Below, one piece after another: positions 1 through 42,595 of a stretch of 42,595 nucleotides of DNA. The position numbers were made by a program, and so were the translations under genes. The notes beneath the pieces were generated by a model. It was not told the DNA's origin and did not search any database. It was given only the letters and a program-made list of their open reading frames with translations. The stretch's first letter is position 1, and every line of letters starts with the position of its first letter. Origin of the DNA: a virus; the IMG/VR virus record IMGVR_UViG_3300045988_092738. One strand, written 5' to 3'.

Positions 1-77
1 CGCCGCATCCCTCTCCTGCTTCACCTGCTCCAGCTCGGCTCGCAGCTTCTCGTTTTCTGCCTCTGTATCGTACAATG
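1..77. repeat. 77-bp terminal direct repeat, copy 1
   Basis: cgccgcatccctctcctgcttc...ctctgtatcgtacaatg recurs exactly at 42519-42595. Confidence 0.95.
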
Positions 78-243
78 CTATATCCAACTCGCTGGCATGA
101 CTCACACTTTCATTGCATCTGTACTTCCAAAATTCAACCTCGGCCTGCAGTGTGGAGAGGGCTGTGGCGGCTTCGTCAAATATATTCCCCGGATTCCCTG
201 CACCGGCTATATGTAACTGCTCAATCAACTTCTCAATGTCCAT
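1..243 (-). CDS. 5' part of junction-spanning CDS (101 aa; coiled-coil, C-terminal KCSCC motif)
   Basis: ATG at 243..241 with GGAGG 7 nt upstream. Frame is open to base 1 (81 codons: MDIEKLIEQLHIAGAGNPG...EQVKQERDAA) and continues in frame at 42518. Confidence 0.6.
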   Translation of the reverse strand, partial: MDIEKLIEQLHIAGAGNPGNIFDEAATALSTLQAEVEFWKYRCNESVSHASELDIALYDTEAENEKLRAELEQVKQERDAA

Positions 244-258
244 CAGGTGTCCTCCTTG

Positions 259-267
259 TGGTATAAT
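259..267 (+). promoter_or_regulatory. Extended -10 promoter (TGgTATAAT) for 286..642
   Basis: tgGTATAAT at 259-267. SD gaggtga at 274-280, ATG at 286. Confidence 0.5.
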
Positions 268-285
268 CGGTGTGAGGTGATTTAT

Positions 286-642
286 ATGCTTTCAGATGAA
301 AATTACAATGCACTTCTTAAATTTCGCTCTGGGCCAGTCAGCGGGAAAATGGATAATCGTATAAGATACTTTCGAGAACAAAAATATATCGAACCAAATA
401 GTTATAAAACAGAGGGCTCACTAGACGATCTATCCATAATCCCAACTTCGTGGCGGCTTACCCCTCGCGGAGAGGACGCGTTAGCAGAGTTTGAGTATCG
501 CGCCAAGCAGGATACCAAGAATGATGCCGAAAAGAAGCGAGAGCGTGTATTTCAAGTGCTTCTTGTTTTTCTCGGCGCAATTATCGGTCTTCTTATTGAG
601 CGCTTCTCTGGCATTACCGATTGGATCAATTCGCTTTTTTGA
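286..642 (+). CDS. Small membrane-anchored protein (soluble N-domain, C-terminal TM helix); counter-oriented moron
   Basis: In-frame ATG (MLSDENYNALLKF...) 5 nt after SD. C-terminal VFQVLLVFLGAIIGLLI hydrophobic helix. AT-rich island on the opposite strand to its neighbours. Confidence 0.6.
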   Translation: MLSDENYNALLKFRSGPVSGKMDNRIRYFREQKYIEPNSYKTEGSLDDLSIIPTSWRLTPRGEDALAEFEYRAKQDTKNDAEKKRERVFQVLLVFLGAIIGLLIERFSGITDWINSLF

Positions 643-644
643 CA

Positions 645-1001
645 TCATGCGTTCTCCTCTCCCTCCGGCGGGCGGCGGTAGGCAAGCCAAGATTCTCCGT
701 ACTCTTCCAGTAAATAACCACGGACAGATATGCCTTGCAGAACAAGGTATTTCTCTCTGTCCCAATACAATAGCCTCCATTGGCTTTTTGCTGGCTCTTC
801 AAGATTTTGAATCCATACAGGCTCTTCATTCATCTCCCGCAGTTCCTCCAGCGTCAGCGGCTCATTTGGCGGGGTGAGGGTGGGCAGGCGTTCCACAAGG
901 TATTCTGCCAGCCATTCCGCAAAACTCCCTGTTTCCGGGTCTGTGCGCTTGGCTTCTATGATGAGGTCAAGCATCGGTTGCTTGTCAATCGCCCTTGCCA
1001 T
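645..1001 (-). CDS. Hypothetical early protein (118 aa)
   Basis: Intact ORF in the early operon, overlapping the next gene by 17 nt. No motif recognised. Confidence 0.55.
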   Translation of the reverse strand: MARAIDKQPMLDLIIEAKRTDPETGSFAEWLAEYLVERLPTLTPPNEPLTLEELREMNEEPVWIQNLEEPAKSQWRLLYWDREKYLVLQGISVRGYLLEEYGESWLAYRRPPEGEENA

Positions 1002-1188
1002 CTTTCAGTGCCTCCGTTTCTGTTACAGTTGTATAAAACCTCTCACAAGTGCTGTGTGCTGCGTTATACGCCGCGCACTTTTCTCCAATACATTCCAGCA
1101 TATATGTCCGTGTCCATGATTGACCGTTCACAGTCATAGACGGGTTAGTATCTGACTGTATCAGCAACGGGCATCCTTTACGCTTCAT
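985..1188 (-). CDS. Small Cys-rich hypothetical protein (67 aa)
   Basis: ORF tightly packed in the operon, with four Cys spaced like a zinc-binding module. Confidence 0.4.
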   Translation of the reverse strand: MKRKGCPLLIQSDTNPSMTVNGQSWTRTYMLECIGEKCAAYNAAHSTCERFYTTVTETEALKDGKGD

Positions 1189-1191
1189 CTT

Positions 1192-1383
1192 TCAGCGCCT
1201 ACCCTCCAACTTATGAAAAACCAAATTCAACAGGCACAGGATCAGCCATATGCCAGTAGCAATTGGCAAAGAAAACCCGATAGAAAAGCACATTGTAATG
1301 AGTTTGATAATGCCAACAGTAATGGCCCAGCTTATTGCGTAACCAACAATCAAGCCAATGACAATAACTAAGCCTTTACGCAT
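1192..1383 (-). CDS. Small two-TM membrane protein (63 aa)
   Basis: [22 protein letters not shown] and [18 protein letters not shown] hydrophobic stretches. Start overlaps the stop of the upstream gene. Confidence 0.5.
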
Positions 1384-1885
1384 CTTTCAGCGCCCCCAAT
1401 CTTCTCTGCAAATCCTCTATGGCCTCAATTGGTGTTTCTCCTCGTCCTACAGGGATTTTTGTTGTTTCCCAGAACCACATGTTTTCCAGGTCAGAAAGCA
1501 CCTGGTCGAGCGCCAGATTGACGATTCCAGCAACATTTTCGCCAATAACCCAACCGGGCCCGATTTCCTGTATAACTCTAAGCATTTCCGGCCAGAGGTA
1601 ACGGTCATCCTCCTTGCCTCTTCGCTTCCCGGCAAAACTAAACGGCTGGCAGGGGAATCCCCCTGAAATAATGTCAACTGTTCGCAGACCTGTTCGCTCA
1701 TAAAAACTCTCCCCTGTCAGTGTGCGGATATCTCGCCATCCCGGCACATCCGGCCAGTGTTTTTCCAGCACTTTCGTTGGGTAATCAGCCCACTCGCACT
1801 GCCCAGCCGTTTTAAAGCCGGCAACCTCCGCCGCGAGATCCAGTCCCCCAATCCCGGAGAAAAGGGACAGGTGTGTAAAGCTCAT
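1376..1885 (-). CDS. DNA (cytosine-5)-methyltransferase, N-terminal half only (truncated)
   Basis: Motif I FSGIGG, motif [10 protein letters not shown] and motif VI GENVAG are present. ORF stops at 169 aa without motif VIII, TRD, IX or X. Confidence 0.8.
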
Positions 1886-2265
1886 TCCTCCGCCTCCTCA
1901 ATCCCAATCTCCGTCCGTGGATTCTGCTTATCGTAGTAAACGCGGCTGCCGTCGTGCCCAGCCACAATGCAGTAGTTGTCGTCTGCCAGAATCCCCGCTT
2001 CCACCAGAATGTCGTCCACTGCCTGCAGCAGGTTCACCAGATCCGCCCTGCGCCGGGTTGGCAGATAGAACAGGCACCGGACATTGACCGGCGTGCAGAT
2101 CGGCTCTGCGGGCGCCGGCTTCAGAAACCACCTTGCCGCCTCTGCGTACTGTTCATACTGCGGAGACGGCTTCACAAACCGCCGGCCGGTTTTGGCATTG
2201 TACATGATTTGCTGGTGATTCTTCTTCGTCACCGGCGCAAGCGGGATGGTATATCTAAGCTCCAT
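1882..2265 (-). CDS. rusA: RusA-family Holliday junction resolvase
   Basis: 127 aa from the internal ATG ([20 protein letters not shown]...). RusA-like PxxKxR / DxDN pattern ([13 protein letters not shown]...ADDN). Confidence 0.75.
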
Positions 2266-2980
2266 GTCCGCCCTCCAGTTCCAGCATCTTTGCCAGCGCC
2301 TGCTTCTCGTACTCCCCAGGCGTGCCCATGTCCCGGATATCCGGCTTCCCGTCCTTCCGGCGCTGGGGCCGGTTGTCTGCCAGTGCGTCCCAATCCGCCA
2401 GGCACCGGACACCCCTTGCATGCTTGTCCTGCAAGATGGCCCGAATATACGGCCAGTTGGCCTTTTTGCTGTCCAGGGCAATGTCAAAGGCTCTCTTGCA
2501 GACCGCCTCTCCAAGTTCCTCCGCATAGGCCCGCAGTTCATCCAGACACCCCTGGGAGGCAGATGGGTTAATCCGGTTCAAGAAATCGGCCAGTACTGCG
2601 GCGGCGCTTTCTTTTACAACCCCGTCAGGGGTTGTTTTCTTTAAAATATCTTTCTCACACTCACTCTCTACCTCACTCTCTACCTCTCTCTCACTCTCTT
2701 TCTCCTTGCCGGTTTGTTCCGGTTTTGATTTCGGTTTGTTCTCTGTTTGTTCTTCGTTTGATTTTATTTTGTTCAGCCGATTTTCCGCTTTCTTCCGCCC
2801 ATTGTCCAGCGTCGGGCGGATCAGGGTAAAGACAGAGAGTGCAACGCCTGAAAGGGATGGTTCCTGTTCGTCCAGCGCATATCCGATCAGCGCCAAAAGG
2901 ACGCTTGTCTGGTCGCGCTTGGGGAGGTGTTTCAGCGCCTCATAATAGCTCCGGTAGAATGTAAACTGATTTCGTTCCAT
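2255..2980 (-). CDS. Replication initiation/replisome organiser protein with C-terminal DnaD-like domain
   Basis: N-terminal FTFYRSYYEAL motif, acidic low-complexity linker, and C-terminal ...KANWPYIRAILQDKHARG typical of DnaD-domain phage proteins. Confidence 0.6.
   Translation of the reverse strand: MERNQFTFYRSYYEALKHLPKRDQTSVLLALIGYALDEQEPSLSGVALSVFTLIRPTLDNGRKKAENRLNKIKSNEEQTENKPKSKPEQTGKEKESEREVESEVESECEKDILKKTTPDGVVKESAAAVLADFLNRINPSASQGCLDELRAYAEELGEAVCKRAFDIALDSKKANWPYIRAILQDKHARGVRCLADWDALADNRPQRRKDGKPDIRDMGTPGEYEKQALAKMLELEGGHGA
2661..2684. repeat. 12-nt tandem repeat x2 inside a pyrimidine-rich tract
   Basis: tcactctctacc tcactctctacc, encoding the ESEVESEV linker of the DnaD-like protein. 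Confidence 0.8.
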
Positions 2981-2992
2981 ATCCGCGTCCCC

Positions 2993-3415
2993 CTAAAATG
3001 GGAGGCCTTCATCCTCGTCCTCCAGCACGGCAAAGTCCGCAGTCGGTGCAGGCTTTACGCCAGAGTGCGGTGCGCCATTGGCCCCGGCATCCCGCTTTTG
3101 TTCTCCGAAATAGACATTGTCGGCAACTATCTCGGCACTGCGGCGCCTGTTTCCATCTTTATCCTCCCAGTCGCGGATCTGCAGCCGGCCGGACACAACT
3201 GCCATCTGGCCCCGGCCAAAGTATTTGTCCACAAACTCCGCCGTCCCCCGCCAGGCCACACATTCAATGAAATCTGTCTCCCGCTCCGCGCCCTTTTCGG
3301 TATAATCCCGATCTACCGCCAGCGTGAAATTTGCAACAGCCTTCCCGCTCTGTGTCTGGCGCAGCTCCGGCTCTTTTGTAAGCCGTCCCATGATTGTGAT
3401 ATGATTCAGTGCCAT
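2993..3415 (-). CDS. ssb: Single-stranded DNA-binding protein
   Basis: MALNHITIMGRLTKEPELRQTQSGKAVANFTLAV OB-fold N-terminus and acidic tail DEDEGLPF. Confidence 0.95.
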   Translation of the reverse strand: MALNHITIMGRLTKEPELRQTQSGKAVANFTLAVDRDYTEKGAERETDFIECVAWRGTAEFVDKYFGRGQMAVVSGRLQIRDWEDKDGNRRRSAEIVADNVYFGEQKRDAGANGAPHSGVKPAPTADFAVLEDEDEGLPF

Positions 3416-3426
3416 GGCTTTCTCCT

Positions 3427-3720
3427 TTACTTCTGATAGGTCAGCCGGAAGTCATCCCAGTCTGGATATTTCCGGCGCATGTAATCAAAAATCTCGCGTC
3501 TGAGGTATTCCCGCTGCACGCTCTGGTCGTAGAGCCGGTGGCATTCGGGGCAGAGCGTCACAAGATTCTGCTCAATTCCAAGGCCGCCCTGCGCTCTGCT
3601 TATGATGTGTGCATTCGGAATCCCGGCCCGGTGGCAGATCACGCACAGGCCGCGGTCGCGTGCATTGACGCGCTCCTTTACCTCACGCGGGATCGCCAGC
3701 GCCTTTGTCCGCTTTTGCAT
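3427..3720 (-). CDS. HNH endonuclease (97 aa)
   Basis: CVICH...N...H...CPECH pattern (GLCVICHRAGIPNAHIISR...LVTLCPECHRLYD). Confidence 0.85.
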   Translation of the reverse strand: MQKRTKALAIPREVKERVNARDRGLCVICHRAGIPNAHIISRAQGGLGIEQNLVTLCPECHRLYDQSVQREYLRREIFDYMRRKYPDWDDFRLTYQK

Positions 3721-4246
3721 TGCCCCATTCCTCCATCATCCCGGCCAGCTTGTCCGGCGGCAGCGTCTCAATGCCGACCGCCCGGCAGTCCTGCACGATG
3801 TTGTCAATCAGCCGGGACATCTGTTTTGTGTTGTAGGTGGATGAGCCATAATAGGCCCGGATCACAACCCGCTGCCCGTCCGGCGTGAAATCCACCTGTT
3901 CTGTCGGCCATCCAGTACCAAGCTTTTCCCACGCAACACAGAATGTCTTTGCCTCGTCCTGCGTGAGTGTGAAATCTTTGTGCGGGCCAAACTTTTTGAT
4001 TGTCTGCCGGTAGATTTCCTCTTCCTCAATGCCTGTCTCCTGCGCCAGTTTTTCAAGTAGAACCCAGCAATAGGAATTTGCATCCAGACTGCGCTTGTCC
4101 CTGTGCACCTTGATCTCCGCATCGTATCTGGCATCCTTCTTGCCAAGCACAAAGCCCCGGCACGGCGCGGCTTCCTCCGGCCTCAAGCACAACCATACGC
4201 CGGTCTCGTCCGTCAGGATTTTCGCATCACGAAAGGTCAATTTCAT
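3683..4246 (-). CDS. NinB/Orf-like recombination mediator
   Basis: Start at the internal ATG in an ATGA overlap with the upstream stop. DKRSLDANSYCWVLLEKLA and GSSTYNTKQMSRLIDNIVQDCRAVGI resemble lambda NinB RSLDQN...STS...F blocks. Confidence 0.5.
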   Translation of the reverse strand: MKLTFRDAKILTDETGVWLCLRPEEAAPCRGFVLGKKDARYDAEIKVHRDKRSLDANSYCWVLLEKLAQETGIEEEEIYRQTIKKFGPHKDFTLTQDEAKTFCVAWEKLGTGWPTEQVDFTPDGQRVVIRAYYGSSTYNTKQMSRLIDNIVQDCRAVGIETLPPDKLAGMMEEWGNAKADKGAGDPA

Positions 4247-4770
4247 GGCTCCGCTGCACTCCATACAAAGCACCGTTTCCCAGTGGTGATATTGTCAATG
4301 GCAAGCCCGCGAATCATTCTGCTCCTTTCGTCATACGCGATTTTCTCAACGCAAAAGCTGTCATAGCAGGCCGGCTTCCCGCCTCTTTCCCTGATCTGGC
4401 ATTTGTCCGCATTGACAAAAATCTGCGGTGCAGTGTAAAGCTCCCGGCCAATGCCCCAGTTGGTACAGGCCCGTTTAAAACTGTCCGACGCCGCTCCCTT
4501 TTCCTTCTCAATGTTTGATTCCGTGCCGCAGTCAGTTTTCTCCACCCACTCCCGGCGGTCGGCATCATAAATACCAACCGTGCAGTACAATACGCCACCG
4601 ATCACTTCGTGGCTTCTCTGCCAGTACATGGGGCCAACCACTGCATCCAGCATCCGCATATCCACACGGGCATTTTTGTAAAGCAGCAGGCTCACACCGT
4701 ACTGGTTACACTGCCCAATCCGTACTTCGATATCGTCTTTCTCCAGCAGAGGGAAATTAAACTGTTCCAT
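4243..4770 (-). CDS. Rad52/Sak-family single-strand annealing protein
   Basis: KGAASDSFKRACTNWGIGRELY motif. Sits next to SSB and NinB-like genes. Confidence 0.7.
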   Translation of the reverse strand: MEQFNFPLLEKDDIEVRIGQCNQYGVSLLLYKNARVDMRMLDAVVGPMYWQRSHEVIGGVLYCTVGIYDADRREWVEKTDCGTESNIEKEKGAASDSFKRACTNWGIGRELYTAPQIFVNADKCQIRERGGKPACYDSFCVEKIAYDERSRMIRGLAIDNITTGKRCFVWSAAEP

Positions 4771-4996
4771 CGTGTACCTCCTTTAATGGGCAGCTCTGTT
4801 CCCGGTCATATGTATCAAAAATCAGGTTGTGCGTCAGGCGGCACCGGCTTCTCTGCAGCCCGTCCGAGTAGCAGAACTCGCAGTTCTGGCACCACACCCG
4901 ATCCTCCGGAAACCACACTGTCACCTTTGTCTGCATTCTGGTGTAGTATCTCACGCCGTTTGCGCGCATCGTGTTTCCCGCCTTTCTCTCAGCCAT
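4757..4996 (-). CDS. Hypothetical Cys-rich protein (79 aa)
   Basis: ORF in operon, overlapping both neighbours. WCQNCEFC motif. Confidence 0.4.
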   Translation of the reverse strand: MAERKAGNTMRANGVRYYTRMQTKVTVWFPEDRVWCQNCEFCYSDGLQRSRCRLTHNLIFDTYDREQSCPLKEVHDGTV

Positions 4997-5400
4997 GCCG
5001 CATAATCCTCCAGGGCAATGTCGTCCTCCGCCACCCAGCGCCGGGCAAACGCCGCCCGGCCCTTGCCAACGCGGTACGCACTCTGTATCACCCGGTACAT
5101 CTCCGTCCCACAGTACCGCAGATCGCTCCCCAGATACGCCGCATAGAAGTCGGTGGCAACCTTCCGGTCAAACGCATACTGCTCTGCCGTCTCCGGCGTG
5201 ATGGACTCCACGAGGCAGTCCCGGCAGACGCCGTCGAACAGATCTTCCTCCAGATGCCAGCTACCGCATCGTCCGCACTGCCGGGCTGCCTGAAAGCCGC
5301 CGCCCATACACTTTGGGCAACACTCTGTCGTCTCTCCGTGCGGCTCCTGGTACAGATACGGTTCGTCAAACACATGGCCGCACTCTACGCATTTATACAT
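4951..5400 (-). CDS. Zinc-ribbon protein (149 aa)
   Basis: Internal ATG MYKCVECGHVF...CCPKC...CGRCG...CRDC. The longer 260-aa ORF upstream is an alternate frame of the repeat gene. Confidence 0.55.
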   Translation of the reverse strand: MYKCVECGHVFDEPYLYQEPHGETTECCPKCMGGGFQAARQCGRCGSWHLEEDLFDGVCRDCLVESITPETAEQYAFDRKVATDFYAAYLGSDLRYCGTEMYRVIQSAYRVGKGRAAFARRWVAEDDIALEDYAAWLRERRETRCAQTA

Positions 5401-5878
5401 TCTGATCCGCTCCCATCTGCGCCTTTGCCGCCGCAATGACCCCCATGTATGCCTGTGCATAATTGTTGTTCTTATGCTTACTGCGGACTGCCGCTTCCAA
5501 TTGATCCAGGTCGCCATAGAAGCAGCCGGTCGTTGCCCGAATTTTACCGTCCTTGCAACGGAAGAATGTAATGGTGTCGTTTCTGGAACCAATTGGTCCA
5601 GAAGTGAAATAATCCGATGTTTTAAAGATTTCTGCATCGCCGCAGACCCGCGCATCGCCGAAGACCCATGCATTGCCGTAGACCTGCGCATCGCCGTAGA
5701 CCTGCGCATCGCCGTAGACCCACGCATCGTCATTATGCGACAAGTTTTCTTCTTTCTCGATCCAGCCGCCCAACTCCCCGGCCTTTACATCTCCAAAATC
5801 TGCAAGCGCCAGGATCCGGTGCAGTATCCGCCCATTCCATTCCTGCGTCTCATCTATGAGCTCATATTTTTTATTCAT
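5393..5878 (-). CDS. Hexapeptide-repeat (beta-helix-like) protein
   Basis: Start MNKKYELID with SD gaggaaaag. Core is DAWVYGDAQVYGDAQVYGNAWVFGDARVCGDAEI with a 6-aa period. Confidence 0.65.
   Translation of the reverse strand: MNKKYELIDETQEWNGRILHRILALADFGDVKAGELGGWIEKEENLSHNDDAWVYGDAQVYGDAQVYGNAWVFGDARVCGDAEIFKTSDYFTSGPIGSRNDTITFFRCKDGKIRATTGCFYGDLDQLEAAVRSKHKNNNYAQAYMGVIAAAKAQMGADQNV
5634..5723. repeat. 18-nt tandem repeat x5 (coding)
   Basis: gcatcgccg(c/a/t)agacc(c/t)(g/a)(c/t) units. Units 5670-5687 and 5688-5705 differ at one base. Confidence 0.9.
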
Positions 5879-5906
5879 TGACTTTTCCTCCAAACCCGCT
5901 TACAAT
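5878..5906 (+). promoter_or_regulatory. Sigma70-like promoter TTGACT-17-TACAAT, antisense to the early operon
   Basis: ttgact 5878-5883, 17-nt spacer, tacaat 5901-5906. Confidence 0.5.
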
Positions 5907-5912
5907 AGCGGT

Positions 5913-5978
5913 GTACTGGTTTGGCCATTCGGCCATCTTGCCGCTTTCAGAGGTTCCAGCTCTGAGAGCGGCTTTTTT
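5913..5978 (+). ncRNA. Candidate ~65-nt antisense sRNA (OOP-like)
   Basis: Predicted TSS ~7 nt after the -10. Small hairpin tggcc-attc-ggcca, then a 13-bp terminator hairpin plus T6. No ORF. Confidence 0.45.
5940..5978 (+). terminator. Intrinsic terminator, plus-strand oriented
   Basis: gccgctttcagag / ctctgagagcggc (13 bp, one G-U), 7-nt loop, then tttttt. On the minus strand the run is A-rich and upstream of the hairpin. Confidence 0.65.
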
Positions 5979-6258
5979 ATTCATAGTGACAGCTGATTGC
6001 CAGCCCAAGAAATGCCAAAACATTTGCTGCAAATCCTCCGATCATATGGCCTGTCACCGTCAGGGCAAGGCCTGTCAGACCGGCCAATACCAGAATCATA
6101 AATCCCACAATCTGCTTTTCCGCCCGCGACACATATCTCTGCGATTTCTTTTTTAGCCGCCGGTTCACTTCCCGTTTCAGCGCCTCCAGATTCCGCTTTG
6201 TCTCGTGGTTCTGGTTAACAATGCGAATCACATCCTGATCCATCCATTCCTGTGTCAT
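5977..6258 (-). CDS. Small membrane protein (93 aa)
   Basis: Charged N-half, C-terminal IVGFMILVLAGLTGLALTV and IGGFAANVLAFLGLAI helices. Confidence 0.55.
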   Translation of the reverse strand: MTQEWMDQDVIRIVNQNHETKRNLEALKREVNRRLKKKSQRYVSRAEKQIVGFMILVLAGLTGLALTVTGHMIGGFAANVLAFLGLAISCHYE

Positions 6259-6602
6259 TCGGTTTCCCTCCTTTTGTAGGTTTCCATGACGCTTAAAATC
6301 TTGTCGAATACCTCCCGCATCTCTTCTTCCTGCTCTGCCGGGAGCTTTGCAACCGCATCCACGCCATACACCGCCCGCAGCAGCGTTCCCATTGCGTTCT
6401 GAATCGGATAGCCGTATTTACAGCTGACCGTGGTCTGCCCGCCTGTGCTATAGTGGTAGATGTGTTCATAATCAAATGCATCCATCCGCTCCCGGTATGG
6501 CTCATATACCCGCTGATAGGTGGTGCGGTTCCGCTTCTTCTCCTGTTCCCGCTGCTCCAAAAACGCTAAAATCTCCGCTTTCATCTCTGCCGTCATTGCC
6601 AT
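6255..6602 (-). CDS. Hypothetical early protein (115 aa)
   Basis: ORF with SD gagggagg upstream, second gene of the leftward early operon. Confidence 0.55.
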   Translation of the reverse strand: MAMTAEMKAEILAFLEQREQEKKRNRTTYQRVYEPYRERMDAFDYEHIYHYSTGGQTTVSCKYGYPIQNAMGTLLRAVYGVDAVAKLPAEQEEEMREVFDKILSVMETYKRRETE

Positions 6603-6638
6603 TTCCTTGTTGCCTCCCTCGTTCGTTCGTGTTATGCT

Positions 6639-6839
6639 TTAACTGAATAGGTCTTTGAAGTCCCGGTAAGACTTCACCCGCAGCGCGTCCGCAATTCGGA
6701 TTGCCACATCTGCTTTCGGGATTCGCTCTCCCGATTCGTAGCGCTGATAACAAATAGGGGTAATCTTGGCCTTTTCTGCAACTTGCACTTGCGTCAGGCC
6801 GGTTTTGTTGCGCGCTTCAATCAGCTTTATATTTTTCAT
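6639..6839 (-). CDS. Cro-like XRE-family HTH regulator (66 aa)
   Basis: Internal ATG MKNIKLIEARNKTGLTQVQVAEKAKITPICYQRYESGERIP. First gene downstream of the leftward promoter. Confidence 0.75.
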   Translation of the reverse strand: MKNIKLIEARNKTGLTQVQVAEKAKITPICYQRYESGERIPKADVAIRIADALRVKSYRDFKDLFS

Positions 6840-6862
6840 CACCCACTCACTTTCCAGATTTA

Positions 6863-6882
6863 ACACTACCATTCGGTTGTGT
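6863..6882. promoter_or_regulatory. Operator-like site O1 (ACACTACCATTCGGTTGTGT)
   Basis: ACAC-N12-GTGT dyad ends. Shares CCATTCGGT and flanks with O2, 35 bp away. Confidence 0.5.
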
Positions 6883-6891
6883 CATGCTCGT

Positions 6892-6920
6892 ATATTAACA
6901 CATCCATTCGGTAGTGTCAA
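6892..6920 (-). promoter_or_regulatory. Leftward early promoter TTGACA-17-TAATAT
   Basis: Minus strand: ttgaca (6920..6915), 17-nt spacer, taatat (6897..6892). 46-nt leader to the Cro-like ATG. Confidence 0.6.
6898..6917. promoter_or_regulatory. Operator-like site O2 (ACACATCCATTCGGTAGTGT)
   Basis: 15/20 identical to O1. Fills the spacer and -35 edge of the leftward promoter. Confidence 0.5.
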
Positions 6921-6942
6921 CCTTTTATTGGAGGTTTTGACA

Positions 6943-7161
6943 ATGACTTTTTCAGAACGGCTCATTGAACTTAGGAAAGCACGAAATTTGACACAAAAGC
7001 AAGTTTATGAGGGAATCGGTATGTCCATGCTCGGGTATCAACGATATGAGTATGGAGAGCGTGAACCCTCTTATCAAAAGTTGATCGCCTTGGCGGACTA
7101 TTTTGATGTGTCTTTGGATTACCTCTGCGGCAGATCTGACAACCCGGATATAAACAGATAA
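6943..7161 (+). CDS. XRE-family HTH regulator (72 aa), divergent from Cro-like gene
   Basis: MTFSERLIELRKARNLTQKQVYEGIGMSMLGYQRYEYGEREPSYQKLIALADYFDVSLDYL. SD ggagg at 6930-6934. Confidence 0.8.
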   Translation: MTFSERLIELRKARNLTQKQVYEGIGMSMLGYQRYEYGEREPSYQKLIALADYFDVSLDYLCGRSDNPDINR

Positions 7162-7172
7162 AGGAGGATGTC

Positions 7173-7661
7173 ATGTTGTGGTGGCAAACAATTTTGAGTT
7201 ATGTCATTCCCCTTGTGTCAGTCGCTCTATCTTATATCTTCGGTAGATATGAATCCCGCAAATCATACCTTTCTTCCGTGCAAAGAGAGCGGTATGACTC
7301 CTTTTATGTCCCTTTCATTAATAAGCTGTATGCCGGCATGATGTGGGATGTAGAATTTTCTTCTCTACCATTGAGTACCAGAGGCATGTTTTTTGATCTC
7401 ATCATGCACAATATTCAATTTATTGATGAAGAAACCGTCAAATTAATTCCCGGTTTCTATCATGCAATGTTGGATAACCTTGAACAAGAAGACGGAAGCA
7501 TATATCAGGTAGATAACGATACTGCACTTGATGAAATCTTCAACCAAATTGCATTGAGCATACTATCCCAAGCAAAAGTACTATCAAAAGAACTACGCTT
7601 ACCAGACATCGGAGCGTGCGCCGCAGCCAAGTTTTCTGAATCAGCCCAAAAGCCAAAATAA
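7173..7661 (+). CDS. N-terminally membrane-anchored protein (162 aa), co-transcribed with XRE regulator
   Basis: SD aaaggagg, 11-nt gap after 6943..7161. TM helix ILSYVIPLVSVALSYIF, rest predicted helical. Confidence 0.6.
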   Translation: MLWWQTILSYVIPLVSVALSYIFGRYESRKSYLSSVQRERYDSFYVPFINKLYAGMMWDVEFSSLPLSTRGMFFDLIMHNIQFIDEETVKLIPGFYHAMLDNLEQEDGSIYQVDNDTALDEIFNQIALSILSQAKVLSKELRLPDIGACAAAKFSESAQKPK

Positions 7662-7737
7662 TTACCGCAAGTATCACAGTCAATTGGCTTCCAAATGTTG
7701 CGAAAAAATTAGCAACATTCTCACTTAGGATGCACAT
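7540..7737 (-). CDS. Possible two-TM small membrane protein (65 aa)
   Basis: ATG 7737 with AAGGAGG 13 nt upstream (long spacing). Overlaps the 3' end of 7173..7661 by 122 nt. Confidence 0.3.
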   Translation of the reverse strand: MCILSENVANFFATFGSQLTVILAVIILAFGLIQKTWLRRTLRCLVSVVLLIVLLLGIVCSMQFG

Positions 7738-7745
7738 AATCCGTC

Positions 7746-7826
7746 TCAAACCTCCTTATTGCCCTGGCCGATTTCTTTCAGGTTCACAATATAGATTGCC
7801 TCCTGGTCCATCCATTCATTGCTCAT
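7746..7826 (-). CDS. Micro-ORF (26 aa) with N-terminus paralogous to 5977..6258
   Basis: AAGGAGGTGA 6 nt before the ATG. MSNEWMDQEAIYIVN versus MTQEWMDQDVIRIVN. Confidence 0.35.
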   Translation of the reverse strand: MSNEWMDQEAIYIVNLKEIGQGNKEV

Positions 7827-7840
7827 CTTGTTTCACCTCC

Positions 7841-8074
7841 TTAAATGCCTCTGGCATCCACCAGAGTTCTTGCTACCAAGTCTGTGTCATAACGGATTCT
7901 GCTTCCGACCATTGTGCCGGGCAGGGCGACCTGCGCAATCCACTCCTTTGTGTATTTCCGATTTTTGTAGCCAAGCTCAACTGTCAGATCTGCAACCGTC
8001 ATCATGCCGCCATATAGCTCGCGCAGAATGTCCCGTTTTTCTTTGACGGCTTTTGTGTAAACCGGCGATCTCAT
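7841..8074 (-). CDS. Small DNA-binding-like protein (77 aa; excisionase/wHTH-like)
   Basis: ATG 8074 with AAGGAG 8 nt upstream. MTVADLTVELGYKNRKYTKEWIAQ...GSRIRYDTDLV resembles Xis/AlpA-type HTH. Confidence 0.4.
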   Translation of the reverse strand: MRSPVYTKAVKEKRDILRELYGGMMTVADLTVELGYKNRKYTKEWIAQVALPGTMVGSRIRYDTDLVARTLVDARGI

Positions 8075-8095
8075 AACTCTCACTCCTTCTTGAGA

Positions 8096-8124
8096 TTGTC
8101 ACTTTTTTATTAATTTGATAAAAT
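8096..8124 (+). promoter_or_regulatory. Promoter TTGTCA-17-TAAAAT for 8147..8527
   Basis: ttgtca 8096-8101, 17-nt spacer, taaaat 8119-8124, SD aaggagg 8133-8139. Confidence 0.55.
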
Positions 8125-8146
8125 GGCCTCATAAGGAGGCAGTTTT

Positions 8147-8527
8147 ATGGATTATCCCATTATGAATAGCACCATAAAAATCCTAAAGTTTATCAACCGG
8201 CACGAAAATTGTACATTCGCAAAAATAAAATCAGAGTTCCCAGATATTGATTCCATGGAACTGGTCAATCTGGCGCTCACCAACTATCTGCTTTGTACAA
8301 GGCCGGAAGAACTACCAACGCAGTTTCAAAACGGGAACTTTTCAATTCCAGACAATTCCAAGTTTTGGGCAACGCCACACACAACCAAGCTGCTGGAAGA
8401 CCGCCGCCGGGAATGGCTTCAATGGGTCATTCCAAATGTGATAGCAGGGGTCGCCCTTATCCTCAGCATCATTACATTGTTGCTAACACAAGTGCCACAA
8501 GTGATAGAAGTACAGATATTGCCGTGA
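8147..8527 (+). CDS. Membrane-anchored protein (126 aa; wHTH-like N-domain, C-terminal TM)
   Basis: Own promoter and SD. C-terminal VIPNVIAGVALILSIITLLL. Same architecture as 286..642. Confidence 0.6.
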   Translation: MDYPIMNSTIKILKFINRHENCTFAKIKSEFPDIDSMELVNLALTNYLLCTRPEELPTQFQNGNFSIPDNSKFWATPHTTKLLEDRRREWLQWVIPNVIAGVALILSIITLLLTQVPQVIEVQILP

Positions 8528-8660
8528 GCACATAGCAGAATCCAAGCCGTTGTCTAAGACTCTCGTTTACATCCATAAGTGCCTGCATTTGTTTCATCGT
8601 CCACTCGCCGGAGAATACCCAAGTATCTCCGACCTGAACGGCGGGCTCTTTGTTGTTCAT
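8472..8660 (-). CDS. Small tail-anchored membrane protein (62 aa)
   Basis: ATG 8660 with AAAGGAGGG 8 nt upstream. C-terminal FCYVLTAISVLLSLVALVLA. Overlaps 8147..8527 by 56 nt. Confidence 0.5.
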   Translation of the reverse strand: MNNKEPAVQVGDTWVFSGEWTMKQMQALMDVNESLRQRLGFCYVLTAISVLLSLVALVLATM

Positions 8661-8771
8661 CTCATCGCCCTCCTTTCTGCTCTTCCCTGTTATATATCCT
8701 GTTTATTGGACATCATCATGCGCACCTGGCTTCTGTCCCGGCAAACAACTTATTTCCGTTTGTAAACTAGA

Positions 8772-8800
8772 TTGAACATCCTCGCATTTTGCGATAAAAT
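8772..8800 (+). promoter_or_regulatory. Promoter TTGAAC-17-TAAAAT for 8820..9206
   Basis: ttgaac 8772-8777, 17-nt spacer, taaaat 8795-8800, SD agaggtga. Confidence 0.5.
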
Positions 8801-8819
8801 CTCTGCAAGAGGTGATTTT

Positions 8820-9206
8820 ATGACAACAGAAGTTTTGTCCGGTCTGTTCTCTCTCGTTGGAATTGTTTTCTCCGGCGTTCTTTCTTTTCTTGTCGCCAAG
8901 TCCAGTGCGTCAAAGGAAATTGATAAACTAAAATTGACCTGGAAGCGAGAGGATGTTGTTTCTTCTGAAGCTGACTTTTCAGAAATGGTTTCTTCTGTCG
9001 CTGTCTACGCAAAGACCCTTAGCATAGACGATATGAATACCGCAACGAAGTGGGTAGCGAAGATCAGGGCGCAGGGAAGCGGGGCGCTTGGAGACTTGCT
9101 GGACGGCTTGTATAACCAGCTTCGAGACCCTATTGTCTTTGAACTGGAAGATACCCTATCCGAAATAATCAAGGAAAAGCGTCAACGCAAGAACAAACAA
9201 GATTGA
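8820..9206 (+). CDS. N-terminally membrane-anchored protein (128 aa)
   Basis: Internal ATG MTTEVLSGLFSLVGIVFSGVLSFLVA after the SD. Helical, charged C-domain. Confidence 0.6.
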   Translation: MTTEVLSGLFSLVGIVFSGVLSFLVAKSSASKEIDKLKLTWKREDVVSSEADFSEMVSSVAVYAKTLSIDDMNTATKWVAKIRAQGSGALGDLLDGLYNQLRDPIVFELEDTLSEIIKEKRQRKNKQD

Positions 9207-9347
9207 CAGCACTGATATGGCCCAAGACTTCATGCACGCCTTCGCTTCTCGTTTCTCTTGAAACTTGAAGTATTCCAAGAGAGCAATGGGAATTAACCCA
9301 AGAGAAACATAGCCGATTGCTAATAAACAACCGTAGATATGTGTCAC
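9156..9347 (-). CDS. Small two-TM membrane protein (63 aa)
   Basis: GTG start preceded by AAAGGAG. CLLAIGYVSLGLIPIALL and WAISVLSILFVLALTLF. Overlaps 8820..9206 by 51 nt. Confidence 0.45.
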   Translation of the reverse strand: MTHIYGCLLAIGYVSLGLIPIALLEYFKFQEKREAKACMKSWAISVLSILFVLALTLFLDYFG

Positions 9348-9351
9348 CTCC

Positions 9352-9528
9352 TTATTCTCCTTTATTAGCCGCTGTCAATTTCTCCTTGTCGGCCATTGCT
9401 GCCACGCCCTCTGCGTAGCCAATCAAATAATCCAACTTGTTTTCAGGAAGCAGTTCACATGCTCGCGCCAAATTCTCGACAATTTCTTTCTCCCTGCTGT
9501 CCTTATTTTGATTATCAGAACTCCGCAT
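9352..9528 (-). CDS. Small soluble protein (58 aa)
   Basis: ATG 9528 with ggggtga SD. MRSSDNQNKDSREKEIVENLARACELLPENKLDYLIGYAEGVAAMADKEKL. Below the 60-aa ORF-track cutoff. Confidence 0.45.
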   Translation of the reverse strand: MRSSDNQNKDSREKEIVENLARACELLPENKLDYLIGYAEGVAAMADKEKLTAANKGE

Positions 9529-9685
9529 TTTATCACCCCCTATCTCAATTTCTCCAATGCCGCACCAGGTAGATGATGACTACCACGCTAAAAACCAGGT
9601 TCACAACATTGAATAAAATATCCATACTTGACAATGAACCAATCAAAGACTATCCTGATAAGGGAAGGGGCTTTCGCCCCGTTCC

Positions 9686-9805
9686 CTACTCGGTTAGCCT
9701 GACGATTAAATCCGTCAGGGCTTTAACCAAGTTTAGGATTGCGGTGATAAAGACGATGGCTTGGAGTGCTTTGTCTTTATCGCCGCTTTTCTTTGACTGG
9801 CTCAT
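9686..9805 (-). CDS. 39-aa peptide with charged N-region and hydrophobic core
   Basis: ATG 9805 with AAGGGGGTGA SD. MSQSKKSGDKDKALQAIVFITAILNLVKALTDLIVRLTE. Stem-loop (ggggc/gcccc plus gggaa/ttccc) at 9661-9686 overlaps the stop. Confidence 0.45.
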   Translation of the reverse strand: MSQSKKSGDKDKALQAIVFITAILNLVKALTDLIVRLTE

Positions 9806-9836
9806 TTTGTTCACCCCCTTTGTTGATTACAAGACC

Positions 9837-9865
9837 ATTATAAGTCTTTAAACAACTTTTGTCAA
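9837..9865 (-). promoter_or_regulatory. Consensus promoter TTGACA-17-TATAAT (leftward)
   Basis: Minus strand: ttgaca (9865..9860), 17-nt spacer, tataat (9842..9837). Confidence 0.65.
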
Positions 9866-9898
9866 GTTATTATTGTTGATTTGATAAACAATTTTAAG

Positions 9899-9927
9899 TT
9901 GACTTTTTTTATTGATTGCCCTATAAT
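9899..9927 (+). promoter_or_regulatory. Promoter TTGACT-17-TATAAT (rightward) for repressor gene
   Basis: ttgact 9899-9904, 17-nt spacer, tataat 9922-9927, SD ggaggtgg, ATG 9951. Confidence 0.65.
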
Positions 9928-9950
9928 AGGTTCATCGAGACGGAGGTGGA

Positions 9951-10334
9951 ATGGTGAATATTGGAGAAAGAATAAAGGATATTCGGAAATCAAAAAAAAT
10001 GACTCAGCAAGCGCTTGCTGATGCAATTGGCCTTAAAAGGAACACTATCGCCAATTATGAAATAGGAAATATTGTTCCAAGTGACAGAACCATTTCGGAC
10101 ATCTGCCGCGTATTTGGTGTAAGCGAGACATGGCTGCGAACCGGCGAGGGAGAAATGCTTGTCCCAGTTACGCGCGATGAGCAAATAGCAGCCTTTATGG
10201 GTGATCTCCTCAGTGGTACGCCAGACTTCCGGTGCAGATTGATTGCTGTATTGGCTCGCTTGTCAAAGGAAGAATGGAAAATGCTCGAAAAAATTGCAAA
10301 TATGCTATTAGAAGAAGAAAAAGCGGGCCAGTAA
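9951..10334 (+). CDS. CI-like XRE-family repressor (127 aa)
   Basis: IGERIKDIRKSKKMTQQALADAIGLKRNTIANYEIGNIVPSDRTISDICRVFGVSETWL HTH plus a ~60-aa C-terminal domain. Confidence 0.8.
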   Translation: MVNIGERIKDIRKSKKMTQQALADAIGLKRNTIANYEIGNIVPSDRTISDICRVFGVSETWLRTGEGEMLVPVTRDEQIAAFMGDLLSGTPDFRCRLIAVLARLSKEEWKMLEKIANMLLEEEKAGQ

Positions 10335-10345
10335 CCCGGCCCGCT
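10322..10345. terminator. Shared hairpin between convergent genes (better terminator on minus strand)
   Basis: gcgggcc-8 nt-ggcccgc. The minus strand reads hairpin then tttttcttcttc. The repressor stop lies in the loop. Confidence 0.5.
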
Positions 10346-10350
10346 GGATG

Positions 10351-10455
10351 CTATTCTCTTTTGCTAAGTTTCGTCACGAAGAAATATACGCACCTTAATT
10401 TTTCTTCTGGTAAAAGCTTAATTGTTTGTATAATTTGTTTCAACAGCGTGCTCAT
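10351..10455 (-). CDS. 34-aa small protein
   Basis: ATG 10455 with ggaggga SD. MSTLLKQIIQTIKLLPEEKLRCVYFFVTKLSKRE. Followed by the hairpin at 10322-10345. Confidence 0.4.
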   Translation of the reverse strand: MSTLLKQIIQTIKLLPEEKLRCVYFFVTKLSKRE

Positions 10456-10489
10456 TTCCATCCCTCCAGATATGTATGCAGTAGATCAT

Positions 10490-10550
10490 AGTGTTGTCAA
10501 CGACAACACTCCGCGCATGAGATCCTATTTATATTCTATCTCATGCGCGG
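10490..10550. promoter_or_regulatory. Two abutting perfect palindromes (9-bp arms, then 13-bp arms)
   Basis: agtgttgtc-aac-gacaacact (10490-10510) then ccgcgcatgagat-14 nt-atctcatgcgcgg (10511-10550). The first overlaps a minus-strand TTGACA. Confidence 0.5.
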
Positions 10551-10802
10551 CTGCACTGAATCGATATAAGGATTATATTAGAATGTATGTTCGATAGTTT
10601 GGACATAAAAAATTTTAATGTCCTATGCTGGTATACATTCGGAAATCTGGCGGCGGAATTGTATTTTTAAGTTTTCAACCGTTCAGGCGGTAAAATAGAG
10701 AGAAAAGGAAGCGAGAATATTCATTTAATTCGTGTATGCAGCACAAATTTCGACCGCCAAAAAATGTATGTGGTCTACAAAACACTATGAGGAGGGCGCT
10801 TT

Positions 10803-11075
10803 ATGATGTATCCATTTATGACACTGGACGATAATACCGAAATCGTTCATTCCGAGATGCAGCCTGACGGTACTGTCAAAGTGTATATGGAGCAGCCAGA
10901 TGCGCAGACTGGATTTCGTCATGCAACTTGCTATTTGCCCAGCTATCGTTGGGAGGACATTTCCGGTTTCTCTGATCAGGAAATTGCACGCTATCAGGAG
11001 GTGATCGAATCCACAGCACACCTGATTCTGCAGTTCTCACAGGAGGGTGGATTCGAGCATGCCGCAAGTCTTTAA
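10803..11075 (+). CDS. Hypothetical protein (90 aa) paired with DUF4160-like gene
   Basis: SD gaggaggg. MMYPFMTLDDNTEIVHSEMQPDGTVKVYMEQPD... Its 3' end overlaps the next gene. Confidence 0.55.
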   Translation: MMYPFMTLDDNTEIVHSEMQPDGTVKVYMEQPDAQTGFRHATCYLPSYRWEDISGFSDQEIARYQEVIESTAHLILQFSQEGGFEHAASL

Positions 11076-11337
11076 GGTTGGACCTTACTGGGTATACTTT
11101 TGGTCCAATGAAAATGATCCATTAGAACCGGTTCATGTCCATATTGCCTATGGCGCGCCCACTGCAAATGCGACAAAGGTCTGGATTACGCGCTCCGGGA
11201 AGTGCTATCTTTGCAATAACCAGTCCAAGATTCCCGAACGCACTTTGCGTAATATCATGCGAATCATTGAGGCACGCAGCGCAGAAGTAATACAAAAATG
11301 GCGTGATTATTTCGGTTCCGTAGATTTCTACTGTTAA
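11059..11337 (+). CDS. DUF4160-like protein (92 aa)
   Basis: MPQVFKVGPYWVYFWSNENDPLEPVHVHIAYG matches the DUF4160 N-terminal pattern (nEH.PpHvHv) from memory. Confidence 0.55.
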   Translation: MPQVFKVGPYWVYFWSNENDPLEPVHVHIAYGAPTANATKVWITRSGKCYLCNNQSKIPERTLRNIMRIIEARSAEVIQKWRDYFGSVDFYC

Positions 11338-11364
11338 TAAAAATCCCGCCCGTGCAGGCGAGGA

Positions 11365-11601
11365 ATGGGAGACAAATCCTTGAAAGATGACGAAAATATA
11401 AAAAATCTCCTGGACTATGCTGACCAGAATGTAAATCTCATGCGGGAAGTGCGCGAAATTTCAAACCGGATTGACAGAGTCCAGGAGGAAGCAAAACGAG
11501 ACGCAAAAGCAAATAAGTGGCTGCAAATTGCGACGCTCATTATCGCAATGCTATCATTGCTATCAACAGTAGTAATTGGAGTGATAGGGTTGCTAAGTTG
11601 A
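11365..11601 (+). CDS. Tail-anchored coiled-coil membrane protein (78 aa)
   Basis: Charged helical N-part, C-terminal WLQIATLIIAMLSLLSTVVIGVIGLL. Confidence 0.5.
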   Translation: MGDKSLKDDENIKNLLDYADQNVNLMREVREISNRIDRVQEEAKRDAKANKWLQIATLIIAMLSLLSTVVIGVIGLLS

Positions 11602-11635
11602 TAATCAGGGTGGCGATGACTAGATTCTGATTCAT
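11540..11635 (-). CDS. 31-aa hydrophobic peptide (type I toxin-like)
   Basis: ATG 11635 with AAGGAGG 8 nt upstream and its own promoter. MNQNLVIATLIINLATLSLQLLLLIAMIALR. Overlaps 11365..11601 by 62 nt. Confidence 0.45.
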   Translation of the reverse strand: MNQNLVIATLIINLATLSLQLLLLIAMIALR

Positions 11636-11657
11636 ATTGTTCGCCTCCTTTCCCTTA

Positions 11658-11686
11658 ATTGTATCATATGTTACAATCTTACGCAA
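11658..11686 (-). promoter_or_regulatory. Promoter TTGCGT-17-TACAAT for the 31-aa peptide gene
   Basis: Minus strand: ttgcgt (11686..11681), 17-nt spacer, tacaat (11663..11658). Confidence 0.5.
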
Positions 11687-11687
11687 G

Positions 11688-11723
11688 AAAAAAACCGCTC
11701 TGGTGTTGGTAGCACCAGAGCGG
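11688..11723 (-). terminator. Intrinsic terminator, minus-strand oriented
   Basis: ccgctctggtg-7 nt-caccagagcgg (11 bp), followed on the minus strand by U7. Confidence 0.7.
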
Positions 11724-11727
11724 GCAC

Positions 11728-11763
11728 GGGGCAAAGAAAATCTTGGAGGAGCTTCTTTGCCCC
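11728..11763 (+). promoter_or_regulatory. 11-bp stem-loop 30 nt upstream of the integrase start
   Basis: ggggcaaagaa-14 nt-ttctttgcccc, then palindrome catcat-tataac-atgatg and SD gggagg. Confidence 0.4.
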
Positions 11764-11793
11764 ATCATTATAACATGATGGGAGGAAAATGCA

Positions 11794-12879
11794 ATGGCAG
11801 AATATAAGTATGTGCGAAAAACCATTCGATACGGCGGGAAACGCTATGAAGTCACCGGCAAGACAGAGCGGGAAGCTTTGGAAAAGCTGGCGGAGCTCAA
11901 ATCAAAGCTAAAACGCGGCGAGCTGACGGTTGGAGAAAATATGACGGTAGATGCCTGGTATAGAGAATGGAAAGCACTGTACAAGGAACCAAGTGGAATT
12001 ACAGATAAAAGTCTTGGCATGTACGATGAAAAATACTATAAATATATTAAGCCACGAATTGGAAATCTAAAGCTGAAAGATGTACGGGATGTTCACTTGC
12101 AGCGGATTCTCAATGAGCAAGCCGGTATGTCATATTCTCATGTCAAAAAATTGTTGGGCGTCATCACACAGTTATTCAGCAGGGCGAGAAAGAGTCACAT
12201 GATTGCATACGATCCATCGGAGGATTTGTCTATTCCAGACGCGTCAAAAGGTCATCGGCGCTCAATTACGGATATAGAACGATCCGCAATACTAGCTGTC
12301 GCGAAAACACACCCCTCCGGTCTCTGGATTTTGACGATGCTCTATACTGGCATGCGCCCAGGGGAAACTGCGGCACTTCAGTGGAAAGATATAGATTTCA
12401 AAAAGAATGAAATTCATGTACATGCTGCCAAAGAGAGCGGGAGCAGGAATATAAAGGGCCCAAAGACTCTCGCCGGTGTACGGGATATTCCAATACATGC
12501 ATCACTTCGTCCACTCCTGCTCAAAAAAAAGGGCGATCCTTTCGCCCCGGTATTTCCGACGAGAGAAAATAATTTTCAAAATGAAAACAGTCTGCGCCGG
12601 TTGTGGAGTTCCTTTAAACGCGATTTAGACATCTATATGGGTGCGACTGTATATCGGAATCAAATCACAAAGTCAGTTGTAGCAGATGATCTCGTCCCAT
12701 ATTGTCTGCGCCACACATTCTGTACGGATCTACAAAAGAAAGGTATCCCGATTAATGTCGCTAAAGAGTTGATGGGGCACGCGGATATTTCAACTACAGC
12801 AAATATCTATACGCACAGAGACAATGAACTGCTGCACAATGAGATGGCAAAGCTGGATGGGACATTGAAAATCTCCTGA
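11794..12879 (+). CDS. int: Tyrosine recombinase / phage integrase
   Basis: 361 aa. Catalytic pattern TGMRPGE (R), LRHTFCT (HxxR), MGHADISTTANIYTH (H..Y). Lies adjacent to attP. Confidence 0.95.
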   Translation: MAEYKYVRKTIRYGGKRYEVTGKTEREALEKLAELKSKLKRGELTVGENMTVDAWYREWKALYKEPSGITDKSLGMYDEKYYKYIKPRIGNLKLKDVRDVHLQRILNEQAGMSYSHVKKLLGVITQLFSRARKSHMIAYDPSEDLSIPDASKGHRRSITDIERSAILAVAKTHPSGLWILTMLYTGMRPGETAALQWKDIDFKKNEIHVHAAKESGSRNIKGPKTLAGVRDIPIHASLRPLLLKKKGDPFAPVFPTRENNFQNENSLRRLWSSFKRDLDIYMGATVYRNQITKSVVADDLVPYCLRHTFCTDLQKKGIPINVAKELMGHADISTTANIYTHRDNELLHNEMAKLDGTLKIS

Positions 12880-12880
12880 T

Positions 12881-12905
12881 TTTTTCCACCACTTTTTCCA
12901 CCACC
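12881..12905. repeat. Arm-type repeat block 1 (2 x TTCCACCA, 12-nt period)
   Basis: tttttccaccactttttccaccacc, near-identical to 13117-13140. Confidence 0.7.
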
Positions 12906-12912
12906 AAACAAT

Positions 12913-12936
12913 CTAAAATGACCTAAAATGACCTAG
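12913..12936. repeat. 10-nt tandem repeat ctaaaatgac x2.4
   Basis: ctaaaatgac ctaaaatgac ctag, between int and the att core. Confidence 0.8.
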
Positions 12937-12951
12937 CTTTAAATACACAAT

Positions 12952-13008
12952 CATAAAAAGGAAAATCCCCTGGAACCATTGGAAAATCAATGATTTCAGG
13001 GGATTTTC
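12952..13008 (-). terminator. Intrinsic terminator following the tRNA fragment (minus strand)
   Basis: gaaaatcccctg / caggggattttc perfect 12-bp stem (15 bp with extension), followed on the minus strand by cuuuuua. Confidence 0.65.
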
Positions 13009-13011
13009 AGT

Positions 13012-13060
13012 TGGCACGCCGGAAGGGATTCGAACCCCCAACCCTCGGAACCGGAATCCG
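13012..13060 (-). other. attP core: 3' portion (anticodon arm to CCA) of a tRNA-Arg(CCG)-like gene
   Basis: Minus strand: cgga-TTCCGGT-tccg anticodon arm (CCG), GGGGG-TTCGAAT-CCCTT T-arm, CCGGCGT acceptor, G, CCA. No D-arm or 5' acceptor upstream. Confidence 0.7.
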
Positions 13061-13116
13061 TAAAGAAAATTCCCGCTTTCTACTGTAATTACAGCATTAT
13101 TTTTTGTTATTATATC

Positions 13117-13140
13117 TTTTTTCCACCACTTTTCCCACCA
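13117..13140. repeat. Arm-type repeat block 2
   Basis: ttttttccaccacttttcccacca, a direct repeat of 12881-12905 on the other side of the att core. Confidence 0.7.
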
Positions 13141-13142
13141 TG

Positions 13143-13760
13143 CTATTTCATGGCCTGTGCCAGTTTTTTGAGTAGATCCTCCCGCCAGATGTAGCTGGTG
13201 AGAAACTGCATCGTCGCATCGGAAAGCCCCGTTTTCTCCTTCACAGTCTCAATCGCCTCTGCATAGGTCATCGTCTTATCCTCCAGTAAATTCAAAAAGT
13301 TTTCCCACAGTGTGGGGTTGTCCACCATCGGTGCCGGGCACCGCTTTCCCGTCACATCGTAGTGCCGCAGTACATGCGCCCGGTCAATGCCGTAGGTCTG
13401 CATCAGCTGCCGCGCCAGTGCCGCCGCGTTGTACACCGTCTGGTCCATGAAGTAGTAATTGCCCTTACTGTCCTTCCTGGAACACAGTTCCATGCCAATG
13501 CTGTTGGCGTTGCGGCAGGTTGGATGCCGGTAGCTGCTGGCCCCGCAGTGCCAGGCTGTATCCGCATCCTTCACGCTCTGCCCATACCCGTTTTCATCCA
13601 CGAAGTAATGGGCTGATGCGCCCGCTGCATTGCAGCTGAAATAGTCCAGGTTATTCTGCACTGTGTCGCCATTGTTCGCCGTGTAGTGAATCACCAGGAA
13701 CTCGATTGGCTGCGTCCGTCCTTGGGCGAAATTCGCCTCATTCGCCTGTTTAAAGTTCAT
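13143..13760 (-). CDS. Endolysin, N-acetylmuramoyl-L-alanine amidase (Amidase_2/PGRP type)
   Basis: IEFLVIHYTAN...ASAHYFVD...AWHCG...NSIGMELC...VLRHYDVTGKRCP zinc-amidase pattern. Last gene before attP. Confidence 0.9.
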   Translation of the reverse strand: MNFKQANEANFAQGRTQPIEFLVIHYTANNGDTVQNNLDYFSCNAAGASAHYFVDENGYGQSVKDADTAWHCGASSYRHPTCRNANSIGMELCSRKDSKGNYYFMDQTVYNAAALARQLMQTYGIDRAHVLRHYDVTGKRCPAPMVDNPTLWENFLNLLEDKTMTYAEAIETVKEKTGLSDATMQFLTSYIWREDLLKKLAQAMK

Positions 13761-13801
13761 GCGTTATCTCCTTTCTGATTCTTTCCATTGCATTCTTTTT
13801 C

Positions 13802-13810
13802 TGGTATAAT
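13802..13810 (+). promoter_or_regulatory. Extended -10 promoter (TGgTATAAT) for the NUDIX-like ORF
   Basis: Same 9-mer as at 259-267. SD aaggag at 13817-13822. Confidence 0.45.
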
Positions 13811-13831
13811 GAATAGAAGGAGTGACTTAAC

Positions 13832-14314
13832 ATCAAAAGAATCAGCTCATTTTCTATCATCGCAATCCAAGATACCTTTTGCAAATTTCCCAACAGATAT
13901 CTCCTGAAATATGACAAGCGCTGGGATTGCAACCTATTCCCATACTGCCGCAGTACAGATACAGAAGAGGAAAATATTGAAAATATCCGGCAATATCTTT
14001 CCAAATCTTTGAAGGTTCCTGCCGCCAGCATCACACTGGAATACCGTACCAAAAACATTCATCCAAAATACTCTTATAGCGACAAGGTCATGAAAACCTA
14101 TGAGCACAAACTTTACAAAGCCTCTATTTTGGACTTTCCTTCATCGCTTGAGCAGGACCAGTTTCAAATTGATGGCATCCAATATTGTTGGATGTCAATT
14201 GAGCAAATGCGTAATAATCCCACAATTGAAGAGCGCAACGGGGATATCGTAAAATTTGTTGACAGCTATGCTGGATCATCAGCCACCTTGACAAAGGCGG
14301 GCGATTCGGTATAA
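13832..14314 (+). CDS. NUDIX-fold-like protein lacking a canonical Nudix box; putative ATC start (or pseudogene)
   Basis: Frame open from 13826. No ATG/GTG/TTG before TTG 14009, but ATC lies 9 nt after AAGGAG. SFSIIAI..YLLKYDKRWDCNLFPY..ENIENIRQYL..YCWMSIEQM pattern. Confidence 0.45.
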   Translation: MKRISSFSIIAIQDTFCKFPNRYLLKYDKRWDCNLFPYCRSTDTEEENIENIRQYLSKSLKVPAASITLEYRTKNIHPKYSYSDKVMKTYEHKLYKASILDFPSSLEQDQFQIDGIQYCWMSIEQMRNNPTIEERNGDIVKFVDSYAGSSATLTKAGDSV

Positions 14315-14315
14315 T
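14288..14315 (+). promoter_or_regulatory. Promoter TTGACA-16-TATAAT at the 3' end of the NUDIX-like ORF
   Basis: ttgaca 14288-14293, 16-nt spacer, tataat 14310-14315. Confidence 0.55.
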
Positions 14316-14377
14316 AGGAGATAGAAAGGGCGCTGCGACAAGCGGTTGAGCCCATAGTCAAGTAAAGATTTCTGTTA

Positions 14378-14417
14378 AGAAACCGTCACCGGCCAGGGTG
14401 GCGGTTTCTGCCTTTTA
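14378..14417 (+). terminator. Terminator/attenuator hairpin 1 (plus strand)
   Basis: agaaaccgtcacc / ggtggcggtttct 13-bp stem (one G-U), then gccuuuua. Confidence 0.5.
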
Positions 14418-14565
14418 TACGAATCGTCACTGTATATCCGAGGATATGTAGTGTGATTGTAACTGGCATATGCCTCACCCCCTTTCGGGAGTTGTGGCCC
14501 AACCGCCTGCCGTCTGTGCAGCGCCATCCTGATTCTACCGGATACGCCGCCTTTTGTCAATTTCT

Positions 14566-14592
14566 GCCGCCCGTCAGGGCGGCTTTTTATTT
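14566..14592 (+). terminator. Intrinsic terminator 2 (plus strand), abutting the holin stop
   Basis: gccgccc-gtca-gggcggc then tttttattt. The holin TAA (14589..14587) lies inside the T-run. Confidence 0.7.
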
Positions 14593-14844
14593 GCCCTTCG
14601 GCGTCTCGTAGGTGAGTGCCTGCTGGCTGTCTCCCACGCCCTGGGTGGTCGGATCATTCACCACGCCCAAGAGGGCCAGGATAGCAAAGATCGTGCCCAC
14701 AATGGCCGTCAACTGCTCGGACAGTCCAGTGTAGTCCCACTCCACGCCGAACAGCTTCAGAACCTGCGACGCCAACAGAAGCACTGCCGGCACCGCCGTC
14801 AGCCAGAAGGTCTTGTTCTTCAGTCTCACTTTCCAGTTAATCAT
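14587..14844 (-). CDS. Holin (phi LC3 / holin_4-like family)
   Basis: MINWKVRLKNKTFWLTAVPAVLLL...IVGTIFAILALLGVVNDPTTQGVGDS matches this holin family from memory. Two or three TM helices. Confidence 0.8.
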   Translation of the reverse strand: MINWKVRLKNKTFWLTAVPAVLLLASQVLKLFGVEWDYTGLSEQLTAIVGTIFAILALLGVVNDPTTQGVGDSQQALTYETPKGK

Positions 14845-14859
14845 CTATGTACCTCCACT

Positions 14860-15198
14860 TCAAAATCCAATCTGCGACAGAAGCGCACCGAATGCTGCAG
14901 CTACAACAGCCAGTATAAGCTTGTCCAAAATCATATCCCATCGGCGACCAGGCTTCGCGTCGCTCTCTTCCTGTTTTTTCAGCAGCTTGGCGATATTATC
15001 CCCCATATTGGACAGTTTTTCATCCAGCTGGGCGTCCCGCGCGATCTGCTCACGCTGCCAATCGTAGAAAGAACTGTGAAACCGCTTGGAATCAGTTTTC
15101 CAGTCCTCCAACGCCTTGATCCGTCCCTCCAACTCTGCGGCAGCGGCTTTCCCAATGCAATCCCGCTCCGGGTCCATCACACACTTTTCTGTTGGCAT
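14860..15198 (-). CDS. XhlA-like lysis-associated membrane protein
   Basis: Start MPTEKCVMDPERDC overlaps the upstream stop. Coiled-coil then C-terminal TM ILDKLILAVVAAAFGALL. Sits immediately before the holin, as in PBSX xhlA-xhlB-xlyA. Confidence 0.55.
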   Translation of the reverse strand: MPTEKCVMDPERDCIGKAAAAELEGRIKALEDWKTDSKRFHSSFYDWQREQIARDAQLDEKLSNMGDNIAKLLKKQEESDAKPGRRWDMILDKLILAVVAAAFGALLSQIGF

Positions 15199-16241
15199 CA
15201 CATCGCCTCCATCACTCTCTGGAGCACCACGCAAAATTCCTCCCGCGTGATGGGGGCTTTCGGGTCGAAATTCTCACCCTTTCCCTGCATGAAGCCTCTG
15301 GAAACGCAGTAGGCAACCGCGTCTTTTGCCCAGGTAGAAATCCTGTCTTTATCTGCAAACTCCATCTTTCTCACCTCAACATATTTCTCAATGTCAATTT
15401 CCTCCGGCTCCGGCAGCACCACTAAGCCAAATCCGCTTTGACTGTCCTTCCCCGCTTTGCCAATGTCCTGGCAGTGGTCTTTGAAGAACCGCACCATCGC
15501 CGCTCTTGAAAGGGCTTGTCCGGTTCTGTCCAAAAAGAAGTCGTCCACCAGACACGCCATCCCGCACAGCCACGGCGCAGCAAAGGAAGTGCCTGCCAGG
15601 ATATCTGCATGGTCAGAGGGATCCCCGGCCGCGATGTTGATGCCCGGATTGCCCGGCGCGGCGAAATCGACGAGCTCCGTCTGACTGGTATACCCTGCCG
15701 GATACACCCGTGGCCCGCCGATGACTTTGGACGAACGCAGTACCTCCGCCGCTCCGACTCCGATGGCGTCTTCCACCTGCAACAGCTTGCTGTAGCCCTC
15801 TGCCCCATCGTTGCCCGCAGCCCAGAACTCCTTCAGCCACGGCCGCGCCGCCAGAACTGCCGCGTGCTTCTCTCTGGCGGTTTTATCATTCTCCACGCGC
15901 GAGAAAAAGACATTTGAGATCCGCTTCCCATCGATGACGGGCACACAGTCTGAAAAGAAGTCCCAGTGCTTCTGCCCACCCGCCAGGCTGGTGTTGGTGG
16001 AGAAGGAGTAGAGGGTTGCCTCCGGGGCCACCTGGAAGAACACGGCGGCGGTCTGCACGGCGTGCTCAGAGGTCCCATCTCCCAGCACGGGGATAATCCT
16101 GCCCCCTGCGCTGTAAACCTCCGTGTTCACCTTCTCCCCGGTGCCAGCCATCACCCGACTGCCGAAATACCCCGCAGCATGGAACTTGTCCACGCCCGTC
16201 ACCCGCCGCAGCCATGCGTTGGAATCCAGTAAAACAATCAT
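15198..16241 (-). CDS. Subtilisin-like serine protease (S8) with C-terminal SLH domain
   Basis: D6 VLLDSN, H60 GTSEHAVQTA, N143 AAGNDG, S218 GTSFAAPW. SLH-like FADKDRISTWAKDAVAYCVSRGFMQGKGENFDPKAPITREEF at aa 294-343. Confidence 0.85.
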   Translation of the reverse strand: MIVLLDSNAWLRRVTGVDKFHAAGYFGSRVMAGTGEKVNTEVYSAGGRIIPVLGDGTSEHAVQTAAVFFQVAPEATLYSFSTNTSLAGGQKHWDFFSDCVPVIDGKRISNVFFSRVENDKTAREKHAAVLAARPWLKEFWAAGNDGAEGYSKLLQVEDAIGVGAAEVLRSSKVIGGPRVYPAGYTSQTELVDFAAPGNPGINIAAGDPSDHADILAGTSFAAPWLCGMACLVDDFFLDRTGQALSRAAMVRFFKDHCQDIGKAGKDSQSGFGLVVLPEPEEIDIEKYVEVRKMEFADKDRISTWAKDAVAYCVSRGFMQGKGENFDPKAPITREEFCVVLQRVMEAM

Positions 16242-16268
16242 ATAAATTACCTCTGATTCCCTAGAATC

Positions 16269-17990
16269 TCACAGTTGGCTGAATTCCTCCGGGCTTGGAG
16301 AATACGCAACTTGAGCATAAGATGTACCATTGTAATACTCCCCTCCCAACAGCCAATACCCACTTCCGTAAGTGATATCATTAATAGCGTCTGTATTTGC
16401 TGTACCAGTCCATACATCTATCGTATTCCAGGTTCCGTTCAGATTGGTCGAATAGGAAATACGGGCTGATTTCGTGCCAGTGCAGTGCCCACCAACCATC
16501 CAGTAACCATCGGCATATGCAATACACTCGACCGAATCTGTGTTTTCTCCAGTCCAAATATCTTTTGTAGTCCAAGTACCATCCAGGCCGGCGGCATAAG
16601 CCATACTCAATCCGTAAGTGCTGCTTTCCTTGCAATATTCCCCGCAAACTGCCCACTGTCCATTGGCATATGTGATGCCATTGATGGCAGCATTGGCCGA
16701 ACCTCTATAGCTGCTTTCCCACACATTCACCTTTGTCCACGAGCCATTCGGGTCAGTCGCATAAGCAATTCTGGCATAGCATTTTTTCGATGTTGCGCTA
16801 TAAACGCCACCGGCCACAAAATATCCATTTGCATAAGCAATACAATTAAGGTTATTCGTATAGTCGCTGTTATCCCATAAATCTTCATTGGACCATGTTC
16901 CTGTAAGACTTGTTGAGTAAGCGACGCTGGCATATCCATCCATCCGTGAACCTGCTACGACCCAGTAACCATTTCCATAACAGATATCGCTTACCGAGGA
17001 GAAGCCGCCAGAAAAGGCAGTTGTGTAATTCCAGGTTCCATCTAAAGAAGTGGAATAATAGACACGGCATCCGCTGCTTCCAGTTTTAAGCGTTACTGCC
17101 CAATACCCATTTGCATAAACGATCCCACCTGGATTACAGTTGCTCCCAGAATACATTGTCTTGACTGTCCATGGTTTTTCTAAATCATTCGTATAGGCAA
17201 TTACAACTTTATAGGAGCCATCATTTTGATATCCCAAAGCCACCCAATATCCATTTGCATAAATAATCTTTTTAATATAAGTATTTCTCGTACCTGAAAA
17301 CAAACTTAATTTAGCCGGTGACAGGGAGGCGGTATAGAACAGTCTCGCCTTTCCCCCGACTCCGACATACGCCTTCTTCACCTTCCGGGCCTTGCCGCCT
17401 ACGCCGATGTATATATTTTTGATCTGCTGGGCCACACTGTTTGCCGTATCAAAGCAGCAGACCTGTCCCCCGGCCGTGAACTGGATGTGCGCATCGCACC
17501 ATTCCTTCGTGGGTTCCTTTCCGCTTCCAAACGCCGCCGTCAGGTCGATGAGCATTGCTCCGTCAAACCACATCGTTCCCGCCTGGTTCTGGTTGTTGTA
17601 GTCAAACCGGATCTGGTACTTTCCAGAGCCGAACGAGCTGCGGTTTGCCACCGTGCTGATTCTGCACCACTGGTTGGCCTTTGGCAGTACCTGTCCGGAC
17701 AGCATCACGGGTTCGGCAATGGGCCAGTAGATGTCCACCGAACCGGACACGGCGGTCTGGTATGCCTCAATGCACACATAATACTTGTGCGACGGCGTCA
17801 GCTGGATGGTCGCCGTGCTGGAGACCGTCGTCTCAAATTCGCCCGTGTTGCCAGTCAACTTCCGGGCATAGCGGCCATATTTGACATGGGCCGAATCCCG
17901 CGCGCCGCCGCTCCAGCCGGTTCCCTCGAAATTGCCGTCCGGGATCAGATTGGTGAGCAGCTTCGCGCCGATATATGCCTTTTTTGCCAT
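16269..17990 (-). CDS. Receptor-binding/tail fibre protein: CBM-like N-domain plus 7 propeller-like repeats
   Basis: NLIPDGNFEGTGW jelly-roll-like start. Duplicated Y(I/V)GVGGKAR motif. Seven ~45-aa repeats I.YANGYW(V).G....AYST.L.GTW. Confidence 0.65.
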   Translation of the reverse strand: MAKKAYIGAKLLTNLIPDGNFEGTGWSGGARDSAHVKYGRYARKLTGNTGEFETTVSSTATIQLTPSHKYYVCIEAYQTAVSGSVDIYWPIAEPVMLSGQVLPKANQWCRISTVANRSSFGSGKYQIRFDYNNQNQAGTMWFDGAMLIDLTAAFGSGKEPTKEWCDAHIQFTAGGQVCCFDTANSVAQQIKNIYIGVGGKARKVKKAYVGVGGKARLFYTASLSPAKLSLFSGTRNTYIKKIIYANGYWVALGYQNDGSYKVVIAYTNDLEKPWTVKTMYSGSNCNPGGIVYANGYWAVTLKTGSSGCRVYYSTSLDGTWNYTTAFSGGFSSVSDICYGNGYWVVAGSRMDGYASVAYSTSLTGTWSNEDLWDNSDYTNNLNCIAYANGYFVAGGVYSATSKKCYARIAYATDPNGSWTKVNVWESSYRGSANAAINGITYANGQWAVCGEYCKESSTYGLSMAYAAGLDGTWTTKDIWTGENTDSVECIAYADGYWMVGGHCTGTKSARISYSTNLNGTWNTIDVWTGTANTDAINDITYGSGYWLLGGEYYNGTSYAQVAYSPSPEEFSQL

Positions 17991-17999
17991 GCCGTCACC

Positions 18000-18746
18000 T
18001 CATTCGTAGACAAAGTACACCGTTCCCGTCGCAAGGCTGCTGGACCCGGCTGTGAGATCTGTCGTGCCGTAGGTATAGGACGGCGCTTTGCCGTTGATCT
18101 GCGTCTGAATGTTAGAAGTCACACCATCCAGATAGCCCAGTTCCGTGCTCGTCACGGCGCTCACCGCCACCTTGCCGCTGCCGTTGGACACCAGCGCCCG
18201 ATTCGCCGTCAGGTTGCTGCTCGTGATCGTGCTGGCCCCACCTGTCACAGTCGCCTGTTTGCCGTTGAGCGCAGTCTGGGTTGCCGTGCTGATGGGCTTA
18301 CTCAGATCCGAGGTGTTGTCCACATTTCCCAACCCAACCTGTGCCTTCGTCACGCCATGCGGGTTAGATTTGTTGTTGATATGGGCCGTCAGATTGGCCT
18401 GCACGCCGCTGGCCGCCCCTGCGGCATCTGCCCCCACATCTGCCGCCGTCAGCGAGATATTCGCGCTCAATGCCTTCCCGTTCACTGTCCGGCTGGTGGG
18501 CACTGCCCCAACTTGCGCCGCTGTTGGAGCCGCGACCGCAGTCGCATTGCCGCCAGAGTTAAAGCCGACAAACTGCCCGGAGGTGCCGGTTAACTTGTCC
18601 TGTTTTTCATTGGCCAGCGCAGCGGCCAACGATGGAAGATTGTCACTGTTGGCCCCTTCCGGCACCGTCACGCCGGTCTGTTGGATCGCTGAAATGGTAT
18701 CCTGCACATTTCCACTGATGCGTTCGATCTCACTTTGGATACTCAT
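18000..18746 (-). CDS. Tail fibre protein (248 aa)
   Basis: Start MSIQSEIERISGN after SD gagggggaagg. GLGNVDNTSDLSKPISTATQTALNGK fibre motif. Confidence 0.7.
   Translation of the reverse strand: MSIQSEIERISGNVQDTISAIQQTGVTVPEGANSDNLPSLAAALANEKQDKLTGTSGQFVGFNSGGNATAVAAPTAAQVGAVPTSRTVNGKALSANISLTAADVGADAAGAASGVQANLTAHINNKSNPHGVTKAQVGLGNVDNTSDLSKPISTATQTALNGKQATVTGGASTITSSNLTANRALVSNGSGKVAVSAVTSTELGYLDGVTSNIQTQINGKAPSYTYGTTDLTAGSSSLATGTVYFVYE
18093..18397. repeat. 305-bp direct repeat, copy A (within fibre gene 18000..18746)
   Basis: 17 mismatches in 305 nt versus 21028-21332 (counted by eye), same orientation. Confidence 0.9.
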
Positions 18747-18757
18747 ACCCTTCCCCC

Positions 18758-19927
18758 TCAAATCGCCGCCAGGGCCTCTTCAATATCGCCGGTCAGACTC
18801 ACACTGCCGCCGGAGGTATAGCCGGCCGGGACTGCATAGGAGGTGGTGGTCAGGCCGTCAATTGTCCCGCTTACTGCGCCATTGTTTTTCATAGCGCCCT
18901 GTACCGTCTCACCTTCCGCATTGACAATGGTCTTTCCGCTCAGTACATCTGCCGCCACCGCCGTCACACCAGACACATCCTGGTATGTATCCGGGATCGC
19001 CGCAACCGTAACCGAGGACAGCAGCTTTCCAGCCGTTGGGGAAATCGTTTGAGAGGATTTGGTGGGTGTTGCGCTCTTGGTTTCAAGCGACACGCTGACA
19101 GTTCCTTCTCCGTTGTGATAACCGGCCGGGATGGTGTACGAGGTTGTAGTGGCATCCAGCGCCTTGCTGGCTGCGCCGTTGTTCGGCATGGCGCCTTCCA
19201 CCAATTTCCCGGCGGCGTAGGCGGTCGCGCCGTCCAAAATCTGCGCCGCTGTCGCCGTGGCGTCGCTGGTATCCACATACTGTGCCGGGATGGCATTGAC
19301 GGTCACAGACGACAGAACTTTCCCCTCCGTTGGGCTTACAGTCTGCTGCGCCGTGGTTGGCGTGACAGTTTTCGTCTCCGGAGAAATGGACACCGTACCG
19401 GTGCCGGCATGATAGCCTTTTGGAATGGTATAGGAGGGTTCCTTTCCCGTCAAAGTTTTGGAAACCGCGCCGTTATTTGCCATTGTACCAGTTGTCACCG
19501 TGCCGTCTGCGGTCACAATGATCTTGCCTGTCAGCACATCGCCTGCAGCTGCCGTTACGCTGGACACATCCTGATACGCCTCCGGGATGGCTCCCACCGT
19601 CACATCCGACAGGCCATAGTAGCCGGAATCCGGCGTGATGGCCTGCTGTTTTTTGGTCGGCGTCACCGTTTTGCTCTGCAGGGTGTAGTTGCCGCCGCCG
19701 GCAACGCCGGACACCGTACCGGCCCCGTTATGATATCCCTTTGGGATGGTATAGGTATCTCCTTCCTGCACCTGGGCGCTGACTGCTCCGCAGTTTACGA
19801 TCCCGTCCACCGCAGTCGCCAGTGCGTCCAGGTTGGAGGTGGACTCCGCCAGACCAAAATCAATCAGCTTGTTTCGGATTGTGTTGCGGTCCGTCTGGAT
19901 TCTCGCAATTTCAGTTGCTACACTCAT
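18758..19927 (-). CDS. Tail fibre protein with four ~100-aa internal repeats
   Basis: YTIPKGYHNGAGTVS / YTIPKGYHAGTGTVS / YTIPAGYHNGEGTVS / YAVPAGYTSGGSVS, each followed by TVTPT..Q.ISP..G.LSSVTV.AIP. Confidence 0.7.
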   Translation of the reverse strand: MSVATEIARIQTDRNTIRNKLIDFGLAESTSNLDALATAVDGIVNCGAVSAQVQEGDTYTIPKGYHNGAGTVSGVAGGGNYTLQSKTVTPTKKQQAITPDSGYYGLSDVTVGAIPEAYQDVSSVTAAAGDVLTGKIIVTADGTVTTGTMANNGAVSKTLTGKEPSYTIPKGYHAGTGTVSISPETKTVTPTTAQQTVSPTEGKVLSSVTVNAIPAQYVDTSDATATAAQILDGATAYAAGKLVEGAMPNNGAASKALDATTTSYTIPAGYHNGEGTVSVSLETKSATPTKSSQTISPTAGKLLSSVTVAAIPDTYQDVSGVTAVAADVLSGKTIVNAEGETVQGAMKNNGAVSGTIDGLTTTSYAVPAGYTSGGSVSLTGDIEEALAAI

Positions 19928-19941
19928 TCGTTTTGCCCCTT

Positions 19942-20565
19942 TCAGATGGTCTCCAGCAGGATTTCAATATTGCCAACTGTGGTATACACCGCCGCCGATG
20001 TGATTGGAAGGGTGTTGTCCTGCTCCGCCTCTTCCGCGGTATCCACCTCCAGCGTGTTGCCGCCAGTTACTTTCAGGCCGTGGCCGATCCGGTAGTTTGT
20101 GCCACCCCCGCCGCCGGTCTCATGGACCTCGTTGATGGCCGCCACCAGGGAGGATTTGTCGGCGGTCGTCAAGTCCTCCAGATTTCCGATCTCAGCCAGC
20201 ACCTTTTGATAGGCATCCGGCGTCGGTGGTGACGGCTCTGCACCGGTTGTCACGCCGGGGCAAATCACGCCCAGACTCGCCCAGATTGTTGGGAGCACAA
20301 TGGCCCCTTCGCGCATCCCATATACGCCTGCCATTAAAGAGAGCTTTGGACATTCCATCACTTCCCACGGGATCTGACATTGGTTTGTCTCGTCCAGGGG
20401 CAGAGAAATCGTGACATTTCCTGCAGAGAAAACGGCGATTCGGGACAGCCCCTCCCAGTCCTCGTTAAACTGGAAGGACACCAGGTAGACATTGACAGAA
20501 CCGCTTGTTACCAGTTCTTTTTCCATGACCTCCAGCCTGTTCTTATTTGCTTTCAGCAGAAACAT
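19942..20565 (-). CDS. Tail fibre-associated protein (207 aa)
   Basis: LTTADKSSLVAAINEVH motif common in Firmicute phage fibres, and its position in the fibre cluster. Confidence 0.5.
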   Translation of the reverse strand: MFLLKANKNRLEVMEKELVTSGSVNVYLVSFQFNEDWEGLSRIAVFSAGNVTISLPLDETNQCQIPWEVMECPKLSLMAGVYGMREGAIVLPTIWASLGVICPGVTTGAEPSPPTPDAYQKVLAEIGNLEDLTTADKSSLVAAINEVHETGGGGGTNYRIGHGLKVTGGNTLEVDTAEEAEQDNTLPITSAAVYTTVGNIEILLETI

Positions 20566-20631
20566 CCTGCATCACCCCGCAATTCCTTTGGCCTGTTGCT
20601 CAGTAAAACAGTATTCACAGCTTTCTTACCT

Positions 20632-21675
20632 CTAAGTTTTAATCCATTTTGCAACAAGCGTCCCCGGCTCTATGGAGACTTTATAATCTGAGTAGCTGTT
20701 AGCCGCCACAACCGCCCGGATTCGTTGTACTGAAGTGCTCAGCTCACTTTGGAGTAACACCAGCTTATCTGTCTGACCGTCTACTTCCCCGGCATACGCC
20801 ATGCCAATCAGGGTTGTACTCTGAGTGCTGTTTAAATATGACGCTGCGATCCCTGTCAGGCCTAACTCGTTTAGTCCAGAATAGGCGCCATCACCAAAAA
20901 AATTGTCTGTACTTGTTGCGTATGGGGAAATCGTGATTGTCAAAGTCGAATTTGCATATGCTTCGTATATATCTCCATTTTTATAAATATCAAGTTGCGC
21001 TGTCTGTTGTACCCGTACGCCAAGATTGTTGATTTGCGTCTGAATGTTAGAAGTCACACCATCCAGATATCCCAGCTCCGTGCTCGTCACGGCGCTCACC
21101 GCCACCTTGCCGCTGCCGTTGGACACCAGCGCCCGGTTGGCCGTCAGGTTGCTGCCCGTAATGGTGCTGGCCCCACCCGTCACAGTCGCCTGTTTGCCGT
21201 TGAGCGCAGTCTGGGTTGCCGTGCTAATGGGCTTACTCAGGTCCGAGGTGTTGTCCACATTCCCCAACCCAACCTGTACCTTCGTCACGCCGTGCGGATT
21301 GGATTTGTCGTTGATATGGGCCGTCAGATTGGATTGGACGCTGTCTGCGCTTCCCTCAGGATCGTAGCCCAGAGCCGGAATCTGTGTTACTGGCACTTTC
21401 CCATTTCCGTCAAGGCTTGCAGCTCCATTTGCCACCCCCAGCGGTAACTGAGAGGCAGGGACTTTCCCATCTGCGCCCAACTCCGGCATGTTTTCCATCG
21501 CATTGCCGAGTGCATTGATTCCATTCTCCGCCGCATTCACTTGCTGCATGAGGTAGTTATATCCATGCTGTTCCGTTAGCCCTACATCTGTACCATTTGG
21601 GCCAACGGTCTGCCCATATACCCAATCTTCCGGTAGATTTGCCGGAAGTGGCGTCTTAATTGGGTTTTCAGCCAT
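20632..21675 (-). CDS. Tail fibre protein (347 aa)
   Basis: Start MAENPIKTPLPANLPEDW after AAGGAG. GADGKVPASQLP and GLGNVDNTSDLSKPISTATQ motifs. Shares a ~100-aa module with 18000..18746. Confidence 0.7.
   Translation of the reverse strand: MAENPIKTPLPANLPEDWVYGQTVGPNGTDVGLTEQHGYNYLMQQVNAAENGINALGNAMENMPELGADGKVPASQLPLGVANGAASLDGNGKVPVTQIPALGYDPEGSADSVQSNLTAHINDKSNPHGVTKVQVGLGNVDNTSDLSKPISTATQTALNGKQATVTGGASTITGSNLTANRALVSNGSGKVAVSAVTSTELGYLDGVTSNIQTQINNLGVRVQQTAQLDIYKNGDIYEAYANSTLTITISPYATSTDNFFGDGAYSGLNELGLTGIAASYLNSTQSTTLIGMAYAGEVDGQTDKLVLLQSELSTSVQRIRAVVAANSYSDYKVSIEPGTLVAKWIKT
21028..21332. repeat. 305-bp direct repeat, copy B (within fibre gene 20632..21675)
   Basis: About 94% identical to 18093-18397. 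Confidence 0.9.
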
Positions 21676-22573
21676 TGCTTGCCACTCCTTCCGCAACTGG
21701 AATTGTATGTTTTATGATAGTACTTGCATCTACTGGGACATAGACCGTGGATGTGGTCAGCACTGTGCCGGTTGAATCCAAAAGCTCCACTTTTGTGATC
21801 TCCTGCACTTGCTCCATCGGGACGGAATAAGTGATTGTCAGTGTGGAGCTGTCGACTTCCTTCTCGAGCATGTCGATCAGGATTGTCCCATTCAGCCTTG
21901 CTTTTACAATATCCGCGGCGACGAAGTTTGCCGTTCCGGCCAACAACGCTTCCTGGATAGATGGTGTGTCTGGCATTTTTATCACTCCTTGCGGCTGTTC
22001 TGAGGCAAATGGCAGAACGCCCATCCCCCATGCTCCAAGCCGGTAATTATATCGCAGCTCCGAATATTCAATCTGTTCTGCAAGCAATAGGCCGGCTCTT
22101 AAATATGGAGTATTGACAAAAACAATGTGTGCCGGCTTGATTCTCCCGATCGTATAAGCCACCTCTGTGGCATATTGCTGGTTTTCTGCGCTGCTTTCGA
22201 TGTACAGGGTGTAATGTGGATAGTCCACTGTGATCGTCCATTCCCCCGGCCCAATCAGCTCGTCCAGTTTCTGACGCAGAAACTGAAGCGTAAACGGCGG
22301 CCGTGTGGACGCCCGATTCAGGACTCTTGCGCGCCGAAACTCTAACGATTCCGTCGCCGGATTCGGTGTAATCTGAAAGATCTGTTCCCACTGGCTTACT
22401 GCACCGGCATCCATTGTCTGAAAAAAGAAGTTGTTTGCAACTGCGGCAATTTCTGTTGCGAGTGCTTCCATCTGCACCTGTTCTGCTTGACAAATCTGTT
22501 GATAGTCCAAAATCCGTCGGTACCACGGCGGAAGCAACGCCAGCAGATCCGCGTCCAACTCGATTTTATTCAT
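21668..22573 (-). CDS. Baseplate/tail protein, XkdU/YmfQ (DUF2313)-like with C-terminal extension
   Basis: LLALLPPWYRRILDYQQICQAEQ...FLRQKLDELIG pattern, positioned after the baseplate J gene. Confidence 0.6.
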   Translation of the reverse strand: MNKIELDADLLALLPPWYRRILDYQQICQAEQVQMEALATEIAAVANNFFFQTMDAGAVSQWEQIFQITPNPATESLEFRRARVLNRASTRPPFTLQFLRQKLDELIGPGEWTITVDYPHYTLYIESSAENQQYATEVAYTIGRIKPAHIVFVNTPYLRAGLLLAEQIEYSELRYNYRLGAWGMGVLPFASEQPQGVIKMPDTPSIQEALLAGTANFVAADIVKARLNGTILIDMLEKEVDSSTLTITYSVPMEQVQEITKVELLDSTGTVLTTSTVYVPVDASTIIKHTIPVAEGVASNG

Positions 22574-23678
22574 TCAGTGTCACCGTCCCCAATACAGGCA
22601 CTTGCTGTGTTTCTCCTGTCTGTGTCAGGATCAGATCGTTTGTCCCGCTGTTCAGCGTGACATTGGTGGCGTTTACAACGCCCACTGTGCCGACAATTGC
22701 AGCCGTCACTCTTGCAAGATACACATTTGCTGCATATTCTACGGTTGTACTGCCGACCATGTTTCCCCAACTCTGCCGGACTGTCAGCAGATAGCTCTCG
22801 ATCGCCGCCTCAATCAGTGGCTTCACCTGTTCCAAGCTGTAACCACTGGATAACACAATGGTAGCCTCAACATTAACTGTCACGGTCTCTGGCGCCGTTA
22901 TCGTAACCTTTGCGCCGATCGGTGCCAGGCCGAGTCCCTGTCCCTGTGTAACCGGGTCAATCGCCGTCTGAACATTTTTGACCAATTCCTCTGAGGCCGG
23001 CAAATAATCCGCCCCCAGGATGGCGCATTTGACCGTTCCACCGCCATCCCAGGTTGGGTATACCTGTACGGCGCCAACGCCGTCAATGGCCAGAATATCG
23101 GTTCGGTAAGACGCAATATTTCCGCCAAACGGTCGATCGTTCAATGCCGTAATCAGACGGGCACGCAATTCTTCGTCTGTTTCGGTGTCGTCACCAGGCA
23201 CCAGAATATCTGTGATTTGCGCAGATGTCAGGCCGGGAATGTTGGTGATTGGGAGGATCGGCCCAGAATAATCGTTTCCAATGCTTCCCGGCGTTTCTGC
23301 AGTCAGCTGGTACTGATTTGCCCCTTCTGCCGGTGCAGTTACAACAAAATTAATACTGTCTGCGCCGTTAATAGTCGAGAAGCGTGCTCCAGCCGGCACT
23401 GCCGTATTAAAAACGCCGAGCCGTACCGCAGCGGATGCCGGATACCTTGTAAGTCCGGCCAGCGTTGCCAGATAGTCAAGTGACTGCCCAACCGCTGTCT
23501 GCACAAATGCCTGTTTTTGCACTTGATTCAGGCTGAGGTAAAAGCCGGCAAGTACAAAAGCAGCAGGTCCAAGCGCCGTCGGAATGGGGCTGCCATCCCG
23601 CTTATCATAGGTATCCGGAATTTGGGCCAGCATCTTCTGCAATAGCGCCTGATAGGTATCTTCTGAAAAATCAATCAA
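22566..23678 (-). CDS. Baseplate J-like protein (XkdT-like)
   Basis: 370 aa. N-terminal DTYDKRDGSPI...ETDEELRAR motif typical of the baseplate J family. Confidence 0.8.
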   Translation of the reverse strand: MIDFSEDTYQALLQKMLAQIPDTYDKRDGSPIPTALGPAAFVLAGFYLSLNQVQKQAFVQTAVGQSLDYLATLAGLTRYPASAAVRLGVFNTAVPAGARFSTINGADSINFVVTAPAEGANQYQLTAETPGSIGNDYSGPILPITNIPGLTSAQITDILVPGDDTETDEELRARLITALNDRPFGGNIASYRTDILAIDGVGAVQVYPTWDGGGTVKCAILGADYLPASEELVKNVQTAIDPVTQGQGLGLAPIGAKVTITAPETVTVNVEATIVLSSGYSLEQVKPLIEAAIESYLLTVRQSWGNMVGSTTVEYAANVYLARVTAAIVGTVGVVNATNVTLNSGTNDLILTQTGETQQVPVLGTVTLNE

Positions 23679-24085
23679 GATAATGTCACCTCCGTGTCTG
23701 CCCGCAGGCTTCCATACACCGTGTTCACCGTCATTTCTGCCGTGAGTATGTCGCCGGAGACGGTATAAGCAAAATCAGAAATGCTTCGCACACGGTCATC
23801 CATCCGCAGGGCCTCTGTTATGCGGCGCTTCAGCTCTGCGGCAACATATCCCGGGTCTTCTCCAATGAGTCCGTCAAATTGGACGCCGGTATAGGGAGAA
23901 TAAATTTGCCATCGGAAGCGCTCAATATGCAGAATGACCTCTACAGCCTGTCGCACAGCCTCCAGATCGTCTGTCGTCCCAGAAATGCGTCTGTTGTTCT
24001 GATCGATCTTCCAGGTCAAACCAGGCTGCTGCTGATATACAACACCCCCTGTGAGATCCGGGCCGCCAGTCGGTAGTGTCGCCAT
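23675..24085 (-). CDS. Baseplate protein, XkdS (DUF2634)-like
   Basis: Internal ATG MATLPTGGPDL after SD gaggggtga. ...LEAVRQAVEVILHIERFRWQIYS pattern. Confidence 0.6.
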   Translation of the reverse strand: MATLPTGGPDLTGGVVYQQQPGLTWKIDQNNRRISGTTDDLEAVRQAVEVILHIERFRWQIYSPYTGVQFDGLIGEDPGYVAAELKRRITEALRMDDRVRSISDFAYTVSGDILTAEMTVNTVYGSLRADTEVTLS

Positions 24086-24089
24086 TTCA

Positions 24090-24482
24090 TCACCCCTCAA
24101 AAATTCTGGAGAGCACGATAAAACGCTGGCCGCCCTGTACACGGAGCAACAGCACGCGATCACCGACCGCAAGCGCTCGATTAAGGACGATATATCCGGA
24201 CTCCACCGGAAGTGCTTTCCCATTTTCCACGCAGGAAATGTCTCCAAGCGCCGAGCTTGTTGTGCTTTCTCCAACCGTATGGCTGTGTCCAATCGTGGGA
24301 ATTTTCTTCTCCACGACGGCTGCCGTCAGGAGCAAAACCGGAGCGCGCAAGGGTGCCATTGCCGTGTTAATGGTGATCTCCAATGGATTGTCATGTGTCA
24401 CCGTCCCGATGCGCAGATCCGTCGGCTGGCTTGCCTGGACGCTCTGCTGCACCATTTGATGCACGATGTCTGCCGCTCTCAT
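24090..24482 (-). CDS. Baseplate protein, XkdR (DUF2577)-like
   Basis: 130 aa. DLRIGTVTHDNPLEITIN...HSHTV pattern. Confidence 0.6.
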   Translation of the reverse strand: MRAADIVHQMVQQSVQASQPTDLRIGTVTHDNPLEITINTAMAPLRAPVLLLTAAVVEKKIPTIGHSHTVGESTTSSALGDISCVENGKALPVESGYIVLNRALAVGDRVLLLRVQGGQRFIVLSRIFEG

Positions 24483-24485
24483 CGC

Positions 24486-25451
24486 TCAAAACTCCCTTGT
24501 CTCAATTTCCATTTCATGTTTGTCATTTTCCCAGGTATGTGTAATTTGCTCAATGAGCATATATTGATCAAGGTCGATATCGCCCAAATCCGGAATCCGC
24601 ATCAGCATCAGCTGCCCGGCGCGCAGGCCCGGCACGCCAAGCGCGGAAACCGATAAGCTCCGGCGCCTTCGGTTGTAATATGCCAGTGTCTCTTCTGCCC
24701 TTGCCTTCATCTGCGCATCATTTAATTCCTCATCGACCTTCTGGTAGAGCTGCAGCAGCCCCCAGAGTCCGATATGGTAACTGTCTTGGGCAATATAGAC
24801 AGACGCGCGGCCCGTCTCTTCATTCGGCCTTGCCAGCTTCACGCTGTTATAAACCTGGTCATCGATGTCGGTTTTGTAGGTATACTCAGTCAGAAGCGAC
24901 TGTGTCCCCAATATGACATTGGAGACCAGATTTGCACATTCTCTCAGAGAAAGCCCACTCCCGTCATCGTACAGAACAAACAACCGCCCTGTGTTGAGAA
25001 GTGTCTGCTGAATTGCCGACTCCAGAATGTCAAGGCAGGACTGATCTTCTTCTATCAGAGATGGGATGGCGTATCCAGTATCCTCAATCATGCCTGTCTC
25101 AATCTCAAGGTCCTCTGCAATCTGCCGCAGAATCTCACCTGCCGTCTGATTGTAAAATGCATAGGATGCGTTTGCCTTCAGATAGCGCAGCCGGTCATAA
25201 CAGGTAACTTCAATTTCACCCCATCGATTTTTGCTTTTTGTAAATACCCATCCATAAAACTGCAGTTGTCCATTTTCCGAGAATCTGACAATGTCACCTT
25301 CCAGAAAATCCAGGCCGCCGGACTTGTTGATTTTAAAATTCAATGTGCCGGGACTTCCCGTTCGATTGGTTTCCCAGGTAATCGATTGGGTGCAGTTTGC
25401 AACGCTGAAAATCTGGCCGGTGCGCTTGTTGCAGATCAAAAGCTCTATCAT
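24486..25451 (-). CDS. Tail/baseplate hub protein, XkdQ-like (late control D-like)
   Basis: Start MIELLICNKRTGQIF in an ATGA overlap with the upstream stop. Size and position match XkdQ. Confidence 0.6.
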   Translation of the reverse strand: MIELLICNKRTGQIFSVANCTQSITWETNRTGSPGTLNFKINKSGGLDFLEGDIVRFSENGQLQFYGWVFTKSKNRWGEIEVTCYDRLRYLKANASYAFYNQTAGEILRQIAEDLEIETGMIEDTGYAIPSLIEEDQSCLDILESAIQQTLLNTGRLFVLYDDGSGLSLRECANLVSNVILGTQSLLTEYTYKTDIDDQVYNSVKLARPNEETGRASVYIAQDSYHIGLWGLLQLYQKVDEELNDAQMKARAEETLAYYNRRRRSLSVSALGVPGLRAGQLMLMRIPDLGDIDLDQYMLIEQITHTWENDKHEMEIETREF

Positions 25452-26191
25452 GTTTCGCTCACCACCTGCAGCGCAGATTTTGCCATCCACCCCAGTGCGC
25501 CGCCGCTTTGTGTGGTCACATGAACCGGATATGGCCTGGACTGATCGACAATGCGGGAGATAAGAACCTGCTGACCATTTGCATTTCCGTGAGGTTCATC
25601 CCCTAAGCTGGTGTAGTAATATGGACCGTTTGCAATGGCAGACGCGCCGGCATAAAGTTGGCCGCTCGGAATCTGCCGGGAGGGTTCTGTCGTCACCACT
25701 GCGGCCTGTCCATCCGTAGACGGCTGCTGTATCTGAAAGGTCTGCGGCGTATAGTCTCTGTACTCAGTTAGAGTCAGATCATAATAGAAATCGCCTGTCT
25801 CACCGCCGCGTTCTTCGGTGTTAAACTGTGTCACAAGCACCGTCATTCCGGTATCTCCAGTCATAAACGGTGTCCCGTCCTCATAAAACCGGGATACCGT
25901 ATAAACAATGGGGACTTTGTCTTTCATCGCGCTTTCAAAAAAATTGATATAAAACTCGGGCGGTTCAAACCGGCCAGAGGTCAAAACGCCGGGAAAGACA
26001 CGGCCCGGAAAATAGCTGGAAATGGTGACAACCCGAAGTGATGGCGTGCGCGGCACCATAATTGGTCCGATTCCGAGCACATTGTAATCATCGTTCTCAT
26101 TGTCGCGTTCCACTGGTAATTTTTCCGGATTGACCGGGAGGCGGATCACGACATTGTCCCGGGCAAAAAACAGTCCGAAATTGTTTGCCAT
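25448..26191 (-). CDS. Tail protein in XkdP position (no clear LysM seen)
   Basis: 247 aa, directly after the tape measure gene. Call is by synteny only. Confidence 0.45.
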   Translation of the reverse strand: MANNFGLFFARDNVVIRLPVNPEKLPVERDNENDDYNVLGIGPIMVPRTPSLRVVTISSYFPGRVFPGVLTSGRFEPPEFYINFFESAMKDKVPIVYTVSRFYEDGTPFMTGDTGMTVLVTQFNTEERGGETGDFYYDLTLTEYRDYTPQTFQIQQPSTDGQAAVVTTEPSRQIPSGQLYAGASAIANGPYYYTSLGDEPHGNANGQQVLISRIVDQSRPYPVHVTTQSGGALGWMAKSALQVVSET

Positions 26192-26203
26192 GTATCCGCC
26201 TCC

Positions 26204-28021
26204 TTAAAATGCATGTGCCGTCGACCGAATGGAGCCAGATGCTGCCTGCGAAACCAGGATATCCCGGATCGCATTTGCAAGCCCCTGACGGTCCGCCGCA
26301 GTATTGCCGGTATTTTGCCCTGTGATATTGATCACCGGCGTTTGGTTTGTCAGATTGATGTTATTCACATACCGCCGTTCCGCTACATCCACAAGCGACT
26401 CCAAATCCTCTTCTGACATGGAAACCGACTTGTTGATACTGCCAACATTACTGGAGATATCGTCCAGTTGTGACGAAATTTCATCGTAGGAAGACGAACC
26501 ACCTCCCGGATTTGCCATTTGTGCAGCTTGCTGTGCCTGAATCTCTGCCTGCCTTGCCGCATGATTGGCATCTCGCTCACTCCACATATTAGCCAGCTTA
26601 TCCGCCCTCTCCTGCGTTTTTTGTTCTGCCTCCGCTCTGGCGGCCTCTAGTGCCTCATTACGCTGCGCCTTAGCTGCCTCATTTTCTGCAGCCGCTGTTG
26701 CCGCAAAGGTTAAATGTTCGATTGGATTTATTGAGATGACAGGAATAACTGTATTTATTTTTTCAATAAACCAGTTAATAATGTCAATTGCACCGTTTAC
26801 CATATTTTGTAAAATGGTAAGAACATTTACCTTCATGTCTCCCATCCAGTTCGCAATAGATACGCCGACAGCCTGAATTTTCAAAGAAAGTGTATCGAAC
26901 AAGTCCATAACAAAATATACACCCGTAAAAAATCCGGCTTTTAGCGTGTCCCACGCATATAAAACTGCATCTACCACAATCAGCCAAGCAATTTTCAAGC
27001 CACCAACCGATTGAATCCAAGAATAAATTGCTGCTATAACAACTGCAATTGCTAATGCAATATAAGTCAATGGATTGGTTAATAATGTGGTGAAAAATGC
27101 TTTTGCCGCTCCTGTTGCAATCCACTGTGCCACCGCATAAAATGTGGCCGCCGCCGCAAGCCCATAAAAGGCTGCTATTGCTATATCCATGTTATTTCCA
27201 ATCCAATCCGAAAGCGCACCAACTATATCCAATATCGGCTGAAAGGTTTCTATCAGAACATTCTGCATTTGCGTCCAGACTTGTCCCCATGTCATCGGCA
27301 TCTCTTCAAACTTTGCGTTTGTCTCTTCTGCCGCGGCGAACATGGCATTTTTAACAACCTCTGCGGTCAGTTTCCCCTCAGACGCCAGCTCGCGCATTTC
27401 GCCGGTTGTAACGCCCATATAATCTGCAATGGTCTTTGCAATCATGGGGGTCTGTTCCAAAACAGAATTGAGCTCTTCTCCGCGCAATGTTCCAGAAGAA
27501 AGGCCCTGGGTAAGCTGCAGCATGGCCGCCTGGGCTTCCTGTGTTGTCGTCCCGGAAAGCACCATTTGTTTGTTAATTTGTTCAGCAAAGGCTACAATCT
27601 CTGCGCTGCTGTCAAAAGCACTTCCAGCCAGATTGCCGAGTTTCGCCACAAATGCCGCAGTCTCAGCATAGGAGCCTCTGGATCTCTGTGCCGATTCATA
27701 GATCATTTGGTTAAGCTCTTCTGTGGTCTGCAATCCATCGTTCATCATGTCAATACGCGCTCTTGTAGATACCAGCGTGTCTGACATATTTAGAACGGCC
27801 TGGACTCCCCGGAGGCTGAGGTAGGCACCAACCAACCCTCTAATACTATTGGTGAGCGTATTGCTCGCGGTTGCAGCACTTTTCTGGCTCTTGGTAAACT
27901 GATCGACTGCGCGTTTTGCCTGATTGGTGGCGCCGGCCGCCTGCTCCCCAAGTCGAATATACCGGGTAAAGGTCTGTGTGAATTTGTCATATAAAACCAG
28001 TTCTTCCCGAATCTGTGCCAC
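26204..28021 (-). CDS. Tail tape measure protein
   Basis: 605 aa, GTG start after ggaggtga. Helical N-part, central multi-TM-like hydrophobic block, position after the chaperone pair. Confidence 0.85.
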   Translation of the reverse strand: MAQIREELVLYDKFTQTFTRYIRLGEQAAGATNQAKRAVDQFTKSQKSAATASNTLTNSIRGLVGAYLSLRGVQAVLNMSDTLVSTRARIDMMNDGLQTTEELNQMIYESAQRSRGSYAETAAFVAKLGNLAGSAFDSSAEIVAFAEQINKQMVLSGTTTQEAQAAMLQLTQGLSSGTLRGEELNSVLEQTPMIAKTIADYMGVTTGEMRELASEGKLTAEVVKNAMFAAAEETNAKFEEMPMTWGQVWTQMQNVLIETFQPILDIVGALSDWIGNNMDIAIAAFYGLAAAATFYAVAQWIATGAAKAFFTTLLTNPLTYIALAIAVVIAAIYSWIQSVGGLKIAWLIVVDAVLYAWDTLKAGFFTGVYFVMDLFDTLSLKIQAVGVSIANWMGDMKVNVLTILQNMVNGAIDIINWFIEKINTVIPVISINPIEHLTFAATAAAENEAAKAQRNEALEAARAEAEQKTQERADKLANMWSERDANHAARQAEIQAQQAAQMANPGGGSSSYDEISSQLDDISSNVGSINKSVSMSEEDLESLVDVAERRYVNNINLTNQTPVINITGQNTGNTAADRQGLANAIRDILVSQAASGSIRSTAHAF

Positions 28022-28025
28022 GCGC

Positions 28026-28609
28026 TCACCTCCGTTTCGCCTTTTCCATGGATTCTTTCTGATCTCTCATACTTTTCAGCGCAAATTCCGTCACAAGGAG
28101 CTTTTCCCGCGGCGGTAAACTATCATACTTAGACGGCGCCCAGCCGAGATTTACAAAGCAATAGTAGGCTGTCAGTGTCTCCGCATCCCAGCTGGGCCCG
28201 CCAATCAGTTTTTTACTTCTGCCTCCAGATCGTTAAAACCGGACAGCGCTGAGATCTCCTGCATCAGCTTTGCATATTCACCGGACAGCAGCATCTTTCC
28301 AGGCACAAGCAGCGGGTCCATGACGCCGAAATGGTCGCAGATCTCCTTGCTTGTGAAATCCGGCTCCACTGTTGCGGCAACAACCATCCGATGAGAAAAA
28401 TCAACGCTGTCCAGCATCTCCGTCGTCTGGCCGTTGACCTTCATCCGCCGCGTCGCCTTTTTTGTGATTGCGTCCGTCTCTTCCTGAGACAAGGCTCTAA
28501 TTTTGAACGGCACGGGCGCACCATTCTCATCCAAAAAGCGGTTGGAAATTACAATTTCCTTTTCTTCTCCTGAGGTTGCAGGATTCAAAAATGCAGAAAG
28601 TTTGCTCAT
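28026..28609 (-). CDS. Tail assembly chaperone, -1 frameshift-extended form (G-T-like)
   Basis: The -1 frame after A_AAA_AAC stays open for 60 codons (LIGGPSWDAETLTAYYCFVNLGWAPSKYDSLPPREKLLV...) to TGA 28028..28026, 4 nt before the TMP start. Confidence 0.6.
28205..28609 (-). CDS. Tail assembly chaperone (XkdN-like), zero-frame product
   Basis: 134 aa. MSKLSAFLNP...VPFKIRALSQEETDAITKKA pattern. Lies between tube and TMP. Confidence 0.75.
   Translation of the reverse strand: MSKLSAFLNPATSGEEKEIVISNRFLDENGAPVPFKIRALSQEETDAITKKATRRMKVNGQTTEMLDSVDFSHRMVVAATVEPDFTSKEICDHFGVMDPLLVPGKMLLSGEYAKLMQEISALSGFNDLEAEVKN
28208..28214 (-). promoter_or_regulatory. Slippery heptamer A_AAA_AAC for programmed -1 frameshift
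   Basis: Minus strand gta-aaa-aac-tga. The heptamer ends at the last sense codon. Confidence 0.6.
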
Positions 28610-28624
28610 ATGGAATGCCTCCTA

Positions 28625-29098
28625 TCAATTGCCAAGCCGTGCCGGATCACGAAACGACTGCAGCCGCGCTACACGGGTATATGCAAAATTGAAATCATAG
28701 TTCAACATGGCCTCTTCATCGTTTAGGATCGACAGTGGGATCGTTCCGGTGAGCGTACAGCCGTAATAGGCCATCGACTGTGTACCGATACTGGTCGCCG
28801 GATCGTTGTTGGTGATCTGAATGTCAAACTCCGGCATAACGCCCGTCTGGATGTACTGCAGCACCATATCGGTAAACAGATTGGTACCGTAGTAGATATT
28901 TCCAGTGCCGGTCAACTTGGCGCCATTGTTTTTGTTCTGGATCGTCCGGGTGCCGATGACACGCATATCATTGGACTGGATTTCTGCATTGGTCGTAATG
29001 TTGCGCATGCAGGCGACTTCCATGTTTTTTCCATCGATGGTAACAAAGATTTTACCCTCCGCACCATTTACAGTGTCTTTTGCAAGTAAATAACTCAT
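28625..29098 (-). CDS. Tail tube protein (XkdM-like)
   Basis: 157 aa, immediately after the sheath gene. GKIFVTIDGKNMEVA...beta-rich. Confidence 0.75.
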   Translation of the reverse strand: MSYLLAKDTVNGAEGKIFVTIDGKNMEVACMRNITTNAEIQSNDMRVIGTRTIQNKNNGAKLTGTGNIYYGTNLFTDMVLQYIQTGVMPEFDIQITNNDPATSIGTQSMAYYGCTLTGTIPLSILNDEEAMLNYDFNFAYTRVARLQSFRDPARLGN

Positions 29099-29110
29099 CC
29101 CTGCACCTCC

Positions 29111-30448
29111 TTACGATACCTGAATCGTCATATAAATCTTTTCCGTTGCATCCACAACCTGAATTGCCAGATTCACCACAATGGCGTCGATGTCATTGCC
29201 GGGCAAAACTTCCACATCATCTGCAGTAAAATTCTGGATGCCCTGATTTGCCTGGATGTCGAGCAGATACCCTACAATGGCGGCCTTAAACTGTGCTCGT
29301 CCATCGGCGTTGTTGTTGACAATGCCAATATAGCTGTTGGAAAAAGTCGCATAGATGTCGTTTGCAATGGTGTTGCAAAGGCGCATCACCCGGTTTTTGT
29401 GGAACACCTTTCCAATATCGGTCGTATAGGTGACAAGGCTGTTGATGTCCTGTTCCACCTTTACCTGTCCATCCTCGGCAAAAAGCACAAATTCGCCCGC
29501 CTGAAGTGCTTCTGCATATTGACTGTTTGTCATCAAGGGGGAAGCAGAGACCGCATTGGGATATTGTGCGTAAGTAAGGCTCTCGTTGTAAAGCGCGCCG
29601 GCCTCTGCGCCGCCAACCCACCAAGTCGTCTGTGCCGCCGTAAGCGCTGTTCCGTCAGACAAAGTAACGCCGCTTTCCACATTGATGACATACCGGCTGT
29701 CCGGATTCGACAAACCAGAGGTGACAAGCTGAGAATACTGCCCGGCTTCATCTGCGATTCGTTCTACAAAAGCGATCATCGCATTCTGAACCGTGCTTTC
29801 CGTCCCATCGTAGATCAGAATGTCAAATTTATACGGTTCAATGGCATTCAGATAGGCCGAATAGGCTGCACTCTGTACCGTCCCATCTTCGCCGCCAGTC
29901 AACGGCTTGCCGGAATCCGCAGTCAACGCGCCGGTGCCGGAAAAGGTAACCCAATTGTTTCCCACAAGCGTATCTGCCGTTGCAGCCGTCTGTGTGTCTA
30001 CAACCGCGCCGTCCACCACAGTGGAAACTGCGAAGCTATCCTCTGGCTCTGTGAGAGCCGTAACAACAACGCTGATATCGTTGCCTCTTGTCCCCGGATA
30101 CTTTGCAGTCGCCGTCATTGTCCCAATCGTCACACTTGCCTGCGCAGAGCTGGACGCAGTTGGACGATACAGAAGCACTTTTCGAGGCGCTGCCGTTCGG
30201 TTGCTTCCTTTGAAAATCTCCTGTAAGAAGCGATTTTTCTCATTTGTGATGTCATAACCGGTATAAGGCGTCATGTCGGCGCCAGCCTCAATTTCCATCA
30301 CCTGTGCCACAGGGCCCCAAGACAAGGGCTCACAGATGGTTACAACGCCGCGATCCGACGCATTCAGGCTGAGATTTTCTGCGGACTGGAACCGGATATA
30401 GACACCGGGTCTGATCTTGTTCTGTGAAATCCATGTACCGCCGGCCAT
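29111..30448 (-). CDS. Contractile tail sheath protein
   Basis: Start MAGGTWISQNKIRPGVYIRF after AAGGAG. 445 aa. Typical sheath N-terminus and position. Confidence 0.85.
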   Translation of the reverse strand: MAGGTWISQNKIRPGVYIRFQSAENLSLNASDRGVVTICEPLSWGPVAQVMEIEAGADMTPYTGYDITNEKNRFLQEIFKGSNRTAAPRKVLLYRPTASSSAQASVTIGTMTATAKYPGTRGNDISVVVTALTEPEDSFAVSTVVDGAVVDTQTAATADTLVGNNWVTFSGTGALTADSGKPLTGGEDGTVQSAAYSAYLNAIEPYKFDILIYDGTESTVQNAMIAFVERIADEAGQYSQLVTSGLSNPDSRYVINVESGVTLSDGTALTAAQTTWWVGGAEAGALYNESLTYAQYPNAVSASPLMTNSQYAEALQAGEFVLFAEDGQVKVEQDINSLVTYTTDIGKVFHKNRVMRLCNTIANDIYATFSNSYIGIVNNNADGRAQFKAAIVGYLLDIQANQGIQNFTADDVEVLPGNDIDAIVVNLAIQVVDATEKIYMTIQVS

Positions 30449-30452
30449 AGAA

Positions 30453-30605
30453 TCACTCCTTTCCAAAAAATGCCTTGACCTTTCTGTCGGCCTCGGCCAG
30501 TGTGTAATATGGTTTTGTCAGGACTGCCGCCAGGAAGTCCCGCTGATACCCGGAAAACCGGTTGCTGTTAATAATCGCCGTTCGGGTGTATCGTTTCGTT
30601 TCCAT
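30453..30605 (-). CDS. Small protein (50 aa) upstream of sheath gene
   Basis: ATG 30605 with GGAGG 6 nt upstream. METKRYTRTAIINSNRFSGYQRDFLAAVLTKPYYTLAEADRKVKAFFGKE. Overlaps the upstream gene by 38 nt. Confidence 0.4.
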   Translation of the reverse strand: METKRYTRTAIINSNRFSGYQRDFLAAVLTKPYYTLAEADRKVKAFFGKE

Positions 30606-31056
30606 CGAAAACCTCCTCGTGATAGTCCATTGTCTGCATTGGAATAAATTCTTCCGGGGTTTTTACCCGTTCTCTCAGCTCAAATTGATAGTGCAGGGCA
30701 TCCAGGTCAATGCGCCACTCCCTGTCATAGGTGCGCAGCAAAATTGTTTTTTCTGCATCTTTATCGCTGTACGGAAATGTCTCCATCGTCAAATCCAATG
30801 CCTCTGCTGCACTTTGATAGAGCTGCTGCATATTGGGGAGGTTGTAGTCAACCAAATATGTTAGATCCAACCCAATACGGCGCAAATACCAGTTTGATCC
30901 CATTTCTCGCGTGATGTAGCTGTATCGTTGCTGTAAAAACAGCATGGGTGAACGACTCCCCTGTTGATTGGGATCCTCATAAAAGGTCACGCCAGGGAAA
31001 TTTGGAGCAAGATAATCGGCCAAACTCTTTGCGATCGTAGAAACAGTGAAATTCAT
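30568..31056 (-). CDS. Tail completion/terminator-like protein
   Basis: 162 aa. Call from its position between the connector genes and the sheath. Confidence 0.4.
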   Translation of the reverse strand: MNFTVSTIAKSLADYLAPNFPGVTFYEDPNQQGSRSPMLFLQQRYSYITREMGSNWYLRRIGLDLTYLVDYNLPNMQQLYQSAAEALDLTMETFPYSDKDAEKTILLRTYDREWRIDLDALHYQFELRERVKTPEEFIPMQTMDYHEEVFDGNETIHPNGDY

Positions 31057-31538
31057 TCTATGATATCTCCTATATCTGCCAGTTCCTGACGGAGCACCCG
31101 TTTGTATTCCTCTTTTGCTGCATCTACCATAAACAGCCCTTTGACATACGCCGTTTTGGTGCCAACCACAATGCCGCCGGAGCCGTCTGGGTTATACTCC
31201 AGCATTCCAGATGCCTCGTTGATCACAAGTCCGGGGACAAAATGGCGGTCCATACGATGCCCCTGATCCACATAGGACGCATATTGCTTGTCATTCGCAA
31301 GCAACGATACATACTGATTCCCGCGCCTGTTGGCAACTGGTTTGCTATCAGTCGCCCAGTGTTGCTTCATCTCGCCAGATCGTGTGTTGGTTCCTCTCAG
31401 ATCTCCCGTTTTAGGAGGCGTTAACTCAGCGGCCTTTTCCACGGCCCGAATTGCAGCTCCGGTTGCCGCCTGTTTCAGTTTTTCAGGAAGTTGTGCCTCA
31501 ATCGCATGGAGTTGCTTCACCCGTTCCTTCAGTGTCAT
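31053..31538 (-). CDS. HK97 gp10-family head-tail protein
   Basis: Internal ATG MTLKERVKQLHAIE. TGDLRGTNTRS and YASYVDQGH motifs. Confidence 0.65.
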   Translation of the reverse strand: MTLKERVKQLHAIEAQLPEKLKQAATGAAIRAVEKAAELTPPKTGDLRGTNTRSGEMKQHWATDSKPVANRRGNQYVSLLANDKQYASYVDQGHRMDRHFVPGLVINEASGMLEYNPDGSGGIVVGTKTAYVKGLFMVDAAKEEYKRVLRQELADIGDIIE

Positions 31539-31932
31539 CCGGCACACCTCCCTTGACGCGCTCCTGCTGCAGCAACCGGATTTCCTGATGGGCCAGTCCG
31601 GGGATGATAGCTCCAAAGGGTTCATAATAGAGGTTGGGGTCCGCCGCAAAGGCCCGGATTTTGGGTCCAGGCTTCCCGAGTTTTCCACCTCTGGTGATGA
31701 TGAGCTCATCTCCTGCCTGGATGTTCACGGAGATGTCACAGGCCAAGTGGTCACTTTCCTGTACATTCGCCGCCGTCTGCGTCATGTTGATGGGCTTGTT
31801 GTCGCTCTGATAGATGCGGCACGGAATGGCTTTCAATACCTGTTGCCGCTCTTGCCTGGTCAAATTTCCGTCTTTGACTTCCGCCACCCGATAGACATCC
31901 ATTCGGTCGGTGTACCAGTCTGTCCAGTTCAT
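31498..31932 (-). CDS. Head closure/head-tail joining protein
   Basis: 144 aa. MNWTDWYTDRMDVYR...IPCRIYQ pattern resembles gp7/gp15-type head closure proteins. Position supports the call. Confidence 0.4.
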   Translation of the reverse strand: MNWTDWYTDRMDVYRVAEVKDGNLTRQERQQVLKAIPCRIYQSDNKPINMTQTAANVQESDHLACDISVNIQAGDELIITRGGKLGKPGPKIRAFAADPNLYYEPFGAIIPGLAHQEIRLLQQERVKGGVPDDTEGTGEATPCD

Positions 31933-32417
31933 AGGACAAGCGTCCCTCCCATTCCAATCAGTTTGGCCCGGTTTGCCAGCATCTGTCCATAGGTCGTGGA
32001 ATTGAGGTCGCCCCAGTCCTCTGTTCCTGAGGTGATGGCCGCCGTATCATAGGTGACAGAGGCGTCCCCCAATGTAGCGGATTTCACCATGCCGACCAGA
32101 GCGCCGGACGCAGCGGCCTGCGCCGGGGTCTCGTTCCCCTGTGCATATCCGCGCAGGTGCAGCGTCGCATAGTGAGCCACATACAGGCCGGCGGCATACC
32201 GCCATCCATCCAGCCATTTGTCCGGTTGGATGGCGGCATTTGCCATCTTGATTATCTCTTCCAGCATGGGCATGGATCCGAGAAACTGGCCATTCGGTGT
32301 AAAAAACTGGGGATAATCCACATAGAAATCATCTGCAGTGTAGTGCCCGACTCCGTGCCCAATATTTGATGCTGCAGCCTTTACGCCAAAAAACTGCGGT
32401 TTCACAATCCATCCCAT
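31929..32417 (-). CDS. Head-tail adaptor (DUF4054-like)
   Basis: WRYAAGLYVAHYATLHL...VKSATLGDASVTYD pattern. Confidence 0.55.
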   Translation of the reverse strand: MGWIVKPQFFGVKAAASNIGHGVGHYTADDFYVDYPQFFTPNGQFLGSMPMLEEIIKMANAAIQPDKWLDGWRYAAGLYVAHYATLHLRGYAQGNETPAQAAASGALVGMVKSATLGDASVTYDTAAITSGTEDWGDLNSTTYGQMLANRAKLIGMGGTLVL

Positions 32418-32429
32418 TCCGGCTGCTCC

Positions 32430-32666
32430 TTACTCTTCCGTGATTTCCGCGCCGCGGCGTGTCCGCACTTTCTTTTCTGCCGCTGCCTGCGTTGCACGGT
32501 CACTCTTCCCGCTCAACACCAGCTTCCCGTCAGAAATCAGTCCCTGACAATAGCTTGTTTGTAATGCCCAATCCGGCAGATCGGACATCTCTCCCCGGCG
32601 CAGGCGGATACTTTTCGATCCGACCGGCGCCGGAATCTCAATATTCCGTTTGCTCAACACAAACAT
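32430..32666 (-). CDS. Hypothetical head-module protein (78 aa)
   Basis: ATG 32666 with AAGGAG 8 nt upstream. Confidence 0.45.
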   Translation of the reverse strand: MFVLSKRNIEIPAPVGSKSIRLRRGEMSDLPDWALQTSYCQGLISDGKLVLSGKSDRATQAAAEKKVRTRRGAEITEE

Positions 32667-32723
32667 TTCAACCACTCCTTTGTTAAATCATGTAAATACC
32701 GCATTTTCTTGTCCCGTTTTCTG

Positions 32724-32732
32724 TGCTATAAT
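32724..32732 (+). promoter_or_regulatory. Extended -10 promoter (TGcTATAAT) for the HNH gene
   Basis: tgCTATAAT at 32724-32732, SD agaggtga 32739-32746, GTG 32752. Confidence 0.45.
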
Positions 32733-32751
32733 TAGCGCAGAGGTGATCCTT

Positions 32752-33300
32752 GTGGAACAATGGAAAGATATTGAAGGCTACGATGGAATTTTTCAAATCA
32801 GTGACCAGGGCAGATTGCGTCGGATTACAGAAACAATCACCATGCAAGGCCGTTGGGGTAAACCTGTGTCACATACTTGTCCTGGATGGACAAAGGGCCC
32901 AAAGTTCAATGCAGAAAGAGCCGTTACTCGACGAGGTGGCGGCTACTATCAATACACCACCTATTTCCGTGGGAAATGCTGTAACTTTTTTATCCATCGA
33001 GAAGTCGCAAAAGCTTTTGTTCCGAACCCAAATAACAAACCTTCTGTGAACCACAAAGATGGGAACAAACACAATAACTGTGCGAATAACTTGGAGTGGG
33101 CTACATACAAAGAGCAAATGCGGCATGCCGCTAACACAGGGCTTTCTGATTACAGTGAAAGCCGCAACGCAAAAATTTCTAACACGCGGAAGGCCTTGCG
33201 GTGGTTTACCAACGGGGAAAGTGAAGTCTGCGTCTTGCCGAAGAACTGCCCCCAGGGATGGCGCCCTGGCAGAAAGCCTATCCGTAAAAGTGGCGTCTAA
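32752..33300 (+). CDS. Free-standing HNH homing endonuclease (NUMOD4-like N-terminus + HNH_3)
   Basis: VEQWKDIEGYDGIFQISDQGRLRR (NUMOD4-like). HREVAKAFVPNPNNKPSVNHKDGNKHNNCANNLEWAT (HNH). Only plus-strand gene in the structural module. Confidence 0.8.
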   Translation: MEQWKDIEGYDGIFQISDQGRLRRITETITMQGRWGKPVSHTCPGWTKGPKFNAERAVTRRGGGYYQYTTYFRGKCCNFFIHREVAKAFVPNPNNKPSVNHKDGNKHNNCANNLEWATYKEQMRHAANTGLSDYSESRNAKISNTRKALRWFTNGESEVCVLPKNCPQGWRPGRKPIRKSGV

Positions 33301-34331
33301 ATTCCGTCTACATACCGAATCGAGGTCGGATAGAAGATCTGTACCTCAGAAATGTTTGCCATGTACGCCGTGTCGTAGCAGACATTGGCCACATTCGGCT
33401 GGCTCATAATTCGGCTCAGCGGAACCAGCTCGTCCATTTTCACAAAACGCCGGTCGTTGTTGTAGACTACCATGCGGTCTTTACCGGAAGTGCCGGCGCC
33501 TTTGCACCAACGGGTCGCGCCGATAAACAGGTCGCCGCCTGCCTTCGTGGCCGCGTTGTTCTTCATCAGGAAGTCATAGATCGTTTCGGTTGCCAGATCG
33601 GTGACCTTTGTGGTCATGATGTACAGATACTGCTCATACGGCACCAGAATATGGTTTGGAATTGCCGTCTCGTCGTACTCGTTGGCGGCCCAGCCAGCAG
33701 CCAATGCGTCATTTACATCCTTCAGAATTTCCTCCGGCGTCTTGGTTGCCCAGGTTGCAGTACCGGAGGCGCCATTTGCTGCCGTGGTTTCCACTGCGTC
33801 CGGGTTGTTTACCAGTCCAGTGGTGCCATACTCGGTGAGGCCGACATACACATTCTGATCGTTGTGCTTGTCATACGCGAGGCGCACGCCGTCTGTGAGC
33901 AGATTGTCCAAAGCGCGGCCAATATAATTGCTTCGCTGCATGTCCTGGAACATCACACGGAGCGCCGCAGCAAAGACATGCGCCTTATAAACGCCCTTGT
34001 CAACAGATGCCTGCACCGTGGGAATACCGTTCGCGCCGCCTGCAGCCACCGGAGAAGTGCCCGCGCCGCCAGTGATGCCATAAGATACCGCCATTGCGGA
34101 CACATAGTCCACCCAGCCGCCACCGGTTTCAATGACAATATCGCGCGGATAAGTAAACGAGGTGAGGGGCTTTCGAATCATCGGATCGCGCTTTTCCAAC
34201 TCAGAGGTCAGAAACGCGCCGCCGGTGGCAATGCCGGCCGCATCCATCGTAGGGACGCCGCCCATGCCGCCGGGTGCAGACTGCATCGTAAATACACCAG
34301 CGTTGGTGGTGCCCATATTTGCAAAACTCAT
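33297..34331 (-). CDS. Major capsid protein (DUF2184-like)
   Basis: 344 aa, downstream of the scaffold and cement genes. Size, position and sequence style fit this MCP family (from memory). Confidence 0.7.
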   Translation of the reverse strand: MSFANMGTTNAGVFTMQSAPGGMGGVPTMDAAGIATGGAFLTSELEKRDPMIRKPLTSFTYPRDIVIETGGGWVDYVSAMAVSYGITGGAGTSPVAAGGANGIPTVQASVDKGVYKAHVFAAALRVMFQDMQRSNYIGRALDNLLTDGVRLAYDKHNDQNVYVGLTEYGTTGLVNNPDAVETTAANGASGTATWATKTPEEILKDVNDALAAGWAANEYDETAIPNHILVPYEQYLYIMTTKVTDLATETIYDFLMKNNAATKAGGDLFIGATRWCKGAGTSGKDRMVVYNNDRRFVKMDELVPLSRIMSQPNVANVCYDTAYMANISEVQIFYPTSIRYVDGI

Positions 34332-34349
34332 GATTGTTTTCTCCTTTCC

Positions 34350-34877
34350 TTAGGCATTTGCTCTGGTCAGGATAACCAGTTCTGCAATGCCGTTTTCGTC
34401 TGCCGGGCCGCCCCACTGACAATTGGTGAGCTGCACCGTATTGGCCGTGGTCTCATCTGCCACAGCCTCAAATCCGCCCACAGGTGCGTTAGGCAGCTCA
34501 TCATTTGCAGTAACGCGAATATACACAGGACCTCCGACAACCGGGGCGCCATTGTTGCATTTTACATTGATGCTACCGCGCTGGAACACACTCACCGGCT
34601 CGCCGGGTGCATACTGGCCCGCCTGCTGTTCCAAATAGGTAAGAGCCGATTTAATCTCAAATCCAGCCACGCCGGCAAATTTTGCCGCCGTAAAGCCTGC
34701 GCCAGCAGCAACAACGGCTGGCTTTTCTGCGTCATATACCAGCGGCGTACCATATGTGATCGGCGTATCTCCGCCTGCAGGACGGGTTTCTACAATCATG
34801 TCAGGCTGTCTTGCGTAACAGCCTGCAAAACCATGCGGCATATCCTTTCCGATAACCTGGGGATTTAGTGCAGCCAT
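34350..34877 (-). CDS. Head decoration/cement-like protein (Gp24-like)
   Basis: 175 aa between scaffold and MCP. G/A/V-rich beta protein. Confidence 0.45.
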   Translation of the reverse strand: MAALNPQVIGKDMPHGFAGCYARQPDMIVETRPAGGDTPITYGTPLVYDAEKPAVVAAGAGFTAAKFAGVAGFEIKSALTYLEQQAGQYAPGEPVSVFQRGSINVKCNNGAPVVGGPVYIRVTANDELPNAPVGGFEAVADETTANTVQLTNCQWGGPADENGIAELVILTRANA

Positions 34878-36077
34878 TTAATGTTCCTCCTTCTTGTTGT
34901 GGGGATTGCGGGCGGCGTATGCACTCCGTGCATCTACACACGCCTGCTCATAGGTGTATTTCGTATCTTTTTTTGCGTTTGCATGAGCACTGTCCATTGC
35001 AGCCTTGACGATGTCCGGCATCGCATCTTTCCCGGCAATCGCAGACAGCAGTGCATCTGTGACCTTTGACCTGGACTCCTTGTCTTCAATCGAGGCTACC
35101 GCCGGCCGGACTTTTTTCAACAGCTCAACAGCCGCATCGCGTGCCGGGCCACTGGCACAGTCATTCTCGACCGGAATCGTGATGGCGCTCTTTTCACCCT
35201 CTCCGGACAGTCTGGCAATCATCTCGTCCAGATCCGTCTCGTCGTGAAGCCGATGTGCGCCCTCTCCGCCGCGGGCCTTTGCCTCCAGCATGGTGATGAT
35301 CCGATCCAACTTGGAACCGATATCGTCTCCCTTCGGTGCTTCGATGGTCTCTTCATCCTTCGCTTCCTCGTCGGGTGTGCTCTCTGCGGGCTCCGCATCC
35401 GGCGCTTTCGCGGGTTCTGCGTCCAGCGCAGTGGCAGTCGTCTGCACCATTTCGTCAAGCTCTTCCGGGCTTGCGTCCTTTGCCGCTTTTCCAAAGGCGG
35501 TCAGGACAGACTTCCAAAATTCGCTCATGGGTTTGTTCCCACCTTTCTCCGCCTCTGGGGCGGTATCTTGTATTGATACGGATTTTCCTGCGCGGCCCTT
35601 TGGAACGACCGCCACATGGTTCCCTCGTATCCGTTGCTGTTTGTATCCCATGCCATCTGGAACATAGTTGCACAGATAGCCGCAGGACACCTCCCGTTTC
35701 ACGCGATTCCGCACTTCCTCTGCGAGGTTGGAATCATTGATATATAGATCGGCCACGATATAGTCTCCGGTCCGTCTTACATTCTGCACATGGCCCTTTG
35801 TGTAAGCCGCATAGTTCTCCGGTCCCACATTCTCCGGCGGATGCCCATCTGTTACAGGCTTGCCCTCGAAACTCGCCATCGTGGCAGCCTCAAAAACATC
35901 GTCCGGATATCGATTCACTGTAATCACCCGTTCCGGGTCGCCGTCCATCTGTAACTCTCTGGCCAGATAATCCTGCGGGCCCGTCCTGGCAATGGGGACA
36001 TCATGACAGATCAAATACCCCTCCGGCGTGTCCGTCATATGCGGACTGATACGGTCTCCATAGTACGCAAGCATCAT
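34878..36077 (-). CDS. DUF2213-like prohead scaffold/protease protein
   Basis: N-terminal PEGYLICHDVPIARTGPQDY...FEGKPVTDGHP...VSCGY pattern. Acidic, Ala-rich C-terminal half typical of scaffolds. Confidence 0.6.
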   Translation of the reverse strand: MMLAYYGDRISPHMTDTPEGYLICHDVPIARTGPQDYLARELQMDGDPERVITVNRYPDDVFEAATMASFEGKPVTDGHPPENVGPENYAAYTKGHVQNVRRTGDYIVADLYINDSNLAEEVRNRVKREVSCGYLCNYVPDGMGYKQQRIRGNHVAVVPKGRAGKSVSIQDTAPEAEKGGNKPMSEFWKSVLTAFGKAAKDASPEELDEMVQTTATALDAEPAKAPDAEPAESTPDEEAKDEETIEAPKGDDIGSKLDRIITMLEAKARGGEGAHRLHDETDLDEMIARLSGEGEKSAITIPVENDCASGPARDAAVELLKKVRPAVASIEDKESRSKVTDALLSAIAGKDAMPDIVKAAMDSAHANAKKDTKYTYEQACVDARSAYAARNPHNKKEEH

Positions 36078-36307
36078 TCCACCCCCGGAATCAGTTCTTC
36101 CTGGTCGGCGCTCTGGCCGCCAACCGCCTCCAGCAGGAGATCGGCAATGATAGCCTGATGGTCTGTTTCGTCCGCCTGAATCTCCAGCAGCTTTGCAAGC
36201 GCGTTTTCCGGCGCCACAGCCATAACGGCCAGATACAGCCGTACCGTTTCTGTCTCCCCCGCCAGAGACCGTTTCAGCAGTTCGATATATTCCGCGTTGT
36301 TATCCAT
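36074..36307 (-). CDS. Small acidic hypothetical protein (77 aa)
   Basis: Internal ATG MDNNAEYIELL after SD gaggtgaaag. Confidence 0.45.
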   Translation of the reverse strand: MDNNAEYIELLKRSLAGETETVRLYLAVMAVAPENALAKLLEIQADETDHQAIIADLLLEAVGGQSADQEELIPGVE

Positions 36308-36325
36308 GTCTTTCACCTCGCAGGT

Positions 36326-36368
36326 AAATAAAAACGAGATCAACCATCGAGATTGTCTCGATCGTTGA
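36326..36368 (-). terminator. Hairpin plus U-run inside the head operon (minus strand)
   Basis: tcaac-c-atcgaga ttg tctcgat-c-gttga stem, followed on the minus strand by cguuuuuauuu. Confidence 0.45.
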
Positions 36369-36415
36369 CCTCGTTCGGTCCTTCCCACCCGTCGTTCCGG
36401 GCGTGGGTGCAGTAT

Positions 36416-36538
36416 TTATTTCAGCAGCTTTCGGGAGACTGTGTTTGCCTGGATCTCCCCATTTTTTCCCTTGATAAGCTCCACTCGGTATCCCTTGTTC
36501 AGGGCTTCCTGAATGGCAACAATCAGCTCAGTATGCAT
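36416..36538 (-). CDS. Possible 40-aa protein
   Basis: ATG 36538 after gagagg. MHTELIVAIQEALNKGYRVELIKGKNGEIQANTVSRKLLK. Overlaps the MuF-like stop by 11 nt. Confidence 0.3.
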   Translation of the reverse strand: MHTELIVAIQEALNKGYRVELIKGKNGEIQANTVSRKLLK

Positions 36539-37679
36539 GGTTCGCCTCTCTGTATAGTCTTTCCCAATCTTTGTACTTTTCATCATCCGCCGCCTTATGC
36601 CTTTGAAATGTCTCAAATGTCCGCGGTACCTTATTTCCCAGTGTCATACGGTATCGTTCCCACTGGCGATAATTCGCCAGCCAGTGCCGCCGGGCCGTTT
36701 CCTTCTGGCGATATGCCTCAATCTGCTTCTGTGTGCGGGGATCCCGGCTGAAGGGGTTCTTGCTTGGATTGGAGAAGTCCTTGATCTTCTGGATTTCCTC
36801 CGGCGTCCGACCGGCAGGCGTCCACGGAAGGAGCACATGCAGGCAGTTCGGGTGAATGTTCAGCCATGTGTTGGCCAGCGTATCGGGTCCATTGGGATCC
36901 ACTTTCCCGAATGCCGTGCTCAATGGCGGAAAATCCGGGCTCTGCCCACTCTTGCTGTATACACGCCCCTCATATGGCGCGCACAGAGGGCAGGTCGTCC
37001 CGTGGCTACTGATTTTGTAAAGGTCATGTTCCGGATCGGCGGTCAGAACCGCCAGCACCTCTGCCTGTCGGGAGGTCGTGCGCAAAACCATGCTGCCATA
37101 GGTATGCAAACTCCAATTGCGCCCTGCTTTATCGACAAACGCCGTCACGCCCTCCCGGCGCAGCGCCTCCACAAAATCCGGGATGGCTGGATTAACGCCT
37201 TTTCCCATTGCCTGCATTGCAGCAACCTGCTCCAGGCCAACGCGCCGGTATACATCCGGCTCTGTGTGGCCAAGAAGTGCGCTCTGCAATGTTGCCATAG
37301 CCGTCATAGAGGCGTCGGTGATTTCGCCCATCAGATTCATCACCAGAGTATCCACAATGGCATGCTGTTCCCCAGTCAGTTCCGCAGCGTTCCCATATCC
37401 CGTGATATGTTTTGCTACCGGCTCTGTGATCTTCCGGGCTTCTGGCAAACGCACATAAAATTGCCGCTCGATCATCTTCGGCACATATTCCCAGCTGTCG
37501 TTTTCCAGCTTGCGCAGAATATTCTGTATCCGTTCCAAAGATGCCACAGCATGGTAATCCACAAGGCCCTGCGATCGAAGCCGCCCGATCTCATTGATAA
37601 TGTCGGTCTCAGCTTTCAGGAAAATGGAGACGAGCTTTTTCAGCTCCCGCTCATTCGATGCGCGGTTCAGCGTTGGCAT
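36528..37679 (-). CDS. Minor capsid/head morphogenesis protein (SPP1 gp7 / MuF-like)
   Basis: 383 aa after the portal. ...HGTTCPLCAPYEGRVY...NIHPNCLHVLLPW motif typical of the MuF family. Confidence 0.75.
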   Translation of the reverse strand: MPTLNRASNERELKKLVSIFLKAETDIINEIGRLRSQGLVDYHAVASLERIQNILRKLENDSWEYVPKMIERQFYVRLPEARKITEPVAKHITGYGNAAELTGEQHAIVDTLVMNLMGEITDASMTAMATLQSALLGHTEPDVYRRVGLEQVAAMQAMGKGVNPAIPDFVEALRREGVTAFVDKAGRNWSLHTYGSMVLRTTSRQAEVLAVLTADPEHDLYKISSHGTTCPLCAPYEGRVYSKSGQSPDFPPLSTAFGKVDPNGPDTLANTWLNIHPNCLHVLLPWTPAGRTPEEIQKIKDFSNPSKNPFSRDPRTQKQIEAYRQKETARRHWLANYRQWERYRMTLGNKVPRTFETFQRHKAADDEKYKDWERLYREANHAY

Positions 37680-37925
37680 TTAATCGTCCTCATCAAACAA
37701 GTCCGTCCCGTCATCACCCGGGAGCAATCCATCATGTCCAAACTGCATAAAATCCCAAAACGGGGCGTCTGGATGTGTGGTTCCATAGTCAATAATATCT
37801 TGCTCAAAGTGGTCTATTGTTGCGGCCATTACTAACAGATCAATAGCCTCTTGTGTAACAATGTCCTTCTTTTGCGTCCCTTGGCCAAGATACCGAGAGA
37901 GGAATGTTTTTAATCGTTCTTCCAT
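37680..37925 (-). CDS. Small acidic hypothetical protein (81 aa)
   Basis: ORF packed between the portal and MuF-like genes, with C-terminal DDGTDLFDEDD. Confidence 0.45.
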   Translation of the reverse strand: MEERLKTFLSRYLGQGTQKKDIVTQEAIDLLVMAATIDHFEQDIIDYGTTHPDAPFWDFMQFGHDGLLPGDDGTDLFDEDD

Positions 37926-37940
37926 TTCCGTTTTCCCCCA

Positions 37941-39674
37941 TTACTTGATCGGGTAGCTGCTCAAAACAGCCATGCCGCCATACCCATCTGCCTCCACTTT
38001 GTAAATCCGCTTTGCGTCCCGAATATATCGAACTTCACCCACACTTAAGCCAGGATACTGCGTTCCCAATGTTCCGCATAGTTTTGCGTACTTCTTTGCA
38101 CCAATTTGGATTCCTTTATGAGACCTCTGCGGCGACGGTGCATACTTTGTCTTTCCTATTTTACCACTTCCGCCGCCGCTGGTAAAGCGTCCTGTTGCGG
38201 GATCATGATACGGATTATAGTCTATCACTGCCGCATCTTGAACTGTTCCTTCAAGCGTTCTGTCGATCGCTTCACCATATCCAAGTCCCATCTGCGGGTC
38301 CCGCAGTGCCGTCACATCCTGATATGTCTTTCCGGCGTTCTCCGCAATCTCCTCATCCGCCAGGTTGCCGAACATGCCCGTTTCCTCTTCCAGCTTTTTC
38401 AACTCTTTCTGTGCTGTATCCGCCCGGATTAGTCCCGCCTGGAAAGTATCCCGGATAGCCTGGGCCTTTTTCAGCGTAATCTCCGCCGTCTCCATTGCCG
38501 TCGGCGTCCACAGGGACGGGAAGCTGAAGTCAAGATCGTCCGGCACAAAGCCCCAGGCGCTCATTGCCAGAACCGGAAGCAGCTTCTGCAGCGCAGGACG
38601 CAATTTTGCCTCCCGCTGGCTGTCCACATAATCATAGTAATTTTTCAGATCGCTCTCGCCAGTGGCGTTCATCCCCGCCGGTGAGCGGCCGAACAGCTTT
38701 GTCATGGGGTAATGAGATGCGCCGCAAAGATTGAGACACATGCTCTCATAGACCTCCTGCAGCCCAGTGAATGTGTACTGCGTGTTGGTCAATTTTGTCC
38801 CCTGCTCGACAAGCTGTGTGCCAAAGTTGGATCGGAGTACACTCTGCGCCTGCATCACATTCCAGAATCTCCGCTGTGCCTGGCCTGAGCCAATTCCGAA
38901 CAGCTGCTCCAGGCCCTTGACCTCCATCGTATTGACATTCGCCTGGAAGGTCAACGCCACCATGTTTGCAGATACATTATCATGGGCGACCACTTCTTCG
39001 TAGAGCGCCTCAATCTCACTCTCACCCCAGTACATCTCCGCCATCCGCTCAACCATCGGAAGCTCTCTGCCGGTAAAGCGGATCACCCTGGAATGGTGTA
39101 CCCGCGCAGCGGTGTGCCCCTCTGCATCTGTGATGGCGTAATATTCCGGCACAGGGTCGCCAGCCTCTAGTACAAGCCCATTTGTCGCCGTAATCCCCAT
39201 CCAACGGTCCAGGATATACAGTCCTCGAAAGCTGCCCGGATAAACCACATCCAGATCCAACGGTTTTGACAGATCCTCCTGCCCACGCACCAGGATCAGC
39301 CCTGCTGCGCCTCCGTATAGACGCCCCCAGCGCAGCCCCTCATTGAGTCGGTCTCGGATTCTTGTGTCCCGCTCGACCTTTGCCAATGCATCCTGCGCCT
39401 CCGGCGTAATATTGCCCTTGAGCTTGTACCACTCTCTGAGCATATCGTCTACCATGAGACCAACAACATTTTGGACAACCCAATTTGTCCGATACAAAGA
39501 ATTGAGCAGCGCATAGTTATCCGTCATGCGGGTCAGGGGATACTCTGTCGCCTCCAGCGGAGACTGGCTCCCCCATCCCAGCCGGAACAGGGGATTTGAA
39601 AAAGCGTCCTGCACGCTTATTGATTCCATTTCTGCCTGTCTGTTTACAGGCCTGGTCTTATTCCGTCTGGACAC
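37941..39674 (-). CDS. Portal protein (DUF1073-like) with C-terminal extension
   Basis: 577 aa, directly after TerL. Core to about aa 440, then YNPYHDPATGRFTSGGG motif and a ~75-aa basic tail. Confidence 0.8.
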   Translation of the reverse strand: MSRRNKTRPVNRQAEMESISVQDAFSNPLFRLGWGSQSPLEATEYPLTRMTDNYALLNSLYRTNWVVQNVVGLMVDDMLREWYKLKGNITPEAQDALAKVERDTRIRDRLNEGLRWGRLYGGAAGLILVRGQEDLSKPLDLDVVYPGSFRGLYILDRWMGITATNGLVLEAGDPVPEYYAITDAEGHTAARVHHSRVIRFTGRELPMVERMAEMYWGESEIEALYEEVVAHDNVSANMVALTFQANVNTMEVKGLEQLFGIGSGQAQRRFWNVMQAQSVLRSNFGTQLVEQGTKLTNTQYTFTGLQEVYESMCLNLCGASHYPMTKLFGRSPAGMNATGESDLKNYYDYVDSQREAKLRPALQKLLPVLAMSAWGFVPDDLDFSFPSLWTPTAMETAEITLKKAQAIRDTFQAGLIRADTAQKELKKLEEETGMFGNLADEEIAENAGKTYQDVTALRDPQMGLGYGEAIDRTLEGTVQDAAVIDYNPYHDPATGRFTSGGGSGKIGKTKYAPSPQRSHKGIQIGAKKYAKLCGTLGTQYPGLSVGEVRYIRDAKRIYKVEADGYGGMAVLSSYPIK

Positions 39675-40892
39675 TCACTCAAACCTCCAATCTGGGAGAT
39701 AATTGCAAAAATAACGGCAGCTATCCATCGCATGGTCACTTTGCTTGACAGGCTTTTCTTCGCCTCTTGCGGCCGCTTTTTCATCCCATATGTATGTACC
39801 GATCTCATCCAAGAAGCCGGAGCAACGCTCGTTGACAAGCAGTTCTCTCCGTTTGATAAGCACACTCATGCGCCGGATTCCATCCAGCACATCGTTGTCC
39901 GCCTCGCGGACATATATGCCCCGTTGCCGTAATGCGACAATGAACGATGCTGCCGATGGGTCCACCAGAACTGTTGCAGCACCATCTCCAAGGAACTGGA
40001 CGAAATCGTCGGCGTATTCTTCATCCGTTTTCTGCCGGCGCTCTTTCCGGCTATCCCACCGGTACTCCCGGTCAATCCGTATTTTTTCGCCGTCATCATA
40101 GATGTCTAAAAATATGGTTGGATTCGTGGTGCCATAGTCACATGCAATATAACGCTGTGACAGCGCAACCATACCAGTCGGGGCCTGCCGGTACACATTA
40201 TCGGTTGGATCAAACATGTCATAGATCAATCCTTCCGACATCACCCAGCGCCCCATGACATAGCGCTCATAAAATAGGCCAGAGTACATCGACCGATAGC
40301 GGGCTTTTGTTGCCCCATCCAAAGACGGGTTATCATCCATTAAGAAGTGGATATGGAGCGCGTTGTGTTTCTCTGGCTGTAAGATCCACTCCTGCCGAAA
40401 CCAGTGCTGTGGATTCTCCGGATTGCAGTTAAACCACATCTTCGCTCCCTTTACAGAGCATCTGGCAAGCGCCTGTTCCACAAACGACCGCGGCATCAGT
40501 GCCACTTCGTCCAACAACACGCCGGCCAGCGTCACGCCCTGTACCAGCGCATAGGAACTCTCGTCTTTACCGCCAAACAAATAAATCCGGTTCTCCCTGT
40601 TCCCGCGGCGGGCAACGATCATATGTCCGCCACGGTTATACCGGATATCGAAATTCTGTCTGAGGTATGTAATACCAAGCAAAGGTGTAACAATGTTTCG
40701 TTCTACTGCCCCCACGGATTTCCCGCAAAAGGCAAAGGCGCAGTCATTGAAGTTTCCCATTGCCCACAGGAAAAATGATAGCGACATGATGGAGGTCTTA
40801 CCACTACGCACGGCTCCATCGCAGATCAGCGCGTCAAACCCCATGTATGGGAAGTCCATAATTTGGTTCTGCTTCTCAGATAGTCCGTCCAT
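39675..40892 (-). CDS. terL: Terminase large subunit (PBSX-type)
   Basis: Walker A CDGAVRSGKT, LLDEVA Walker B-like, nuclease-half D residues. 405 aa. Confidence 0.9.
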   Translation of the reverse strand: MDGLSEKQNQIMDFPYMGFDALICDGAVRSGKTSIMSLSFFLWAMGNFNDCAFAFCGKSVGAVERNIVTPLLGITYLRQNFDIRYNRGGHMIVARRGNRENRIYLFGGKDESSYALVQGVTLAGVLLDEVALMPRSFVEQALARCSVKGAKMWFNCNPENPQHWFRQEWILQPEKHNALHIHFLMDDNPSLDGATKARYRSMYSGLFYERYVMGRWVMSEGLIYDMFDPTDNVYRQAPTGMVALSQRYIACDYGTTNPTIFLDIYDDGEKIRIDREYRWDSRKERRQKTDEEYADDFVQFLGDGAATVLVDPSAASFIVALRQRGIYVREADNDVLDGIRRMSVLIKRRELLVNERCSGFLDEIGTYIWDEKAAARGEEKPVKQSDHAMDSCRYFCNYLPDWRFE

Positions 40893-41292
40893 ATTTCTCC
40901 TTTAGCGCTTTTGTAATGGGATCATCATCTCCAAGGTTTCCCCCGTTGCTTCCCATGCTTTTCAGTGTCCATTTATCAATCAATGTTCCTAAAGCTGTAG
41001 TAACCTCTGTTGCACTCTTAGCTGTCTCTATCTTCTCCGGTAAGATCCGCAGGCCAACCTCAATGATGTTGTATACAGCATCCCGCTTACTCTCCATGTA
41101 CGCAATAATATCTGCGGTGTCCATGTCCTTTTTTTGCTGTAGTTTCTCGCTGAAATCCGGGGATTCCTGCACGATCCTTTTCACTGTCTGATGAGTAACG
41201 CCGTTTAATCTGGCGGTTGCGCTATACGACTGCGTTTCCAGATAATCAACCACTATTTTCTTTTTCTGCTTATCTGTCAGTCGCGCAGCCAT
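40876..41292 (-). CDS. terS: Terminase small subunit
   Basis: 138 aa. N-terminal HTH (SYSATARLNGVTHQTVKRIV). Overlaps the terL start by 17 nt. Confidence 0.75.
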   Translation of the reverse strand: MAARLTDKQKKKIVVDYLETQSYSATARLNGVTHQTVKRIVQESPDFSEKLQQKKDMDTADIIAYMESKRDAVYNIIEVGLRILPEKIETAKSATEVTTALGTLIDKWTLKSMGSNGGNLGDDDPITKALKEKYGRTI

Positions 41293-41476
41293 AACACCAC
41301 CTCTTAATCAACACCTAATTTCCATCGCCAGCCCCCTGCCCCTAGCCGTCCTGCGATGATCTTTCCCACAAGTCCATTTGGTGCAGGCCGCCGGTACTGC
41401 CCCGGCGTACGCTTTCGCCTGCATAGCCCGCCAGTGAGGATGACACCGGTGGGTCTAAGGAGGTTTGGAGAATCAT

Positions 41477-41532
41477 GAAAAAAGCACCTGAAAAATCATC
41501 CTACTTGCCATTGTAGAATGGTCTTTCAGGTG
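41477..41532 (-). terminator. Compound hairpin plus U-run after the XRE gene (minus strand)
   Basis: cacctgaaa / tttcaggtg 9-bp stem enclosing ccatt-gtag-aatgg, followed on the minus strand by cuuuuuuc. Confidence 0.5.
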
Positions 41533-41554
41533 CGTGCACCCCAAACGGCCCATT

Positions 41555-41788
41555 TTAAAACTTTTTTTCTTCTCTACCCACAAGATAGTCAATCGACACC
41601 TCAAAAAAGTCCGCCAAAGCAATCAAGCTCTCCATGTTGGGCTTTGCTTCTTCGCGTTCATATAGTCGCACAGCATTGGTTCGCAATCCGCACAGTTCCG
41701 AGAGCACCCGGCGGCTGATTCTCCGCCGCTCTCTGAGCTGTCGCAGCCGGTTTGGAAATTCGCTCAACCGCCTCACCCCTTCTCCCAC
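41555..41788 (-). CDS. XRE-family HTH regulator (77 aa)
   Basis: FPNRLRQLRERRRISRRVLSELCGLRTNAVRLYEREEAKPNMESLIALADFFEVSIDYL. Confidence 0.8.
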   Translation of the reverse strand: MGEGVRRLSEFPNRLRQLRERRRISRRVLSELCGLRTNAVRLYEREEAKPNMESLIALADFFEVSIDYLVGREEKKF

Positions 41789-42099
41789 TGAAAGAAATAC
41801 TCAAAGGGCTTTCCCGTGTAGCGTAGGACTCTTTGTGCGTGTTTAACCGTCACAGAGCCCACTTTGATTTGCCTCCCTACCGTAGATGGTCCCATGCCAC
41901 ATTGAATTGCAAACGCACGCAGGCTCATACCCATTGCACGGATTTTGGCCGCCGCATCTGGCCTATACGCAATCCGTGCTCCGTCATCAATGCATTTCTC
42001 TATGAAATCCATCCTGTAGTCGCCCTGATCGCTGCACCGTCTGTCATAGGCCCGCATGCTGCGCAGTTCTTCCTCCGTAAACGGCGCAATCACTGGCAC
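41773..42099 (-). CDS. HTH-containing small protein (108 aa)
   Basis: [38 protein letters not shown]-like segment. Confidence 0.55.
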
Positions 42100-42404
42100 T
42101 TGCTTTCTTCCTCCATTTCAACCGCAAAGGCTATCCTACACAGCGCGTGTACAAGATGGTCGTTTGTATCATCTCCAGCCAGCCATGCAAATACATGGGT
42201 AAGCGCCCGACCCACATGCTCTCTTTCTGAGATCAGTTTGTAGTTATTCTCTGTGTAATGGTGAAGCGTGTCAGACTCATATCGTACATGGCTCAGCGCC
42301 AACATCGCACGCGGCGGCAGCCACTCAGATTTATAGGGTCTGTCCGACTGTACTCCGCCGGATGCATTTTCTGTCTTGTCTGTTTCCTTTGCAAGTGTTC
42401 CCAT
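42090..42404 (-). CDS. DUF5664-like (dATP/dGTP pyrophosphohydrolase-domain-like) protein
   Basis: [12 protein letters not shown]...NNYK...[36 protein letters not shown] resembles this family from memory. Confidence 0.45.
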
Positions 42405-42455
42405 AATATCCTCCTATTTCAAAGCAATTCCCGCTTCTTCCTTGAGCATAGATTT

Positions 42456-42595
42456 TCATTTTTTTGCATAGGCGCAGCAGGAACATTTATACTTCCTGTT
42501 GCGCCTCAGATCTTCGACCGCCGCATCCCTCTCCTGCTTCACCTGCTCCAGCTCGGCTCGCAGCTTCTCGTTTTCTGCCTCTGTATCGTACAATG
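42456..42595 (-). CDS. 3' part of junction-spanning CDS (see 1..243)
   Basis: In-frame continuation ...ERDAAVEDLRRNRKYKCSCCAYAKK to TGA at 42458..42456. 42519-42595 duplicates 1-77. Confidence 0.6.
   Translation of the reverse strand, partial: LYDTEAENEKLRAELEQVKQERDAAVEDLRRNRKYKCSCCAYAKK
42519..42595. repeat. 77-bp terminal direct repeat, copy 2
   Basis: Identical to bases 1-77. Confidence 0.95.

What the first reader, a model, noticed from the sequence alone, without database searches (positions are those of the whole stretch)
15198..16241. Subtilase with an SLH cell-wall anchor, translationally coupled to the lysis cassette (candidate S-layer-breaching lysis factor)
The 347-aa ORF has the complete S8 signature in order: D6 (VLLDSN), H60 (GTSEHAVQTA), oxyanion N143 (AAGNDG) and S218 (GTSFAAPW). 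One SLH-like module follows (aa ~294-343). No signal peptide is visible. Its stop overlaps the XhlA-like start (TGATG at 15196-15200), so it is the first gene of the protease-XhlA-holin-(insert)-amidase block. That is the slot held by the exported lytic protein XepA in PBSX-type elements. The endolysin itself has no recognisable wall-binding domain. Inference: the protease is released at lysis, docks on the secondary cell-wall polymer via SLH and cleaves the S-layer. That would be a dedicated outer-barrier lysis function, analogous in logic to spanins or mycobacteriophage LysB. Alternatively it is a virion-associated entry depolymerase. I do not recall this role being demonstrated for a phage S8 protease; that is from memory, not a search.
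Basis: partly seen in the sequence, partly recalled or inferred. Interest (0 to 1): 0.7.

Follow-up and report, generated by a model that had tools for sequence, protein, structure and literature searches.

The report
Subtilisin-fold phage lysin with SLH anchor
A gut phage carries, next to its holin and amidase, a leaderless subtilisin-like enzyme (with Glu instead of Asp in the catalytic triad) tied to a single cell-wall anchor, and its relatives are built and placed like endolysins, so it probably represents an undescribed type of phage cell-wall lytic enzyme.

Summary
The 347-aa ORF (15198-16241, minus strand) is real. It has a confident subtilisin fold and one C-terminal SLH module. Its stop overlaps the start of an XhlA-like gene, which is followed by a holin and an Amidase_2 with no recognisable wall-binding domain. 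D6 is not conserved and lies in an N-terminal helix. The canonical Asp position holds Glu36, which is Glu in 132 of 139 family representatives. The triad is therefore Glu36-His60-Ser219 with oxyanion Asn144.

The family is large (541 clusters at 50% identity), almost entirely metagenomic and unannotated. In 137 of 145 representatives the domain sits at the extreme N-terminus, with no signal peptide or propeptide. Its partners are wall-binding modules (SLH, Cu_amine_oxidN1, SH3_3, LysM, SPOR, PG_binding_1) or peptidoglycan hydrolase domains (Amidase_2/3, CHAP, NlpC/P60, M15, lysozyme). In other phages it sits in the endolysin slot beside holins.

In 8 lineages an in-frame ATG with a Shine-Dalgarno-like motif lies at the linker-SLH boundary. 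This suggests a second product, a free SLH module, as in two-polypeptide endolysins.

Best reading: an endolysin-class wall-lytic peptidase of a new catalytic type. Cleavage of the S-layer remains possible but untested.

The parts
15198..16241 (-). Gene for the 347-aa subtilisin-fold + SLH protein (full-length product)
   Evidence: ORF; 115 homologues; AF2 pLDDT 93; subtilisin fold
15387..16241 (-). Subtilisin-like catalytic domain, aa 1-285; starts at residue 1 with no signal peptide or I9 propeptide
16134..16136 (-). Glu36 codon (GAG): occupies the canonical Asp32 position of subtilisin; proposed catalytic acid
   Evidence: Glu in 132/139 representatives, Asp in 6; profile alignment to BPN'; follows strand 31-34; codon checked
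16062..16064 (-). His60 codon: catalytic histidine
   Evidence: 138/139 conserved; aligned to His64 of BPN' and to LicP
15810..15812 (-). Asn144 codon: oxyanion-hole asparagine (AAGNDG)
   Evidence: 144/145 conserved; aligned to Asn155
15585..15587 (-). Ser219 codon: catalytic serine (GTSFAAP)
   Evidence: 146/146 conserved; aligned to Ser221
16224..16226 (-).
   Evidence: 12/114 conserved; lies in N-terminal helix 6-15
15231..15359 (-). Single SLH module, aa 295-337 (W304, G316/G320, T332-R333-E334-E335)
   Evidence: Pfam SLH E=2e-11; matches Sap SLH in PDB; motif residues nearly invariant
15363..15377 (-). Candidate internal translation start: GAGGTGA (15371-15377), 5-nt spacer, ATG = Met293 (15363-15365). 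It would give a 55-aa free SLH polypeptide sharing the stop codon
   Evidence: 11 of 12 boundary ATGs carry an SD-like motif, against 13% of other internal ATGs. Met is enriched before the SLH in representatives (p~5e-7)
14860..15198 (-). XhlA-like protein, 112 aa, C-terminal TM helix. Its ATG overlaps the stop of the protease gene (TGATG); RBS GGAGG at 15206-15210
   Evidence: phrog_937 E=1e-11; TM 89-107
14587..14844 (-). Holin (Phage_holin_1 / holin_phiLC3), 85 aa, 2 TM
13761..14586 (.). Insert between holin and amidase. It holds an antisense open frame (13817-14314, +) with no canonical start before TTG 14009, promoter-like sites on both strands, and a 27-aa ORF (14386-14469, -). It is absent from related cassettes
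   Evidence: contiguous holin-amidase in L013/L014/L016/L032
13143..13760 (-). Amidase_2 endolysin, 205 aa, no recognised wall-binding domain. Its conserved ~40-aa C-terminal tail is shared with S8-like+Amidase_3 fusion lysins
16269..17990 (-). Upstream gene: 573-aa distal tail fibre / receptor-binding-like protein with seven ~50-aa 'YANGYW' repeats
   Evidence: translation; position after tail-fibre genes

Best explanation
The gene encodes an endolysin-class cell-wall lytic enzyme of a catalytic type not yet described. Its catalytic domain has a subtilisin fold, a Glu36-His60-Ser219 triad and oxyanion Asn144, and no leader or propeptide. A single C-terminal SLH wall-binding module follows.

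Shown here: the fold, residue conservation, gene context and family architecture.

Inferred mechanism:
1. The protein is made late from the tail-fibre/lysis operon and accumulates folded in the cytoplasm.
2. It reaches the wall when the XhlA-like/holin pair permeabilises the membrane.
3. It docks through SLH on the pyruvylated secondary wall polymer. Docking probably needs an SLH trimer, and an internal start at Met293 may supply extra free SLH modules for that trimer.
4. It hydrolyses peptide bonds in the wall, working alongside the Amidase_2 that has no binding domain.

I take peptidoglycan stem or cross-bridge peptides as the more likely substrate, and wall-anchored proteins such as the S-layer as the less likely one.
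For: Catalytic machinery:
- Fold and triad conservation.

Family architecture:
- 137 of 145 representatives carry the domain at the extreme N-terminus. The C-terminal extensions are mostly the length of one SLH. This is the usual layout of Gram-positive endolysins: catalytic domain first, binding domain last.
- Partners in the 145 representatives: SLH 59, Cu_amine_oxidN1 17, Amidase_2 15, NAGPA 14, SH3_3 8, Amidase_3 4, CHAP 4, NlpC/P60 4, M15 types about 5, Phage_lysozyme 2, Glucosaminidase 1, LysM 1, SPOR 2, PG_binding_1 1.

Gene context:
- XhlA, holin, [S8-like+Amidase_3] (L004/L005).
- Tail genes, [S8+PG_binding_1], small TM protein, holin (L006).
- [S8-like+M15], small TM protein, holin (L007).
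- A 4-TM PF06541 protein directly upstream of S8-SLH or S8-NAGPA-SH3-SLH in L003, L011, L012, L026 and L031, with no canonical hydrolase seen within 6-10 kb.
- A parallel CHAP+single-SLH protein next to S8-SLH in L024.
- The cassette S8-SLH, holin, Amidase_2 is carried on two unrelated phage backbones (window; L013/L032).

Other endolysin-like traits:
- A conserved SD+ATG at the linker-SLH boundary in 8 lineages. This trait is frequent in endolysin genes (PMC9430671).
- A single C-terminal SLH works as an endolysin binding domain in LysBT1 (PMC12285257).
Against: - There are no biochemical data for any family member.
- No subtilisin-fold enzyme was found described as a peptidoglycan hydrolase. 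Peptidoglycan peptides contain D-residues and iso-peptide bonds, which ordinary subtilases do not cut.
- In the window and its close relatives a separate amidase is present, so the protease could be accessory rather than a primary lysin.
- Several distant homologues (L001, L010, L018, L019) do not sit in an obvious lysis cassette.
- 'No other hydrolase nearby' covers only 6-10 kb on each side.
- Whether a Glu-for-Asp triad is active in this fold is assumed, not shown.
- The host is unknown.
Confidence: 0.6

Rival explanations
1. S-layer-breaching accessory lysis factor. After the holin and amidase act, the SLH-docked protease degrades the SLH-anchored S-layer or other wall proteins. That would remove a last proteinaceous barrier, by analogy with spanins or LysB.
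For: - A protease fold is naturally suited to protein substrates.
- SLH is the commonest partner (59 of 145). Cu_amine_oxidN1 is the next most frequent partner domain (17 of 145).
- In the window lineage the enzyme always accompanies a conventional amidase instead of replacing it.
- It holds the accessory 'xepA' position.
- The LysBT1 paper notes that S-layers sieve out enzymes.
Against: - Family members also use LysM, SPOR, PG_binding_1 and SH3_3, and are fused to peptidoglycan hydrolase domains. This fits a peptidoglycan-directed module.
- Several phages show S8-SLH with a membrane protein and no other lysin nearby.
- S-layer proteins vary greatly, whereas the catalytic domain is conserved.
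- A broad-specificity protease accumulating without a leader or propeptide in the cytoplasm would endanger virion proteins.
- No host S-layer is documented.
Confidence: 0.2
2. Virion-associated entry enzyme: a tail-borne depolymerase that opens the S-layer or wall at infection.
For: The gene lies immediately after the tail-fibre genes, 27 nt downstream of the 573-aa fibre ORF. Some phages carry wall hydrolases on their tails.
Against: - It has no tail-attachment or fibre-like domain. The catalytic domain begins at residue 1.
- It is translationally coupled to the XhlA-like gene.
- In other phages it is paired with membrane proteins or holins, sometimes on the strand opposite the structural genes, or fused to endolysin domains.
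- The long family members are S8-NAGPA-SH3-SLH proteins, not tail proteins.
Confidence: 0.07
3. Processing protease that matures or activates another lysis protein (amidase, XhlA-like protein or holin) rather than attacking the wall.
For: - The nearest solved sequence relative is a lanthipeptide leader protease with narrow specificity (4zoq).
- Fusion to amidases could reflect an enzyme-substrate pairing.
- The amidase and the fusion proteins share a conserved C-terminal tail.
Against: A processing role does not explain the wall-binding partners (SLH, LysM, SPOR, SH3_3, PG_binding_1). It also does not explain the many members that occur with no amidase nearby.
Confidence: 0.06
4. Catalytically dead subtilisin-like scaffold that serves only as a wall-binding or oligomerisation module.
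For: The canonical Asp is missing. The Pfam S8 match is partial and barely above threshold. Inactive subtilase-like domains exist in phage tail proteins (PMC13118943).
Against: Ser219 is invariant (146/146). His60 (138/139), Asn144 (144/145) and Glu36 (132/139, otherwise Asp) are conserved across sequences that are only 25-40% identical. That pattern indicates selection on catalysis.
Confidence: 0.05

Closest known systems
Modular Gram-positive phage endolysins, in particular LysBT1 of Brevibacillus thermoruber prophage PBT1 (Amidase_2 + single C-terminal SLH; PMC12285257)
   Same: Leaderless, encoded beside a holin, N-terminal catalytic domain plus C-terminal binding module. The binding module is a single SLH with the W / G / TRxE motifs.
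   Different: The catalytic domain has a subtilisin fold and is not a known peptidoglycan hydrolase class. Activity is untested. The window phage also carries a separate amidase with no binding domain.
Subtilases, MEROPS family S8 (subtilisin BPN', intracellular subtilisins, lanthipeptide protease LicP 4zoq)
   Same: Fold, order of catalytic residues, His, Ser, oxyanion Asn and the GTS-x-x-x-P motif.
   Different: Glu replaces the catalytic Asp across the family. There is no signal peptide, I9 propeptide or ISP-type N-terminal extension. The protein begins about 4 residues before the conserved N-terminal helix. It is combined with wall-binding and peptidoglycan hydrolase domains and encoded in phage lysis cassettes.
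XepA of the Bacillus subtilis PBSX lytic cassette (PMC6834076)
   Same: Gene position: after the tail genes and immediately before xhlA, holin and amidase.
   Different: No sequence or fold similarity. XepA is a pentameric dumbbell with C2-like domains, thought to act on the membrane. The protein here is a monomer-type hydrolase fold with a wall anchor.
Two-polypeptide endolysins encoded by one gene through an in-frame internal start (Lys170, CTP1L, LysIME-EF1, LysP7951; PMC9430671, PMC4777826, PMC7098653)
   Same: SD-like motif plus ATG exactly at the linker/binding-domain boundary, conserved across lineages. Oligomerisation of the binding domain is expected.
   Different: The second product is predicted only. 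The binding domain is SLH, for which a 1 full-length : 2 free-module trimer would be a new arrangement.
Accessory outer-barrier lysis proteins (spanins; mycobacteriophage LysB)
   Same: Possible logic only: an additional enzyme in the lysis cassette beside the holin and the peptidoglycan hydrolase.
   Different: No homology. No evidence that an outer barrier is the target. In other phages the domain appears to be the main or only lysin.
Secreted SLH-anchored bacterial subtilases
   Same: An S8 domain combined with SLH.
   Different: From general knowledge, those have a signal peptide, a propeptide, a canonical Asp and usually three tandem SLH repeats. This family has none of these.

Membership tests
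Peptidase S8 (subtilases) | Subtilisin alpha/beta fold | tested here: met
   AF2 pLDDT 93, pTM 0.84. Foldseek against PDB: subtilisins and LicP, E~3e-13, TM(target) 0.6-0.7. Profile against BPN', E=3e-24.
Peptidase S8 (subtilases) | Catalytic triad Asp-His-Ser in that order | tested here: not met
His60 and Ser219 are present and conserved. The Asp position holds Glu36 (Glu 132/139, Asp 6/139).
Peptidase S8 (subtilases) | Oxyanion-hole Asn | tested here: met
   Asn144 conserved in 144/145 and aligned to Asn155.
Peptidase S8 (subtilases) | Score above the curated Pfam/NCBIfam threshold | tested here: inconclusive
   Pfam PF00082: 23.7 bits against 21.8, covering only aa 139-239. No NCBIfam model reaches its cutoff.
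Peptidase S8 (subtilases) | Proteolytic activity | not testable with these tools
   Needs an enzyme assay.
SLH domain proteins | SLH profile match with the conserved W, G and TRAE-type motif | tested here: met
   PF00395 44.1 bits against 20.8. W304, G316/G320 and T332-R333-E334-E335 present. W304, G320 and R333 are nearly invariant.
SLH domain proteins | Three SLH units forming the three-prong spindle that binds the wall polymer | tested here: not met
   There is one SLH per chain. C-terminal extensions across the family are mostly 54-100 aa. Homo- or hetero-trimerisation is inferred from SlpA and LysBT1 and from the candidate internal start. It could not be modelled here.
Phage endolysins (functional class) | Encoded in the lysis cassette beside a holin | tested here: met
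   Window; L004-L007, L013, L014, L016, L032.
Phage endolysins (functional class) | Leaderless, modular: N-terminal catalytic domain plus C-terminal wall-binding domain | tested here: met
   No N-terminal hydrophobic segment. The domain is N-terminal in 137/145. Partner repertoire.
Phage endolysins (functional class) | Catalytic domain of a recognised peptidoglycan hydrolase class | tested here: not met
   Only S8 and SLH are detected. No match in 50,697 deposited phage genomes. Endolysin surveys do not list S8.
Phage endolysins (functional class) | Degrades peptidoglycan / lyses cells | not testable with these tools
   Needs zymograms and muropeptide analysis.
Two-polypeptide (internal-start) endolysins | In-frame start codon with an SD at the linker/binding-domain boundary | tested here: met
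   Window: GAGGTGA, 5 nt, ATG (Met293). 11 of 12 boundary ATGs have an SD-like motif against 21 of 157 other internal ATGs, in 8 lineages.
Two-polypeptide (internal-start) endolysins | Two polypeptides are actually produced and assemble | not testable with these tools
   Needs expression and mass spectrometry.
XepA-like lytic cassette proteins | Homology to XepA/YomS (pentameric C2-like beta-sandwich) | tested here: not met
   The fold is subtilisin. Only the gene position is shared.

The most novel reading that the evidence does not exclude
The enzyme is a dedicated third-step lysis factor for monoderm bacteria with S-layers. It is a holin-released protease docked through an SLH trimer, with free SLH modules supplied by an internal start. 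It strips SLH-anchored surface proteins so that virions can escape. That would be a functional counterpart of spanins or LysB, and no such class is known. A less radical version is that it is the first subtilisin-fold, Glu-His-Ser peptidoglycan endopeptidase and is widespread in gut phages. I rate that version at about 0.4.
Probability: 0.2. Interest if true: 0.8.

Novelty: new variant of a known kind. Interest (0 to 1): 0.6.

Why it matters
If the domain is lytic, it adds a new catalytic class to the short list of endolysin enzyme types. That class would have a subtilisin fold and a Ser-His-Glu triad. The family is already large: 541 clusters at 50% identity. It occurs in uncultivated gut phages that appear to infect Firmicutes (Clostridia), and current annotation calls its members 'hypothetical' or 'S-layer homology domain'. 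Recognising it would improve lysis-module annotation in gut viromes and supply new enzybiotic scaffolds for SLH-bearing Clostridia. It would also give a test case for how a single SLH module is made functional, possibly through a 55-aa secondary translation product. If instead it cleaves S-layer proteins, it would reveal an unrecognised step in lysis of S-layer-bearing bacteria.

Tried and rejected
- Rfam scan of the window: no matches. tRNA scan: none, so no tRNA att site.
- D6 as catalytic Asp: rejected.
- tblastn of the protein against 50,697 deposited phage genomes: no match. For the distant fusions P0111 and P0108, only their non-S8 domains or generic phage subtilases matched.
- NCBIfam: nothing above cutoff. 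PADLOC: only a weak generic 'subtilase' hit, so there is no support for a defence role.
- Host identification did not succeed. The GTDB genome scan gave only two MAG loci: Clostridiales bacterium HRGM_Genome_2644 and Clostridium sp. CAG:452. Portal homologues and their clusters carry no organism names. The 86-kb contig of P0043 is another phage, not a host contig. The only hint is a 49%-identical amidase in Agathobaculum phages.
- Alignment A2 was too diverse for the search for related loci. A6 was used instead.
- The insert ORF (13817-14314, +) and the 27-aa ORF have no Pfam, PHROG, PADLOC or NCBIfam hits.
- The amidase C-terminal tail has no PDB sequence match.
- Literature searches found nothing for subtilase or S8 as an endolysin domain, or for a Ser-His-Glu subtilisin. 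The library is incomplete, so this is absence in that library only.
- The pooled Pfam scan of neighbour ORFs shows only 25 of 42 families. My crude ORF picking probably chose the wrong strand for the CHAP-SLH gene in L023 and L028. 'No other hydrolase' is therefore a soft result.
- Triad geometry could not be measured, because model coordinates are not exposed.
Full report
**1. What is at the coordinates**

The window is a 42,595-bp contig of an uncultivated gut phage. A portal protein identical over 97% of its length lies on a 42,595-bp contig, and one source names it 'MAG TPA: Portal [Caudoviricetes sp.]'. PHROG matches show a temperate myovirus, all on the minus strand:
- terminase 39675-40892
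- portal 37941-39674
- head protease 34878-36077
- major head protein 33297-34331
- tail sheath 29111-30466
- tape measure 26204-28021
- baseplate 22566-23678
- tail fibres 16269-21696

The lysis region follows:
- ORF 15198-16241 (347 aa), the subject of this finding
- an XhlA-like protein, 14860-15198 (phrog_937, E=1e-11; one C-terminal TM helix)
- a Phage_holin_1 / holin_phiLC3 holin, 14587-14844 (2 TM)
- an 826-bp insert
- an Amidase_2, 13143-13760 (205 aa)
- on the plus strand, an integrase, 11794-12879

The stop of the 347-aa ORF and the ATG of the XhlA-like gene overlap as TGATG at 15196-15200. GGAGG lies 7 nt upstream of that ATG.

**2. Domain check**

SLH is clear. Pfam gives E=2e-11 for aa 295-337, and the sequence matches the SLH units of B. 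anthracis Sap in the PDB. The motif residues W304, G316/G320 and T332-R333-E334-E335 are present. W304, G320 and R333 are nearly invariant among homologues.

The Pfam S8 match is only partial (aa 139-239, 23.7 bits against a cutoff of 21.8). Other evidence makes the subtilase relationship robust:
- A profile of 43 homologues hits subtilisin BPN' at E=3e-24.
- AlphaFold2 gives pLDDT 93 and pTM 0.84.
- Foldseek returns subtilisins and the lanthipeptide protease LicP at E~3e-13.

**3. The catalytic acid is Glu36, not Asp6**

In the model it opens the N-terminal helix 6-15.

The profile alignment to BPN' places the family motif 'HaaGYtGkrvkaasgE' on 'HSQGYTGSNVKVAVID'. The family Glu therefore lies on Asp32, His60 on His64, Asn144 on Asn155 and Ser219 on Ser221. 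Glu36 follows strand 31-34, as Asp32 follows strand 1 in subtilisin.

Conservation across 146 sequences that are mostly 25-45% identical:

| Residue | Conserved |
|---|---|
| Glu36 | Glu 132/139, Asp 6/139 |
| His60 | 138/139 |
| Asn144 | 144/145 |
| Ser219 | 146/146 |

The few Asp-containing members (P0111, P0113: 'VIDTG') show the ancestral state. This pattern argues for a catalytically active Ser-His-Glu enzyme and against a dead scaffold. I found no description of a Glu variant of the subtilisin triad in the paper library. Ser-His-Glu triads are known in other hydrolase folds; that is general knowledge, not something tested here.

**4. The family**

The word-indexed search found 115 relatives. 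None has a functional name; the three family members that carry any name are called 'hypothetical protein'. The exhaustive profile search found 541 clusters at 50% identity with E<=1e-30.

A predicted structure of an 87%-identical protein exists in BFVD as 'S-layer homology domain [Siphoviridae sp. ct0Wl9]'. None of 50,697 deposited phage genomes has a tblastn match. GTDB species representatives gave two MAG loci only: Clostridiales bacterium HRGM_Genome_2644 and Clostridium sp. CAG:452.

In 137 of 145 representatives the subtilisin-like domain starts within the first 15 residues. There is thus no signal peptide and no I9 propeptide. The C-terminal extensions cluster at 54-100 aa, the length of one SLH.

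Pfam partners among the 145 representatives:

| Partner domain | Members |
|---|---|
| SLH | 59 |
| Cu_amine_oxidN1 | 17 |
| Amidase_2 | 15 |
| NAGPA | 14 |
| SH3_3 | 8 |
| Amidase_3 | 4 |
| CHAP | 4 |
| NlpC/P60 | 4 |
| M15 variants | about 5 |
| Phage_lysozyme | 2 |
| SPOR | 2 |
| Glucosaminidase | 1 |
| LysM | 1 |
| PG_binding_1 | 1 |

This is the partner repertoire of modular cell-wall hydrolases. The subtilisin-like domain sits where the enzymatically active domain sits in Gram-positive endolysins.

**5. Gene context elsewhere**

- L004/L005: XhlA, r1t-type holin, [S8-like+Amidase_3]. The fusion is in the endolysin slot.
- L006: tail genes, [S8+PG_binding_1], a 104-aa protein with an N-terminal TM helix, r1t holin.
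- L007: [S8-like+VanY/M15_4], a 106-aa TM protein, Phage_holin_1.
- L013/L032/L014/L016 (87-88% identical protein, in 67-96-kb contigs; L013 and L032 also encode PolIII-alpha and DnaB): S8-SLH, holin, Amidase_2, contiguous and without XhlA. The trio therefore moves as a cassette between unrelated backbones.
- L003, L011, L012: a 4-TM PF06541/phrog_20274 protein lies immediately upstream on the same strand. Precomputed Pfam shows no canonical hydrolase within 6-10 kb. L011 also has a 2-TM, 115-aa ORF just downstream.
- L026/L031: the same 4-TM protein precedes a 685-aa S8-like-NAGPA-SH3_3-SLH protein.
- L024/L025: a CHAP+single-SLH protein lies about 1 kb from S8-SLH. This is a conventional catalytic domain on the same anchor.
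- L001, L010, L018, L019: not in an obvious lysis context.

A pooled Pfam scan of 74 neighbour ORFs from seven IMG/VR loci listed no canonical hydrolase among the 25 families shown. That is a soft negative. Only 25 of 42 families are shown, coverage is 8 kb on each side, and my ORF picking probably chose the wrong strand in L023 and L028.

**6. A probable internal start at the SLH boundary**

In the window an in-frame ATG (Met293, 15363-15365) sits two codons before the SLH 'FADKD' motif. GAGGTGA lies upstream with a 5-nt spacer.

Of 16 S8-SLH genes for which I hold DNA, 12 have an in-frame ATG within 10 codons of the SLH start. Eleven of those 12 carry an SD-like motif. Only 21 of 157 (13%) other internal in-frame ATGs in the same genes do. 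The eleven fall into 8 lineages that share as little as about 40% identity, for example GGGAGG in L019, GAGGAGGT in L020 and GAGGGGGGTGA in L023.

At the protein level, 24 of 49 representatives have a Met within 8 residues before the SLH motif, against 17.6% expected (binomial p~5e-7).

In-frame internal starts that yield a free binding domain are frequent in endolysin genes, and the products often assemble into heteromers (PMC9430671; CTP1L PMC4777826; LysIME-EF1 PMC7098653). SLH units work as trimers. Three tandem repeats form the spindle in Sap and SpaA, and the single SLH of SlpA forms a homotrimer (PMC12285257). I therefore infer that a 55-aa free SLH product could complete the trimer around one catalytic chain. 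This is untested.

**7. Mechanism**

Shown:
- the fold and a conserved Ser-His-Glu plus Asn machinery
- leaderless, N-terminal placement of the domain
- a single SLH with intact ligand motifs
- translational coupling into the holin operon
- endolysin-type architecture and context across the family

Inferred:
- The protein accumulates in the cytoplasm and is released by the XhlA-like/holin system.
- It docks by SLH on the secondary wall polymer.
- It cuts peptide bonds in the wall, in concert with the amidase, which lacks a recognisable binding domain.

Fusions of the domain to Amidase_2 or Amidase_3 in single polypeptides (P0099, P0105/6) are a Rosetta-stone argument that the two window enzymes act together.

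The substrate is not resolved. I favour peptidoglycan peptides for three reasons. Some partners bind peptidoglycan itself. All known second catalytic domains in endolysins attack peptidoglycan. A leaderless, propeptide-free protease accumulating next to virion proteins should have a narrow, extracellular substrate.

It fits the protease fold, the dominance of SLH, and the constant company of a conventional amidase in the window lineage.

**8. Comparison with known systems and novelty**

The closest functional analogue is LysBT1, reported in 2025. It has Amidase_2 plus a single SLH, and its authors state that no SLH-containing endolysin had been reported before.

The positional analogy to xepA holds, but there is no homology.

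Neither a 2018 survey of endolysins in uncultured phage genomes nor a 2025 review of metagenomic endolysin discovery mentions S8, subtilisin or SLH. Searches pairing endolysin with subtilase, Peptidase_S8 or subtilisin-like returned nothing relevant.

I classify this as a new variant of a known kind: a modular phage lysin with an unprecedented catalytic fold and triad. It is strictly not a canonical S8 member by the Asp-His-Ser criterion.

**9. Limits**

- There is no biochemistry for any family member.
- The host is unidentified. The only hint is a 49%-identical amidase in Agathobaculum phages.
- Triad geometry was not measured.
- Local context windows are limited to 10 kb on each side.
- The paper library is incomplete.

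Noticed in passing
window 13761-14586: An 826-bp insert splits holin from amidase. It has an antisense open frame (13817-14314, +; about 165 codons) with no canonical start before TTG 14009. Promoter-like sites lie at + 13782-13810, + 14288-14315 and - 14560-14532 (TTGACA-17-TAGAAT). There is a 27-aa ORF MPVTITLHILGYTVTIRIKGRNRHPGR (14386-14469, -) and hairpins at 14378-14409 and 14566-14583. No hit in Pfam, PHROGs, PADLOC or NCBIfam. The insert is absent from related cassettes, where holin and amidase are contiguous. It may be a moron or a toxin-antitoxin-like unit.
   Followed up: partly
window 13143-13265 (amidase aa ~165-205): The Amidase_2 ends in a ~40-aa tail (AIETVKEKTGLSDATMQFLTSYIWREDLLKKLAQAMK). 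The tail is also found at the C-terminus of the S8-like+Amidase_3 fusion lysins P0105 and P0106 (QIVQEKAGLEDKTMDYLAAYTWGKDLIEKLAKAMM). It has no Pfam or PDB match. This looks like an unannotated C-terminal module shared by lysins of different catalytic classes.
   Followed up: partly
L003 5432-5917; L011 3910-4344; L012 9499-9993; L026/L031 7544-7987: A 144-164-aa, 3-5-TM (mostly 4) protein (PF06541 'ABC_trans_CmpB', phrog_20274 'unknown function') sits immediately upstream of the S8-like lysin gene in several unrelated phages. It is a candidate holin family that is not annotated as such.
   Followed up: partly
L026 7992-10049; L027 7983-11867; L009 5983-8751: Large lysin-like proteins combine the S8-like domain (sometimes twice) with a NAGPA phosphodiester-glycosidase domain, SH3_3 and SLH. 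NAGPA might cut the phosphodiester link of wall polysaccharides. I am not aware of it as an established endolysin domain.
   Followed up: partly
L024 9017-9829 (also L025 10030-10779): A 250-270-aa CHAP + single-SLH protein lies about 1 kb from the S8-SLH gene. These phages therefore carry two different catalytic domains on the same single-SLH anchor.
   Followed up: partly
window 16269-17990: The 573-aa protein just upstream has seven ~50-aa repeats with the motif (I/V)xYANGYW(V/A)xxG. These are probably beta-propeller-like and form the likely receptor-binding tip of the tail fibre. No Pfam family matches.
   Followed up: no
window 18758-19927: The 389-aa tail-fibre-region protein has internal repeats ('T(I/V)PKGYH(N/A)G(A/T/E)GTVS', three stretches matching phrog_13589).
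   Followed up: no
clusters of P0090 and P0073 (L001, L003): S8-SLH homologues at 40-44% identity recur on contigs of 219-274 kb in several samples (for example 244148, 245515, 246267, 272097 and 273769 bp). This suggests complete jumbo-phage genomes that carry this lysin type.
   Followed up: no
L017 9036-9940: In an 84%-identical relative, the interval between S8-SLH and a near-identical amidase holds a 198-aa minus-strand ORF with no family match, in place of XhlA and holin. The interval between protease and amidase seems to be a hot spot for gene exchange.
   Followed up: no
window 11794-13142: The integrase lies mid-window next to the end of the lysis cassette, and no tRNA gene is nearby. 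The contig is probably a circularly permuted or complete temperate phage genome, with attP between 12880 and 13142.
   Followed up: partly
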